Source: Podospora anserina | Lineage: Eukaryota | NCBI GenBank assembly: GCA_017654855.1 | Contig: CM030336.1 | Span: 4,278,001-4,342,000, forward strand | DNA length: 64,000 nt | Direction: 5' to 3' | Shown here: positions 1 to 64,000 of the stretch, one piece after another | How the letters are laid out: each line of letters begins with the position of its first letter | Position numbering within the stretch: the first letter of the stretch is position 1 | Program-made: the position numbers and the translations under genes | The notes under the pieces: generated by a model | Databases searched by the model: none | What the model was told of the DNA's origin: nothing | What the model saw: the letters and a program-made list of their open reading frames with translations, nothing else

Positions 1-606
1 AAATAGTAGCCTTTACCGCCCACCCACACTGGAATCGCGGGTGCTAATCCCGTCGCATTAGCAGAGAACCAACAAGATCTCGCCAAAGAGGCGTCTTGAG
101 GTTGTCATTGGTTTTAGTACGTGTGGTTTACCCTGCTCAGCAGGAGGGGGAAGCCAGGGTATAACGAGAACACTATCGCCACCTCCCTGAGTCTCTCCAA
201 CTTCACCCATCTTTCTTCCTCGCTCCCCTCACTACATATATCTCCCCTCCAAGCGCTCATGCGGCCGGTCACTCTGTCAACCCTGGTTCAAGCTCGAGTC
301 TGCCGGTTATCATACCGAGTGACCCATCTATTGTCCCCCCAAACCCGCCTGGTGGGACGGCTTTGAACTTGGGAACCTCGACAGGTTGCATTTTGCCAGG
401 GTCGAGGAGATAGTCCGACACCGCTCGTCTTTGCGGTCGACCAGTGATGCCAATATAGATTCGCTAACTATCGATGACCAATCAACCGCTCACGTTCTCC
501 GGAACCCCTGACGGTTATCCAGGGTTGCACGAATGGACCGTCCTCCTTCGACGGTCAGCAAGACTTGCCTAAATAAAAGCTCCTCCTCCCCGAAAGTCAG
601 TCAGAA

Positions 607-921
607 TTACAAAGTGAATTGTATATCCCGCCTTAGACCGGTAGTTCTAGGCCTCTCAGAATATGTAGATAGGGGAAGGCTAACTATACTTACGGGAATG
701 CCTGCGGCGGCGCTATTGCCAGCCCCGATGAACACTAAGTTCGCGCTGGAAATAGTATTGGCAATAGCACGCAGCTCGTATTGGTAGTCCTTTGAACGTA
801 AACGTGGGATCTTGTGTTCCAATACCGTGCTGTCTAGAGGGTGTTCAGATGCTATCTTAGGCTGGGGAGGGGTAGGAGAGGTAGGAGAGGTAGGAGACAG
901 AAAGCGGTGTGGCGAAGGCAT
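607..921 (-). pseudogene. Sir2/sirtuin-family N-terminal fragment, degenerate
   Basis: ORF reads LVFIGAGNSAAAGIP, followed by a GTAAGT donor. After a TAG acceptor (~648) the frame continues NYRSKAGY, giving GAGxSxxxGIP-[D>N]YRS, the sirtuin NAD-binding motif. An in-frame TAG follows and the NID/HG motifs could not be found on this strand. Confidence 0.5.
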
Positions 922-924
922 CAG

Positions 925-1302
925 TGTGACGAACCCCTGTACAGAACCTCTGAAAGGGATACTGGTTGAAGGTAACTTCTGACAATTGGTTCGGTGCAGC
1001 TAAATAGTGCACAACAAGATGTCTCAATCACAACAGCTAAGATACCACGATTGTGACTTGTCATTGCATACTGCGGAACTGTCTATCTACACCAGCCAGT
1101 TCCTCCGTATATATAGACCTTGGGACCGTGGACCGTTGACTTACAGACGGTCCTCGGTACTCACCTTATTGGTCCGTCCTGAACTGTGGACCGTGAGCCC
1201 CGCCGCGGTCCCCGGTCCCAATCTTATTGGTTCTCTAATGATTGGCTGCGGGCGCCCGGCGCCCCGTACACTGTCTGACCTGCTTGTTGGCTTACTGTGA
1301 CA
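925..1302. mobile_element. Probable solo LTR (~378 bp) of an LTR retrotransposon
   Basis: Bounded by TGTGAC (925) and TGTGACA (1302), i.e. TG...CA on both strands. Contains TATATATA (~1108) and several CCAAT/ATTGG boxes, and has no convincing ORF. The flanks ATCAG/ACAGC are not an exact TSD. Confidence 0.55.
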
Positions 1303-2119
1303 ACAGCCCCGAGGGGATTCTGGCGCCAAAAAATGCACCTCCATCACGAATGCGCGGGAGGTGTTCCGGAGTAATCAATGGGTGTGAGCGGAAGTAGAAT
1401 GGGCGACACCTTCCGGCCTCCGTTGCTGCCGCCGTTTGTAGGTCGTTACGGAGACGGTGGTGGTCCGGGAACGCGAACGGGATCTTATTCGGCAAAACAT
1501 CGGGCGAGTGACACACTAAACCCGCTGAGTCATCATTTACTCCTGCAATTCCCAAGATTTTGTCCTGAAATCTCTCCTCCTGTTCTCGCTCAATCAATCA
1601 ACACCACCATCCACCTTTGGATGGTCTAACTCCACTGCCCTTTTGCCTGTATACTTCTGAATAAAACATGTTGCAAAGTAAGTCAATGTAGTTGAGAGAG
1701 GATTCTATACCACGCTTCGAAAGATAGTTGATAGCCGTCGAGGGGCGTCCATCAATAACACGTGAAGAGCCTTTGGTACGCCTATGTTTTCAAGCTAAAA
1801 AGCCGCATGTCAATTATTACTATTAGTGTTGGTTACTGTGGTCCGTCATATGATCTCTGTCTTCAAAGAAGACTGCAGCAGTCCCATGTATCTACCTACA
1901 CAGGACCGTTTAAGCTATATCCTTCATTGAGTTTGGGCTTGGGTTTTGCTCCAGTTTAATTTAACTGCCGACCTTGTAGACATCAAAGTGCGAGGTCGAA
2001 GTTAAAAGGCATGACTTTTGGGGAGTGGTAAGATGCTCGATTAGTGATCTACCGATGTTTTCTGGACCCCGAAAATTCTTTTCCTTTCTTTAAGGCATAC
2101 AGATTGCACAAGAAGTATC

Positions 2120-2238
2120 ACATATGACCATAACCAACTGCAAACTCGGGATCCCGTCCGCTCTCCCCTAAATAAGCAGTTGAGTGCCGAACTAGTACTC
2201 AGGTGGGTGACCACTGGGGAATTCTCGGTGTTGTATGT
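2120..2238 (+). rRNA. 5S rRNA gene (dispersed copy)
   Basis: 119 nt: ACATATGACCATA...AACTCGGGATCCCGTCCGCTCTCCC...ACTAGTAC...GGTGACCAC...GGTGTTGTATGT, then a T-run (Pol III terminator). The ends pair as helix I. Matches the filamentous-ascomycete 5S consensus. Confidence 0.95.
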
Positions 2239-2811
2239 TTTAAAGATGATTCCATCACTTTTACCAGTGGCAACTCTTTTTCTTTTTTTCTTCCTTAACA
2301 ATATTGTAATTTTGTCCTGGAGAACCCTTTCAGGATGTCTGCATTACGGTCAACTTCCCAATTGACGAATCAACCCCGACCCCTCATCTCCTCGCGTTCG
2401 CTTCTTTTTCTCGCTTCCAGTTGAGCTGCATGTCAGGGTAGTATTGCACGGCGACCTGTTACTAAAACATCTCCAGCGGACCTAAATTTCAATAGTGGCC
2501 TCCTCCCCTCTCTCTTTCCCTGAGTTTGGCTAACTATGACCCTGGGCGCATAAGAATAGGGCAGGCAACCATTACAAGCACTTGGCGACTCGCCTCATAG
2601 GGCGACAGGGCTCTCGGACTCGGTAGCGTGGGTCCCATGCACGGATGCTATGTAGGGTTCGGAATAGGAGATGAGGCTGTTCAGCATCACAGGTGAGGTT
2701 GCTTTTGTATATTAAAGCTGAACTTTACTCCAATGCTGTTGAGTCCTGTCTCGTTTCCACCCTCACCCACGCCCACGCCTTCAACTTCCCGTCATCAACT
2801 CCATCGGCATC

Positions 2812-3951
2812 ATGAAGGTCTCTCTCGGCTCGGTGCTCCTTGGAGCGCTGCTTGCCAGCACACCCGCTGAGGTTGTGGCCCATCCTGGCCATCCCAGTAC
2901 GTGCATGGTCACCACCAAGCGCAAGGAGTTCCGAACCTTGTCCAACGTCCAAAAGCTCAACTTCCTGGCCTCGGTCAAGTGCCTCATGAACCGTCCCCCC
3001 GCCCTTTCAGCCACATACCCAGCCTCGACATCACGATGGACCGATTTCCTCCTCGTTCACCAAGCAAATACCCCTTTTGTTCACTGGGTGGGCCAGTTCC
3101 TCCCCTGGCATCGTGCGTTCCTTCAGGACTTTGAGGATGCCCTCCGCAATGAGTGCGGTCTTATCGGCGGCATCCCCTACTGGAACCCGGCCCTTGACTT
3201 CGCCAATCTCACCGCATCACCAGTGCTGTCTGGCCCTCTATCCTTTGGTGGGAACGGTGTTGGTCCCGTAGTCGTCCCGCCAGGAGGCCAATCCAGCGAT
3301 GGCAACTGCGTCATTGATGGCTTCTTCGGCAACGTCAGCGTCCGGGTTGCCCAGGGTCCTCCTCCGGGCCAGGTTGCAGACCGGTGCCTCTTGCGCTACA
3401 TCCGCCAGGACTTTGCCTCCTACTGGATGAACCCCAGCCATGTGGCCACAGTTTTGGCTCAGCCTGACTACGCAACTTTTGCGCCTCTCATTGAGGGTGA
3501 TATGATCCCTCCTGATGTTTTCCCTACCATGGGCGTAAGTCTTTGCTTCGAACACACACCAGGACTCGTAGCTCACACTCTCTGACAGATTCACACTGGT
3601 GGCCACGCTACTATAGGTGGTGACATGTCTGACATGTTCACCTCTAACTCTGACCCCATCTTCTACCCTTTCCACGCCAACATTGACCGTCTCTGGGCCA
3701 AGTGGCAGGCTGCCAACCCCACTGCTCGTCAGTACGACATCTCGAATCCCATTGCTCCACGCGGTGTTATTCAGATGTGGCCCAACCCTCCTGCCGGCAA
3801 TGTTACGCTTGACTATCAGCTCTCGCCACTCAAGGTGGGTGACTCTTCGACTGTCACCACGGTTGGCCAGATCATGAATACCAAGGGCAAGGGGGTGCCG
3901 TCTGCGCCTGGGAAGCCTAATGGGATTTTGTGCTATGAGTATGTTGAATAA
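2812..3951 (+). CDS. Secreted tyrosinase / di-copper-centre protein (~361 aa; exons 2812-3534, 3589-3951)
   Basis: Signal peptide. CuA: H...H...FLPWHR, plus PYWN. The intron GTAAGT(3535)...CTGACAG(3588) restores CuB: IHTGGH...SNSDPIFYPFHANIDRLW. Confidence 0.92.
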
Positions 3952-6900
3952 GATGTTATGTTAGCTTGGCGTGTAGTAAAGGAATAGAAATTTGAGGACA
4001 CCTATCTGGTGCTCTCCTTTCAGCAGAACTCGTGTTTGCTACGCTGTGTCGTAGCTTTGAAGTTGTGCTTTTTGCTTTTCTATATCTGCTAGGCTTTGTT
4101 GGAAGAGGAGTTAGAAGGGGGTGTTTTGCCGCTGTGATGACTTTAGGGGATGATGTCGATTCCAAAGAGAATAAATCTATTCGGGATTTTTTTAAGCTGA
4201 TTCGAGACGGGTATAAACCTACTGTGACTCTACTTCCACTCCCTCACACGCCTCCACGCTTCAACACTGTGCAGTCTCACACTGAAGTATGAGTTCCCTC
4301 TCTAGGTCCCTGCTTCATGGCACTGGCTGCTTGAATCCCATTCCATGGAAGATCTGAGCCAAAGTAACGGTCCAAAGCGTCTTTCGAGAGCTGTTGCTTG
4401 TCCTCTTTCAGGCTATCCTTGTTCGACTGCGTGTTGCTGTTCGGGCTAAAGAGATGTATAGTCAGTGAAAGCCAGCAGTTTGGCGCAATGAAGGGGGGTC
4501 GTATCAATGATCCGAATCAGAATAGGATTACCCACCAGGTGGTAAACCCCGTCTTGAAAGACTGGCTATTTTTGATGGGGAACTGATTCAATATGTTGGG
4601 GGGGCTTGGTGTGGCCAGTATGAGTACCTGAGGTAATGGGAACAAAGACATCCTTGTCATTGATCTCGAACGAATATAGCAGGCGAAAGTCTTGTGCGGG
4701 CAGTGGATCAATTCATCATTTTTTCAAGACTTACACAAGAAGGCGGAGACCATTCAGGGGTACATAGGGTACATAACAATAGTTGACCTGACCGAAGTAT
4801 GATATACTGATCCGCTGTGGCCTTGGGGGTCTTGGTTACGGTTCTCGCAACCAGGTATCAGCATGCCTGTCTCTCTTTGTAAAGATACCTAGGGATAAGA
4901 GCCCTCTATCTAGCCTGAGCGGATTGGGAATACACCTTCGTGTCACATACTCTAATTTCTGCCTATTTGATAGTACCTACCAGGTGCCTTGCTCTGGCAG
5001 AATATAATGGGATGCAAGCTGAGCTACCTGGTGTGACTCATAACGATCAATCCAGCCTTAGACGGCATAGCTCAGGATAATAAATACTGCACACACATAC
5101 ATGTACAGAACGAATATGATTCCCTGTTTACATTTATTCAATGATCCCACATGATTCCGTGGCCCCATGGAGCCTCGTACTTCGTATCAAAATCAGTCGC
5201 ACCTTGCGCGCATGCAAAGGTCTGCGCCACATAGCACTCTATTGGTAAAAAGGACCCCATGAGTCCAGCCCTGGGGAATCAAAAACGCACATTCTTGCAT
5301 GCGCCAGCATTACACCGCTGGACGCCAGACCAATACCTCCTGCAGGAAAGAGGCTGCCAGGGAATCATAGGGGAACCAGAGAAGAAATCTGTGCGGCACA
5401 CCTGCTTGGGTCAACCAGATTATTGCATACTTGTGGAATGACTTTCTGCAAGACAGTCTCCATTTACGGTCAACGGGGGCATAGTTCGTGTTAGACACGC
5501 CATCTCAGTCACAGTGACGGGTAAGATGTCTAAGAGCAGTTATGGTGTCCCCGAGAAATTACAAGTGCTTGCAAATGCTAAGCTTTTCAAGTACTTTTAT
5601 AGCACGGGGGGGCCATTGGCTCACTCAACAAAGCCCACTTCAGCCCGGTCAGTCATCAGACTTTTCTGCCTAGATACCTTCCTAGAGATCGGCGTTTAGG
5701 GATCGATTTGACACGTAGAGGCTTGAGGTACGGACAGGAAGACAGGCTCGGCCACTGCGGAACTTGAAGTCTTGGGTTCATGGCACAACTGAGCTAAGAT
5801 GTCTAAGTATAAAGCCCCTCCGTTCTGACTAGGCCTGGTAACATCATTCTCATGCTTCAAGTTTCTCTCCAACTCTTTTCTTGCACGCAATACATCAACC
5901 GTACCTTATATTCACTCTTTAGGGACACCGTTGCACCTGCTGAAGTTGCAGCGGAGGTCCTGCGGGAAACACAATCTGCCAGTAGATCTTGACCCTTTTT
6001 ACTCAGAATTACATTCTGTCGTTGCTGTTAGGAAGCCAGCCAACTGAACCATCGCTAGCAAACCACCACCTGCACGATGGGGATTGTTTGGCTCTCGAAA
6101 CCCCTTTTAGCACCAGACGGCCGCAGTCATGGGCACAACCGCAACTTGGACACCAAGAGGCACGGGTTCCGACATACAGCGATTGCGTCGACTCGGCGAC
6201 TACTACCGACAACATCGACCTCGGCGCGTTGGAAGGGTACCACATGTTATCCGTGCGACCTGCCCAAAGCATTTGCAAACACCAAGGATTTCAAGAACCC
6301 CTTTGGCGCGGTACACCTTGATCGTCGAGACTTTAGAGGCACAGGGTGCCTGAGTACATTCAAGACCAACTCAAACTGCAACAGACATATTCGAACTGCT
6401 CTCAATTGTCAGGAACGGGGCGCCATCGTCGAAAATCTACGCAACACACGATCGGGGTTTCCTCAAATGGGTTTTCCCCTCACGCCTTCCCCGTCAGCAT
6501 TTGATATATCTCACCTCAACTCGAACATTCGGCATTCTCTTTGGTCGAGGCATGAAAGAACAGGAGAGGGGATATCATGTGCTGTCATGTGTCCTTTCTG
6601 CTTGGTTGGGAATGGACGGTCCTGTCTTTGGCGAATGACACCGGTGTTTTGAAACCAACAAGGCGCGATTGAAAATGGCAGGGGGCTGCTAATTCTCGTT
6701 GCGCTTATTTCTTCTGTCCCTGTCTTCTCTTTGCACGCGGCCTTCTTACAGCAGGGTCATGGTTGCTGACCTGCGAATTTGGGTTTGGAAAGCTTTACCC
6801 TGTGCTTGATCACTATTTCGGAATTTAGTTGATGTTGGCTTTAAGCCCTTTGGCAGGCATTTTCTTTGCCTTTCCTTTGCTTCTTTGCTCGCTTTTCTTG

Positions 6901-7648
6901 CCTTTTGCTCACGGCCCGGGCTTTCATCACCACATGTATTTCTAGCCACTTCACCTCTCATTCCGGTAGATTTATACATCATCTTCATCTTTCACACCGT
7001 TGAACTTTTGCATTTCAGTTGGTTGCTTTCACTCTTTTTTGGATTTGAACGTTTCTTCCCTGTAAGGTTAGATGAGATCGAATAGATACACCTAAGGTAC
7101 CCTAGTTTCTATACTTGGCGTACCTACCATATTTCGCAATCCGCCACCAACTTCGTCATAGTCAGTGAGTGTTTTCGGGCTGACTTTATTCTCGGGAAAG
7201 GAAAATGAAGAGTTCAACTCCCCAACAGCGGTTAAAGTCACTCCCTGCATTTGGATTGGTGATGATCAATATAAAAACCGCAGTATCGGCGGCTAGTATA
7301 GCCATCCGTATTTAACCAGCACCATACCCATCGGGCCGGAGATATTTTGCTTCATGCCCAAACAAAATACCAGCCGCATGGCGCCAGAGTGCCGGTTACC
7401 CCAGGTTTGTGTAGATGAGTTTTGATGATCCATGCCACCCTGATCTGCTGACAGCCCTGCTCTCCCCTCCACAATCGCCACCCATATTCTCGAGACGGTA
7501 TTCCGTTCGCCCCCCACATGACCCGGAAAAGAGCAGTATTTGAGTGTTCTGGGAAGGAAAAACTCGATATAACTTCCCCATCCCCACTCGTGTGACATAC
7601 ACCCATTTCCTTTACACCAGTATCTGCTTCTGCATCTTCCTAGTCAAT

Positions 7649-8534
7649 ATGCTCGCAGAAACCCTCACCACGGGGCTGCTGCTCATCACGAGCGCCAGCG
7701 CCCTCCCAGTGATGAGCCCACTGGAGTACGTCAAGCGAGCCGTCAACCCCGGCGTCGTCATCAGCAAATGCAGCCAGCCAAACATGCTGGCACTTGCCTA
7801 CGACGACGGTCCATACACATACACCTCTCAGCTCGTCGACATCCTCGACAGAGGCGGCGCCAAGGCCACCTTCTTCTGGTGCGGTACCCTGTACGGATGT
7901 ATCTACCGCCAAGAAGCCGCCGTCAAGAAGGCATTTGCCTCTGGCCATCAAGTTGCCTCTCACTCATGGTACAGTACTCCCCTTTCCACCTCACCCGTCC
8001 ATCATCAGTCTAATAACCTGCCACCAGGTCCCACAACAGAATGGGCTCCATGAACGCCAACCAAATCCGCACCGAAATGACCCGTGTCGAAGACGCCCTC
8101 GTCAACATGGTCGGCGTCAAACCCGCCTACATGCGGCCTCCTTATCTCGACACCGGCGGCCAGTTCTTGAACACGATGAAGACGATGAACTACAAGGTCA
8201 TCACCAACGACATTGATTCCGGAGACTGGAACAACGTCAGCCCCCAGCAAGCCCAGCAGCGGTTTCAGCAGGCGGGTGCCCGTGGCAATGGGCATATTCC
8301 CCTCATGCATGAGGTGTATCCCGGAACGGTTAACACGCTGACGCCGTGGTTGATCAACTGGGCGAACCAGAATAACTTGAAGCTTGTTACTGTTGGTAAG
8401 TTGCTTTGACGAAGAAGAGTCAAGGTTTTGACAGTGTGCTGACTGAGATGGAAATAGCTGAGTGCGTTGGTGATCCAGAGGGCTCATATCAGCCTGGTAA
8501 TTGGACTGCAAAGGTTGGGCCGTACAACTGCTAA
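7649..8534 (+). CDS. Secreted polysaccharide (chitin) deacetylase, CE4/NodB (exons 7649-7968, 8028-8395, 8458-8534)
   Basis: Signal peptide. Motifs ALAYDDGP, ATFF, HSWSH (across intron 1), MRPPY, DSGDW, LMHE and VTVAECVGD (across intron 2). Both introns are GT..AG. Confidence 0.93.
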
Positions 8535-9486
8535 AGCAAGTGTGTTGGACTGGTCATGTTCAGGGGTAAGATCACCTTTCCAGGGAACTTGCTGCCCAAG
8601 ACAACACGCAGGTAGCCACCAAATGCAAACACCTCAACCAAGGGGTCTCTTCTCACAGAAAAAACTGCAGTCGTATCCCAACTGCCAATCCCACTACCAA
8701 TAGCGTACCGATAACACAAGAACCTCAACGCTGGGAACTCGGCCCGAGGCTCATGCATATCATCCAACCGTCATCCTGACACACCTGCAGCAGCCGAGAT
8801 ACCCGTCACACCGAGGCTTGGCTACCACTTCGGAAAAGAGTGAGGCTGTCAAAGATAACTCTGCATCTTTAGCCTCTTGTCAATCCTGCCACACATCCTT
8901 TCGCAAGTCTAACATCATTCCCAGGGTCACAATGAGGCCCTCACCAACACCACAGTGCCAGTACCTGACAAGCCATACCTGCATGACTAGACCTCAACTA
9001 CCGCCGTCACTGCGCCATCGACTAGCCACATAGCCGTTACAACTCCAACGTCCCGATAATGCACCTTTAGGTTGCTAAGTTGTCGTCCTGTCCCTGCCTT
9101 GTTTTGTCAGCTCTTCTGCAGTAGCCTATCCTATTTGGAGCTTGTGTCTCTTCTCATCCAAGCTTATGATATCTCCAACCAAAGCAATCGACTGCCTATT
9201 ATTAAGGCTTGTTGCTGTTTGCAACCTAAGCTCTGACCTTGATCCAATCTTTTCATCAGTCAATGTCCTGAACTCTACTCCGTAGCATCCATCACAATTC
9301 CAGCACCAAGCATCAAGCATCAAGCATCAACCACCAAGCACCAAGCCTCACACTCCACCCCAACGCCCAGCCTTTCTTTCCAACAACAACCGTTCCACAA
9401 ACCCACTCTTCAACCACATGGGAAAGTGGAAACAGCGGAAGATGCCCATCCACAGCGGAGCTACGGTCCAGAACCTCTTCTGAACC

Positions 9487-9514
9487 AAAAAAAAAAAAAA
9501 AAAAAAAAAAAAAA
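9487..9514. repeat. Poly(A) tract (28 nt)
   Basis: Read directly from the sequence; no TSD or retro-element body recognised. Confidence 0.9.
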
Positions 9515-12500
9515 CCCGCCAAACGGGAAGAGTGGAACCCATCATCATGAACAATACATATGCAGCACCATCTGCCTGCCACCGCAAACTCCCAAGCGCT
9601 AGCCAAAATGTCGACATGTTCCATCGGCTTTTCGTCCCTTTTGAGCTCTTCCCCCCCCCTCCTTTCTCAGCTTGGTCGTGTGGGTGGGCATGCAGCAGCA
9701 CCCTTATTACCCACCGACGACGCTTTCCCCATCCGCGTTAGTATTGCGAGTGAAACTCCTTAGGTAATAAATTCCACGACGGCTCATCGGGACGTTTTGA
9801 CGGCACATTTTCCCAACCAACCCATCATGAAACAGATCCAGAGAAAACAAAAAAAAATGGCGATAATCGCGAGCGAGTGCGAGTCCCGCTGAATGCTTCC
9901 TTCCCAACCCCTCCCGACATCGGCTTTGCGCTGTTTTATTCTTACGTCTTGGACAAGAGATCGATAATGTCGGCCATTCTTCCGTTTCAAGTGGACATAA
10001 CGGCAGCTTCGGATTTTAGACCACGACCAAAAAACCAAGTAAGAATCAGACCGCGGCCCGATGGTTTGGAAGGCACGCCCATCCATCCTTCCCTCCCGCT
10101 CATTCCAAGCGAGGGCTTGGCTCGTATTATTACCGAGACATGAGGTGCCGGTAGCGGGTAGGATTGATAGGGTGGCTGTGGTGTGTGGGGAAATCGACAG
10201 ATGTCATCCTACACACCTGAGCGGGACACGATGCGGAAGGTGCTCTTCTCGGCCTCAGAAGTGACCGATGTCCGACACAGGCCGCCGGCGTGCGGTCAAT
10301 GCCAGAAGAGGGACGGCACCCGTGCCAAGCCGGAGAGGTGGGGAACTGAAATAGCTCGGCGCCGTGATGATGTCCCGCCGCCGGTACCTGAGCTGATACA
10401 GCTTGTTGTATCCCAACAAACTACGGGATCCACACAGCTTCATCAAATTCCAGTTCAAACCCTTCTCCTTCAGCGCGATGATCCAAACCAACCTGATCTC
10501 CGCGAATAGACCGAAACACCCACAGCACAACAATCCGACACCATCTCCCAATATGGTGTAACAAGCGTTAGTGTCGGCCGCAAGCGCCCTACTGCTGCGC
10601 TAACAGCTGGGCTTAATAAGAAACAAGGCCCCCCCCCCCCTCAAAGATGTTTCGCTTCCCGCAAGTGAAGCCCAATGAAGCGATATTGAACCAGGAGAAC
10701 TAAGGCCGCCCCAGGACGTCCACGATTGTGAGTGAGACATTCCAGAAGGGTTCTAACGCTGGCCGGGGAGGTGGTGTCGGGGGGCCGCAGATCTGGTTCC
10801 CAATTGGTTCAAATCTGCGCGCCACGAAAGGAGACATCCTTGAGGTCGGAGCGGACTCCGGTGGGATGAAGCCAACCAGGAGTGAGGAAAGTCGCGACCA
10901 GAAAACGCGTTGATGAAGTGCTGGAACTTTCGGTGAAAGTGCTGAGATTCGGGAAGAACTTTGGAGGTAGCTGGGACTCGATGGCTCCTGCTCTTTTCAA
11001 TCCTCTTGTCCCTCCTGTTCCATTATCAACGGGTTTGCATAATGTGATCTCTGGGCGATCCTTGCCAACAGCTTCAATGCATCAAAAGGGCCAGACGGAA
11101 GGTTCTTTCCCGCCATGATCCCGCCATTCTTCAGGTACAACTCGGCATGACTATTCTGAGATCTCGACTCGATGTCATGTCGCTTTCGCTCACTTTCTTA
11201 TTGCTGATGCAGGTCGACGAATATGGAAGTTGACCTGAATGCTGGCGTGGTGAAAAGCGGGCCAAGACCGCCAGCGACCTTTAGCTTGTCCCAGCTCCAT
11301 GCCGGCGGTGTCTGGAATCAAGTTTCGTCGGTCCAATTGGCCAGCCCCTCGTTCAGGGTTCGATAAGTTGACATAGCCTCATCAGCTCGTGACATCAGCA
11401 AGGTGCCGGCATGTCTTCGAGGTATGCAATGCAGGTACCTATGCCGGACATTTGGGGTTACTTGGCCAGTATTCATCACGACAACACGACATCGCGACCA
11501 TGCACCACACCAACGCGCCGGGGAGACGACTTCTGCGACCTAAAGGAGGCCGTTCTCCTATCGGGTTCGGCCCTTGCGGCATGCTCGTCAAGCGATAACA
11601 CTTACATACGGCGCAGCAGCATTACAGAATCAACTTGCCGCATATACCTCGTCATGTCCAGCAATGGTATCTGGAGAAAATGATGTTAGTCCCCAAGTCC
11701 TGAATCCAGCTATAGCAATAGCATGCTGATCAGAGACCACTAGGTCAAAGCAACAGGTACGGAGTATACCAGCGTCGGTGGCATGATAGCACGCCTAACC
11801 CAATCTCAGCTGAGGGAACGGAACTATCGTGAAGCCAAGGGTCCCGGTGACATGGTTTCGGTAATTTAGTTTAGTGTCGCGCCGTGGAATGTCTTTCAGG
11901 AAGGGATAGCAGCTTGGCTCGAGGCTTGCATGTCAAAGGTTTGGGTGCTGATAAATGATAAAATTACTCGTCAGAAAAGAGCCTCAGCGTTGCAGGGCAG
12001 CCTCGACAATGTCTTGGTACTGCAGAAGAGATAGAATGCGGTAGCCGAAGATAAAGTGAAAACGAGCATGAGGAAAATCGACCGACATCTCGAGTGCCGA
12101 ATCGCCGAGGACAACGGTGATGACGAAGGAAGCTCGGCAGGGCCATTCGGATGGGCCGAAGATTGACCATGTCGGCGTCGATCGTACAAGTGAACCATCA
12201 AGGTGCTGAGCGACAAGATATCCTTCCCTTTGCGGTGATCTTGGTTATCCATGAGCACCGGGCTCAGAGTCTAGGCCATCGCGGGTGTGGAGGACGGTGA
12301 GGATTTGCAAACAAGATCACCTGCCATATTGAGAAGCTTGTTGTTGATAGCAGACGAAAGGTGAAGTTGAAAGCTTCTCTCGGTGAAGCTATCAGAAAAC
12401 GGCCGCGTCGGGGATGGTGTCGCAGGATGGTGGTATCTTCGGCTCTTTTCGCTGGTGAAGCCGAAAAACCCCACATAGCACCGGGACCTGCCCAATCTGG

Positions 12501-14686
12501 GGCATTGGGCAGTGGAAGCGGAGCTGGTGGGATGAAGCTCTGGCGATTCATGAGACAGACGCAGGCGATGACTCGCGTGATTGTGTCCTTTCAGAAGCAG
12601 GTGAAGCTTCCACTGCTTCTAAAAAGCTTCCAAAGTGGGCCCTGACAACTTGGCCAGGTAAATGCCTGCAGAGCGAGGCAATTTTCCACGTGTTCTGGCA
12701 AGCCCAAGGAATGAAGCTTTGACATATCGATTGCTTTTTCCCCACCATTGGGCCAGACGCTCCGAGACCCCTTCACTGCCTCAACCAGGACTTTCCTTGT
12801 GAACGGAGGAGTTCGTCTCGTTTTTTTCTTCGACACCGAATGGCCTTTTCGGGGTTTCGGCATCAGTGGCATGTGAAGAGGGACTTCCAGCTTGTCTATT
12901 GTCGGAGTTGCGGTGCGAGTGACAGCGACAATGCGACCGAAGGAACCTGGACGGACGAGCCCTGGGGAAAGCTTGTCATTTCATCAGTTCCATGTTCCCA
13001 ACCTGGAGAACGAAGCATTCGGTTCGACGGAGATCCAGAGGGAGCAAATCCATGGGTCTGTGTGCCAGACACATCAGATGAATCTAGGAGAATAATAATT
13101 ATGGCAGGGCCTCTGTTGACCGGTGTGGGTCAAACGGTCGTGCAGAGGAGGAGTGAGCGCGGTCAGCGGCCAGCGCGCTCGCTCACCTGAACGGAATCTC
13201 CGCTGTCCCGAAACATTGGTGATTTTGGTGCATTGGCACATTGCGGAAGAGCCCTATGGAGGAAGGTGCACCGAAGTACCGAGTAAAGCCTTTTTGCCCC
13301 ATGGTTTCGCACCCTGACAACTGTCGCGATGTTGCAATGTCGCAACCGATATTGGCGACAGACGCACAACACGGCAGACACCACGTGCTCGAGTGCTGGT
13401 GCGCTCCTCGACGCTCGCGCCTCTCGCCTGTGCTTAGGCTTGTACGGATAGCGGTTGCGAAACAGGCGCTGATTCGCTATGCCTGGTTCTTGGAAGTTGT
13501 TGTGGCTTTTCTGATTTCTCTACTGTATTACGAGAGTGCCCCAGGTGACCGGTGCAGTCGATATGGGTATCGAGAGATCGAGACAAGAGACAAGAGATGG
13601 CAATGGAACAGCCCAGCGGCTCAATAGCTCACAGCAGGAATGCGCGGAGGAGGTCTGCCCGAGGGATGATAGTTGATAATAATGATGGGCAAATAAATGA
13701 TGGTTGGGCTGGTACGCTGGCACTGCTGCTGGTTAATGGTGAGCCAAACTGAGGTGAGGGTACTGCGGCAATCGGTAGTGGGTACCTCAGCCAAGCCCCT
13801 CAACGCCCCAGGTCCCGACCGTTCTGGCTCTCCCGCCCTCCGTTTCCACCTCAGCACCGCACCTCAGCTGTTCGTTCCCCTCCTTCTCTCCAAGGCATCA
13901 CGGCCGGTACCTGCCTTTACCTCCATACCTGTGTTCAGGTACTTACTACCTGCCCGCTTCTGCTGCCAGCATACCTATCTATCCGTAACATCAAACATAT
14001 CCTTTGCTCCTCCTCCTGAGCGGTTTCTGAGACGGATGTGGCTCGACTTCTTTTCACCAGCATTGCAAAAGATGCCGCTTTAGGTTTAGGGAAGATATCG
14101 CTATGAACGAGACAACCAATTCGAGCATGGCTTGTCTCAGTTTCTCTCCATTGGGACCTCCAAAAGAACGCTGCCAAATTTTCTTCCAAGCTTCCATTTC
14201 CCACCAGGGCAGCCCTGCCCCCGCTTCTCTCACACCCCTCTCGGCCCGGCTCAATCGCTGGCCCCTGTCCCCTTGTCCCCCCCCCCCCCGTCCCCTGTTG
14301 ACAATGGAGGACTGGTACCTCTAGGTACCTCCCCTGTCCTAGCTCTGTTGCATCCTCCACTGAAGCTAGCTTCTCCAGTAGTGCATATTTCCCGACCCCT
14401 ACCTCACCACACACCCAGGCTTCGAGTATGCATGGTCGATAGCATGGGTTCCCGGTCTCGCTCTCCGGCTTGACAGCTCTCCTGCGGCTTCTATATCTAC
14501 TGTACTCCTCTCGACATCCCACAATACTATCTTGACTTTCGATCCCACGTCACTCCCAACATCTACGAGCTCACTGATTTCCACATCGAGTCCAAGACTC
14601 TACACCACCAGATCCTCAGCCACCTCAGCTTTGTCTTTCACCTCCATCCACCACCTCAACCAACCACCCACAACAACTCAGTCAAA

Positions 14687-14960
14687 ATGTGCGACTACAC
14701 TCAACGAGAATACTCATGCGGTCACTTCCGCTGGATCGCCTCCAAATGGTGCCGGGATTACACTCTCACTCACAAGAGATGCCAACCCAACGTCACACAC
14801 TTTGAGTACCGAGCAGAGGAGCTCTGTGGTATGTCTTCATCACTTCACTCTTTTTTCCAGACCACCATCTAACACATCTTCAACAGGGGAGTGCAAGCCA
14901 AAGACCTACCCCCCATGGGAGAACATGATCAAGCGCTCCAACAAGCAGACCCTCTACTAA
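14687..14960 (+). CDS. Small Cys/His-rich protein, 71 aa (exons 14687-14828, 14887-14960)
   Basis: CAAAATG start context and intron GTATGT...CTAAC...CAG. Product MCDYTQREYSCGHFRWIASKWCRDYTLTHKRCQPNVTHFEYRAEELCGECKPKTYPPWENMIKRSNKQTLY, with an MC-x8-CGH...C...C...CxxC putative Zn-binding pattern and C-ending codon bias. Confidence 0.85.
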
Positions 14961-17900
14961 ATAACCCTCAACAACTCTATCTACCCATTTTCCTTTTGTC
15001 ATTTACACCTAGAGGACACGACAAACAAACCCACGACTACAAGGAGTGAAGGGAACAGAAGGTGGAGGAAGGATTACATCAGGCCATCAACGACACGCGA
15101 AAGAAGAGAGATTCGCGAAGCTCAACAGGGCGTTGCCGAAGCGACACCTGGACGGGTTTACGCTACGCCAGGACTTCACAGCACGCCACTTCGCATTCCA
15201 ATAGGCCGAAAAGCACACAGCACAGAGTCCCACAAACCGGGAGACACAGCAGTCCAGAAGCCCAACAGCCCGGCCCACCAACACCACCACCACCACCACC
15301 ACACAACTACCTATCACGTCACACCAAATCCTCCGGCTGTTGTGATGTGCTGGTTTGTGCTGTGCTGTTGTGCTGTGCTCCCCTCAACAAGCCCACTGCA
15401 TCAAAAGTGGTATTTTCCGTCAGCCGCCCAACGCCAAAAAGCCAAATAAGCCGACACTTCTCCACCGACACAACAAACCACACTACCAAGCCTTATGTCA
15501 CCGTCACACTCGCCTCTTGTCCGGTTTTTTTTCTGTGGCAGGAACACACACATTACTCTGTACCCATCAAGGTGCCCACTTCACGACCAACACGACCACC
15601 ACCACCGCACCGAATGACAACACATCATCACTCCACAGGGGGTTCTAGCCCTCTCCATTGTACCATCGTCACCACAAACAAATTTGTCGTTTCTTGAGTG
15701 TCCTTCACCACATCTTTTTTTTCTTTTCCGTTTTGTCATATATTCATGGGCTACACGAGCAAAGCGAAGCGCTTGACTTTTTCAGGGCTAAGGGACACCG
15801 GAGTTTTCACACATACCATTGGTTCATATCTTTTTTTGGGAGGGAAATACTATTACACGGGATAACAAGAGAGGGAGAGAGGTGTTTTTGTATATACATT
15901 GGAACCGGGACAGTTTGGGACTATGGGCTACCACAACACCGCACACGCACACAAAATTTTCCGTTAAAGAGAGAAGGAAAATCAGTTTATTGTTTTTTTT
16001 GTTTTTTATTATCTTTTCATGGGAGAAAAGAGTTTGCTTTCTCCCTATTGCAAAAATAAAATAAAGAAATGTCATATCATACGCACTTTGTTCCTCATCC
16101 ATCCCTTGGTGATGTTCCTGATCGCCCTTTCCCAACGTCACATTTGACGTAGGTACAATTGATATCAGAAGCCTAGGTACCTACTTTCGTCCGCCTCACA
16201 TGTCTCTCTTCTCGGCCCTGATCATCAAAAAAAGACATCGCGAAATGTGGGGTGGATAACCACAAGCTTGACATCAGGGCATCGTCATCCCGCAAGATTA
16301 CACCGTACCATTGGGTTCAAAAACGGAAACAAATCGTGATCATCATCAGGTTCCAGGCCCGCAAGCAACAAAAAGATTGCCGCATAGCCCAAAATGTTTG
16401 CGGATTTACATCTTTGGAAAGGCCTTGCCAGTGCTTGTGGAGTTTTGAGCAAACAATTCCAACAACAGCAGCCCAACCGGAGAACCACGCACACAAAAAA
16501 ATTCAGAGGCCGATGAGAGAGGCGGGGACATCGCGCGCGCCTCGGCACTTTCCCATCTATCGTAACTTAGCTCTGGTCAACACCACCCCTAGGTAGGTAG
16601 GCAGGTACTCAACTGCATCACTTGCATTATTTACTTCCACCAAAGATGACTGCCCAAAAAAAGCGAAACATCTTCCCAGAATGCTGCACGTGGTCAGCAT
16701 CAGTTTCCCTTTCTCACCAAATCTCTCTCTTGTCTGTGATGAGAACATCAAAGAGAATGTCGTGTGACAAGTTTCGCTCTCAAGTCCAGCCAAAAGACAG
16801 ACTGGAGATCGTCGACAGGGGTCCCCCCAAATTAACCAAAAGAGGTCAGCCGCGAAAAAAAAAGGGCCCCGCCATGCTGGGAATGACGGCGGAAGTCGTG
16901 CGGGTGTGGGTGGGTGAGCGGAATTGGGGGAGGGGAGAGGGGATCATCCATTCGCCCTCCTCCTCCACTTCTTGTGGTTGGTTTCTGATGACCGAGAGAG
17001 AGAGAGAGAGACAAGAAGCAAAAAGCCCGGCATTTGTCTAGTGTATACCTACAACAAAATACCTTGCTGACCTTCATCATTGTCAAGGCGGCACAGAGGC
17101 GCGGCAATTACTTACTTGGGTGGTGTATCGATACCTAATGGTCGTTGTTGCCAGTTGGTGGTAAAGCTGCGAGGTCCGTTTTACCGCCAATGCCGCGTCA
17201 AAGAAAATCAACACAATGCGTTCATCAAGGGGGGGGAATCATCGAACCCCCCACATTTTTGCTTGTGGCAGCAGCCCCGGTTTTGCAACCGGCAGACCGG
17301 TCAACCAGACACCCAGACCTTGCGCCCTCCACACCACGACACTGCCCTGCACCACCATCCGTCAACAGATCAGACCGCCTCGCAACGCCAGAACAATGCG
17401 GTTTTGCTGGTCCGGGGACCCAGCTTGTAGGCCCGTGGTGGTGTTGACACAGCTCCCGGACTGGCTGGTAGAAGAGCTTTGGTGTGGTCGACAGATTAGA
17501 TTCCGCTTCACCGGACGCAGGTAGGTTTGTGATCGGTACCACGATGGGCACAGAAGAGTGTTGTCTTTGACGACCTTGACATCGGTATTTTGGGGACTTC
17601 GATACACAGTCTCGAGCTTCCGAGCAGGCTCGCAAGTTACACTTGGTATTTGCTGTGCCTCCCGGGGAGCTGGCTGCAGCTAGGGTGTTTACAGTTGGGC
17701 AACAACTTGATTGGGGGTTCGACGGCAAGCAGCAGCATGCGAGGGAGGGGGGGGGGTGATATGGAGTGATTGTCCATTCGGTTCCAGTCAGATGGGAGGG
17801 CATAAGCAAGCTGCCAACGACAACTATTGACGCCCGATCAACCTCTGATTCTTCAGCTGTCAAACTTCCAATTCTGCATCTTCTGGCCAATTCACGCTAC

Positions 17901-20900
17901 CCCCATCAAGTCCAGGTTGCGAGTCGGGTGTGGATTGGCGAATGAGGTGCCATGGAGACGACAGGATGGTATGGTTTCCGGGGACCGGCGTACGCTCTGC
18001 CTTGGAAAAGCAGTCTTGGAACAGGCGCAAAGACCATGACACAAGGCCCGAAGCCACGATCGGGATCTGGGAATCGTATTTGGCGTTGCGGCCGCAAGAA
18101 AGATGGCGGAATGCAATGCCAAGTCACCCTGCACATTAATCATCTGGCTGCATCCTCCAGCTTCGGCCCGCGACAAAGCCCTGAAGCATCTCGTCTCTGT
18201 TCGCGGATATGCTCAGTGTCCGGTCGACTCAGGCACCATGCGCGCGGCGGGTACCAGTTGCACGGCACCTGCTTTTGCCTGGCAGATCCAGACTTGGCTC
18301 GAGGTCGATTCCATGCAGCCACAGGCTGGGCCAACTATTGGCCAGCACTTTTTTCTCTTTTCGGCCGTCAACGATCGGGAAAGCATGGCTTTTGCAGTAG
18401 GAATGTCGAGCCGAGACATGATGATGTGGACGGGAGGGCGCCTCACACCGGACCTCGAAATTTTCGTAGACTGGCTTCTGTATGGCCTCTCGAGTTAGCA
18501 ATGGTAATACATGGGGGGGGGTCCACGTGTCTGTCTTTCGGGATAGCCTTTGGAACGGTGAAGCTGTTGTTGAACTTCGGTACCGAGATGCTTAACTACG
18601 GGCTGACAGGTGCTTTCGACGGACCGGCTCAGGCTCGACAGATTCTCGTGGTCGCTCGAATCAGGATGATGTCAAAGCCCCGGTCAGGCTTGAAACGGAG
18701 CCCCACGTTGAGGCGCGCGGGGTTGCTCGGAGGGGTTGCTCGGAGGGGTATCCAGCTCGGACCACATGCGATTGTGCCATCAAGACAACTTCCGAAGTTT
18801 GCGACAGCTCGACGTTTGGGCGTGAGACATCTCTTTTCTGGGTGTTTTTGGAAGGAATTTCGAGATTCTAATCGAGAGGATGGTTTGATGTGGCATTCAG
18901 GGATGTCGCAAGGCCAGGGGGGGTTGATATCAGTTGACGTTTAACTGCTCTGGGACGACATGTCCCGTGGTGGGATGAGTGGCCAGAGGTTGGCGACGTT
19001 AGTTGGCCCTTGAGTGACATTGGCTGCATTGGTCTCTGCTAATCACCGAATGTGCAACAAAGTCCTCGCCGTCTCGATGCTGCCCGAGTGTCACCAACAC
19101 CAACACCAACGCCAACACCCTGCTGCCGGCCGTTTGCTAGTGTCTAGATAACCATCGCGGCAGGCAACACCGCCTGACGGACAGCTACTCCCCAAGTCTG
19201 GTACGGCACGACACACCACAGACGGAACTCGGTCAGCAGCGTCAGCACCATCCCGGCACACACACAACCCAGCTTTCCATGCCCTTCTCCGTCCGAGCGC
19301 TAGACGGCTCGATGCTATCAGAAATGACAAAGATTCGAAGATCGATTCCAGCGGCTTCCTGCCGTCGCATCGGTATTATGTCTTAGTCAGTCTTTTCTTA
19401 TGAGATGCTTATAAGCTACAGTACTCGTCTGAAGCTTGCTTTAAACCCCTAATCACATGAGGACGGGGCGCTGCAGCTAGACGCCAGCAGCTAGCCGCGC
19501 ATGTATAGCTGCTATCCAGGTACTTTGTACGTAGCCAAGACCTCGAACGACTCGAGCTGCTGGCCGTTAACAAGAGTCGATAGGTTCCAACCACAACATG
19601 ATCAGCACCTTCGGCTTATTTGGCTACAAATCTAGACCTATCCCTGAGTGTCAGTTGAGACGAAAAAGACCCCGGGCTTATTCATGCAAGAGCCTCTGCG
19701 GATCCTGGCAGGGACCACGACCGCTGTGAGCGTTACCTCTTGGCATCCCTCTGGTTCGTCGGTTCTCGTTGGTGTCAACGGCGGGGCATGTGCCCTTGCA
19801 ACCTGCACTTCATCTAAACGACTTGTCGTCGGTCCGCTTGTCCGAACTCGGGAGCCCGGGACCGTTGTGTTCATGTCCAGGGCTTCCTCAACGCCATGGC
19901 TTGGAGGATGGGTGAAGTGGTGTTGTGTACGAGCTACCAACTGTACCTCTGTTGGGAGGGAGCCGTGGCCCTCACTCGTGCCGAACCATCCAGCACGCAA
20001 GTTCTACCAACCAGCTTTCCTCAACAGATCACCGTCTCTTGCAGATTATCTCTCCGTGTGCTCCTCAGAGTTCTCATTGTCACCCAGTCAGCCAACAATC
20101 CAATTTTTGTGGTCCCCCAGACCAAGGAAAACGTCCCGGACAGCCTAATATCGATGCTGCTGGTGAAGCAACGCCATGACCTCGGTGAACAATATCGCGA
20201 ACCTGTCATCTCACTGATAGATACACATGGCCCATGGAAACCATACCTCAAGGCACAAGGAACCAAGCTTGACAGATTACGGCTCCCATTCTTCCGCAAC
20301 GAGCGGTCCAAGAGGTCCAAGAGGTCCCTCGACACTGCATTTTCGCATTTAGAGGCCCTTTGGCAGCCGCCTCGACCTGCAATCAACACCCCTGCCCGGC
20401 AGGCATATCTGGCATCTGCAATCCAACGTCGAATAAATTATTGATCAACGCCCCCGGCATTTTGAACCAGGATTACCACCACAGTTCTCTGGTTTGCTCC
20501 GAGATGACCACCACTCACTCTTTCTTTGATCCCACAACGAGTGCATATTTCGTCAACATCTCCGGTGGTACCGAGCCTCCGCCGTTGCAGTTGTCTGCCG
20601 ATCGTCTGCGGTCGTTGTTCTTTTCCAGCGAGTTGTCTCGGTCAGGGTTGAAACATCCAGAGCTTCTGCAGTGGGAAGTGCCAGTCATTCCTCAGCGGTT
20701 GAGATCGTGCGGTATGTTGCAGAGAACCAGTGGGGAGATGCTGAAACAAGAATGCGGGCGGCATGGTGGCGCATCGCTACAATGTTCGATGCGCCTATTC
20801 TAGAACAGCCGATCAATCATGTCTCTTTCTAGGGAATACAGGTCTCAGATGACTCTATTCTTCCTTCGACTGTTTCATCTACGATAGAGCTGCAAGTTAT

Positions 20901-23900
20901 TGCGGTACCACCGTCGATCCCGGAATATCACCAACCCATTGGAGAATCTGATACTGGTGACTCCGCCTCGAAAACTACAACGAAAAAGGTTCTGCGAGTT
21001 TGAATCAACATGGGTGAGTTTGTGCTGACCACCGGTCTCCCGAGGTATCAACGGTCCACTTCGTGCCAATTAGGGCCGATATTATGCTATCGATGGAGGG
21101 ATCAAATGAGCAAGATCACGACGAATGGGCCCAGCATGCCCGTGGATTACTGGCACAATCCCGTCTTAACACGGGCTGTATTAAGACTCCACTTCTTCAG
21201 CGGTTCCCAAGTTGGGTAACACTCACCCACCCAGCTGGCTCACCGGTGGTATATCAGATCGCTGTTAAGACCCCATTGGGACGGCTGGGCAGCCGCTTCT
21301 CCCCAGTTCAGCGATGAAGTGAACCAAGAATGAGCCGTGCCGCACGGATGCACTGCGGGGATGGTTACGGCAGTGCCATTCCGGCCCAGGTCGTTGTATC
21401 TGCATCACCTGGTGGAACCAAAGAACCCTTTATCAACCTTCAACATCATTGCGAAGTGTTGTACTGATAGCAGAAAGATCAAAACGTGTCAAACGGGCAG
21501 GTTCTTGTTCACGTTTCGAACGACTATTCAGGCCCGGTCAGCGGTACAAGTCCCAGATGTCTCGCGGAGAGTGCCGTTGCCCGTAGGCTCACACTCCCAT
21601 GTCACCAGTCGTGGTTACACAAGCCCCCTCGCCACACAAAAGGTCATCACCATCGGCGTATTATTGCCATACTTGTCCTGCCACTGCTGTATTATGTCTT
21701 TGAGGGTTGGTAAGCAACACATCAGCGCCCGCAGCTCTCCAGGTAAGCCAGTATAAGTCTTTCCTGAACCATGCTATAAGCACGTCGAGATCTGGCTGGT
21801 TAGGTAGGTATATCCATCATGAAGTTGCTGTCAAGTATCAGACGACGTTCTGTTCCCAAAACTAACCAACCACGACGAATCTGATGTCAGCTTTGGACCC
21901 AGGCTAGCTCACCGGGGAAATTCCCGTCCGCATTGCGCGCGCGGCGGGCCATCCCAGCACCCTTCGGCGCCGTCAGCAGAGGCGGTATGGCCAGCGTCTT
22001 CGGCACCCGGAACACACCCACCTCTCGTGAAAAGAAGTGCGCATCACATCAACAAGGCCTGGCCCGAGATACCGAAAATCACGTTGGTTCTTTTCCTGTG
22101 CGAGCCCGAACCTTGCCACCGGTGAGGAGAGTATCGAACCATGTTCGGATTCGAAGGATTGTAGTCCAAGCGCAAAGCGGCACAGCAACACTGCTCAGAG
22201 AGGCTGGACATGTGTTCAAGCTCATTACTTTTAGGTATTCTTTTCGTTGTTTCGGTTTCATGAAGGCATGTGGCACCTGCTGCTGGGTCACTTCCAGGGT
22301 TTCGTGGGGGTGATGGTTGGAAATCCCAACCCCGCACATTGGTTCGGGCAAAGTTCCCACGTGGGGTCGTTGGCGAACAGGGTGTGAGGTCTTGTTCTTC
22401 ACCGCTGTCTAGCAGGCTCGCCATCTGCAAGTGCTAGTGGTCAAAGAAGCGTGATGATTATGTGTTTGCCAGTACCTGTGACCGCCAAAACATGCGTGCT
22501 CGCTCTCTCTCTGCATGTAGGGTTTCCTTCTACCTTGGTCTTGTATGCCCGGTTGGCAGTCACCCATCGTGCCTATCTACATCTTCCTATACGTGCGGTT
22601 CACTCCCGCCAGCAACGTTACCAGCCTCACGGCACTTGAGCCCTCTGACGCCCCCACATTGTGATATCAATAAGCTGGGAATCCTCCGCGGAGAAAGTCG
22701 CTTCCCTCTTCATTGCTTTTTTCCCCATTGGTCCGAGACAAGGGGGGCTCAGAGTTCGGATTCATTCAGTGTTCTGGAGGGAAGGCTTGGTTCGGCACAG
22801 GTTGCCGAACCCCTAGTTTAGAGCAACCCCCGGATCAAGGCCGGGCTACCTATCAATTGTGGGACCGGTAGGTCGGGGCCGGGGGTGGAGTTCCCGCTTA
22901 GTAACTAACAGATCACCCGCCCGCACGGATGGCCGTGGGATTTGTTTGGGTGCTGTACCCCTGGCTTTCTGCCTGTAAAGGGATCGCATTGCCTTTTGGG
23001 GAATAATTTTGGGGTTCTGCTCTGGAGCAAGGGGATCAACGGGTATCGATAAGATAGATAGATAGCTGGGAGGGAGGTTGTTATGGGTGGTGGTATGTAT
23101 ATGTAGGGGGGTTGCATACATGCATGGAGTGTCACGGGACAGGATGAATGCGGTGGGATGGCTGAACTGATGCGAACAGGTCTGGTTCCTAGGAATCCTC
23201 GACGGTGAGTGCGGCTTCAGGATAATTGTCTCGTGCGGGTTCAAAGCAAGGGAAACTAAGGTCACCAACACAACGCCTCAAAATGGCGTCAGGGATGAAC
23301 GGACGGATGGTGGATCTGACGTCATATCAGATCCTGTCATCATGTCTGTCTTGAGGGATTTCGAAACGGCGCGTCCCACCGGGGCGAGCGCGGGCGCGGG
23401 ATGAAAAGAGATGACCATCTGATCTCGAGGAGTAGTTGACCGCGTTTGAGATGGATGCACGATGAGGGAGCGGAGTTTGGGCAATGTGTGAGGTATCAGA
23501 TATGGGATGTGGGGGTTTGATCGGGGTTGGTGTGTGTGTGGGTGTGGCTGCATGAACCAGCTGAAAAGTCCGACGTATTGGTGGTGGACAGTGTGGGCTT
23601 TGAGCGTGCAAGTACGGACGTGGGGGCTGAGGGATGGAATGCCCAATGGACTTGGGTTTTGGGGAATATTATTCGTCTTTGATGGAGGTACATCAGCCCT
23701 GGAAGGTGTTATTGGTATCAAAAGCCTCAAATCTCGTTCCCTTGCCTTGATATATTTTAAGATGGCGCGGTGAGGAATTGTTGCGCGGGTGGTAACTTGG
23801 TCTGGAAAATACAGCGAGATACCAACATCTAGTTGGAGATGTGTTTCAACGTTGGACACCCAAGTATCTGTAGGTACTTACTAAAACCATGACTGAGGCA

Positions 23901-26900
23901 AGATGAAGTACGTACTGTCTTTCACTTGCCGCCGGCAGGCATCTGGCGGTTGATGAAGGGCTGTTGAGACCACGCTCTCAGGGATCCGTTAACTGACCAG
24001 ATGCCACAGCGAATATGCTCTCAACATAAGAGATGGGCCTGAAGCTGTCTCACGACCGAAATCTACCACTTGGGCTCCCGAAGCTTATTTCGCACGGAGA
24101 TGCTGTCTATAGCCGGCACTTGAAAGTACCTAGGCTATATAGTGCTCGTGTCATCAGGCAAGTCTGAATGAGTAAAGTTCAGATGATATTGGCTGAAGTT
24201 GGAATGAGAGATCGGGGACGTTTAATTTGTTTAGATGAAAGACTAGAGGAGTATGTAGGAGACACAGACAAGGAGTTCAGACTATGGACATAATTGCTCA
24301 GACAGAGCCCATCAACTGCACCTATCATTGACTTTTATCTCTTAGAAGCCGGATGGAATGTGTAGGAGAATTTCCCCGTTGTCTAATTGGAAGATTATAG
24401 GATGGATTGTAAAGCGCTTCGTAATATTAGAGTGGATGTCGCTATGTCTATGCACGCGTTGACACAAAGGGAGTCATACACTTTGGTGCTCGATACCTAG
24501 CAGAGTGTTTAATGGACCTTTGTTGAAAATGATGTAGTCTTCTATTTACCGAGCAAGTGTTCCTTAATTTCCATGAGCTGCGAGAGCCTGGTAACTGCCT
24601 GAGACCTAACTTATGTTTTCTTATTAAGAGGAGGAGAGGTAATAAGGTACCTAGTAAGTACCGTGTTCATGTTCTATGATGATGCACTGCCCTGGCTTGA
24701 TTCCAAGTCATGAACGATAGTTAGTGACGTAACCTGTTTCACCAGAACTACACGAAACATCGCAATACTCTGCCTCTCCCCTTGTTTCCACCACGGTGCT
24801 GCACTGTCCTCTATGCCAGTCGAGTCGCAGCGTCATGGTTGTCAGTCTGTGTGACAGCTGTCGTCCGATCAATCGACCGAACTAGTGCATGCGTGCACAG
24901 CATATGCCGCTCTTGTCAAGCAAAAGCCGGAGTAGGCTGCATAAGATGAAGCTCATGTGACTTGAACGAACCACTGTGTTTCCTGCTGATTGGCGAAGCA
25001 ACCGTAGTATTCATTGCTCTTCAGATATGCCTATCGACATAATACCTGAGATGATCGATTAAGAAGGGACTATAGTACCAGTGAGCAGACGGCTCGCCAA
25101 ACACTCAACGGAAAAGGTCATACGTCAGGATGTATGCGGTGTCTCAGAATTTCTTCTCGTGGCAACAGTCCGGCTCATAAACCAAGTTCCTGGGTCTAGA
25201 TCTCAGTCCAAAAGCTGAAATTGATAAATACACTGTCCAGAAGGCACACTCCCCACCCATAGCCCCTCCTTCAATCTGTCTCGAACATGTCATACCACCT
25301 CTAAAGGGTATGCCGACCATATCAAAAAAACATGGCAAAAGCATAATTGACAAATGGACCTTCTGCATCTTGTCGGTCGTTACCAATCTGTCGGGTCCAT
25401 CAGCTTCAACTGCCAACTCAGCTCTTGAGTTTGAAGCTGAAGTGGGCAATCTATTCGTTGTCACAAGGGAATTACCAGGTACAGCATATAATCATGTGAG
25501 ATATGACTGTAGACTCGGCCTTGATTCCTTGTGTTTGAGTGCAGCTTCCAGGAATTCAATCTCCGCATAATAACTTGTTGCTTCTTCTGAGAAGGACTGG
25601 AGGCGGAAGAATGAGTGGTGACAGGATAGATTGAAACGAAAGCTGGAACCTGCGATGCAACGCACCAACCCCGGCATTCCAGACCCTAGGGACTCCCGCC
25701 CTGGATTGCCTTGCAGCAAGTTGTCAGTCAAGGACAGAAATTAACATCAGACATACTCATGGTCCTCGAGGATGGCCATCCCCTCTGAGGCCTACATCTG
25801 TCTTGTTGATTACCAGAAACACTCTCCGGTTCCATTTGTTTCGATTTGCCGGGGGAGCAACCTCAACTAGGTACTCAGTCTCCCAAGCAAGCGAAGCAAC
25901 CTAGCGGTCTAGACACAAGTTCCTGTGATAATGCCCAAATGTGCACTCGAGAACAAGCTGTTCTCAGAGAACCGCCACAACTTAGTGTCCCATCGATCAT
26001 AGAAGGGACGGACAAGTCAGATTGTTGTTGGCGAAGGAGGTACCCCGGGGACATCTCAAAGGTACAAAGCCACAAACGGAGCCAGCCTCCTCGCTTCCCC
26101 AGGTATGCCCCTCCGTTTTGACAGTGACATATCACTGCCCTTTTCGTCGTCGTGCATGGGAGGTGGGCGCTCCCTCCCGCCAGCCCGGTAACGTTCCCCC
26201 ACGGCACCCTTGGCGCCTTCGCTACGTGGCGAGTTGGGCCCCAGCGTTTGCATCGCGATAGGGTCGTGTCTCGCCTTTATTTGGCGTTTTGTGGCTCTTG
26301 GGGCGAACCAGACGCCACGACGATAAGCTGTGATGCAGGAAGAGAGGGGGCTTGAGAATGGTTCGTCAAATGTATGTACTATACCTGACAATTCGTACCC
26401 GATGGGTGGAACCCGGTGTGACAGATCTCAAGCAGCTTGCCAAGTTGGTGGTGTCGTTCATGAGATTTCCTGCTTCCAATGTTTTCGTGCTTCCAGCCAA
26501 TTATCGGTTCAGAATTCCCGACAATGACAGCGCTGACAGTGGAGGCCTGCGATCTTGGTTGGATCGGAACAAGCACGGGAGATGTATCGAGGGCTGCTGG
26601 CACAAACAGCCCGAGTCACGAGATGCAGATGCCGCATTTCACCAGCTACCGGGTTCTCGGAACCGAGACGCAGGATGGTGTGAATGGGGGATTGCCGAGC
26701 TTTGTGGTTCCTTGTCATGGGCCGGATTGCAAAGTCATTGCAGGTATGTCGTCCGGGAGGTATGGTTTGCTACCCCTACGAGGTATCCCGCTAACCAATA
26801 ATACGCCGTGATAGAAAGAGATTCCATGTTTGTTAGAAGCAGTTGCTTGAGTGTCGGTTGTTTTCTTGGTTTCTGAATGTCGACAGCCTGCCGAGTCCCT

Positions 26901-28106
26901 TTTCATGGCTGTCGGCTGTTAGCTGAGCAAGCCAGTTTTGGTCGGCGAACTTGGCGAGAACAATGGAATCGAATATGCAGGGGCGCAATAGATGATCGAT
27001 TCCCGAAGGAGCACTGCCGACTCAAACATAGGTTTCCGGTCGCTGTATCCGCACCGCAAGCTAGCCAAGGACCGGGCTGATAATCGTTCAGTTGTATCAC
27101 AACGTCAAAGATCACCATTTCATTGTGTTTCGTCCCGGTTGGCTAACTTGTGATGAACAGGTGTGCAAGCATGGTGGTACCGCGGGCGCCCGGACACGGC
27201 TCCGGGTGCAATGTTTGCTCGATTTGTGGCCGAATCGGACAGCTCTGACTGGTCACTTTGGCTTCTTCTTATGCCGCTATCCTGTGAAAAGGTTGAAGTC
27301 CGAGAGAACGCGGCGGTAGTGGACATTGAAGAATATCGGAAGACGACATTCTTCAGCCCGCGTTCAACCACCGGGACTTATTTCCTTCCTCGAAAGCAAC
27401 ACGGTCCAAGTCGGCGAAGCTAACACCACTAGTGTAGACAAGTTCATTTGGTTTCCCAGGATTGTTTGTCCCGCACTACTGCAGCCACCCGTTGAACAGA
27501 CTGGCGGGGTGGTGGTCTGATGCCCAGGATCTTGGGGTTCGGGGTAGATGGAAACGGTACAGTAGTAAACGGAATCAAATTGAGCCCTCCTTGTTAAGCG
27601 ATGGGGTTAGCTAAGTAGGCAAATGCAAATACAGCAAGCATGCTTTGTAGTCGACACCTCGATTACTACTTTACTACTGGCCAAATACCGAAGTCGCTCA
27701 CATCTGGTTGGATATTCCGTAATGTGCTTCATATGTAGGGATATGCGGATAGATTCAAGTAAAAGCTGACAAGCAAATGCCATGACAAATTGATGTGGAA
27801 TGTTGTGTTGACCCAAATCGCAAGCTCAGATTCATTGCACAAAAGAGCGTGACTAGTGCCTTCCTGCCTTCGGTGCTGCCCCAACGCCCCTTCCCAATCT
27901 TGAACTTGTCAAAGGTAATTCAGGCAGGCGCGTTGGTCTTTCCAGCTCCACCCACCTTCCTAACTCCCGGCATGGCAAGTATTTGAAATCCGGCCGAAAC
28001 ACCGTGTAATTCCGTGACCGTGATATTCCGCGGTATTATGAGACGAAACCCAAGCAACAAGTGCCCTACCATAGATCGCCGCTTTTAAGGCCTCTTCGCC
28101 CCTTGG

Positions 28107-28148
28107 CTCAGCTTCTGCTCAGCTAGCTATTCATCAGCCCCGCTCAGC
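28107..28148 (+). repeat. Left subterminal CTCAGC cluster
   Basis: CTCAGC at 28107, 28118 and 28143, plus ATCAGC at ~28133. Confidence 0.7.
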
Positions 28149-28150
28149 TC

Positions 28151-30359
28151 CCCATCGGCCCCAGTCCGTGACAGAGGCAAGTATCTCAACATTGGCATTC
28201 CACAGGATATCTGAAAATACTAACTTGGTTGCCAGTTCATTAAGGGACCTCTAGCAAAAGAAATGGACATGCCGAAGCATAAAAGGCGTCGAAGGTTCGC
28301 TACGAAAAATGCCATGCTCAACTACGCCAGACAGCTCTGGGCGGCAGATTGGATTGAGCACAAACAGCAACACCTGTTGATGACTGGGGTCTCTCATTGG
28401 GCAAAGCCTACTCTTCTTCCCGGATTGGGGAGTATATCGAGTCCACCTGCCGCGGGGGAACCGGTCGAGGCCTCTACTTCAAGGTAACGATATTGCCCAT
28501 GGCCCAGCAACCCAGGCAAACGCTAACCAGCGCCCAAGGATCTCACATTTGTGGTATTCATCAACGAGGAAGGGGTGCCGGAGTTCGCCATTCAGCTGAC
28601 CCGAGATGCCAAAAATATGACCAGTACGCCTAACAAAAGGTAGGAATCATCGCTCAGCTCTTGAATCCTTCTTCTCATCCCTCTTTACTTTAGACCGCAA
28701 CACGCCTTATACGAAGGTATCAAACCTGGAGTGCTCTGCTTCAATCCTATGCTTCCATTTCTGGCTAGACTTCTTGCATACGAAGCTTTCAGGGACTACA
28801 AAACCATTGACGAGCTTCTCACGATCAAGCCACCGGAAGGTGAGATGTGGCTGGTACAATGGAAGGAACATCTTCTTGAGACGCCATTCTTTAGAAGTCG
28901 GTCAAGCGAGGATATCGAGACTGCCGGTGCCTTTAGCCATCGACTGCCGTCACTGGGTCTACGAGCAGGATACCCAACACCACCGAGACATCATGATATT
29001 CTGGCAGAGGGTCTTCACCTTATGAGTACGTATTAGATTTTTCCCCCCTTTGTTTTCTTCTACTAACATGTCCTCACCAATAGATCAATTCGAATCTGAA
29101 GCCACGCGGGTGGTCTATGCCGGATATACCGACCCAAATACGCTTGCTACACATTACCTACTCCGAAACGGCGCAGATGGCCAGGCAGCCTACCACGGCC
29201 AGAGAGACGAATCTTGGTCCTTGACCTCTTCTGAGGTTTAACGATACCTCGAAACCCGAGGCTTTGGCAGTGCATTCCAGCCAAACAGCAATACGACTGT
29301 TATACCAGCGCTGAAATGATGCACATTAATCGAGAAATCCTTACGCTACGGGGCACAACCAATATAAAGTCCCAAGAGCAGCGTAAGAAGCTTTACGCGG
29401 AGAAGCGGAAACTCATTGCCGAGCGATTGCGAAAGTGGCAAAACAACCAGCCAGTCAAGCACGACGATCTGCCAGGATACCATAGAGCGATATTTGACCG
29501 TGTCCGGTTCCTGATGCCGGAATGGGACCGCCTGGCACAAAACCTCTTCCTGATTGACAAGCTACGGAGCCCTGCAGGTCTTGCTGTGCTCCATGACATG
29601 CTGAGTCTTTACCGGAAGCGTCGCAATGTGGAGTATCGGCCAGGGCTAGAGCCAGATAGGTGCTACTGCAGAAAGAACAGTGACGGCTCTTCCTACGACT
29701 GGAGACACATATACGATTGTCACAGAACAGCTGCTGCGAAAGCTGGTGGCTTTGCAGAGCTATGCTTCCTCTGCAATGAATGGTTTTGCGGTATCGGGGC
29801 CTGGGAAACTCACTGTCAACATCGCTTGGACCACCCGGACAGCCTTCCGACGTGGTGCGATCCTCTGGCTTACGGCGCGGTTCTCGCCAGGGCTGGCTAC
29901 TGTCCGTTCTGCCTTGGAGATGAACGAATGCCAGCATCTGTGCGGATGTACCAATTTCAGAAGCGGTGGACCTGGCTCGATCACATCCAAACCCACATCA
30001 GAGAGCTCGAAAATGCAACTAGGCCCTTGAACTGCCCACGCCTGCATTCTCATTGTCCACGAAGGTTTGATTCGGTTTTGGATTTACAATTCCATCTTCA
30101 GGATGCTTTCGGTGCCGAGCGCAGTGACGATACTAAGAAGATGAAAAGACCGAGACATGGGGTTAACGGCATCCCACCTTCGAAAGGAAGAGAGTGCAGC
30201 AGTTTCGCAATGATTGTGAAGAAAGCGACAGGATGGCCGCCTTGCAAACCAAATATACCTTTGGTAACACCTGCCCAGATGGTAAAAAAGGCAGTCATCT
30301 CCCGAATCGTCAGGGCTTTGCCAAGAGTCCACGCCTTTCTGCAGCTCGGGTACTACTGA
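28151..30359 (+). pseudogene. DUF3435 tyrosine recombinase (Starship captain-like), 5'-truncated, with frameshifts and a stop
   Basis: Spliced through introns at ~28181-28235, ~28484-28539, ~28640-28693 and 29026-29083. Reads QLWAADW...YSSSRIGEYIESTCRGGTGRGLYFK/DLTFVVF...TRDAKNMT...RPQHALYEG...NPMLPFLARLLAYEAF...TPFFR...LGLRAGY...HHDILAEGL...AGYTDPNTLATHYL...DGQAAY...DLF*GLTIPRNP. C-terminal CFLC/CPFC/C2H2-like Zn motifs. Frameshifts near 28370 and 29200. Confidence 0.8.
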
Positions 30360-31236
30360 CCGCGAAGACGCGACGCCATCCGGTCATAGCACTCCACTAT
30401 CTTCCGCTCCGTCCGAGAAAGTAATTGACCCGGCCATGTCCCTATTTGAATCGTGGCCGGTCGATAAGCTTACGGGCTGCACAGCTGGTGGCCCATTAGA
30501 GGCAACGCCGGACACCCCTCAGTGAATTCAAGGTACGATAACCTATTGAAACTGATACACTGGCTGATTCTTACCACATTATAGGCCCTCTCCACGGCTC
30601 TTTCCCTCGGGCCCTTGGTCTACAAGTCTCCATATCGAATTAAAGACAGAGAACTTATATCGCCTTAACCGTTGGGCTGGATCTCGCAAGTACTGCACAT
30701 CAGGGTCGGAGACAAATTCGGTGTGCCAGGATCCACAGGCCGAGACTGCGACATGCCAAAAAGAAGTCTGTGGCACCTCTGTTTGGATGTCATTTGGATG
30801 CAGGCACCGAAGATTGGCCTCTTGTCAGTTTCATGGTGGTGATAGATGATGGTAGTGAAGGAGAGAGCTGGGCGGGGCCTTGGTACTTCCTGTCTCGGCC
30901 CAGGACGCACGCCTCAATAGTGAATGCCTCAGGCACAAACCTGTGGCCACACCGGGATTGACCTAATCATCGCACCCGAACTGTGCACCAACGTCTATCG
31001 CCCCCTTCACAGCATCAACCATGCCACACCAAATTGATTGGCTCCTGGTTGACCACCTTCGAATCGTAAGCGCTCACACAATGCAGCTCTCTGTGCACGG
31101 CCTCTGAGCTTGTCGGTCCTCCCACCTCTCGCTGTGCAGAGGGATACTTATACCACTTGTGGCCTTCTCCGTCCCGCCCCTCATTATCAATTTGACGTGA
31201 TTTGAGTCATTTTGCTGGGCCCTCCTATAACTCACA

Positions 31237-32865
31237 ATGGCATGGACTATCTTCACCGTGAAAACCAGCGACTACATTGTCCTACACTCAGACAATCAGG
31301 CGTACTGGTCGACCATGGAGCGGAAATTCAAGCAAGACCTCTTCACGCCTGATAGTCCAACAGAGCACAGCGAGAGCGGCACACCTGCTCCTCCGCCACT
31401 TCCGCCTCTCAATATCCTCCGGTTTACGACAGAGCATATGCCCAAGGATCCTGGTACAGGATTCGTCTTGGGACCGATAAGGACAAATGCGACGTCCTCC
31501 TATATAACAGTCGGGAGTCAGGTATCAGTGGTAGGCAATTCGCCATGCCATTCCGCACAGATACTGGCGTATGATCCTAAGAAACCATTCCCGAGTATCA
31601 ACACAGATTAAGTTGCCGAATGAAGGTTTGGTCTATCTCGACACACAGAGGGCACAGGCGACATCGAAATCTACCTTTCTACCCTCGATGCTTCGACACG
31701 TCCGTTTATACCCGACAAGCCAGCCTCCTGTTCTGCCTAACTCTCTTTTAGGACCATATTATCCGGTTCTACGAATTCAGCGTTCGCGGTGAGGACGGGC
31801 CTCAACTTATCATGGAGTTCGCTGCGTGTGGCAGCCTCCTAGGCCAGAGTCAATCACGCAAGTTCACCGATCGAGAGGGCTGAAAAATCATTCGCCAAAC
31901 CCTTGAAGGACTCAAATACCTCCATGGAAAGCGTGTCATCCACCGGGACCTAAAGCCTGGCAATATCCTACTTGTCACCCGTAAGCCTATCCACGTCAAA
32001 GTAACAGACTTTGGCATCTCGGGCAATACGGCCGATGAGTACAATACTCAGTGCGGGACCGAGCTATACGCCGCTCCCAAGCTCTGGAATCCCCCCTACA
32101 CGGAAAAGATCGATATCTGGTCAGTGGGCATCATCGTTATGGAGCTCTGGGTCGGATTGCCCAAGTACAACCGTAACACATGGGCAGAAGATGTGATGTC
32201 TCGCAAAAAAACGAGCCTCTAAGGATGTCAGGCGCTTTCCCCACCACCTGTTACAATCTTCCTCCGGGAAACAGCCACCGGCTCAAGGCTGCCTCAACCT
32301 TCCATTTGTTAAGCCAAGGCGTAAATACGAAGGGGTGCCGGATTTGCATCCTTTGCAGAAACCGAGGCTTGAAATAGAGAGCCAGGACCCGACAGTGCCC
32401 TTCAATGACGCGATCCTCGATGCGGCCATTTGGAATTCTGTAGGGCCTGAAGCATCTTATGCCCCGGTCAACCCTGGGCTCCCCGATGAGGTCCCCGATC
32501 TGGCTACTTGGAATGCTCGAGGAGCAGCCAATCTTGGAACAGAGACTCAGGACCTAATCGTGCCCTTCAATGACGAGATCCTCGATACAGCCATTTGGAA
32601 TCCTGGGCTCGGAGCAACGTCGAATTGGCCACAGGGGGAAGCCACGCTTGCTTGCCCCCCGACCAATCCCATTTCCGAGATTTCAACTTGCATCCGCTCA
32701 TCCCCAGTCCTGGATTCCTGGAGGGGACCCAGACAATGCGCCATCGGCAGCGCAGGCCACGGCTCGCCACACCGGAAACACGAACGTCGATCAGAATGCC
32801 CAATAAGCCTCAAATCTATAATGGTTTTGATTTCCTCCCCTGGGGAACATCTGGATTCCATATAA
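31237..32865 (+). pseudogene. FHA-like + Ser/Thr protein kinase pseudogene (element cargo)
   Basis: N-terminal GFVLG-[fs]-TDKDKCDVLL...GISGRQF (FHA-like). Kinase motifs MEFA, LKYLHGKRVIHRDLKPGNILL (31941), KVTDFG (~32007), CGTELYAAPK and KIDIWSVGII. Several frameshifts; the Gly-loop/VAIK N-lobe was not found. Confidence 0.8.
32383..32604 (+). repeat. Two-copy ~57-bp direct repeat, 165-bp spacing, in the kinase tail
   Basis: CAGGACC..GTGCCCTTCAATGACG.GATCCTCGAT..GCCATTTGGAAT at 32383 and 32548, encoding QDPTVPFNDAILDAAIWN and QDLIVPFNDEILDTAIWN. Confidence 0.85.
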
Positions 32866-33459
32866 ACCCGACAACTGTACCATCAACATCACTCGGATTC
32901 TCAAAGCCGCAGGGTTCCCTCGTTCTAAATTGTCTACTCCAGAGTTGCAGTATGTGATATTCGAAAAGTTATCCTACGCGGTTACGTATGTCTTCAGGGG
33001 ACGTTCATCCCTTACGAAGATGCCATCTGCATATGTAATTATTTGGAGATTGAGTCAAATTTTCTAGATACTTATAGATACCTTAACCCTTGAACACTAA
33101 GGCTCCCTCCACAGATTGACCCCAGCCCCATACTCCCGAGGAAGAGGGCCAGGTGACGCTCAGGTATACTCTGCAGAACTATGGCGCTGAGGATTTGTCG
33201 ACTACGGTCCATTCATGTGATATGGCCCTGACTGGCTGACCACTTGGGGGGAGAAGCCATTGGAGGCATTGGAGGCCTTGGAGGCTGAGACCAAGTCCAA
33301 CAGGAATTAGAATCAGGTGTATCGAGTCTCGCGGACTTGGGTTAAAGGAGGTCGAATCCTCAATGCGGGCAAATCGAGCCGGGGCCAAAAACAGGACGTT
33401 GTCCCAGATCTGGGACCTTGCAGGGGCATGTGATCCCAAAAGTTGGCTTGTGCAGATAC

Positions 33460-33540
33460 CTCAGCTTAACCTCAGCTCAAGCTCAGCCCACCCCGGCCTC
33501 AACTCAGGCCCCCTCAGCCCAAGCTCAGCACCAACTCAGC
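33460..33540 (+). repeat. Right subterminal CTCAGC cluster
   Basis: CTCAGC at 33460, 33471, 33482, 33513, 33524 and 33535, and CTCAGG at 33503; mostly 10-11-bp spacing. Confidence 0.85.
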
Positions 33541-33858
33541 TTAGAGCGGCAGGAGCTCAGTTCTGGAAACGGAAATGGATGTTGGTGTGCTTGAGTCTCG
33601 TCTCCGAGTAGTTTGGCATTATATAAGGCATCGTGCCAGATCCTCAATCATTCTTGTTGGTTGGCTCGCACTAGAAATGTAACGTAAGCAGGTCAGCGCT
33701 GTTGGGTGGTAAATGGACACAAGTGCTGCTGTTGGCGATCTTGTGCGGGGGAGCGTCGGAGTCAAAAGTTGTGACATCCGTCATACTTAAACACCGAGAT
33801 TTCACAAACCATTAGGCTTCCTCAGTCCTGACCTACCCACCTTACACAAAATAAAACC

Positions 33859-35209
33859 ATGACATCCAGGCTCGACTCCATTCTTGAAAAGTATGTTGCC
33901 CAAGGCAACAACACGGCGAACAAGGTGTTGGGGGCATCACTGGTTGTCGCGAATGAAGATGGTACAGTACTTACCCCTCCCGCTCACTTGAGAAGGTAGG
34001 TAGCCATTAAAACTGACATTGTTTTTCCCAGAGGTGATTTACTTTGGCTCAGCAGGCCGCATTAAAATGGCCCCTGATGCTCCTGCATTTTCGACCGACT
34101 CTTTCAGCTTTGTCGCGTCTATGACCAAAATCATCACCATCATCTGTGTCCTTCAAATCGTCGAGCGAGGTCTCATCGGACTGGAAGACGATATCCGCCC
34201 GCTGGTCCCTGAGCTGGCTTCGGCACAGATTCTGAAGGGTTTCGACGAAGAAAATGGTGGTGCCCCCATCTTGGTGGAAAACACAGTGCCCATTACGCTG
34301 AGACATCTCTTGACGCACACCATAGGCCAAGGGTACGATGTTGGTGACCCAGATCTGTTGCGATGGTCCCAGTACATTGGGAGAACAGTCAATGCAACCA
34401 CCTCGACGCGGGAAGGCTGGGACACGCCTCTCAAATTCGAACCAGGAACGGGTTGGTACTACGGCACTGCAATCGACTGGGCGGGATTTGCTCTTGAAGA
34501 GCTCACAGGAACAACACTTGGCGAATACATGCAGGAGCACGTTCTCGATCCACTGGGAATGGACGAGACCACATTTCATCCGTTGCGACCGGAGATCTGG
34601 GAAAAGGTCAAGGACCGATACGTGGAAGTTTCTTATCGAGCTGCGGATGGTACACTAACCGAAGGACCACTCATCACACCGCTTGAACCGCCTGTTGAAA
34701 GTGGTGGCTCTGGACTGTTTACAACAGCTGCTGATTACATCAAGTTCTTGCAAGCTTTGCTGCAGGACACAAAGGGCAAGGGTAATCTGCTGAAGAAAGA
34801 AACTGTTGACGAGCTTTTCCGGCCTCAGTTGAACGACAAACAGAAGGAGGACGAGGCAAATATTTTGATCGGGACAGGTTTCGCACCGGAATTTGATGAG
34901 CTGACTGCCAGTGAGATAAGCTGGGGGTTGGGTGGCGGCATTAATTTGGTGGATCTGGCAACGGGAAGAAAGAATGGAAGCATGATGTGGTCTGGGGTGG
35001 TCAACCCGCATTGGGTGAGTCTCTCTTTTGTTTCCCCCCTCATTCATTGCAGCTGGCTGACGTTGATGACTCTCAAGATTATGGACCCGACTACCGGAAT
35101 CACTGCAACACTGTTTGTCAGTGTCTTGCCGTTTGGTGACCCAGTTCCAGGCAGGCTTTTCAAGGAGCTCGAGGCCGTCATATATGGCGAGCTGCTGTCG
35201 GAATGTTGA
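33859..35209 (+). CDS. Beta-lactamase-family serine hydrolase / LovD-like transesterase (exons 33859-33961, 34032-35014, 35078-35209)
   Basis: ASMTK (SxxK), ITLRHLLTHT, PLKFEPGTGWYYG, YMQEHVLDPLGM, SGGSGL and GSMMWSG; canonical introns. Confidence 0.9.
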
Positions 35210-35376
35210 TATCTGGAATAGTGGCCTTGGTATAGACGAAAAAGTGATGACGACATTTGCCTTTGAGGTAGTAGGTGGCCTGTGCTGAAGCTGTTTTTAC
35301 TTGCTCTTTGACAACTATCGAAGACTTTGTTCCAACATGGCAAACCTTTGCAATTCTCACTTTGATAACGTCTGAC

Positions 35377-35778
35377 ATGAGAACAACGAGATCCGCCAAT
35401 AAGAAACTGACAGAGAGCCTGTCTAACCCACCAAAGAAAGCCAACCAACCGTCAAAGTCATTCCCACCCAAAACCGACGACGGCCATTACATCATCGTCA
35501 ACGGCCGCAAATGGCGCGCGACAGATCCCCTGGTTCCCGATAACGCCCTGGCTGAACTAAAGCATTTTCTCGCCAAAGGGAGATCCGGTGCACGCCGACA
35601 GAATAAAAATGACATGCAAAAGCTGTCGTTATCGCGCAAAACAACCGGACTGGCCAAGCTCGGCCTTGGAGAACGCGGCAAGCCAGAATGGTGGAACGAT
35701 ACAGATGAGGGTCGCAAAGAAAGATGGGAGAATGCATTGATCCAACTCCGGGAGCTTCACGCCGAAAGTTCAACATGA
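35377..35778 (+). CDS. Small basic hypothetical protein (133 aa) resembling a bacterial uncharacterised family
   Basis: Intronless ORF with TDDGHYIIVNGRKWRATDP...AKLGLGERGKPEWW. The resemblance to a bacterial family is from memory only. Confidence 0.7.
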   Translation: MRTTRSANKKLTESLSNPPKKANQPSKSFPPKTDDGHYIIVNGRKWRATDPLVPDNALAELKHFLAKGRSGARRQNKNDMQKLSLSRKTTGLAKLGLGERGKPEWWNDTDEGRKERWENALIQLRELHAESST

Positions 35779-35932
35779 TATTTACAACAGCCCAACCTCA
35801 ACATCCAGTCATGCGACACATCGTATATACTGCCATCAGACCCATGATAATGCTCATTTCGACCATGATACCCTCATTCCATCCATGATACCCTCGTGTC
35901 ATATCTACCATAATGACCATAACTATCTCATC

Positions 35933-37285
35933 TCAAAAGTCCACATACCGCTCACTCTTCCCCGTCCTCGTCGTCATGGTCGAAATACTCGACATAGTCG
36001 ACCACCGCCTCTTCACCCCAGTTTCCTTGTTCTTCTCCTTTTCATTATCGCACAGTGCCCCCCTCGAAGGCCTGGTATACCGGTTGTAATACCCCCACCC
36101 CTGCTCACTCGCCTTGACCTCCGTCCCCCTCAATATCAACCTATACTCCGTCACCGCCGCCTTGGGCATCTTTTTCTCTTTCCTCAGCACATTCCTCAAC
36201 AACAACCCTCTGGCACCGGCCCCATCAAGCAACCTCCTCCTTTTACCCCCCGCACCCCTTGTTTTAGACGACCTGGTCTCCTCATCAGCCCCCCGTTCAG
36301 CCATGATCTCCCCTGCTTCCACTGCCACCATGACAACAACCTTCCATTCCCTTCTCTTGAACGCGTTACTACTGCTTGTCGTCCTGTCGTTGAGCAAATC
36401 ATAGATTTCGTCCTGGACTTTCCAGTCAAGGCACCGGAGCCGACGGTCGAGATCGCCGGCATGCATGGAGGGGGGTTTTCCGGTGCGGGCGGTGAAGTGG
36501 GTTTTGTCGGAGGCGATTTCAGACAACAGTTCGGTTTGGGTGAAGTGGATGTTTGGGGTGATGGACAGGATGCGGCCTTCTTCGATTTCGGTGCGTCGGC
36601 AGAGGGGGAAGGGGAGGCCGAGGAGGCAGTAGCGGGTGGTTAGGCGCTCGATGGGGGCGTGGTAGGTTATTGTCCAGGATTCGAGGGTGGAAGAGTTTGA
36701 AGTACTGCTGGAAGTGGAGGGGCCGGGAGAGGCGTGGCTTTTCCCCCCGCGGTGTGGTTAGTGAGGTGCCTGTCAAACGGTGGGGGGATGGGAGAGAATT
36801 TACAGGGCTTTGGATTGATAGAGGAGGTCCCCGAGGCAGGAAACACTTTTTGGTCGGTTTTGAAAGGAGAGATCAGGGGTGTTGACTCTGAACGGTGGGG
36901 AGCGGGTTTGGAGTATGGTTGATTGGGATTTGCTTCGTTGGACGGGGTAGGGGATGGTGGTGGTGGTTGCTTCTTTTTCGAAACATGTTGATGATGATCT
37001 TGACGAGGAGGTTGGCGGTGGGGAGGCGTATCGTGCTGGTGGGAAAGAAGCGACCGTTACCACCGTTCTTGCCCGCGCTCGTGTTGCCGCCACGGCTATC
37101 CTTTCATCAAGGGAGAGGTAGTCGGCTGGTGCCCCGAGGAATACGACTTCTTTTTCTCCATCTCGACCGTCGAATTGTAGCCCGGATATGTCATCGAGGT
37201 AATCGAGATCGGGGATGGAGGGTAGGCTCGGCGGTCGCATGCTGGTGGTGCTGGTCCCACTTCCGGATCTCCTTACCGCCGCCAT
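35933..37285 (-). CDS. Hypothetical protein (exons 37285-36804, 36737-35933)
   Basis: A 66-nt intron (GTAAAT...CTAAC...AAG) joins the 161-aa ORF to an open frame (HASPGPST...RYCLLGLPF...LLSEIASDK...RREWKVVVMV...EYRLILRG) that ends at 35933. Confidence 0.75.
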
Positions 37286-38633
37286 CTTTTGGGTCTTTTC
37301 GCCCTGTCCAGTTCCCTTCTTTTCTATTTCTTTCTTCAGCTCGGTATGTGGAAATGAGGAAACGAGGAGAAAGGGTCGGTTTAAGCTTTATGGGAGACTG
37401 GGGAAAACTGGGGGCCCTGAGTAGGGTCCTGAGTCCTGCGCCCGCCGGGGGTCCGGTTTATGCCGGAGTTTCTTGTGTCAAGGACTGAGACTTGCCCACT
37501 TTTTCGGCGTCAAACCGTCAACGGTGTTGTTCTGGCGGAGGCGAGATTGAGTCGGGTGATGCTTGTCGGGGTAGGTGTTCTGGAAGGGGATTCTTTCGGC
37601 CATTGCGGCAGGAGGAGTGGAGATGGCAGTTTATACATATCGCCAACATTTGTCGTGCCGGGAAAAGTTTATTTTGACGGTGCTGTGGGATGAGGCAAAG
37701 AAGTATCATCGGGCGGTTACAAGTACGGCGTTTTGATGGGTGAGACGCTTGACATCCGATTGCATGGTGCGAGCCATGTTGTGTTTGGGGGAGGCGCAGC
37801 TGTTGAAGATTGCCGAGGGCTAAAAAAAGGTGCCAACGGTTATTGTTTTGTCGGCTCAATCTGATTGAATGCGGCGTACATGTAGTTGGCGAGGGTTTGA
37901 TGGGAGCATTCGCAAACTGTGCCTACCAAACTTCCGAAGGGGTAAAAGGCGCAGCGCTTGGTACCAGGTAGATATTGAGCATTCAAAGATATGATCGCTA
38001 TCCATCACACATTCGGAACTGTGACATTTACAACAGCACTCTTCGGTGTACATCAATCAACCTATTCAGCACTGTTGACAGCCTTTCGAAACGGCTGGGC
38101 AAAACATTGCTTTCATCCGCCTAGAATGTCAACGTGAGCAGCCACATGCATTACACATCAGTAGGTAAGTAGGTAAGGTAAGTCATCGCAAGCGGCTTTC
38201 TCCACTCAAAACCTCCATAACGATCTGCTTAGTTCGACCGCCAACTCGGGACAGTGTAAGCTCTTCCCTGCTTCTATGAGGCTTTGGTGTATTATGTGGG
38301 TTGGCCAAGAGTCAAGCTCTGAGACTCTGCGACCGGTGGGCGGAATCATGATTAGTGTCCCGTCAGAGGAAACTATGAATTGGCGAGGTGATGTTCTGTG
38401 GAAGCCAAAAAATTCCCCGTCCGCAAAACTAGGCCGGTGCGACTATTGCAGATGGCAGGATTAGTGCTTCTGTCCCAAACTTCTCTTGTGCACGTATATA
38501 GACAGCCAAATACCTAGGTACTCGGCCTTAGGCATGTGATATGTTCGTACCTTGGGGAAGATTTCCGGAATCTCTCTGCCATCTCTGTCAGATAATCAAA
38601 ACGGGCCAGCATCTGACATAACACCTTCTCCGC

Positions 38634-41600
38634 CTATCGCCAGGCATTTTCCTGCTCGTTGTCTCTTCGAACAGCATCTAGAGTGGATGTGTTGTTGAGA
38701 GGAGGGAGCCAGAGAAAAATAGTCATGAATTTGAACAGCTGGCGAACGGAGTAGGATGACAGAGCAAACTCAAGGGATTCCCCTTCGATATGCTCTGATA
38801 TGATAAAAGAATTTGGTGCAGAGTGCAAAGCCAAGTATATTCTCGCAACTTTGATGCCTGGTGGTTTTGTGGAATCACCTTCCGGGTAGATTAGGTTTTG
38901 GATACATCGAAGCGATATGTCTTCGGGCGGGCCGGCCAATCTACCACCTCTAGTTGGGAACACGAATGGTGAGGGTTCAACTGGGACCAGGTGATTCAGT
39001 TCACCCGCCTCTTGATTCCATGTCGCACATGATCGCTTCAGATTTTCGAGAATGTCATGTGCATACATATGATCCAGTAATGATGGTTTCAGCTCTCGAG
39101 TCCGTTAAGGAGCATGCGGAATAGCATGCCTCCTCTCTTTCTTCGGTGAAGTGTTACCCTGGCAATTGGCGAGTCGAAGTGGTCATCAATGACAATATCT
39201 TGCACAAGTTGCGGGTTTCTGGCAGTTCCAGACCGATCGTTATGATATTCACGTCCAGTAATGGCGTAAATAATAAAACGATCTGGACTCCCCATGTCTT
39301 GGGCGCTATAAAAATACCAGTTTGGGTTTGCAGATGGGTCCTTCCATTCCTTGCTTTTCCAGTGTTTTGTCCTGTCAGCTAAATAACGGTAACACGGATC
39401 CCGCATTCGTCGATGCGCAGTCTCAAGCTGAAATAATCCTTGCCATTCCGGTCCCTCGCTGCCTGCTTCGACCGGTGCAGTCAAGAACTCTTTCGCAGTT
39501 TGGTGAATGAACTGAAGCTTTCCTTCATAAATCTGGACAAAGAAGCCACAGTAGGTGTTGATCCATGCTACCAACCGGCTGAGGTCTGGCATATGAGTTC
39601 TGTCAACAGCACGTGGCTGTGTGACAGCGGCTCTCAAGACGACATTGACCTCGTCAAGCTCCAGTGGTCTCTCTGCACAGAGCATCATGGAGAGGAGTTC
39701 CTTCACGTAGCTCTTCATCCTAGGGTGCACTTTCGCCAGGAGCTTTACGTATGTGTCATTGACAGTAGGTGGAAGTTCTGTGACCCGGCATATCCATTCT
39801 TCTTCAGGCAATTCCCAGTCTTCATCAAGCAAATCAAAAACCAAGCGTAATCAGAGATAAGTGAGTTGAGTGCCTTTTGCCATTCACGCCTCTCTAATCC
39901 TGACGTGCAAATCATTTGACCACTCTTTTCTTGGGGCCATCTCATCCAGTTTCTTCTGAATCACCAGCTCAATTTCTGAAGACAGATCCCGAGGATTGTC
40001 TCGAGGATCCAAGGATATCTTGGGTACCTCGGCCAGTTCCCGGAGAATTGGCGGCGTAGGTCGAGTAGTCAACAGAAGCTTCAACTTCGACTTGGTGTTT
40101 TGCTCTCTCTCGGCTTTGCAGAAGTTTGTGGTTTTGCGAAGAAGTTCTTTGCAATCATTTTGGTCACATTCGTCCAACGCATCCAAAATACAGATGATGG
40201 GGCTTTGTTTGAGACTGACGTGGAGTAAGACCTCTTCGAGGAGACCCCATAAGCGTGTCAGTGACCTAGTTAGAGCGTCTCCCGCTTGGGTGATGTTGGC
40301 CTCTGCCTTCAAAGCCAGAAGACGATCTTGCCTCAGTATCTGGTGCAAAACCGCGCATAGGGCCATGGCGACGCCTTTTTGGGTGTCGTTGGTGTCCTTG
40401 AAGAAAAAGTGACAGACGATCTTCTGTCTCTCACTGTCCTCACGCCAGTGGTGTACTAGTGTTGTACGGCTGCGAGGATTTGTAAATAGTTGATGATATT
40501 ATTAAGTACTCAAACAAACAGCTCCGGAGAGCAAAAACTTATCCTTATCCTTCACCAAATATGTGGGCCCCAGGGCCGAAGCCCTGGAGCAACCTGACTG
40601 CCCAATCCCGCAGGAGTATTAACCTCCCACAACTAGTGACCGGGCGAGCACAGATTTGCCTTGCTCTGGTGCAGCGGTAATAAGCAAGAGTCTTTCCAAG
40701 CCATCCTCCCAATCATGAGCTTTCTTGTCGCTGAAAAACCATTTGCACGTTCCGTCCGTTGGTATGGGATGGCGATCCATGAACTCCTCATAGTTGAGAC
40801 CGCTAACACTGAACTTGCCAACAAGCTTGTCGGCTCGCTCAGTTTTACGTCTAATTCGACAAAGCAACCTTGAGTTGATTCCTGTAGTAATCGCATACAC
40901 TTCTCATCTGGGAAACGATAATTTTCGCGAAAAGGTCAATCATCCTTTCATCAAGCCTGAGCTGCAACCTTTCCATGTTGCAACTGATGAGTTTCCGTCG
41001 TATGGAAGCAGTTCCTGATACCAAGAAATCCGCGACCCGACACAAAGAATGCCTGCACGGTTATCAATCGACTGTTGTGCTGCGTTGGAAATGCACTTCA
41101 ATAAGATCGAAACATCTAGCCAGGCTGCTCCAACCTGCGGAACTGTTGCCTGAAGTGTGCTCTGAATAATGTCGCCAACATATGTGAGGACTTGAGTGAC
41201 GTCGCTCGTTGTCACCATCCCCTTTGTCCACCTCCTCGATCTTCTTCAATCCACATTCCAGAGCTATTGTAAGACGCCGGTTCCTCTCCTTATAGTCACG
41301 GTACTGCTCCTCCCCCTTTAGGTCCAGATAGTCATTGTTGAAATCGGCTCGAAGAAGGATTGTCTCAAAAAACGGTTCAACAGCTCGGTATTTTCGCTCT
41401 GGACCTTGCGTATGCCGCATCCCAGAGTGGTCGGGGAACGTGAGATGATTCCTCTGTACTACGCGGTCTCTCCAACACCGTAGAGTTGGTGATGGTTCCT
41501 CTGGATTGGGTTGCCGCTCTGGTTCTGTGGCGACAGGTGGAGAGGTTGGTGTCGGACTTGAATGAGTGGGCCCATCCTTGCTGATCGCAGTCTTGCAAAA

Positions 41601-41663
41601 CTGCTCAACAACAGGCGACTCGCTCTTTTCGGCGGCCTTCGGGCTTGAACAGCAACAACCCAT
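38634..41663 (-). pseudogene. NACHT-domain (fungal NLR-like) pseudogene
   Basis: Starts MGCCCSSP at 41663, then a helical N-terminal domain. Motifs GTCKWF, Walker A-like LLITAAPEQGKSVLARSLV, VCHFFFKD, Walker B IICILDALDEC, LLLTTRP, RPLELDE and LQFIHQTAKEFL. Disrupted by frameshifts, two TGA stops (~39885 and ~39850, TYLW>TYL*) and an LTR. Inclusion of the 38634-39068 tail is tentative. Confidence 0.88.
40460..40631. mobile_element. 172-bp solo LTR with 5-bp target-site duplication
   Basis: TGTTGTACGG...CCTCCCACA flanked by ACTAG (40455-40459 and 40632-40636). Removing it plus one TSD copy restores ...ARSLV-HHWREDSERQKIVCHFFFKD in frame. Confidence 0.92.
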
Positions 41664-42259
41664 TCGTGCTGATATGGCAAGGGGATATTTGATCTGTGGA
41701 CTGAAACACAGGTTTTTAGTTGTAATCAGATTATCGATGTCACGGATGAGAACAAATTCTGCATGTAAACGTTTGATGCCCATCGAAGCTGAACACACCA
41801 ACCCATTTACCTCTCCCTCACCAGACTTGTGGCTGAGGAGCACCGCCAATCAATTGCAGGTCCTGCCTCACAGACCAATTGATCTCTGCATACTTTACTG
41901 GGCGGGCACATTTGGCACTTGACAACGTGGACGTCAAATATTTTCTTGGCTTGGTTGGATTGACGGCGTGAGGGCTGTGTTACTGGTAGTGTCTGGTCTT
42001 GAGGAGCATGAAAGTAGTCAACAATCGCAAAGACAATTTCGTATATCTATATGCCTTTAAGTTGGTCCACAGGCGTCCTCTCACCTCAAGTGGTTGGGAC
42101 TGTTGCCCTAAGCAATCTAAATACATTTTATGTGACCATCCCATACGCTTCAAAAACGTGCCTGAGAAAAGAACATGAAAATACCAATCTACCTAGGTAC
42201 ATACCCTCAAACTCTAGTCCGTACATCCACCACCTTATTCCAGTCCTCACGTTGGACGG

Positions 42260-42430
42260 TGTAAATCAGTGTATTATAGATTAAGGTCTCAGATTACACA
42301 TAGACAGTGATAGCTAAGATAATAGGTAGACCGTAATAGCTCGGATAATGGACAGACATAGCTAAGATAATGGAGAGTGATAGCTGGGGTAATATATATT
42401 ATAGGTGTTAGCTATAATCTATAGCCTACC
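42260..42430. repeat. TpA-rich degenerate tandem repeat, probable RIP-mutated transposon/LTR remnant
   Basis: Four units of ~22-26 bp with core ATAGCT(AA/CG/GG)G(A/G)TAAT, followed by TATATAT; strongly TA-enriched relative to the flanks. Confidence 0.5.
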
Positions 42431-42509
42431 TCCCTCGATTTTGAGAACATGCCTTTGACCACCCACACCATCGAATAAACCACAACCCAAATCCTCACAT
42501 GACCCTACC

Positions 42510-43554
42510 TCAGATACCATGAACCTTTAGCTCCTCCTCGGTCCATTCAAGCAACTTCATAACCAACCCTTGGTCTTTTGTCATGACTGAACCACACCCC
42601 TTCACCCCAACAGGATGATAATACTCTCCCGTTTCCACCTCCTCAGATGGGCCAACTGCAGCCCAAAGCTGATTCAGACATCCCACCTCAGGTTTGGTTA
42701 GCATCCACCGAAACAACCAGTCACCAATTCTCACAAGTCGGTATTTGCTGATAGTTGCCCCTCCTATGTTTGTGCTCACCACTCCGGGGTGGAGTGAGAC
42801 ACACTTGATCTGGGGATATTCTTTCGCCAGGGCTTTCATCCACAGAATGTTGGCCAGTTTGCTCTCTGCGTACCTTGTCCTGTACTATCCATCAGTATCA
42901 ACTCCACCAGCAAGGAGTGACAAATTCCAGTTTCACCCATGAGACTTACCACCAAAAGCTCGTCTTCATATCTGTTTTGACCTTTGCAAAGTCAATCTTC
43001 GGCGAAGATCTGTGACCACCCGAGCTCACAGCCACAATCCTGACATCCTTTTCTTCTTGAATCTCAACCGTTTTTAGGAGAAGAGGCATCAACAGCTTTG
43101 TCAGAGCGGCATGTCCCATGTGATTAATCCCCCAATGAACCTCATACCCATCTTGCGTCACACCGACTGGCATCGCCATCACGCCTGCATTGAGAATCAT
43201 AGTATCCAGTCTTTCAGACTCCTTGAGGACCCTTTCAGCGGCATCTTTCACTGACTGCAGTGAGGCCAAGTCAAGAATGAGGGGAACAATGATAGTCGAG
43301 GCCAAGGGAACCGTGGCTGTAATCTCATATATGGCGGACTGGATTCTGTCGATATCTCGAGATGCGAGCCAAATCCGGGCCGGGGGAGATGGTGAGTGCT
43401 GGAGGAGGGCCTGGATGGTGGCTTTGCCGAGACCGGAGTTGCCGCCTGTGATGAGGACGGTTTTACCTTGGAGGGAGGGGATAGAGGTTGAGGGGTTATA
43501 TTTGATGGGGCCTAGGCCGAGGAGAGAGGTGAAAGTAGATCTAAGGGACTCCAT
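42510..43554 (-). CDS. Short-chain dehydrogenase/reductase, retinol-DH/WWOX-like (exons 43554-42950, 42879-42510)
   Basis: TGGNSGLG, LDLASL, LNAGVM, INHMGH and VSSGGH. The intron restores RYAESKLAN (YxxxK). SLHPGVV follows. Confidence 0.93.
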
Positions 43555-44086
43555 CGTTGCTAGCTAGACTGCGGTGAAATCTTTTAGAAGTTCTTGATCT
43601 GGCTTGCGGAGGCTGAGGCACGCCACCGTGGTGGTTGATGTGGCTTGCATTAGCGCCGGTAGCTCCATCTTAACGGTGACTTGTGAGGCAGGCAGGCGCG
43701 AAGATCGGTTAAACCTGCCAGAACTAGAACAGTTAAACGAGCAGATATTGAGCTTTCAGATGGTTAGGGAGCCATCATTTCATGCCTGGAAATCGTCTCT
43801 TCATTTCAAGGTGCGCATTACTTGTGCTCTAGAGCAAAGAAGGTCCGGGCGATAGCTCTTGTACCTAGGTACCTTGCGCTGCCTGTGTAACCTCTGCTTT
43901 TTCTGAGCCAATCAATGCGCTCAAACTACCACAACTATTCAGAAAGTCGCAGCTTCAGCTGAGCTTCGGTCGGGATGGGTGCCTTGCAGTCAGCCAGCTC
44001 TGGGCTTCAACTTCGAAGCAAAGAGGCATGAGTGTATTTCATCTCTCTTCCTTCCCTTTTCCACCCCGAGTTGTCTTGCTGACAGC

Positions 44087-46282
44087 ATGGCATCATCACT
44101 GTACGACCGCCTCAAAGTAAACCCTCCCGAGATCCGTTTGCTCAGCCTCCTACCTGCGACGCGAAAGACAGCCCCACTTATCTGCACTCTGCGGACGGTC
44201 TCACTCACGAACGCCTCTTCCATTCGATATCTCGCACTTTCTTACGTCTGGGGTAATCCAAGCGACACCGAAGCCATCTTTGTCAATGGAGCACCCTTTG
44301 AAGCAACCGCAAACCTTTGCGCTGCACTCCGACACATGCGCTTTGAAGACGAGCCCTTGATACTGTGGGTAGACGCAATTTGCATCAACCAAAGCAACAA
44401 TGTCGAGAAATCCGAACAGATCCGCATAATGAAAGACATCTACCAGACTGCCCCTGCTGTTAGTATCTGGCTCGGTCACAGGGACGAGCAGAGCTCGTTG
44501 GCCATGAGGCTCATTCGTTTCGCCGCAGCGCTATACACTCGATCTCGAGCCCAAACAGACGATAAACTGCTTACGGCAGATATCATGCATTACACCCTCA
44601 ATGACACCAACCTCCAAGCCCTTGTATCATTTTTCACCAAAGACTGGTGGGGACGGATATGGGTTGTCCAAGAAGCTGCCGTGGCCCAACACGCATTGTT
44701 TGTTTGTGGGAACGAGACACTGGGCTTTCGAGACTTTGCTTATGCCTTTTTCTGCTGGGCTGCGCTTCTGAAAACGCCTATCCCTAATCCTTGGCTCCGA
44801 AGCTTTAAGGAGCTTGCTGTTATTATCAACGGAACCAGCCCTAGGGCGGTTCTTTGGCAGTACACCCGCTTTCACCTACCCGAGCTCATGGAGCATACCC
44901 AATTTTACAAGGCATACACTTTGGAAGAAATGCTGGAAGAGAGTTGGAATTTTGACTCTACAGATCCGCGAGACAAGGTCTATGCGTGGATTGGTCTTCT
45001 TTCTCATGTTGATGTCGCCATCGTACCCGACTATGATGCCACTATCGCTGAAGTCTACATCGGAGTTGTAAAGCTTATTTTGGAACACAGAGGCTCTCTT
45101 TCGCTGATATCCTTCACAGGCTCTGGAGCCCGGCCTCCCAACACCCCACCCATCATTGGTCTCCCCTCTTGGGCTCCGGATCTGAGAAAGAGCGTCATTT
45201 TACAAATAAGGTGGTGGATGAGGCCAAAGAGCCACCGGGCATCAGGTAGCGCGAAAGCCAATGCGACCATTTCTCATGATCATCGAACTCTCATCACAGA
45301 TACCATCATTGCTGGTAGACTTTGCGTTGCAGATAAAGATCGTCAAGAAAATGACAGGTGGCTTGCGGGCGAGAAGCTCTGCCGTTGGCTGTACATTATT
45401 TTGCAAAACGACTTGCACCTACAACAAACCGCCTCTGCAACTGGAGACTCAAGCGACGCTTTTTTCCGAGCTTTAACACTCTCCTACCATGACGACCACT
45501 TGAACTTTGACTCATCTCACTATACGCGACTGCTCAGAGATGGGAAAATGCTAAGACTTGGGTTCATGGCTTATGTTGGGTACTTGGATCGCTTCCAGGA
45601 TTGTGTCACCTGGCAGTTTCAATGCAATAGGCGAGGAAAGGCATCCCCGCCTTATCACTTTCGGGGCCTCTTGGAGTATGGACCCGGCCAGAGGGACGAC
45701 GCAGTACAATCGGCTGCCGAACAGCAGATGACGCTCGGACTATTAAGACCACATTCTCTGAACAGAAAACCGCTGAAGTCACCCCCGCCAGAGCCAGAAT
45801 GGTCTGACTTTGCCAACTTTAGGAGATTCTTTGATTGCTTTAGTCACAGGACCTCTTCATCGTCTTCAGCAGCATCTCCGTCTTTGCAAGCACTGGAAGA
45901 CTTGATGACATCCTTGAACCCAGCTCTGCAGCCTGATGTGCCTTCTCTCCTATCGTCAACAGCAGCAGACTGGCCAACGCAGATAGAAGAAAAGGCAAGG
46001 ATTGCCGTTAGAGACTTGGTTCAAGAGTTTCTCGTGACATTCTCTCGCAGTTCGTCACATAGATCTTTGCTTGTAACAGATACGGGGTACGTAGGGTTAG
46101 GTCCTTGGACTTCGAGCGTGGGTGATTTGGTATGTGTTGTCAAGGGGTGCTCGCTGCCGATCATTGCGACGGAACATGTGTTGGGAGATGGGTGGGAGGT
46201 TGTTGGTCAGGCCTATGTCTGTGGTTGGATGTATGGTGAGAATTTGGAAGGACATGCTTGGAGGGAGATGAGGTTCAAGTAG
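44087..46282 (+). CDS. HET-domain heterokaryon-incompatibility protein (HET-6-like)
   Basis: EIRLLSL, YLALSYVWG, LWVDAICINQ, MKDIY, WWGRIWVVQE, TDPRDKVYA, LPSWAPD and C-terminal GYVGLGP...GDLVCV..G...VGQAYVCGWMYGE. Uninterrupted ORF; the first exon could lie further upstream. Confidence 0.93.
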   Translation: MASSLYDRLKVNPPEIRLLSLLPATRKTAPLICTLRTVSLTNASSIRYLALSYVWGNPSDTEAIFVNGAPFEATANLCAALRHMRFEDEPLILWVDAICINQSNNVEKSEQIRIMKDIYQTAPAVSIWLGHRDEQSSLAMRLIRFAAALYTRSRAQTDDKLLTADIMHYTLNDTNLQALVSFFTKDWWGRIWVVQEAAVAQHALFVCGNETLGFRDFAYAFFCWAALLKTPIPNPWLRSFKELAVIINGTSPRAVLWQYTRFHLPELMEHTQFYKAYTLEEMLEESWNFDSTDPRDKVYAWIGLLSHVDVAIVPDYDATIAEVYIGVVKLILEHRGSLSLISFTGSGARPPNTPPIIGLPSWAPDLRKSVILQIRWWMRPKSHRASGSAKANATISHDHRTLITDTIIAGRLCVADKDRQENDRWLAGEKLCRWLYIILQNDLHLQQTASATGDSSDAFFRALTLSYHDDHLNFDSSHYTRLLRDGKMLRLGFMAYVGYLDRFQDCVTWQFQCNRRGKASPPYHFRGLLEYGPGQRDDAVQSAAEQQMTLGLLRPHSLNRKPLKSPPPEPEWSDFANFRRFFDCFSHRTSSSSSAASPSLQALEDLMTSLNPALQPDVPSLLSSTAADWPTQIEEKARIAVRDLVQEFLVTFSRSSSHRSLLVTDTGYVGLGPWTSSVGDLVCVVKGCSLPIIATEHVLGDGWEVVGQAYVCGWMYGENLEGHAWREMRFK

Positions 46283-48338
46283 CCAGATTTTCGGGATGAT
46301 GGAAGGTGTCTCTCTTTCGAGGATGGTCAAAGATATTGAGGTCTACCTTCATCCGAAGAATACCTGGTAATGTCAGCACGACCATGCTTGGTATCACAGT
46401 ACCAGCACTGATATGGACCTACGGCTGGGTGCAGGCGTAGGTGCCAAGTAAAAGATTGAATTGTCGGATAAAGAAGAAAAGAAAAGGAAGGCAAAATACA
46501 CTGCCCACGACGTCTTCTTAAACCCTCCGGACTCCGCCTGACAAAGTACGGAATTCCCACCAGAATTGTCCGAATATCCTACGTCACGTGCAAGCCTCAC
46601 ACGTCAACCGTCCTCCCCGTCAAATAACCCTAACCCGGATCTCATCCCATAGCAAGCACAACTGACACACGAAATCATAGCAATGCAGTCACTCTTTTCC
46701 CACGCCAGTTACCTCACCACAGGGACACACATGTGTCCCTAGCACAACCTCTAGGGCTAAAGGCATGTCAAAGTCCATGTCCCTTCATCAGGTCCGTCAC
46801 CCACAGCACCTTGTCACCAGTCGGCTTGCAACCAACATAGAGATGCTGTCACTGCAGGTTACGTCGGTGTTGAAGAGCCTTGTTAATTCCGCCAACAGTC
46901 GCAATCATCAAGTTGGTTAGCAGCGCGAGACTCCGTTATAGTCGATAGTGTCGAAGTCATAATTGTTATAACCGAGTTCTGTCTAGCTTGCCTTTCACAC
47001 CAGGGGTAGACGTGTGGGGCTAACAGCACATGCTGTTAGGCTGGTGACCTAGGCAAGTCACTGGCTGCGAAAGTGAGGCCAAAATGGCCAGAAATGGTAG
47101 ACAAATTGATGATACAGTAATTTTTTGGTTGTAAAGTCTAAAAGTAAACAGTAAGGAAATCTAGCCTTAAAAGCAAACCGGTGTGGGTCTGGTGAAAGCC
47201 TGGGCCCTTTGACTGGTGCCTCACACATGCCTACCTATATAACGACGTGGGACCATGCAGCACTCGCTTGGCTAATGGCTAACCAGGTTGAAGAAAGGAT
47301 ACGCCAGGTGTGAAGAGAAGTGAGCTTGCGAACAGAAAACGGCTGACTGTGTTTGAATACATGTGTGTAAGTTCTGAGATCTTGAACTTCGACTCAATGC
47401 TCACCACCTGACTTGAGCACTTCGCCGTAGGCAAAGTGACGGGGAATGTATGGGTGTGCAGCTCAGCCCTTGCCACTTGGCGTTATGCAACGACCTGCAG
47501 TTGGTGATCTGGAGCCTCCCGAAACTTTTCGGTGAATTTAGCCGAGTCTGATCACGGTAATAACATTTCATGGGTTTCTGAACCCAGTCGCCAACATGAG
47601 CTCATTGATAGGTGGGGTATATATAGATGGAGACAAGTTCTGTGATTGTAGGTATGGGAAGTGATCACGGGTTGAGAAGACCCTGAACACGTCACCACGT
47701 GGAGTACTTGATTCACATAGCTACCACAGTGAAGCTATCGTGACCCAAGTATACTGGTAGGTGTCGGATGTTGGGTCTCCGGCTCGGATGCCGCCGTGGA
47801 GAGCAACGAAGTAGAAAACAGAGACCGGACTTGTAAGAAGGTACGTAGATGGTGAATTACCTTAAGCAAGGAATTGACAGTGTGGACGACAATCTCTCTG
47901 AAAGTACTTCACAGCGGTACTCGTGCGTGAAATGCTGACATGTTTATGCATCTGGAGTTGTTTATTCGTCAGCTCAAGGAATTCTGTATAATTTCTGGGC
48001 CGTAAGAAAGCTGGGGCCATTCAGCTGACATCCGAGACCAACCGTCCAACACGTTTTCGAGTGTATCACGCCACCTAAATAACCAAAAATGACAGCCAAG
48101 CTGTGAAGCACGTTGCAGGGGCCAGTAAGGCACCCGTGTGGAGCACATCCAAGCTGCTTGTTTCCTTGACCCGTATCTGTACTGTAGATTATTCAGGGGC
48201 CGAGGAACGTGTATAAAAGCGAGCAGTCACCCAGATACAACAGCCTCTTGACACCGCTCACCATTCGACTCATACTCTCCAACCTTCTCACTTCCACTCC
48301 GTCACTTCTCTCGCCCAGAACTCCAACCCATAGACAAA

Positions 48339-48861
48339 ATGGTCAGCTTCAAGTCCCTCGCCACCCTCCTTGCTTTTGGCGTTCTCTCCGCCACTGCTGC
48401 CCCTGCTGGAGATGCTTTGAACGGGAGCCATCTTGAGGCTCGGCAGTCGCCCCGTCAGGTCTTTGCCTGCAAGGATTGGTACTGGCAAGGACAGTGTATC
48501 ACCTGGGACATGATCTACGCTGAATGCAGTAAGCAAATACCCCAGGAGGACAGACATGAATATGCACTGATACAAGTTCCGCGTTGCCTCTAGGGAACCT
48601 TCCCGCGGAGTGGAACGATGTCATCAGCTCAATCAAAAGTGTTCACAGAACTGGTGTCTATTGCGAGTGGTGGGAGTAAGTTTTGCCCTGAACCGGTGGA
48701 TCAACACAGTCATCAGCCGCAGTTGTTGTGATCACAGCTAACATTCTTCTCCTAGGCACGCCAACTGCTCTGGCGAGCGTTACGACAACCAGGAGGACGC
48801 CAACCTTCACGATGGCGATGGCTTCTTCGCCGATCGCATCAGTTCCATTCGCTGCTACTAA
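48339..48861 (+). CDS. Small secreted beta/gamma-crystallin-like protein (exons 48339-48528, 48594-48675, 48756-48861)
   Basis: Signal peptide and pro-region ending LEARQ. Mature part VFACKDWYWQGQC...CRNLPAEWNDVISSIK...CEWWEHANCSG...FADRISSIRCY has two (N/D)-x-ISS Greek-key-type motifs and 6 Cys. TATAAAA at ~48212. Confidence 0.85.
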
Positions 48862-48999
48862 GCCCGGCAATGGGCTAGCCATATATGTGATTGGTCAGTG
48901 ACGTCGTGTGCAGTATTGAGAGGGAAACGGGGTTTGGGGGAAGTCGGTTGACTGATTTATGGTAATGGTTGGAATGGGAAGTTTGGCACGCAGTTGGCG

Positions 49000-49680
49000 T
49001 CATGTCTGACTACTTAGGTATACAGTTTGCAAATCCACTTTCTGTATGTACGCTTGCTCGCGCAATTCAGCATGTAACGATTAGACGCATGCTTTAAAGG
49101 ATACCTGGGTAGAGAGAATACACTTACCATCCGGAAACAATGTTCGCGATGCTCTCCCCGTGTCGCCGCTCTTTTGCACTCTGCCACTGGCCCAAAGACC
49201 TGGAACCATATGCCTCCTGTAACAATGCAGTTTTCACGATAATACGGTGCGCTGCGGCATTTGCAAAGACTGCATGACGTTCCTCTCGTGTTATTTTCTC
49301 GCTGGAGCTCACACCGCTATAGACAATCAGAACCGAAACCAGCATACAGCAAGGGGAAAAGAGGGGACACGATAAAACTTTTACATCACAATCAGGGCAT
49401 ACCTGTTCCGAGGCTTCACCCCCAGCATATTTTGGGCTTTCGGCGAGACAGGTTCCGGCATTTCCCGCCTTGTTGCAAGAGCATGGGCCATCTTTCTTCA
49501 AGGGCTAGGAATGGGAGAAATGAACAGTTAGTGAAGATATTTCATCGCATTCCGCTGCGCGTTCAAGGTCACGGGTCGTGAACGGCAACTCACCCTCCAG
49601 TGAATCTGGCACCAACCTGCCAAGTCTGGGTTGCCCGGTGGGCCGCACCCGTCCAGCCTGCTGCACTCCTTTGTAGACAT
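49000..49680 (-). CDS. Non-secreted Cys-rich protein A, ~145 aa, 15 Cys (exons 49680-49594, 49504-49385, 49316-49128, 49041-49000)
   Basis: Three phase-0 GT..AG introns give an open frame: MSTKECSRLDGCGPPGNPDLAGWCQIHWR/PLKKDGPCSCNKAGNAGTCL...VCPDCD/RCELQRENNTRGTSCSLCKCRS...EHREHCFRM/KVDLQTVYLSSQT. The exon structure is mirrored by the neighbouring paralog. The last acceptor is uncertain. Confidence 0.72.
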
Positions 49681-50643
49681 TTCCTCGCGATGATGATGCT
49701 AACGGGGGTTCGAGATGTCGGGTTTGGTGGGTAAGGTAGTATTGATGGATTGAGTCGTTGTGTACAGGTATTGATGAAAAATTCTGGAAGAAAAGGAAAA
49801 GTCAGAACAGTGGACACCTCCCGGAGTGTGAAGGCTTCACAAACCCTGTCGGGTGGCCTGGCGCCACACCGCAAAAAGGAGGCCTAGTCCAAAGCTTTGA
49901 CGAGGTGACAGGTCTTCGGACTTTAGAGACACGTCCATCTTCGTGTTCAGGTACATAGAAACAATGTTGAAGGTCTTACGCTGCTTAATGTTTATGAGTC
50001 AAGAAATTATTTAACATATGATGGGTGGTCAACTGAGCCATGTATTTGTCCCGTGCTAGCCATATCGGTTTCTCTTGGAGATCTATTTCAGTAGGGTATG
50101 GATGCAGCTCACTGTAACCCCAGGTAGCAGACAAATCACCATCAACATATAGCAATGGACCCATTACGTTTGATGGAGATTGAAAATAAGATTTCTTCGT
50201 GTTAGCTACCTACCTAGGTAATGTAGGTACCAAGAAAAGACAACAACTCTAAGGAACAGCAGCCACCCGATGTCTGAGACTGGTTGAAGTTTCTGAGCAT
50301 GGGCTAATGTAGCCGGCCAATCTAGAAACTCTAGACAACGATAGAGAAAAACGTGAGTAAAAGCAACCAAGCAGCTAGCCACTGGAACTAGGTAGGCGGG
50401 TATTGTTCGTATCCAGACTGATAGTAACCCTGATCCAATGAATTCAAAGTGTACCTAAGGCACCTTGTTATACATGGTCAGTAGGACCAAGACATTCCAG
50501 TATGTAACCAGCACATTCTAGTGTTAGCCACTCCATGGCTTGTAATTTCAACAGCTCATCTGTAACTAAATGATGGGGTTGCGACTTCGTGATGCAACAC
50601 CCAAACTCCTTCTCCCATATATCTATCCCGGCGGCACAAATGG

Positions 50644-51257
50644 TCATCTGTTGTTGAGGCAATTCTAGCGACGCGAACGTAGAGTTAGACACACAGGTAC
50701 ATATGATCAGAGGAATATTAACGTACCGCCCAGTAACAATGGTGGCAATGCTGTCCCTGAGTGGCTGTCACCGTACACAATACCCCTTCCCCAACTAAAA
50801 CGCCTCCAGCAAGGCATCTTTCACGATTCTCCTTCGAGCTCCGGCACTTACAAAGACTCTATGACATATTGTCTCGGTTAATTCACGCGGCAGAGCTCAC
50901 ACCTCTATACAAGGCTAGCGCTTAAATAAGTATACGAATACCTAGGTAGATATAGAGAAACCATACATCGCAATCGGGGCAAGGTTTGTCTGACCCCGGA
51001 CTCTCCTCACACGCTGGCTCATAGGCTTGACAACTTCCAATATTCTCTTGCTTGCCGCAAATGCACGGTGCCTCTTTCTTTAAAGGCTGAGGATTTGCAA
51101 AATAATGGTCAGTATGAATATGCGTTGGCTGTACGTTGCAAGATGCAAGAATGCTTGAGAAATAACTTGCCTTCCAATGGAGCCCGTACCATCCTGACAA
51201 ATCTGGGTTGGCCAGCGGTACGCACCCGTTCAGCTTGCTACAAGTTGCCGTCGACAT
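50644..51257 (-). pseudogene. Paralog B of the Cys-rich protein, disrupted in exon 3
   Basis: MSTATCSKLNGCVPLANPDLSGWYGLHWK/(GC-AG intron)/PLKKEAPCICGKQENIGSC...PCPDCD/RCELCRVN-[fs]...S*SLCKCRS...-[fs]...ATQGQHCHHCYWA. Exons 1-2 have the same lengths as in copy A (29 and 40 codons). Confidence 0.75.
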
Positions 51258-52240
51258 TCTTATTAATCGTAGTTGGAGATCGAAGGGGTAGATAGGTGAT
51301 CTTGTTTGTGATGATGGCTTACAGGGTATCCGGAGGGTATCCGGAGGGCATCAAGAGGATTCGTAGATGTTGGTGGTGTTGGAATTCTGGAGCTAAGTAA
51401 GATCAGGTACAGTGTTCCTGTTCTTATACCTATCAGTGTAATGGTTCTCGAGGGCGAGGTCTGCGGCAGAACGTGATCATTCTCCATTAAACAGTCTAAC
51501 AAGATGTCATTCTGCCAAATTGAAACATGACATGTGCCAAATCCAAAACTTTTAGCTATTGTACTAGTCAAGAAAGTTGGGTTAAACATATGTCGGATCG
51601 AACCCACGTTCCCAGCAGGTTAACCCAAAGGTAGGTAGGTACCTTAGGTATGCGAACATCTGATACGTCGGTTATAAGAAGCCCACCGGACTTTAATGGT
51701 ACGGCCGGAACCTGCTGACTGCTGTCATATCACTTAAATATCTGTAGGTACCTAGTGATCCGCATTGTGGAGGTAAGGAGGGCTCTGGGGGCTCACGAGT
51801 GCCACCTACCCTCGAGGGCTACCTATGTTCGGATTATAACATCAATTTCTTTCTCCCAACCCATTACGAGGCTGTCCACCAGCATGCCACATCACGTGCC
51901 GCATCTATAACTGGGCAGTGTTTTGGCGGCCTTCCAGATTACCCTGTGTAAGAGAGACGCGTAATCTTTCACGGGGAGACTGAGTCTGTCAGACAGTTCT
52001 GTGTCAGTCATGTTTGGAGAGGCCAATGGTTAATAGCTCTTGATGGGATTAGAGACCTGTTTAATGGAACTCGGCTGATGGAAACGAACGCCAGAGCCAA
52101 GAGCCACGCAAATGGCGGGGACTTTTGGTTTGTCACCAGCGCCAAAATGCCACGGACTATGGCCCTCAAAGTGCCAACCGAGGCAAGTGACATTTATCAG
52201 CATTTATCTTGTGTATTTATTGCATCTCTCATGTCCACTA

Positions 52241-53899
52241 TCACGAAAGAGCGATGATCTCCTTCTCCACAACCTCCACGGGGTTCCCTTTGGCGACATG
52301 CCCCGCCAGCTCCCGCACCCTCAACCGATACTTGTCATCCCCCAAAATCGTATCAACCGCAGCCGCGACAGCGTCAGGCGTAGGCCTCCCGGTCCTCAGG
52401 TTGATCCCCGCACCCGTCCACTCGACCCTCGCCGAGACCTCGCACTTGTCCTCCGTCAGCCCTGCAGCCACGACAGGCACCCCGTTCACGATGCAATGCA
52501 CGAACCCCCCATATCCCGCGTTGAAAACCATAACATCAGCATGCTCCAAGACAGAGTCATACGGCAGAAAGTCCACCACCTTGACATTCCCGAGCTCAAC
52601 ACCCCGAGGCAAAACCTCGGGCGGCGTCTCCAACCCTTGCTTCCCCAGCAAAGCAATAACCAACACATCCTCCCTCCCCGCCAAACCCTTGACCGTAGGC
52701 GCCAACAACATGGTATAGTCCCTCGCCAACGTCCCCTGCGACACAACTACGATCCTCCTCCCCTCCTTCCGTTCCAGAACCTCTGGCTTCCACCACTCCG
52801 GCCATTTATACCCCTCCTTCCCTCCCTTCTTAGGCGGCAAACTCCCGGCAAACATGACATGCGGAGGTAGATCCGGCCGGGGGTACTCCAAAACCTCATC
52901 ACAAAGCTGCAGCGTGACATCATGAGCAGTATAACTCAGATTCACCATCCACCCATCCGGCACCTCCACCCCTCCACACCTCCTGATATTCTCCCTAAAC
53001 CCATCATACGCCTCCTTCACCACATATTTATAATACCACTCCTTTAGCACCCTATCCCGTTCCCTAACCCCCTCCCCCTCCCCAGGAAGAATCCCAAGCG
53101 GAAAAGGCGGCATGCCCTCCCCATCAAGCATAACAGGCGTAACATTTATCCCCACCGTCTTGGGCACCTCCTCCCCGTCATCCCACCCTTTGATTTGACC
53201 AAGACTGGCCCCGTATTTGAAAGGTAAGAAGCCGAACCACATCGTCTCGTTGACCACGATAATTTTCCTCTCCTTGCCATATCTGTCCCTCAGATCCTCC
53301 AACGCGGCCTTGCTAGACAGAAACTGGCCTTCTATCTGCCCGATGAAGAATGTTTTGAAGTCTTGCACCATCCTGGGTAATCCCTCGGGGTAATTCGCCC
53401 TTTCCATTCCCCATTTTCTATACGGACCTTTGGCGAGGGAGAGGGACTCATGGATGGAGATGAAGTGCGCTCCTGACGAGGCAATGATGTGGGCGTGTTG
53501 GACTCCGCCGACGAAGTGGACTGGGTAGCCTTTCTGGACGAGATGGGTTGCGATGGCGGTCAAAGGGAGGACATGGCCTGGAGCGGTGGAGGAGGTGCAG
53601 AGGATTAGGATTGCGGGGAGGGAGGGGTTGGAAGGGGGTGGTTTGGGGAGCGTGGAGAGGTCGATTGGAGGGCCGAAGATTCCCGGGGGAGGACCACCCG
53701 GGCCGGGGATGACTCCTGGTGGCGGGCCAGCGCCGAGGGGGATGCCGGGGGGTGGTCCGCCTTGGGCGAACGGGGGAGGGCCGTTGGCTTTGGCGCCAGG
53801 AGGGGGTTCCGTGGTGGAAGGGGTGGCCATTTTGGGGGAGTTGGAGGCCTTGGCTGGTTGGGGGGAGGTTGGGGCCGGTTTCGATAAGACTTTGCCCAT
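52241..53899 (-). CDS. GT1 UDP-glycosyltransferase (intronless, ~552 aa) with Pro/Gly-rich N-terminal extension
   Basis: APGHVLP, LQLC...LEYPRPDLP, VVVSQGT and the UGT signature DFLPYDSVLEHADVMVFNAGYGGFVHCIVNGVPVVAAGLTEDK. Confidence 0.92.
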   Translation of the reverse strand: MGKVLSKPAPTSPQPAKASNSPKMATPSTTEPPPGAKANGPPPFAQGGPPPGIPLGAGPPPGVIPGPGGPPPGIFGPPIDLSTLPKPPPSNPSLPAILILCTSSTAPGHVLPLTAIATHLVQKGYPVHFVGGVQHAHIIASSGAHFISIHESLSLAKGPYRKWGMERANYPEGLPRMVQDFKTFFIGQIEGQFLSSKAALEDLRDRYGKERKIIVVNETMWFGFLPFKYGASLGQIKGWDDGEEVPKTVGINVTPVMLDGEGMPPFPLGILPGEGEGVRERDRVLKEWYYKYVVKEAYDGFRENIRRCGGVEVPDGWMVNLSYTAHDVTLQLCDEVLEYPRPDLPPHVMFAGSLPPKKGGKEGYKWPEWWKPEVLERKEGRRIVVVSQGTLARDYTMLLAPTVKGLAGREDVLVIALLGKQGLETPPEVLPRGVELGNVKVVDFLPYDSVLEHADVMVFNAGYGGFVHCIVNGVPVVAAGLTEDKCEVSARVEWTGAGINLRTGRPTPDAVAAAVDTILGDDKYRLRVRELAGHVAKGNPVEVVEKEIIALS

Positions 53900-54649
53900 A
53901 GTCTTGTTGATGGTCAGTGAATAAAGCTTGACGATTGGCACAACGCTGAAAGGTTATGCCGAAAGGTGGTCTTTTAGACTACAACGAGCGGTACCAAGAT
54001 TGTTCGGACATGGTGGCGGGTCCCGGATGGCCATCGGCACTTATACCAACAGCTCAATGCAACATATTGCGGCACAGATAAAGCCAAGTCGTGGTACCCG
54101 AAGACCGTAGACCGGGCGCCGGAGTCCGCTACCACCATCAAGATGCAAGGGCGCAGGAGATACCGTGCATGGCAAGATGATGATGCATCGACGATTATGA
54201 GAGCAGCAAGGGGTTGCGTGTTGTTTGTCTTCTCTTGGCCGTCTGGTGGTAATAATCATCTCCTCATCCCTTGCCTCCATTGTGCAGGTCGTTGCCAGTC
54301 GGCAATTCTTCGGGCCCGACAATTCCTGCGGTTGAAAAGGGGGTCGACAACAATAAAGCGACAAACCGATCATCTTAAAGCCGACGACGTGCATTCAGGT
54401 GCCGGACTTACAATACCACCCCTTATAGTACCATCCACCCGGAGCCCCAACTCATTTAGCCAAATTGGCCGGCATAGAAGGCTGCCGCCAGGATCTAGTC
54501 CATATTGTTTATCCAATCTCGAGCCGACCGAGATTGGCATTTCGGGACCGACTTGCACCTTATCAACAACCAATATCTCCGGCAACTTTGGTGACACAAG
54601 AAACCGCTAGAAAATGAGTTGTGTATTGCTGCATGTCAACGGATATGAT

Positions 54650-56056
54650 CTATTGTTCTCCTTTCACCAGTTTTGCGAGATGATTCGGCACCAATGCCCT
54701 GCTCAGTTCATCCATGGCAGCCTCCAACACCGGTTCGTACTGATTCCGATATCTCACAGCCAGCTCCTGGTTCTGATTGTCGGCACTTTCAATCTCGATG
54801 CTCTTAAAGCGTTGGTAATCAAACTGGACCTTGGCACCGATCGTCTGTTGAATCCTCTCGAGGAGCTCGTGAAGCTCAGTCGGAATACTCTCCTCCGTGC
54901 CTTGAGCCCAGTGTTGAAGTGCAGCAAGTTCGCCAGCAGATGTTGCTACAGCAGAAGCAAGGTCGCGGATAAGCCCCGGTTCGATTCTTGAGAGCCCTGG
55001 CAAAGAATTCAGACGGGTATCTTGCTGAGAAAACACCCTTAATCTTCCCGCAACGGAGCTAGGATCGCTGAACGGTCGTAAGGAAATAAGAAAGTCCTGC
55101 AGTTCGTTCTTCTGCAATGTCGAAGGCGGCCTTCGGCTTTTGACATGAACATAGTCGTTGTGAAGGGTGTCTGTAACCGGCAGAATGAACCCATAACCAA
55201 GCAGCAACTCGCTGTTGCTTTTGAGTCCGTAGTTGTTGAAGACTTGCTGACCTGGTTGATAAGCATTATTGCAAATCAGCTGGCAAGTACCATCCACTTC
55301 AAGATTCCACTGATATTGGGAGGTCGGATCATGGTTGCCGATATCAAGAAGCGGCTGCAAGATGGAGAAATCGTCGACTTTTGTGCCATGAGGCGTGAGA
55401 CCCAAGACGTGATCTTGTGTTTCTTGCGAGAGGATCAAAGACGGACGAAAACTCCGACTGGTAAAGATGCAAAAGGCCCACTTGTAGAGCAGCTGGGTGT
55501 ATTCCTGCCACCCCGGGAAATCTACTTCCTTCAGAAGCTTTCTGGCGTGCTTGTACTCCTTCTTGATGTTGGCTTGGATCTCACGGACGGCGACATGAGC
55601 GTTTGTCTCCTCGAGGCATTCAATGTCGTCTTCGGGCCAGACAGCTGGTAGGGCCCAGGTATCGACGCGATCGGGCTGCGGAAGGGTCGAGATGTATGGC
55701 CACCAATATGAGTCTTTCTCTTTCAAGTACTCCTTCACCAGGAAAAAGCGACCAATAACATGCGGTGGGTTCGATGACATGAACTGCGGTGGGAACGCCG
55801 GCCGTTGCTCTTTGTTTTGTGGTGCCCTGCTGATGGGTCCATCAATCAAGGCGTTGATGTATGAGAGTGTTATCGCAACATGGCAGGTGACAGCGCAAAA
55901 CCCTGGCGCCAGGGCCTCACTTGCGGAGGGTTTGACCCGTAACGAATATCCTGTGACATCGTCTTCGTAAACTTCCAACGAAGGGTGTAATGCGGCTCCG
56001 TGATCTTGAGCCCATCTCTGCAAAGTGTCAAAGCGGCTTTGGTCGAATTCCTTCAT
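54650..56056 (-). CDS. SET-domain protein-lysine methyltransferase (Rubisco-LSMT/RKM-like)
   Basis: SYWWPYISTLPQP, YKWAFCIFTSRSF, LQPLLDIGNH and QVFNNYGLKSNSELLLGYGF. Confidence 0.92.
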   Translation of the reverse strand: MKEFDQSRFDTLQRWAQDHGAALHPSLEVYEDDVTGYSLRVKPSASEALAPGFCAVTCHVAITLSYINALIDGPISRAPQNKEQRPAFPPQFMSSNPPHVIGRFFLVKEYLKEKDSYWWPYISTLPQPDRVDTWALPAVWPEDDIECLEETNAHVAVREIQANIKKEYKHARKLLKEVDFPGWQEYTQLLYKWAFCIFTSRSFRPSLILSQETQDHVLGLTPHGTKVDDFSILQPLLDIGNHDPTSQYQWNLEVDGTCQLICNNAYQPGQQVFNNYGLKSNSELLLGYGFILPVTDTLHNDYVHVKSRRPPSTLQKNELQDFLISLRPFSDPSSVAGRLRVFSQQDTRLNSLPGLSRIEPGLIRDLASAVATSAGELAALQHWAQGTEESIPTELHELLERIQQTIGAKVQFDYQRFKSIEIESADNQNQELAVRYRNQYEPVLEAAMDELSRALVPNHLAKLVKGEQ

Positions 56057-56699
56057 TTGCGTGGTTGTTGATGGTGATTTGTGATCTGTGGTGGGAATGA
56101 CGAAGTGCCGATGCCCAAAGTTTTCTGGCAATCAGCAGGTGCTTAGTCAGCAGACAGAGTGGAGCACAAGTTTGAGTGCCTCTCTAAGCTCTGTAACCAT
56201 CATGTTTGTTTACTTCGGTGGGGTTCGGTGATCAGGGGTCCAGGGGGTGAGCGTCGGGATTAGGGTTCGATGCAGAATTCACCACGAAGGATGATATTCC
56301 TTGGACACGATGACTCATGCAATAGGGATTCTGGTAAGTCTTTTCGTGCCTTAATTTGATATGTTGGTGTGTGATGTAAGCTGGTTTTTTACCTTGAGAT
56401 ACCTATAACGATCTAAGCATTTTATTTTGGAATTTAAATTTTCTTTTGCTCGGTCTGACCCTAGTCTCTCCAAGGCCTGATGTTGAAATGCTTCGATTAT
56501 AGCCAGAAAGAGCTAAGATTATAGATAGGGATGGTCAAGATTAGACATCCAGAGCTCGGACTGTGACAATCATCAAGGTAATCTCGCAGATAGGTGAGTT
56601 TGATGCGTGAACTTGGCTTGGGTAGAGGCAGCGTGTTACGTGAGCGTATATACAGGAAGAACGTAAGTTTATATCTTGCCTGAGTATAAGCATTCAATC

Positions 56700-58347
56700 C
56701 TATCCTGTTCAACTGCTCCATCGAGCCCTGCACTCCGCCACAGAATCACAGCATTTGACTCCAAACGCCACCATGGCGGTAATTATGTATCCATAATGTC
56801 TATACCTACCACTCCAACCAACCAATATGACCAAGGATTGCCGAGGAACTTGCAGCTTTCAGTTTGCTAACAATGCGGAAGCTTTGTTCGGTGGTTCAGT
56901 TGCCCAGTAACAATGGCAACGCGATCCATTTTACTCTAGTAATTCCAGGCTATCTGAATGCCCTGCATATTTCCCACTTCCAAAATCAAGTTCGAGCAGC
57001 CAGCTGCTGATCACATATCTCTGCATACGGTCCAGCCGTCCTCCAACCAGTCCCTCTGTTCTCAAGACCCAACGTTTCATCACTTCCTCCAACTCGGTTC
57101 TGAGAGGCATTAAGTGACATTCCCTACTGTCCTCCCTCATGTCCTCCACCTTGGCACGATCCTTACCACATCCCATAGAGGGCTTCGTCCCTAGAGAGGT
57201 TTCTAGGCTCCCAGCATCTTTGGCAGATGTGGCCGCTCTTAGGGTTCCGTTTGCTGGTCGTTGTCCGTTTTTTCGGCCTTGTCTTTGGTTTTCAGGCTCT
57301 CCATGTACCTATTCTTCACGCAGCCCTGTTAAGTTTTGAAATGCGTTTGGCACGCATGTCGATGCTTGTTCTGGAGCAGGATAATCTTACCTTGCCCTTG
57401 TCCTTTCCTGACGTACACTTAGCGCAGCATTTGATAACTTGATCCACCACCCCGCCGCATTTTCCTTTGTAAAGGCAGGTCTTTGGGTTATCACCACGAG
57501 TACAATGGCAAGGATACGTGTATCTTCCCACCGTCTCGCGTTTCGCACGTCTTTCTTGCTTCCTCTTATCTCCGGACTTCTTGCTTTGTGGTCTGTTCTT
57601 GCTTGCTATTTTAGTACGGCAAATCTACAGCAGGGAAGCACTGTAACTAGAACCCTTTGTCTCAAGCGGGTGGGGAAAAGGCGGATGGGACGTTAAGGAT
57701 GAGGCATAGGTACTTTCTCAGAACGGGGCCGGCAATATTGCCCTTTATAACCCCCCGATCTTAGGCATGTTCCTGAGTCTGGTCCCTTATTTTTACAGAG
57801 ACCTGCATTTTCCGGAAGTGCGCAGAGGCACATTGTAGAAGTTGTGCCTTCTGCGTTGACCTGTTGTGTCCGCGCTGACTGTGGCATTGTGTCGGTTGGG
57901 TCGCTGCTGGTGCCTTTTCCGCCTACTTGTATGGTGGTCCCGTAGATTGGTAGTAGGATGATGCCGGTGCGGAATACTCTGTTGACGCTGGCGCTGGGGG
58001 TGGGTTGGACTCTGCTGGCGCTGACGGTGGGTAATCCTCTTCCTCCACCCCATCGGTGTAGGCCGCGAGATATGCCAAGTCCTGTTCTTCCTTGGACAAT
58101 CCAGTCCATTTGTACTGGAGAAATTGGGCGAAACAACGTTGGTGTGACGGTAATAGCGATGGCAAACTCAGGTGTGGGGGTGTGCTTTGAAAAGTCACAA
58201 TTTTGATCGTCCTGAAGCAATATAGGTGTGATACCAAGATTCCGTATTCCTGTCTACAAGTCATGATGGTGGGTATATGTGTAGGTAGCTGATACTCACC
58301 CTACACTTTCGACATTGCGCGCCGTGCTTACAATATTGCACAGCCAT
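56700..58347 (-). pseudogene. Fragmented Cys-rich gene, possibly a distant relative of A/B
   Basis: MAVQYCKHGAQCRKCR/GTGAGT intron. Fragments MCLCALPENAGLCKNKGPDSGTCL, YPCHCTRGDNPKTCL..CCAKC and RCHCYWA lie in different frames. No complete spliced ORF could be built. Confidence 0.35.
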
Positions 58348-59663
58348 TGTCCGGTTCTCCAGAATTGACGGTCGAATACCAGAGCTCTGGTGTGTCAACA
58401 AGTAGCTTACGTATCTGGATTTAGCACTTGCTGAGCAAGTCGAGTACAAGAAGGCTGCTGGCTCTGTGCTGCTAACTGCTCCTGACTGTGAAGGCAGCGG
58501 TACCTTACCTCACTTATACCCCATAAGGATGTCAACCCCTCGGGCTGCCGCGTCTTCGTCCTTTCCCACAGGTAATCACCGTTCTTCAGTCGCCGATCAT
58601 GAAACGTAAATGTTGGCGTGTTGCCACTAAACCTGTCGGTCAGTGGGGATCACTTTAAAACTCAGCAAGTCATCCTGGCTCTACAGACATCTCGATGGAA
58701 GTCAGCTAATGAAGAGGGAATCGGGTACGGGTCACTCGGGGATGGTGTCGAAGTGAACCGGTGACCTTGGTGGAATGGCGCAATCATTGCACCGTGGCAC
58801 GCGGTAACGCACTGTATCAAGTGGATTGACAACGGCCGCGGTGACCTGGTCATGTTCCAAACTGAGAAGAGATTGAAGAACAAGTCCCAGATGTTACAGA
58901 GCGACGTTTGCTTCACCATGGTGGAACGGTTGGGAGGGGTGGTGTGAGCTTAGCTGCGCAAACCACTTTGGTAACTACCGGTAGTAGTAAGCTCCCATTT
59001 TCCCACTAGATCAAGTAGTCTAAAAAATCAGTTACCGGTTTAAAAAGATAAGGCACTCGGAAAGTAAGCCTCTCGTACCTGCCTGAGTAAAATATAAAGA
59101 CTCTTCCCCCCTGAGTAGCTAGTAAGTGGAGCCTCTCTTCGATTGAGCCTTCTATTCCTGGCTCACCCCCCTTGAGTAGTTCTTTTCCAGTGAGCCGGGA
59201 GTAGTGAGCTCCAACCTCAGCCGTTTGGGTATTTTATACTCTGCTGTACGCGCCTAAGAGATATAAGAATGTGTGGTAGTATTTGGGGACCAGGGAAATG
59301 ACATAGGTTTTGGCAGACTTAGCCTCTTCTATCGAAAATTGAAGAGGTTTAAATAAAGAGATTCTGTCTACCAATACAAAGCTATGGTCAACTCGACACA
59401 AACATACATTAAGCCGCTTACAAATAGCACTCATGAAGCGGTTAATGGGTACTTCATAAAGTGGTTGTTTAAAGCCGCACAGATAACCTTCTTTGCAGCG
59501 CTATGTATCTTACTAAGCCCCCCAGAGAGTAAATTGCGCCTTGCTGTCTCAAAAGGTTTGCGTGTATTACATGGCGGTTCGCTCAGAACATCAGTTCAGC
59601 GGTGAGTAAATTGCCTTTGTGACTTGTTGGGGTTCACAAGCGCATTGTTGAGAAGTAGTAGAA

Positions 59664-61913
59664 TCATCTGTACCATTCCCTTCTCGCAGAATCCAGCGCA
59701 CCACCACAGAGCGGTCCCGCCCTCCAAGTCTTCAAATGTGACAGAGTCCTCGGGTCAAGCGGGAGAGATTTAAAAATTCCCAACTCGCCGAACATAGCTG
59801 CGACGATGAGCATCGACGCCCCAACAGGTGTGGATATATACCCTCTCTGCCTTGGCCCCGTGACCAAGGACATCTTTTTGGTCCGGCATCAGGTACTCTC
59901 GTGTTCGGGTCTGATCCGGCAGCCAATAGTATATCCACATAGGTCTTTCGCATTGTGTGTACAGCTAGGCTGATCGCCGTGTGGCCGTCGTCTCTAGGTC
60001 TATTTGGGTCGACATCATGAAGAATATTTCGGATAAGTTCTCCGTTTGAAGGCTGCATGACCGCCAAACACAATAGCGAACTACCTTCAGAATTAATGAG
60101 GTTGAACTTCGCACCAGTCTCGCGCAGTATTTTCAAGATGGCAAGTCGGCCTTTCTGACAGGCGCCGGGCTAGCCTATCACTCCACGAAGGACGCCAACC
60201 GTCAGTTCGTCAGCTGATAGCCCCATGTTTTTTCTAGACGGTGCAAGCCTCGCAAGTCTCTCAAAGCCTCTTTTCGATGCGTAAGATAGCAATGAATCAC
60301 CTCCGCAAAACTTTTCGAGAGACTCTGGATACCGATCTAGCGCATGTCGAACAAAGAACAGGTCATCAGGTGAGTGATGCAACGTTTTGTCCTCTCCAGT
60401 TTCGTGGTTACTTGACCGAGAACAAAGATTCAAGCCAGACGCGAATCTGAATAGAACGTCCACTACCTGCTCCACAGCGGCATCTTCGAGGGGATTATGC
60501 CGCGGAGTTGAGGCATGTCAGGTACGTGAGGTGTGTACAGCAGTATGCTTCTTTTCTTGGAACACCTAACTCAAGCCGTCGAGATCTCCATAGTCGGAAA
60601 GAACATGGAGAAATTGAGCTCTGGCATCATGTTTGTTTGAGTCGTGTTTTCCAAAAGAATTATGCAGGCCTATCCAATTGTGAGAGGGAAGTCCTTGAGA
60701 AATCGTCTCTGCTTGACACCCCAACGCTCAGCTTGATTCGCATGGTGGATGACGCTCCGGCTTGCGTACTCCAAAAAGGGCATCTTGTCAGTACAGGGTT
60801 TGGAATCAGAGTACATGAAGTAGCCCGGCCATATGTCGCCGTGTTCCCCATTTAGGTCAACCAAAGCTCATATATGTCGGAGGCAGAGTTCCTTCACAAT
60901 GTTTTGACCGTAACCCTCAACATTTTTGTCACTAGCGATGGTAGTCTGTAGTTGCTTTATCCCCCTTCCTCGAGTAGGAAGTCACGCACAGATTCGTGAA
61001 TAAACTAAACCGTAAGCTCTTTTGGACTGGTTATTGTAGCCAGGCCTTTTTAGGTATCCACCACACACTTTCGCAGTACATCCGGGCCTAGTGCGTGATG
61101 TTCGAATCCCTCGGACGGTTCCTCAATACTGAGGGTACGCAACGCGGCGTATAATTCCACGGGTGAAAGCGGCCGTTTCGCAAACAGAACGCACTGGATG
61201 CAGAGCAATAGCTCTACCAAGTTATCGCAGTCCCTTGTCAGAATGTCGACGAGGAATAAGTTATCTAGACCCGAGGGGATCTCGCTCAATCGGGACTGGA
61301 GTGCTTCCATCCGTCCACGATCATACCCCATGTTTAGGATAGGGACTACGAGAGCAACCCAGAGAAAAATGTATGACCACTTGACCACGACTTCGGCTCT
61401 GATCTCTTTGGCTTGTGGTGAGGTGTCAATCTTGAGGTGGGCGTTGATGTAATGGCTGATGTCCTCGCTGTGTTCTCGTTTGTTTTCTAAAACAAGCTGG
61501 AGACCTGTCTTGATGCTGATCTCTGGGTAATGACGGCTCGCAAAGCAAATGCGGACTTCGCTTGACCTGTCTTGAGCGCACATTTCCTCAAAGAAGCTAA
61601 CCATTTTTCGAACATCGTCTTCGGATGACTCGTCTAAGGCGTTAATGAAGCAATATAGTCGGCGATTGCTTACCTTACTGCCGGAAAGCATCCTCATTCC
61701 GATCGTTTCCCGAGAAGGCATAATCCTCCAGCTTCGCTCAGCAACCATCTCTAAAAAACTCACTTCACAGTTGGCTGAGGTGGTTGGCAAGCGGTCCGAC
61801 CTACGATACCTAGTCGAGCAGCACTCACAGTCGGTCGGCTGAGTTGATGAAAAACAGAATCGTGCAAGGCTTCGGGCGGTCACCGTTTTGCCAAAGCCCC
61901 GGGGCTGGTCCAA
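59664..61913 (-). pseudogene. NACHT + ankyrin-repeat NLR-like pseudogene
   Basis: Degenerate P-loop PRGFGKT, RLYCFINALDES, ICFASRHYP, IFLWVALVV, LFAKRPLSPVEL and MPFLEYAS. Ankyrin repeats (EGSSLLCLAV, DGHTAISLAV...LLAAGSDPN). Multiple stops and frameshifts. Confidence 0.85.
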
Positions 61914-62213
61914 TTGGAGTGTGACATGTTCTCAAGCTGCATGCATGCTGCTGCCAACTTGGCGATGAAGACAAAGTCGCAGCAAAGGTGTACACCAATG
62001 AAGAAGCAAGGGCTGAAAATTCATTGGCACGTGCCAGTGTTGCCACCAAACCTGCCGGTGCTGCTGTTGTTGTAACTCAAAGGGGCCTAGGTTGATACCT
62101 GGGCCAGCAATTCTAGGTAAGATGCTTCAATAAATCCCGGGGCTGACAACATTTGTTTCATTCGACCAGTAATCTCGGACATTGATGTCCATATCCAGCC
62201 ATATATCCATCCA

Positions 62214-64000
62214 TCATATCCTACACCACCCCAGCCGCTCCACAACCTCCATCTGCTCCGTCAACAGCCCCTCATCCTCGGGCTGTTTTCTCTCCATGCA
62301 AAAACAAGTCATCACCACGCCCAGCACCTCCCCAGCTACAAACCGAAATTTCTTCACCGCCTCTTCTTGCCCAAGAAGGTCTTGCAGATCAGGCAGGTCA
62401 ATCACCTCGTTTGACTCCTCGGCCGCTTGTATCAGTTCTTTTAGACTTCCCTTTCCAGGTAGGAACTCAGCAAAGATATACACCAATGGCTGCCACATCA
62501 CCAGCTCGACAATGATACAGGCCAAGCTGTACATGTCAAATATTTTTTGGTACGTCTCCCTCGCTTGCCCTCTAGCATCTGGATGACGGTAAACATCCGC
62601 TTCCAACTCCGTATCAGGAAGGTGGGTGCATTTCTGTGACTCGAGCGTGTCCGACGGCTGTATTTATAATCGGCAATATAGGGGTCTGAGCCGAGGAAGA
62701 ATTTGTTCGATGAGCCGTGAGGGGCGAGGAAGAGGATGTTTTCGGGGCGGAGGCCTTTGTGCAGCCAGCCGGAAGTGTGGAGTTGGAGGATTGTTTCTGC
62801 CAAGCAGAGGGCGATTTCGAGGCGGCGTTTGAGGGAGACGAGGGGTTGGCTGGAGATGAGGCTACGGAGGGATTTGTAGTCCCAGTCGAGGATCTCTTCA
62901 GAGTTGTTGTCATTGTGGTGATCCGAGTTCTTCAGGCATGCTGTAGACGATTCCGTGACGCGAGCGGAAGGATTTGTCCGAGGTAGAGAGGGAGGTGAAG
63001 AAGACGGCCAGACATTTCATTTGGTTGATGTAACGTTCCCATTGGGTGCTATCGACGGTTTTCCACTGGATGAGAACTTGCTTCTGCCGGTAGGTCGTGA
63101 ATCCGAGGTTTGATTCGAATAGAGGAGTGGACCGCTCTTTGATATCAGTCCAGGGCTTCAGGGAACGGCCCAAGACGGCGAGTTTGGGCATCCGCAGGCC
63201 GATCTTCTCGCTCGTCATTTTTAATGTTATCTCATCATCTCTTTTGTCAACGCCCAGAACGAGGCGAACTTGTTTGAGGTATTGCGGCGGCGTTGATGGC
63301 ATGTTGGTAACGCCCGCCATCGCTGACCAGATCCTTGATCTGACCGGCTCCTGACGTTGTGGTCGTCAGGGAGATGAGTTCGCGTAATAGTTGGCCATAC
63401 TTTGTCCTTTCTTCTTGCCGCTCACTGGCCTCAAGAAGAATCTCGAGACGGTCGACAAGTTCGGCAATCTGTTTCAGATATGGTTGCAACTTTCCCTGTC
63501 CCTGGCTGCCCAACGAAGTCGTTTGATAGGGGAGTTGTGTTCCTGGATGATTTTGCCGGCTGTTGTTCGAAGATTCGACTCAACTTGGCAAGGAGTTTAG
63601 CCACCCCTTTCTTTTCGCCTTCGATCGCCTGTTCTTTCTCAGCCGGTTCGAGCTCTTCTTCCTTCACGTCGAGAAATTTACGACACACCTCTACCTGATG
63701 ACGTCGTGGAAGAACCCGATGTCTCGGACCGAGAGAGAACGGACTCTCGTGCCTCCTCATATGAGACAGCAACTGAGCTTGTAGCCGGCACCGCCCAGGA
63801 TCAAGCCAAAATTGATGCAAAGGATAGCGAACAGCCTGAAGGCCAGGGAAAGAGTGATGGACAGAAAGTGCTACGCGACTCCTGGTTGGGATTTCCAGTA
63901 TACGAGAGTAATTCATCTAATGGGGACGAGATTCTCCAGCTTCCCGGCCCCTTTTTTCCAGTCTGACAGCAAAGACATCTTGCGCTAACCCCCCAACGGA
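62214..64000 (-). pseudogene. HeLo (prion-inhibition)-like + protein-kinase-like gene, frameshifted; 5' end beyond the window
   Basis: IKRLRWAARD-[fs]-GKLQPYLKQIAELVDRLEILL (end of a HeLo-like domain), then QVLIQWK, LHTSGWLHKGLRPENILF, PYIADYKYSR, VYRHP and FDMYSLACIIVELVMWQPL, spread over several frames. Confidence 0.78.

What the first reader, a model, noticed from the sequence alone, without database searches (positions are those of the whole stretch)
28078..33550. Miniature, decayed Starship-like element: captain, kinase cargo and defined termini in only 5.5 kb
Seen: a multi-intron DUF3435-type tyrosine recombinase begins within ~100 bp of an imperfect inverted repeat (GCCGCTTTTAAG ... 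CTTAGAGCGGC), an FHA-like/kinase gene follows, and ordinary genes resume right after the right end. Known: Starships carry a DUF3435 captain as first gene plus cargo and are normally tens to hundreds of kb. Inference: this is either a non-autonomous deletion derivative that kept both ends and could be mobilised in trans, or a member of a compact DUF3435-element lineage. The gene is fragmented across six-frame ORFs, so it is easily missed.
Basis: partly seen in the sequence, partly recalled or inferred. Interest (0 to 1): 0.85.

Follow-up and report, generated by a model that had tools for sequence, protein, structure and literature searches.

The report
Dead Fusarium-like Starship captain relic
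About 5 kb of Podospora chromosome 5 holds two broken genes, a Starship-type recombinase and a kinase, acquired from a Fusarium-like fungus; it is a dead remnant whose recombinase is already in print, not a working miniature transposon.

Summary
The 12/11-nt inverted repeat is at chance level: 89% of 600 random window pairs score as well.

The recombinase does not begin near the left end; it is cut off there. It matches only residues ~120-836 of 1032-aa Fusarium Chromo+DUF3435 proteins. The N-terminal ~119 residues and both chromodomains are absent from the whole window. It carries 4 frameshifts and 2 in-frame stops.

The kinase is also dead. It lacks ~100 residues, has an in-frame stop and changes frame many times.

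Exact or near-exact protein look-ups identify the two genes as Podospora anserina Pa_5_10116 and Pa_5_10118. Vogan et al. 2021 already describe Pa_5_10116 as a pseudogenised Kirc (Enterprise captain) homologue. They report it as highly similar to Fusarium homologues and absent from P. comata and P. pauciseta.

New here:
- The neighbouring kinase pseudogene is also closest to Fusarium oligoseptatum.
- The recombinase nests inside a Fusarium clade.
- The block is fixed and collinear in all runs examined.
- CTCAGC-rich direct tracts bracket it.

Verdict: a derelict, horizontally acquired fragment. Low interest.

The parts
28078..28089 (.). It is a chance match, not a terminus.
   Evidence: the pair scores 7.5, reached by 89% of 600 random pairs; it is not among the 25 longest of 98 inverted pairs.
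28106..28154 (+). Left CTCAGC-rich low-complexity tract, directly upstream of where strong homology to the Fusarium recombinase starts.
   Evidence: (family D2). Direct similarity to 33460-33526 scores 19.5, reached by 1 of 600 random pairs.
28155..30640 (+). Tyrosine-recombinase pseudogene (Kirc-like, DUF3435 plus Zn-finger region) = Pa_5_10116.
- It covers residues ~120-836 of the 1032-aa homologue P0004.
- The N-terminal ~119 residues and the C-terminal chromodomains are missing.
- Five introns.
- Frameshifts near 28365, 29202, 30183 and 30286-30340.
- In-frame stops at 29232-29234 and 30523-30525.
- Substitutions HDIR>HDIL and AGH>AGY.
   Evidence: window ORF 29316-30356 shares a 90% cluster with PODANS_5_10116.
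30641..31236 (.). Spacer without recognisable homology. It presumably contains the deletion scar that removed the chromodomain exon(s) and whatever lay between the two genes, plus the kinase's upstream region.
   Evidence: no match to the C-terminal 200 residues of 4 homologues. ORF 30644-30961 has no Pfam family.
31237..33093 (+). FHA-like Ser/Thr kinase pseudogene = Pa_5_10118.
- Both gene ends are present.
- Residues 158-257 of homologue P0028 (start of the kinase domain) are deleted between 31695 and 31752.
- In-frame stop at 31881-31883 and a second stop near 32828.
- About nine changes of frame.
   Evidence: PODANS_5_10118 matches 31237-31530 and 31752-31880 at 100%.
33094..33457 (.). 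Tail after the kinase stop. Its origin (foreign or host) is undetermined.
   Evidence: ORFs 33179-33460 (-) and 33240-33611 (+) have no Pfam family; a short 9-nt repeat at 33258-33285.
33458..33541 (+). Right CTCAGC-rich degenerate tandem array (period 11/21, about 3-8 copies). It is a direct-orientation counterpart of the left tract.
   Evidence: (D2).
33540..33550 (.). Right arm of the proposed inverted repeat. It sits at the end of the tandem array and is a chance match.
34004..35209 (+). Native flanking gene, beta-lactamase/esterase-like (PF00144). It marks where the host genome resumes.
   Evidence: 94% to P. pseudopauciseta QC763_510120, 83% to Cercophora samala, 79% to Triangularia setosa, 45-48% to Fusarium species.

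Best explanation
The block from ~28155 to ~33093 (at most 28104-33541) is an inert relic of horizontally acquired DNA in Podospora anserina chromosome 5. It holds two pseudogenes, Pa_5_10116 and Pa_5_10118.

Pa_5_10116 is a Kirc-like (Enterprise-type Starship captain) tyrosine recombinase. Its intact relatives combine DUF3435, a Cys/His-rich Zn-finger region and chromodomains.

Pa_5_10118 is an FHA-like Ser/Thr kinase.

Both genes are closest to proteins of the Fusarium solani species complex, so they most likely arrived together on one piece of a Fusarium-type mobile element.

Inferred history:
1. A captain-bearing element, or a piece of it, integrated between native genes in an ancestor of P. 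anserina.
2. Deletions then removed the element's 5' end with the captain's first ~119 codons, the chromodomain part with whatever lay between captain and kinase, and about 100 codons at the start of the kinase domain.
3. Frameshifts and stops accumulated.

Nothing in the block can act today. There is no intact recombinase, no recognisable termini and no second copy.

Shown: gene identities, truncations, disabling mutations, Fusarium affinity, fixation in the species.
Inferred: that a whole Starship once sat here (about even odds against capture of a fragment), the direction of transfer, and the order of deletions.
For: Identity of the genes:
- Window ORF 29316-30356 clusters with PODANS_5_10116.
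- PODANS_5_10118 matches the window at 100%.

Published description:
- Pa_5_10116 is a pseudogenised Kirc homologue, highly similar to Fusarium homologues and absent in P. comata and P. pauciseta (PMC8092012, passages; preprint).
- P. anserina S mat+ is listed with one Kirc homologue (Suppl. Table S3 passage).

Fusarium affinity:
- The recombinase is 88/85/83% identical to F. oligoseptatum, F. sp. LHS14.1 and F. piperis. The next non-Fusarium, non-Monosporascus hit is 45% (27 hits among 3648 candidates).
- In the ML tree it sits in a 4-row Fusarium set (98/99), a 5-row set (100/99) and a 7-row set (100/99). The only Sordariales row (Bombardia) falls in the other main clade.
- The kinase's ungapped segments are mostly 80-93% identical to F. 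oligoseptatum P0028; the frameshifted C-terminal segments are lower (52-65%). Other full-length relatives are 42-50% identical. The 6 that carry names are all Hypocreales.
- The flanking gene is 94% identical to a sister Podospora and only 45-48% to Fusarium.

Truncation and decay.

Not an assembly artefact:
- Contigs from 4 runs of 4 studies cross 19001-38000 collinearly, with 1-4 SNPs and no indels.
- 19 of 19 indexed runs hold at least 0.99 of the words.

Age: two further assemblies carry about 5% diverged copies of the kinase tail that share the window's out-of-frame reading. The gene was therefore already broken before those copies diverged.
Against: - In F. oligoseptatum the best recombinase and kinase matches lie on different contigs (19.9 kb and 97 kb). 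Linkage in a donor is therefore not shown.
- No DNA of any Fusarium copy or of a sister-species empty site could be fetched. The block's exact edges and the claim of a single insertion event are untested here.
- Direct Pfam support for DUF3435 in the window is sub-threshold.
- The tree is rooted at midpoint only, so the direction of transfer is inferred from nesting.
- Diverged copies in other assemblies (P0308, P0309) sit uneasily with the published absence from two sister species. Reconciling them needs loss or introgression.
Confidence: 0.85

Rival explanations
1. One reading: a non-autonomous miniature Starship that kept both termini (28078 and 33550) and could be mobilised in trans by a related captain.
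For: - The block is bracketed by similar CTCAGC-rich tracts; only 1 of 600 random pairs is as similar.
- The literature reports the recombinase gene absent in two sister species.
- A 5.5-kb degraded Enterprise exists in another Podospora strain, at another locus (PMC8092012, section 7).
Against: - The proposed TIR is at chance level.
- The best inverted alignment of the ends is a long, gappy, low-identity match.
- The captain ORF itself is cut at the left edge, so the element's original 5' end should be gone.
- No RGGTAG or CTACCY motif lies at either edge.
- There is no other copy of the ends in the window.
- No empty site appears in 4 of 4 laid runs, and 19 of 19 indexed runs hold the block.
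- Only one Kirc homologue is listed for the reference strain.
Confidence: 0.04
2. One reading: a member of a compact (Crypton-sized) DUF3435 element lineage in which recombinase plus kinase is the whole element.
For: - Several Fusarium homologues sit on short contigs (5.8, 12 and 19.9 kb), and F. oligoseptatum has at least 2 copies, as expected of a repeated element.
- Enterprise is formally classed with Cryptons, and one of its conserved 'crew' genes (Chekof) has a kinase domain.
Against: - The window copy lacks about 30% of the recombinase at both ends, so it is not a complete unit whatever the lineage's size.
- Recombinase and kinase are on different contigs in F. oligoseptatum.
- The smallest Starship with defined boundaries in the starfish survey is 15,020 bp (PMC11162782, passage).
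Confidence: 0.05
3. Only a fragment ever entered: a piece of foreign DNA (part of a captain plus a kinase) was captured at a break in a host CTCAGC-rich tract by end joining or microhomology. No whole Starship ever transposed into this site.
For: - The CTCAGC-rich tracts lie just outside the homology limits, in direct orientation. They are 2 of only 3 such clusters in 64 kb. This is what a split host low-complexity tract would look like.
- The recombinase is truncated exactly at the left tract.
Against: - The internal deletions (chromodomains, start of the kinase domain) show that large deletions did happen after, or independently of, entry.
- Low-complexity similarity is weak evidence.
- This could not be tested without a sister-species locus.
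Confidence: 0.25
4. Vertical inheritance: an old Sordariales gene pair lost in relatives and decaying in this species.
For: Diverged copies that share the window's frameshifts exist in two other assemblies, so the block is not extremely young.
Against: - 88% identity to, and nesting within, Fusarium copies, while the neighbouring gene is 45-48% identical to Fusarium.
- No closer Sordariales homologue appears among the 27 recombinase hits. None appears among the 7 kinase relatives whose names were looked up: 6 carry names, all Hypocreales, and 1 is unnamed.
Confidence: 0.02

Closest known systems
Pa_5_10116 as described by Vogan et al. 2021 (Genome Res 31:789; PMC8092012)
   Same: It is the same gene. 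The window ORF shares a 90% cluster with PODANS_5_10116. The paper calls it a pseudogenised Kirc homologue, distantly related to Kirc, highly similar to Fusarium homologues and absent in P. comata and P. pauciseta (passages).
   Different: - The passages read do not mention the adjacent kinase pseudogene Pa_5_10118, the truncation points or the flanking CTCAGC-rich tracts.
- No paper in the searchable library holds Pa_5_10118 or the PODANS names.
- One supplementary file of the paper could not be searched.
Enterprise / Spok block Starship and its captain Kirc (Podospora)
   Same: - The intact Fusarium relatives share Kirc's domain plan: DUF3435 recombinase, a Cys/His-rich Zn-finger region and a chromodomain.
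- The captain is followed in the same orientation by other genes.
- Enterprise also carries a kinase-domain 'crew' gene, Chekof.
   Different: - The size is about 5 kb instead of 39-247 kb.
- The captain is truncated at both ends.
- No RGGTAG duplication or CTACCT||AGGTAG palindrome lies at the edges.
- The paper states the relationship to Kirc is distant.
- Whether the kinase is related to Chekof was not tested, because no Chekof sequence was available.
'Derelict' Starships and 'solo' captains (Gluck-Thaler & Vogan 2024, NAR; PMC11162782)
   Same: It is a captain-type gene without definable element boundaries, mutated beyond activity. The paper reports 10,212 such YRs against 559 elements with boundaries, and recommends the terms 'derelict' or 'degraded' (passages).
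   Different: - Decay here is by deletions and frameshifts, not RIP; the RIP indices match the flanks.
- In the supplement passage seen, the P. anserina entries are on chromosomes 4 and 6 only, so this copy seems to have been missed by starfish. The file was cut when stored.
Cryptons (small tyrosine-recombinase DNA transposons)
   Same: They are of similar size (a few kb), carry a multi-intron tyrosine-recombinase gene, and often lack TIRs.
   Different: - The closest relatives are Kirc-like captains with chromodomains, not the Crypton-F type.
- The copy is incomplete.
- Crypton domain content is recalled and was not tested here.

Membership tests
Pfam DUF3435 (PF11917) tyrosine recombinase | Match to the family model at or above the gathering score | tested here: inconclusive
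   - Window ORF 28665-29036: 15.8 bits against a cut-off of 25.8, E 0.0071.
- The annotated model P0312 gives no hit.
- The homologues scanned here pass: P0004 (72-75% identical) 48.9 bits, P0001 (88%) 38 bits.
Pfam DUF3435 (PF11917) tyrosine recombinase | Intact catalytic residues (the R-K-H-R-Y pentad named in PMC8092012) | tested here: not met
   HDIR>HDIL and AGH>AGY relative to the Fusarium homologues that cover these positions. That these two positions belong to the pentad rests on recalled box-II motifs. The PDB profile search aligned only the chromodomain.
Starship (giant cargo-carrying element) | Full-length captain as first gene at the 5' end, reading inward | tested here: not met
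   Orientation and position fit, but the ORF lacks the first ~119 residues and the last ~200. Neither is anywhere in the window.
Starship (giant cargo-carrying element) | Defined boundaries: terminal inverted repeats and/or direct repeats (target-site duplication) | tested here: not met
   The proposed TIR is at chance level. No Enterprise-type RGGTAG/CTACCY motif lies at the edges. Only low-complexity CTCAGC-rich direct tracts are present.
Starship (giant cargo-carrying element) | Empty site in a relative, or presence/absence polymorphism | not testable with these tools
   No genome of this species or of sister species is held. 19 of 19 indexed runs and 4 of 4 laid runs carry the block. The literature reports absence of Pa_5_10116 in P. 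comata and P. pauciseta, without junction coordinates in the passages read.
Starship (giant cargo-carrying element) | Cargo genes carried between the ends; size of at least ~15 kb in surveyed elements | tested here: not met
   There is one broken kinase gene and about 5.3 kb in total. The smallest surveyed Starship is 15,020 bp (PMC11162782, passage).
Enterprise family of captains (Kirc relatives) | Phylogenetic placement with Kirc; DUF3435 + Zn finger + chromodomain architecture | not testable with these tools
   No Kirc sequence or captain-family HMMs were available. The architecture holds for the Fusarium relatives. The paper lists Pa_5_10116 as a Kirc homologue, distantly related.
Crypton | Complete YR gene as the sole or main content of a few-kb element present in several copies | tested here: not met
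   The YR is incomplete and there is no second copy in the window. A genome-wide copy number was not testable here; the paper's table lists one Kirc homologue in the reference strain.

The most novel reading that the evidence does not exclude
The block is a genuine, internally deleted Enterprise-like element that still carries both of its termini. The termini would be the CTCAGC-rich tracts at 28106-28154 and 33458-33541. It would have moved from a Fusarium solani-complex donor into Podospora as a captain-plus-kinase core. That would suggest a kinase 'crew' gene (as Chekof is in Enterprise) is a conserved partner of Kirc-type captains, and that Starships can shrink to about 5 kb while remaining recognisable units.
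Probability: 0.06. Interest if true: 0.55.

Novelty: already known. Interest (0 to 1): 0.2.

Why it matters
Little changes. The recombinase pseudogene, its Fusarium affinity and its absence from sister species are already in print.

Three modest additions come from this work:
- The neighbouring kinase pseudogene shares the same Fusarium oligoseptatum-like origin, so at least ~5 kb with two genes came in together.
- The block is bracketed by CTCAGC-rich tracts. These give a concrete, testable prediction for the empty-site junction in P. comata and P. pauciseta.

As a dated, fixed relic it could serve as a marker of Fusarium-to-Podospora transfer of Enterprise-like elements, the family that carries the Spok drivers.

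Tried and rejected
- Whole genome of the window: not held, so genome-wide BLAST of the ends was impossible. Within the window the ends and the block match only themselves.
- Metagenome scan with the recombinase alignment: one 1,863-bp contig at 62% identity, with no flanks. It was useless for element structure.
- Earlier-findings look-ups by place and by the two proteins: nothing.
- PDB profile search, meant to map catalytic residues: only chromodomain matches.
- Pfam on 17 left-flank ORFs (19.6-26.8 kb) and 3 ORFs inside or after the block: no family.
- RIP indices and GC: the block does not differ from the flanks, so there is no RIP signature and no compositional island.
- Enterprise motifs: RGGTAG and CTACCY occur at 27542, 28638, 31671, 31679, 33833, 33994 and 33998, none at the edges. 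The full palindrome is absent.
- Laying contigs of 4 runs: no joint, loose end or indel. Within this species this gives no information on the edges.
- The NLR paper PMC13449251 (passages) held nothing on this locus.
- My first impression that the kinase C-terminus is KilA-N/APSES-like got no Pfam support in 11 proteins and is dropped.
- The weak similarity of 28104-28154 to the codons upstream in F. oligoseptatum (5 of 18 residues) is too weak to place the breakpoint more precisely than 28104-28158.
Full report
WHAT IS THERE

The window is fungal. The gene just right of the finding (34004-35209, beta-lactamase/esterase-like, PF00144) is 94% identical to Podospora pseudopauciseta QC763_510120. 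It is 83% identical to Cercophora samala, 79% to Triangularia setosa, and only 45-48% to Fusarium species. No whole genome is held for the window.

THE RECOMBINASE

The 374-aa ORF 29235-30359 finds 27 proteins among 3648 candidates; only lengths of 656-2000 aa were searched. The best matches are:
- Fusarium oligoseptatum, 88% identity over 85% of the query.
- Fusarium sp. LHS14.1, 85%.
- F. piperis, 83%.
- F. oxysporum f. sp. raphani, 75%.
- Monosporascus, 74%.
- F. coicis, 72%.

The next hits drop to 45% or less.

These proteins are 662-1032 aa long. They carry DUF3435 above Pfam's cut-off (P0004 48.9 bits, P0001 38 bits) and C-terminal chromodomains (HP1-type chromodomain matches in the PDB).

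In the window itself Pfam sees DUF3435 only below threshold: 15.8 bits, E 0.0071, on 1 of 12 ORFs. It sees nothing in the annotated spliced model P0312.

tblastn shows that the window copy matches residues ~120-836 of the 1032-aa P0004, and residues 30/50-774 of P0001. Homology runs upstream of the ATG at 28263, across an intron (28177-28235, GC-AG), to about 28155. There it stops.
- The first ~119 residues are conserved in the Fusarium homologues that extend that far (fully in P0004 and P0006, partly in P0002 and P0001). Their best match anywhere in the 64 kb has E 0.07, inside another gene.
- The last ~200 residues, which hold both chromodomains, have none better than E 0.18.

Five intron-like gaps fit the alignments: 28177-28235, 28484-28538, 28640-28693, 29026-29083 and 30533-30584.

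Disabling changes:
- Frameshifts near 28365, 29202 and 30183, and between 30286 and 30340.
- In-frame TGA at 29232-29234 and at 30523-30525.
- Two substitutions in the recombinase box, HDIR>HDIL and AGH>AGY. Their catalytic role is inferred from recalled motifs and was not mapped here.

THE KINASE

ORF 31884-32222 is a protein-kinase fragment (E 2.6e-30). The 222-aa ORF 32197-32865 finds a single longer protein among 506 candidates, F. oligoseptatum P0028 (697 aa), at 81% identity.

Most ungapped segments are 80-93% identical to P0028; the frameshifted C-terminal segments are 52-65%. Both gene ends are present (31237 to 33078/33093). The damage is extensive:
- Residues 158-257 are missing between 31695 and 31752.
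- There is a stop at 31881-31883 and another near 32828.
- The frame changes about nine times.

A search of 1.84 billion representatives with P0028 gives other full-length relatives at 42-50% identity. I looked up the clusters of 7 non-window relatives; 6 carry names, all Hypocreales: Fusarium mangiferae, F. gaditjirri, F. xylarioides, Epichloe bromicola, Cordyceps militaris and C. fumosorosea.

An FHA match at the N-terminus reaches Pfam's cut-off in 1 of 10 full-length relatives and is sub-threshold in 5 more.

IDENTITY WITH KNOWN GENES

P0176, named PODANS_5_10118 of P. anserina S mat+, matches 31237-31530 and 31752-31880 at 100%. The window ORF 29316-30356 shares its 90% cluster with PODANS_5_10116.

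Vogan et al. 2021 (PMC8092012; passages and section 7 read; preprint passages) state that Pa_5_10116:
- is the one Kirc homologue of P. anserina,
- is distantly related to Kirc,
- is highly similar to Fusarium homologues,
- is pseudogenised, and
- is absent from P. comata and P. pauciseta.

Their Suppl. Table S3 lists one Kirc homologue for S mat+ (passage). Kirc itself combines DUF3435, a Zn finger and a chromodomain, the same plan as the Fusarium relatives.

No paper in the searchable library holds Pa_5_10118 or the PODANS names. In the supplement passage seen for the starfish survey, the P. anserina recombinase entries are on chromosomes 4 and 6 only. That file was cut when stored.

FOREIGN ORIGIN

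In a maximum-likelihood tree of 27 rows (the window segment 29202-30185 plus 26 homologues, no rows dropped) the window copy sits within nested Fusarium sets:
- a 4-row set with F. sp. LHS14.1, F. oligoseptatum and F. piperis (support 98/99),
- inside a 5-row set (100/99),
- inside a 7-row set (100/99).

The only Sordariales row (Bombardia) lies in the other main clade. The root is at midpoint only, and the window row fills 34% of the columns.

Both pseudogenes have their best match in the same Fusarium species at similar identity. The native neighbour gene is less than 50% identical to Fusarium. This fits joint horizontal acquisition.

Against linkage in a donor: the two best F. oligoseptatum proteins lie on different contigs, 19.9 kb and 97 kb.

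THE ENDS

The proposed inverted repeat scores 7.5 in a simple local alignment. 89% of 600 random pairs of 100-bp windows 5462 bp apart do as well. It is not among the 25 longest of 98 inverted pairs in 27-35 kb.

The best inverted alignment of the two end windows scores 13.5, which only 2.2% of random pairs reach. It is, however, a long, gappy, low-identity alignment through quasi-palindromic CTCAGC/GCTGAG words, not a terminal repeat.

What does stand out is direct similarity:
- CTCAGC-rich tracts lie at 28106-28154 and 33458-33541. The latter is a degenerate tandem array of period 11/21.
- Their direct alignment scores 19.5, reached by 1 of 600 random pairs.
- They are two of only three such clusters in the window.
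- They lie just outside the limits of homology to the Fusarium genes.

I read them as possibly one host low-complexity tract split by the insertion, but could not test this.

Enterprise's RGGTAG/CTACCY motifs are not at the edges. No other copy of the ends or of the block lies in the window.

POPULATION DATA

All 19 indexed runs, from 6 studies, hold at least 0.99 of the sampled words of 25801-35800. Contigs of 4 runs from 4 studies cover 19001-38000 collinearly, with 1-4 substitutions and no indel or joint.
- This rules out an assembly chimera.
- It gives no empty site within the species.
- Three of the four variable sites (29097, 30445, 32465) fall inside the block. That suggests relaxed constraint, but the numbers are tiny.

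Two proteins from other assemblies (P0308, P0309; one contig each) are about 5% different from the window. They still share its out-of-frame reading of the kinase tail, so the gene was already broken before those copies diverged. Their contigs could not be fetched.

COMPOSITION

GC and RIP indices of the block equal those of the flanks. Decay was by deletions, frameshifts and point mutations.

VERDICT

It is wrong about the termini and about where the recombinase begins.

The interpretation as a miniature Starship with both ends kept is not supported. The captain is truncated at its 5' side, so the element's own 5' end is most likely gone. The block is a derelict remnant, or a captured fragment, of a Fusarium-type Kirc-like element, fixed in P. 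anserina.

Its main component is already published. The smallest Starship with boundaries in the 2024 survey is 15 kb, and boundary-less 'solo' captains outnumber bounded elements by 10,212 to 559 (PMC11162782, passages). This case is therefore an ordinary member of a common class.

The small additions are the co-acquired kinase pseudogene, the truncation map and the CTCAGC bracket.

Noticed in passing
window 19000-28100: A stretch of about 9 kb left of the block has no long conserved ORF. None of 17 ORFs of at least 115 aa hits a Pfam family. That is unusually gene-poor for this window. Whether it is native intergenic DNA or older decayed material is unknown.
   Followed up: partly
window 38634-40498 (-) and 59732-61931 (-): Two NLR-like genes. 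Both have an NPHP3_N/NACHT-type P-loop; the first also has a winged-helix domain and the second has ankyrin repeats. The first is split over several ORFs.
   Followed up: partly
window 43907-46282 (+): A single 791-aa ORF with a HET (heterokaryon incompatibility) domain, E 2.3e-32.
   Followed up: partly
window 32368-32440 and 32533-32605: A 73-nt direct repeat (84% identity) inside the kinase tail. It encodes a repeated 'QDPTVPFND.ILD.AIWN' motif that is also present twice in the Fusarium homologue P0028. It is therefore a protein repeat, not a transposon feature.
   Followed up: yes
window 26431, 29097, 30445, 32465: These are the only four sites that differ among contigs of four runs over 19 kb. 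Three of them lie inside the 5-kb foreign block.
   Followed up: no
proteins P0308 and P0309 (other assemblies; they map to window 32206-33090): These are diverged copies of the kinase pseudogene tail. Segments that need three frame changes in the window lie in one frame in these copies, so the copies have decayed differently since they split.
   Followed up: partly
window 52241-53953 (-), 42946-43563 (-), 2743-3585 (+), 8017-8409 (+): Ordinary metabolic genes elsewhere in the window: a UDP-glycosyltransferase, a short-chain dehydrogenase, a tyrosinase and a polysaccharide deacetylase.
   Followed up: no

What the first reader, a model, noticed from the sequence alone, without database searches (positions are those of the whole stretch)
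33460..33550. Helically phased CTCAGC arrays at both element ends: candidate recombinase-binding sites
Seen: six CTCAGC plus one CTCAGG in 81 bp, at 10-11-bp (or ~21-bp) spacing, directly abut the right inverted repeat. Three more copies (28107, 28118, 28143; the first two 11 bp apart) sit inside the left end in the same orientation. Inference: one-helical-turn spacing and asymmetric, same-orientation placement resemble the arm-type binding sites of integrase-family recombinases and could be the cis code for captain recognition.
Basis: partly seen in the sequence, partly recalled or inferred. Interest (0 to 1): 0.75.

Follow-up and report, generated by a model that had tools for sequence, protein, structure and literature searches.

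The report
Phased GCTCA repeats at Starship ends
A short DNA word repeated once per helical turn sits just inside both ends of this dead fungal jumping element and of many distantly related ones, and is probably part of the signal by which these giant transposons' recombinase recognises their ends, something not yet known.

Summary
Observation confirmed. The conserved unit is (G)CTCA(G/C), pooled period 10.3-10.4 bp. The host is a 5.6-kb dead DUF3435 (Starship captain) element.

A GCTCA-type word is the top phased 5-mer upstream of 13 of 16 related captain loci (8 of 10 lineages; captains 29-55% identical to the C1 captain), against 1 of 166 background segments. In this genome, same-orientation arrays mark both ends of a ~247.5-kb Enterprise-like element, both ends of a second family, and many solo ends. 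Two captains of other clades and one close relative (L039) lack them.

Best reading (0.55): accessory, arm-like binding sites for the captain, perhaps its C-terminal zinc fingers, flanking the crossover in the excised circle. Binding is not shown. Rivals are a captain operator/enhancer or bent DNA. Ten paper searches found no description, and the Enterprise paper reports no terminal structural features.

The parts
28032..28039 (+). Left direct repeat GGTATTAT (target microhomology; inferred, no empty site seen)
   Evidence: 7/8 to the right copy; same asymmetric layout as family-2 elements, one of which has a perfect 9-bp DR
28040..28056 (+). Left terminal inverted repeat, 17 bp
   Evidence: 15/17 to 33588-33604; 1 of 1000 random segment pairs reaches 15
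28078..28089 (+).
   Evidence: a GCCGC(T) core precedes the array in family-2 left ends and in L035, L038, L046, L048, L065
28106..28148 (+). Left GCTCAG array, 3 units plus 1 degenerate; abuts the deletion junction
   Evidence: captain homology starts at about 28150
28152..30534 (+). Dead DUF3435 captain: about 120 N-terminal residues and the chromodomain missing, frameshifts, stops, altered catalytic-motif arginine; zinc-finger region still open
   Evidence: DUF3435 E 0.0066 on one exon, below cut-off; 73-90% to P0001 in segments; one 41-residue segment 76%
31231..32222 (+). Cargo: broken protein kinase gene
   Evidence: Pkinase E 2.6e-30 on 31884-32219; stops and frame changes
32368..33090 (+). 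Rest of the broken cargo: 73-bp internal repeat and a frameshifted tail resembling KilA-N/APSES (resemblance recalled; no Pfam hit)
33460..33540 (+). Right phased array, 8 units (6 CTCAGC, 1 CTCAGG, 1 degenerate): the finding
33540..33550 (-).
   Evidence: TTAAAGCGGC in 9 other right ends of the genome
33555..33579 (+). Outer GCTCAG unit and conserved AACGGAAATGG block
   Evidence: 77% over 57 bp to family-2 right ends; pattern found 10 times in the genome (this copy included), reversed control 0
33588..33604 (-). Right terminal inverted repeat, 17 bp
33615..33622 (+). Right direct repeat GGCATTAT, 10 bp beyond the TIR

Best explanation
The arrays are sub-terminal accessory binding sites for the element's own tyrosine recombinase (captain), conserved in the Kirc-like clade of Starships. 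Shown by sequence: GCTCA units lie on one face of the helix, in the same orientation at both ends, starting about 40-60 bp inside each terminus next to a GCCGC-type core. Inferred: several captain molecules load side by side on each array, probably through the conserved C-terminal Cys/His region, while their Cre-like domains engage terminal sites beside the direct repeat. This pairs the two distant ends in the right orientation for excision as a circle. In the circle the arrays flank the crossover, as arm sites do in attP, and help capture a short naked target. The window copy is a relic: its captain is dead, the ends persist.
For: (1) Top phased 5-mer in the 2 kb before the captain match is GCTCA-type in 13 of 16 loci, 8 of 10 lineages; background 1 of 166 strand-segments. 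(2) Pooled spacings from 15 arrays peak at 9-11, 20-22, 31-32, 41-42 and 52; best period 10.3-10.4. (3) Arrays at right ends, far from any captain promoter: the window; the ~247.5-kb C1 element; 9 of 10 Enterprise-like right ends displayed; 9 family-2 right ends with 3-9 exact units each. (4) Fixed geometry: AGGTA lies 55-59 bp before the first core in 7 of 10 left ends examined, though the first 40 bp do not align. (5) 8 of 13 genome-wide matches to three CTCAS at exactly 11 bp lie at such ends; control 1. (6) A related captain folds as Cre (pLDDT 90; Foldseek E 4e-6) and carries a further Cys/His region, conserved in the array-bearing captains whose sequence covers it, with a profile hit to ZBTB17 C2H2 fingers (E 1.5e-4). 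(7) Precedents: Hephaestus moves as a circle (10.64898/2026.09.21.753150); mv4 attP has adjacent 11-bp direct-repeat arm sites on both arms (10.1101/2023.11.06.565760).
Against: No binding or excision data. L039 (54-55% identical captain, 879 bp upstream held) has no array; L050/51/57 keep only 2 units; L048 is weak. No right end could be proven in another species: the downstream array of L065 has left-type polarity. The same word serves three end families whose captains are only 26-45% identical, which would also fit a host factor. Unit number varies from 3 to about 21, showing slippage and loose constraint. The fold match of the C-terminal region is weak (best E 0.11; best Z 3.1). The background word set was chosen after seeing the arrays. 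L042/L043 carry a second, reverse-oriented array with 9-bp spacing.
Confidence: 0.55

Rival explanations
1. Transcriptional control sites. The arrays are an operator or enhancer for the captain gene, bound by the captain or a host factor. Circularisation joins the right array to the left one, in the same orientation, upstream of the captain and changes its expression.
For: Left arrays lie about 390-600 bp before the captain start. In Hephaestus the 3' end boosts the captain promoter in the circle. One word shared by distant captains suits a conserved host protein.
Against: The arrays keep a fixed distance to the terminus and are locked to the core and TIR at right ends. In Hephaestus, a different family, the boost needed 699 bp or more of 3' sequence, much further in than these arrays.
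Confidence: 0.2
2. Architectural DNA. Phased flexible CA/TG steps bend the ends, or position or exclude a nucleosome, or bind a host bending protein, helping synapsis without sequence-specific binding by the captain.
For: The period of 10.3-10.4 bp equals the helical and nucleosomal repeat; spacers vary freely and number is loose. Bacterial systems use host bending factors.
Against: A five-base word with fixed polarity is kept, more than bending would need; the flanking bases are family-specific (CTCAGC, GCTCACC, alternating GCTCAC/GCTCAG).
Confidence: 0.15
3. Neutral minisatellite made by slippage at element ends, or a promoter element of the neighbouring host gene (beta-lactamase-family hydrolase starting near 33860).
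For: Tandem Repeats Finder calls it a weak 11/21-bp repeat; copy number varies between ends; the array lies 320-400 bp before the host gene.
Against: Same word, phase and position in fungi whose captains are 29-55% identical to the C1 captain; the array lies inside the TIR; the other right ends of the genome have unrelated flanks.
Confidence: 0.05

Closest known systems
Enterprise / Spok block of Podospora (captain Kirc; ends bufo and schoutedenella; Vogan et al. 2021, PMC8092012; starfish family fam06)
   Same: DUF3435 + zinc finger + chromodomain captain type. The C1 element of this genome fits the description (AGGTAG repeat, ~247.5 kb, many solo ends) and has GCTCA arrays at both ends. The window gene fits the paper's description of Pa_5_10116 (pseudogene, close to Fusarium homologs); not checked by sequence.
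   Different: The paper reports no structural features at the ends. The window element has a TIR and a different direct repeat, is 5.6 kb, and its captain is 45% identical to the C1 captain.
Arm-type sites of heterobivalent tyrosine integrases (lambda, Tn916 group, phage mv4)
   Same: Short direct repeats, adjacent at about 11 bp, on both arms around a crossover core; tyrosine recombinase fold; circular intermediate.
   Different: No N-terminal arm-binding domain in the captain model; more units (3 to about 21) and variable number; no excisionase or host factor known; binding untested.
Starship Hephaestus (PMC10104507; 10.64898/2026.09.21.753150)
   Same: Captain-led element with short direct repeats and a TIR; excises as a circle.
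   Different: Another family and target; the passages read describe no sub-terminal arrays; minimal ends were tested only at kilobase scale.
Sub-terminal repeats of DDE transposons (hAT, Mu ends) and phased plasmid iterons (recalled, from no call)
   Same: Several short, often helically phased binding sites inside the ends or origin.
   Different: Different enzymes; here the mover is a tyrosine recombinase.

Membership tests
Starship superfamily | DUF3435 captain as first gene at the 5' end, in sense | tested here: met
   Remnant begins 110 bp inside the left TIR; close homologs P0004, P0012, P0021 exceed the DUF3435 cut-off
Starship superfamily | Flanking direct repeats confirmed by an empty site | tested here: inconclusive
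   7/8 repeat found; 3 of 4 runs laid hold the whole element without joints and 1 has almost no coverage, so no empty site
Starship superfamily | Terminal inverted repeats (optional) | tested here: met
   15/17; control 1 of 1000
Starship superfamily | Cargo behind the captain | tested here: met
   Broken kinase gene
Starship superfamily | Intact, catalytically competent captain (autonomy) | tested here: not met
   Deletion, frameshifts, stops, altered motif
Enterprise family (fam06) | Captain monophyletic with Kirc in the reference phylogeny | tested here: inconclusive
   No named Kirc or reference set was available; the window captain groups with Fusarium proteins and is 45% identical to the Kirc-like C1 captain
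Enterprise family (fam06) | RGGTAG direct repeat of the type element | tested here: not met
   The window repeat is GG(T/C)ATTAT; met for the C1 element. PMC11162782 says targets differ within the family
Enterprise family (fam06) | Zinc finger and chromodomain in the captain | tested here: met
   Met in close homologs and the C1 captain; the window copy keeps the fingers and has lost the chromodomain
Heterobivalent integrase arm-site systems | Direct-repeat accessory sites on both arms around the core | tested here: met
   At sequence level only
Heterobivalent integrase arm-site systems | N-terminal arm-binding domain | tested here: not met
   Model of P0021 has no strand of 3 or more residues before residue 210; best matches are Cre
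Heterobivalent integrase arm-site systems | Recombinase binds the sites with a second domain and needs them | not testable with these tools
   Needs binding and excision assays
Heterobivalent integrase arm-site systems | Excisionase and host bending factor | not tested
   No search was made

The most novel reading that the evidence does not exclude
Kirc-like captains are eukaryotic two-module recombinases: a Cre-like part cuts at the short direct repeat while a C-terminal zinc-finger module reads phased GCTCA arrays, an independent invention of the integrase arm-site principle. The shared word would let one captain engage ends of other families, and its CpA/TpG steps would make the arrays a preferred target by which RIP disarms elements.
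Probability: 0.35. Interest if true: 0.85.

Novelty: new variant of a known kind. Interest (0 to 1): 0.72.

Why it matters
How captains recognise ends up to 250 kb apart with only a 4-9 bp direct repeat is open: PMC11162782 says DRs and TIRs 'presumably' act in excision but that this is undemonstrated, and Enterprise was reported to have no terminal structures. The arrays name a roughly 150-bp candidate attachment site at each end, with units and phase that can be mutated. They also offer a way to find element boundaries and solo ends without an empty site, which is the bottleneck of Starship annotation.

Tried and rejected
DNA search of the whole element against the own genome: only itself. 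Viral contigs and genome-contig scans with the captain alignment: no relatives. No Fusarium DNA was reachable, so the ends of the closest captains (up to 88% identical) are untested; L031 and L032 lack flanks. Coding-repeat reading rejected: the period is not a multiple of 3. Reads: X15, X19 and X24 hold the element, array unchanged, no empty-site joint; X21 had 2 reads; the run list was ranked by best holders and cannot show absence. Right ends in lichen-type loci: only a 19-bp tandem repeat with GCTCC-like words in L046, L050, L057 and L059; inconclusive. Fold searches of the C-terminal region gave no match at E <= 0.001. The bacterial promoter scan does not apply. bufo/schoutedenella sequences could not be seen: the supplementary PDF and code of PMC8092012 were too large. 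The starfish supplement was cut when stored, so its table of curated DRs/TIRs (S13) was not seen; either could bear on novelty and family. Searches of earlier findings by words and sequence found nothing on such arrays.

Full report
1. OBSERVATION. The array is as described: CTCAGC at 33460, 33471, 33482, 33513, 33524 and 33535, CTCAGG at 33503, and a degenerate unit at 33492 completing eight units at 10.7 bp. A further GCTCAG lies at 33555. The left copies are at 28107, 28118 and 28143, same strand. None of 200 Markov simulations of 64 kb gave more than two copies in 81 bp. Genome-wide, the triple pattern occurs only here and in one microsatellite.

2. THE ELEMENT. From about 28150 to 30534 lies a dead captain: segments are 73-90% identical to Fusarium P0001, and it nests among Fusarium proteins in a FastTree tree of rows with at least 150 aligned columns (C8 remnant left out as too short). 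About 120 N-terminal residues and the chromodomain are missing, and there are frameshifts and stops. A broken kinase gene follows. The best 17-bp inverted match between the two end regions is 28040-28056 / 33588-33604 (15/17; 1 of 1000 control pairs). GGTATTAT touches the left TIR and GGCATTAT lies 10 bp beyond the right one. No empty site was seen, so the boundaries are inferred. RIP indices match the flanks. Horizontal acquisition from a Fusarium-like donor is plausible but was not tested with a rooted or constrained tree.

3. SAME ARRAYS ELSEWHERE IN THIS GENOME. (a) A captain with long open frames on C1 (45% identical to the window's) has a phased GCTCAC array about 590 bp upstream, 59 bp inside an AGGTAG terminus. 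About 247.5 kb downstream are four GCTCA units in the same orientation, an inverted unit, and a second AGGTAG. This fits Enterprise as described in PMC8092012 (parts 1-3 of 6 read); identity with Kirc, bufo and schoutedenella is inferred from the description, not from sequence. The genome holds 11 left ends of this type and 10 right ends (9 displayed, with arrays, some eroded). (b) A second family: the pattern core-GCTCAG-AACGGAAATG matches 10 places, the window included, with reversed control 0. All nine others have 3-9 exact GCTCA upstream, 3-21 when RIP-type variants are counted. Five matching left ends were found. Three left-right pairs delimit elements of about 5, 18 and 31 kb with a short TIR, the same GCCGCTTTA core inverted at both ends, and a DR offset on the right, 9 bp perfect in the C2 element. 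Remnants of a distant captain lie in the C8 element, beside the C4 right end and, weakly, in the C2 element. (c) Of 13 matches to three CTCAS at exactly 11 bp, 8 are at such ends and 5 are unrelated simple repeats or single sites; control 1. (d) The two Pfam DUF3435 genes of other clades (C5, C7) have no GCTCA array in about 3-4 kb upstream; by position they probably correspond to the fam01 and fam09 captains of the starfish tables (inference).

4. OTHER FUNGI. A metagenome scan gave 45 captain loci. For the motif-agnostic test I kept 14 and dropped 31 that were near-duplicates (7) or lacked the gene's 5' region or enough upstream DNA; the C1 captain and the C8 remnant were added. The strongest helically phased 5-mer in up to 2 kb before the match was GCTCA-type in 13 of 16 (reverse strand in L043, weak in L055), second in L048, displaced by another tandem repeat in L050, and absent in L039. 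By lineage: 8 of 10 top, 1 second, 1 none. In background, 1 of 166 strand-segments had such a top word; the word set was fixed after seeing the data. A count-based score gave 5 or more units in 120 bp in 0 of 142 metagenome and 0 of 54 window background segments. The array-bearing metagenome captains are 29-55% identical to the C1 captain. AGGTA lies 55-59 bp before the first core in 7 of 10 left ends examined, and lichen-type copies with different flanks start at the same GGTAG. Right ends in other species were not established.

5. MECHANISM. Shown: conserved word, period 10.3-10.4 bp, same orientation at both ends, fixed distance to the terminus, variable spacers and number. A model of a related captain (P0021, pLDDT 90) matches Cre best and has no lambda-type N-terminal arm domain. 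Its C-terminal Cys/His region is conserved in the array-bearing captains that cover it and resembles tandem C2H2 fingers by profile (E 1.5e-4) and weakly by fold. Inferred: captain protomers bind the units on one face of the helix, pair the ends in the correct orientation and excise a circle in which the arrays flank the crossover. A natural right-end/AGGTAG/left-end junction on C4 shows that layout. Confidence 0.55. Rivals: operator or enhancer of the captain, switched by circularisation (0.2); bent DNA or a host architectural protein (0.15); neutral minisatellite or host promoter (0.05). Unexplained: the window's right end shares a 57-bp block (77%) with family 2, whose captain remnant is only about 29% identical to the window's, while the closer C1 captain has ends sharing only GCTCA and a weak core. 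Chimerism, or a remnant that is not the true family-2 captain, are possible.

6. WHAT IS KNOWN. PMC8092012 examined the Enterprise ends and found no LTR- or TIR-type structures. PMC11162782 (passages and a cut supplement) lists captain, cargo, DRs and occasional TIRs, and says their role is undemonstrated. 10.64898/2026.09.21.753150 (parts 1-3 of 4) shows the circle and a promoter effect, and describes no end repeats. Passages only were read of PMC10104507, 10.1101/2021.12.13.472469, 10.1101/2025.11.25.690456, PMC11623301, PMC13465315 and 10.1101/2023.11.06.565760 (the mv4 arm sites). The ten searches turned up no description of sub-terminal phased arrays in Starships; other hits were seen as listings only. 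The library lacks most subscription papers, and supplements of preprints and two key supplements were not visible. hAT, Mu and iteron comparisons, and RIP's preference for CpA, are recalled.

7. VERDICT. The local copy is a dead relic, but the feature is real, conserved and, as far as searched, undescribed. It works like the accessory sites of integrase systems at the level of layout; membership of that class is not met on the protein side and untested for binding. Novelty: new variant of a known kind. Interest 0.72.

Noticed in passing
L151 / L118 (G000:C4:~3531520, minus strand): An Enterprise-like right end is joined through one AGGTAG directly to a left end: a genomic copy of the predicted circle junction, or a tandem insertion.
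   Followed up: partly
L078 and L079 (G000:C1:5795481 minus, C1:6035014 plus): Two family-2 right ends, 92-98% identical over about 800 bp including flank beyond the TIR, sit in opposite orientation near the two ends inside the 247.5-kb element.
   Followed up: partly
L042:1582-1690 and L043:9414-9560: A forward GCTCA array (11-bp spacing) is followed directly by a reverse array (9-bp spacing), forming converging arrays at one left end.
   Followed up: no
L065:12960-13040: A second array with left-type polarity lies about 800 bp downstream of the captain match.
   Followed up: partly
L083, L085, L141, L142, L149-L152: In AT-shifted copies the units decay to GCTTA and ACTCA, the changes expected from RIP.
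   Followed up: partly
L046:13270-13345, L050:13140-13260, L059:17160-17300: A shared 19-bp tandem repeat with GCTCC-like words near the end of homology of lichen-type elements; possibly a right-end array variant.
   Followed up: partly
window 925-1130: Copy of a roughly 200-bp high-copy repeat, often in inverted pairs, abundant in the element-rich regions fetched.
   Followed up: no
window 32368-32605: 73-bp direct repeat (84%, 165 bp apart, with a partial third unit) in the tail of the broken kinase gene.
   Followed up: no
L038:1690-1890: A palindromic insertion of about 200 bp splits the left terminus from the core.
   Followed up: no
L105 (G000:C8:619146-621268): Tandem array of about 17 units of 126 bp inside the 31-kb family-2 element.
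   Followed up: no
window 43907-46282: 791-codon open frame with a HET domain (Pfam E 2.3e-32).
   Followed up: no
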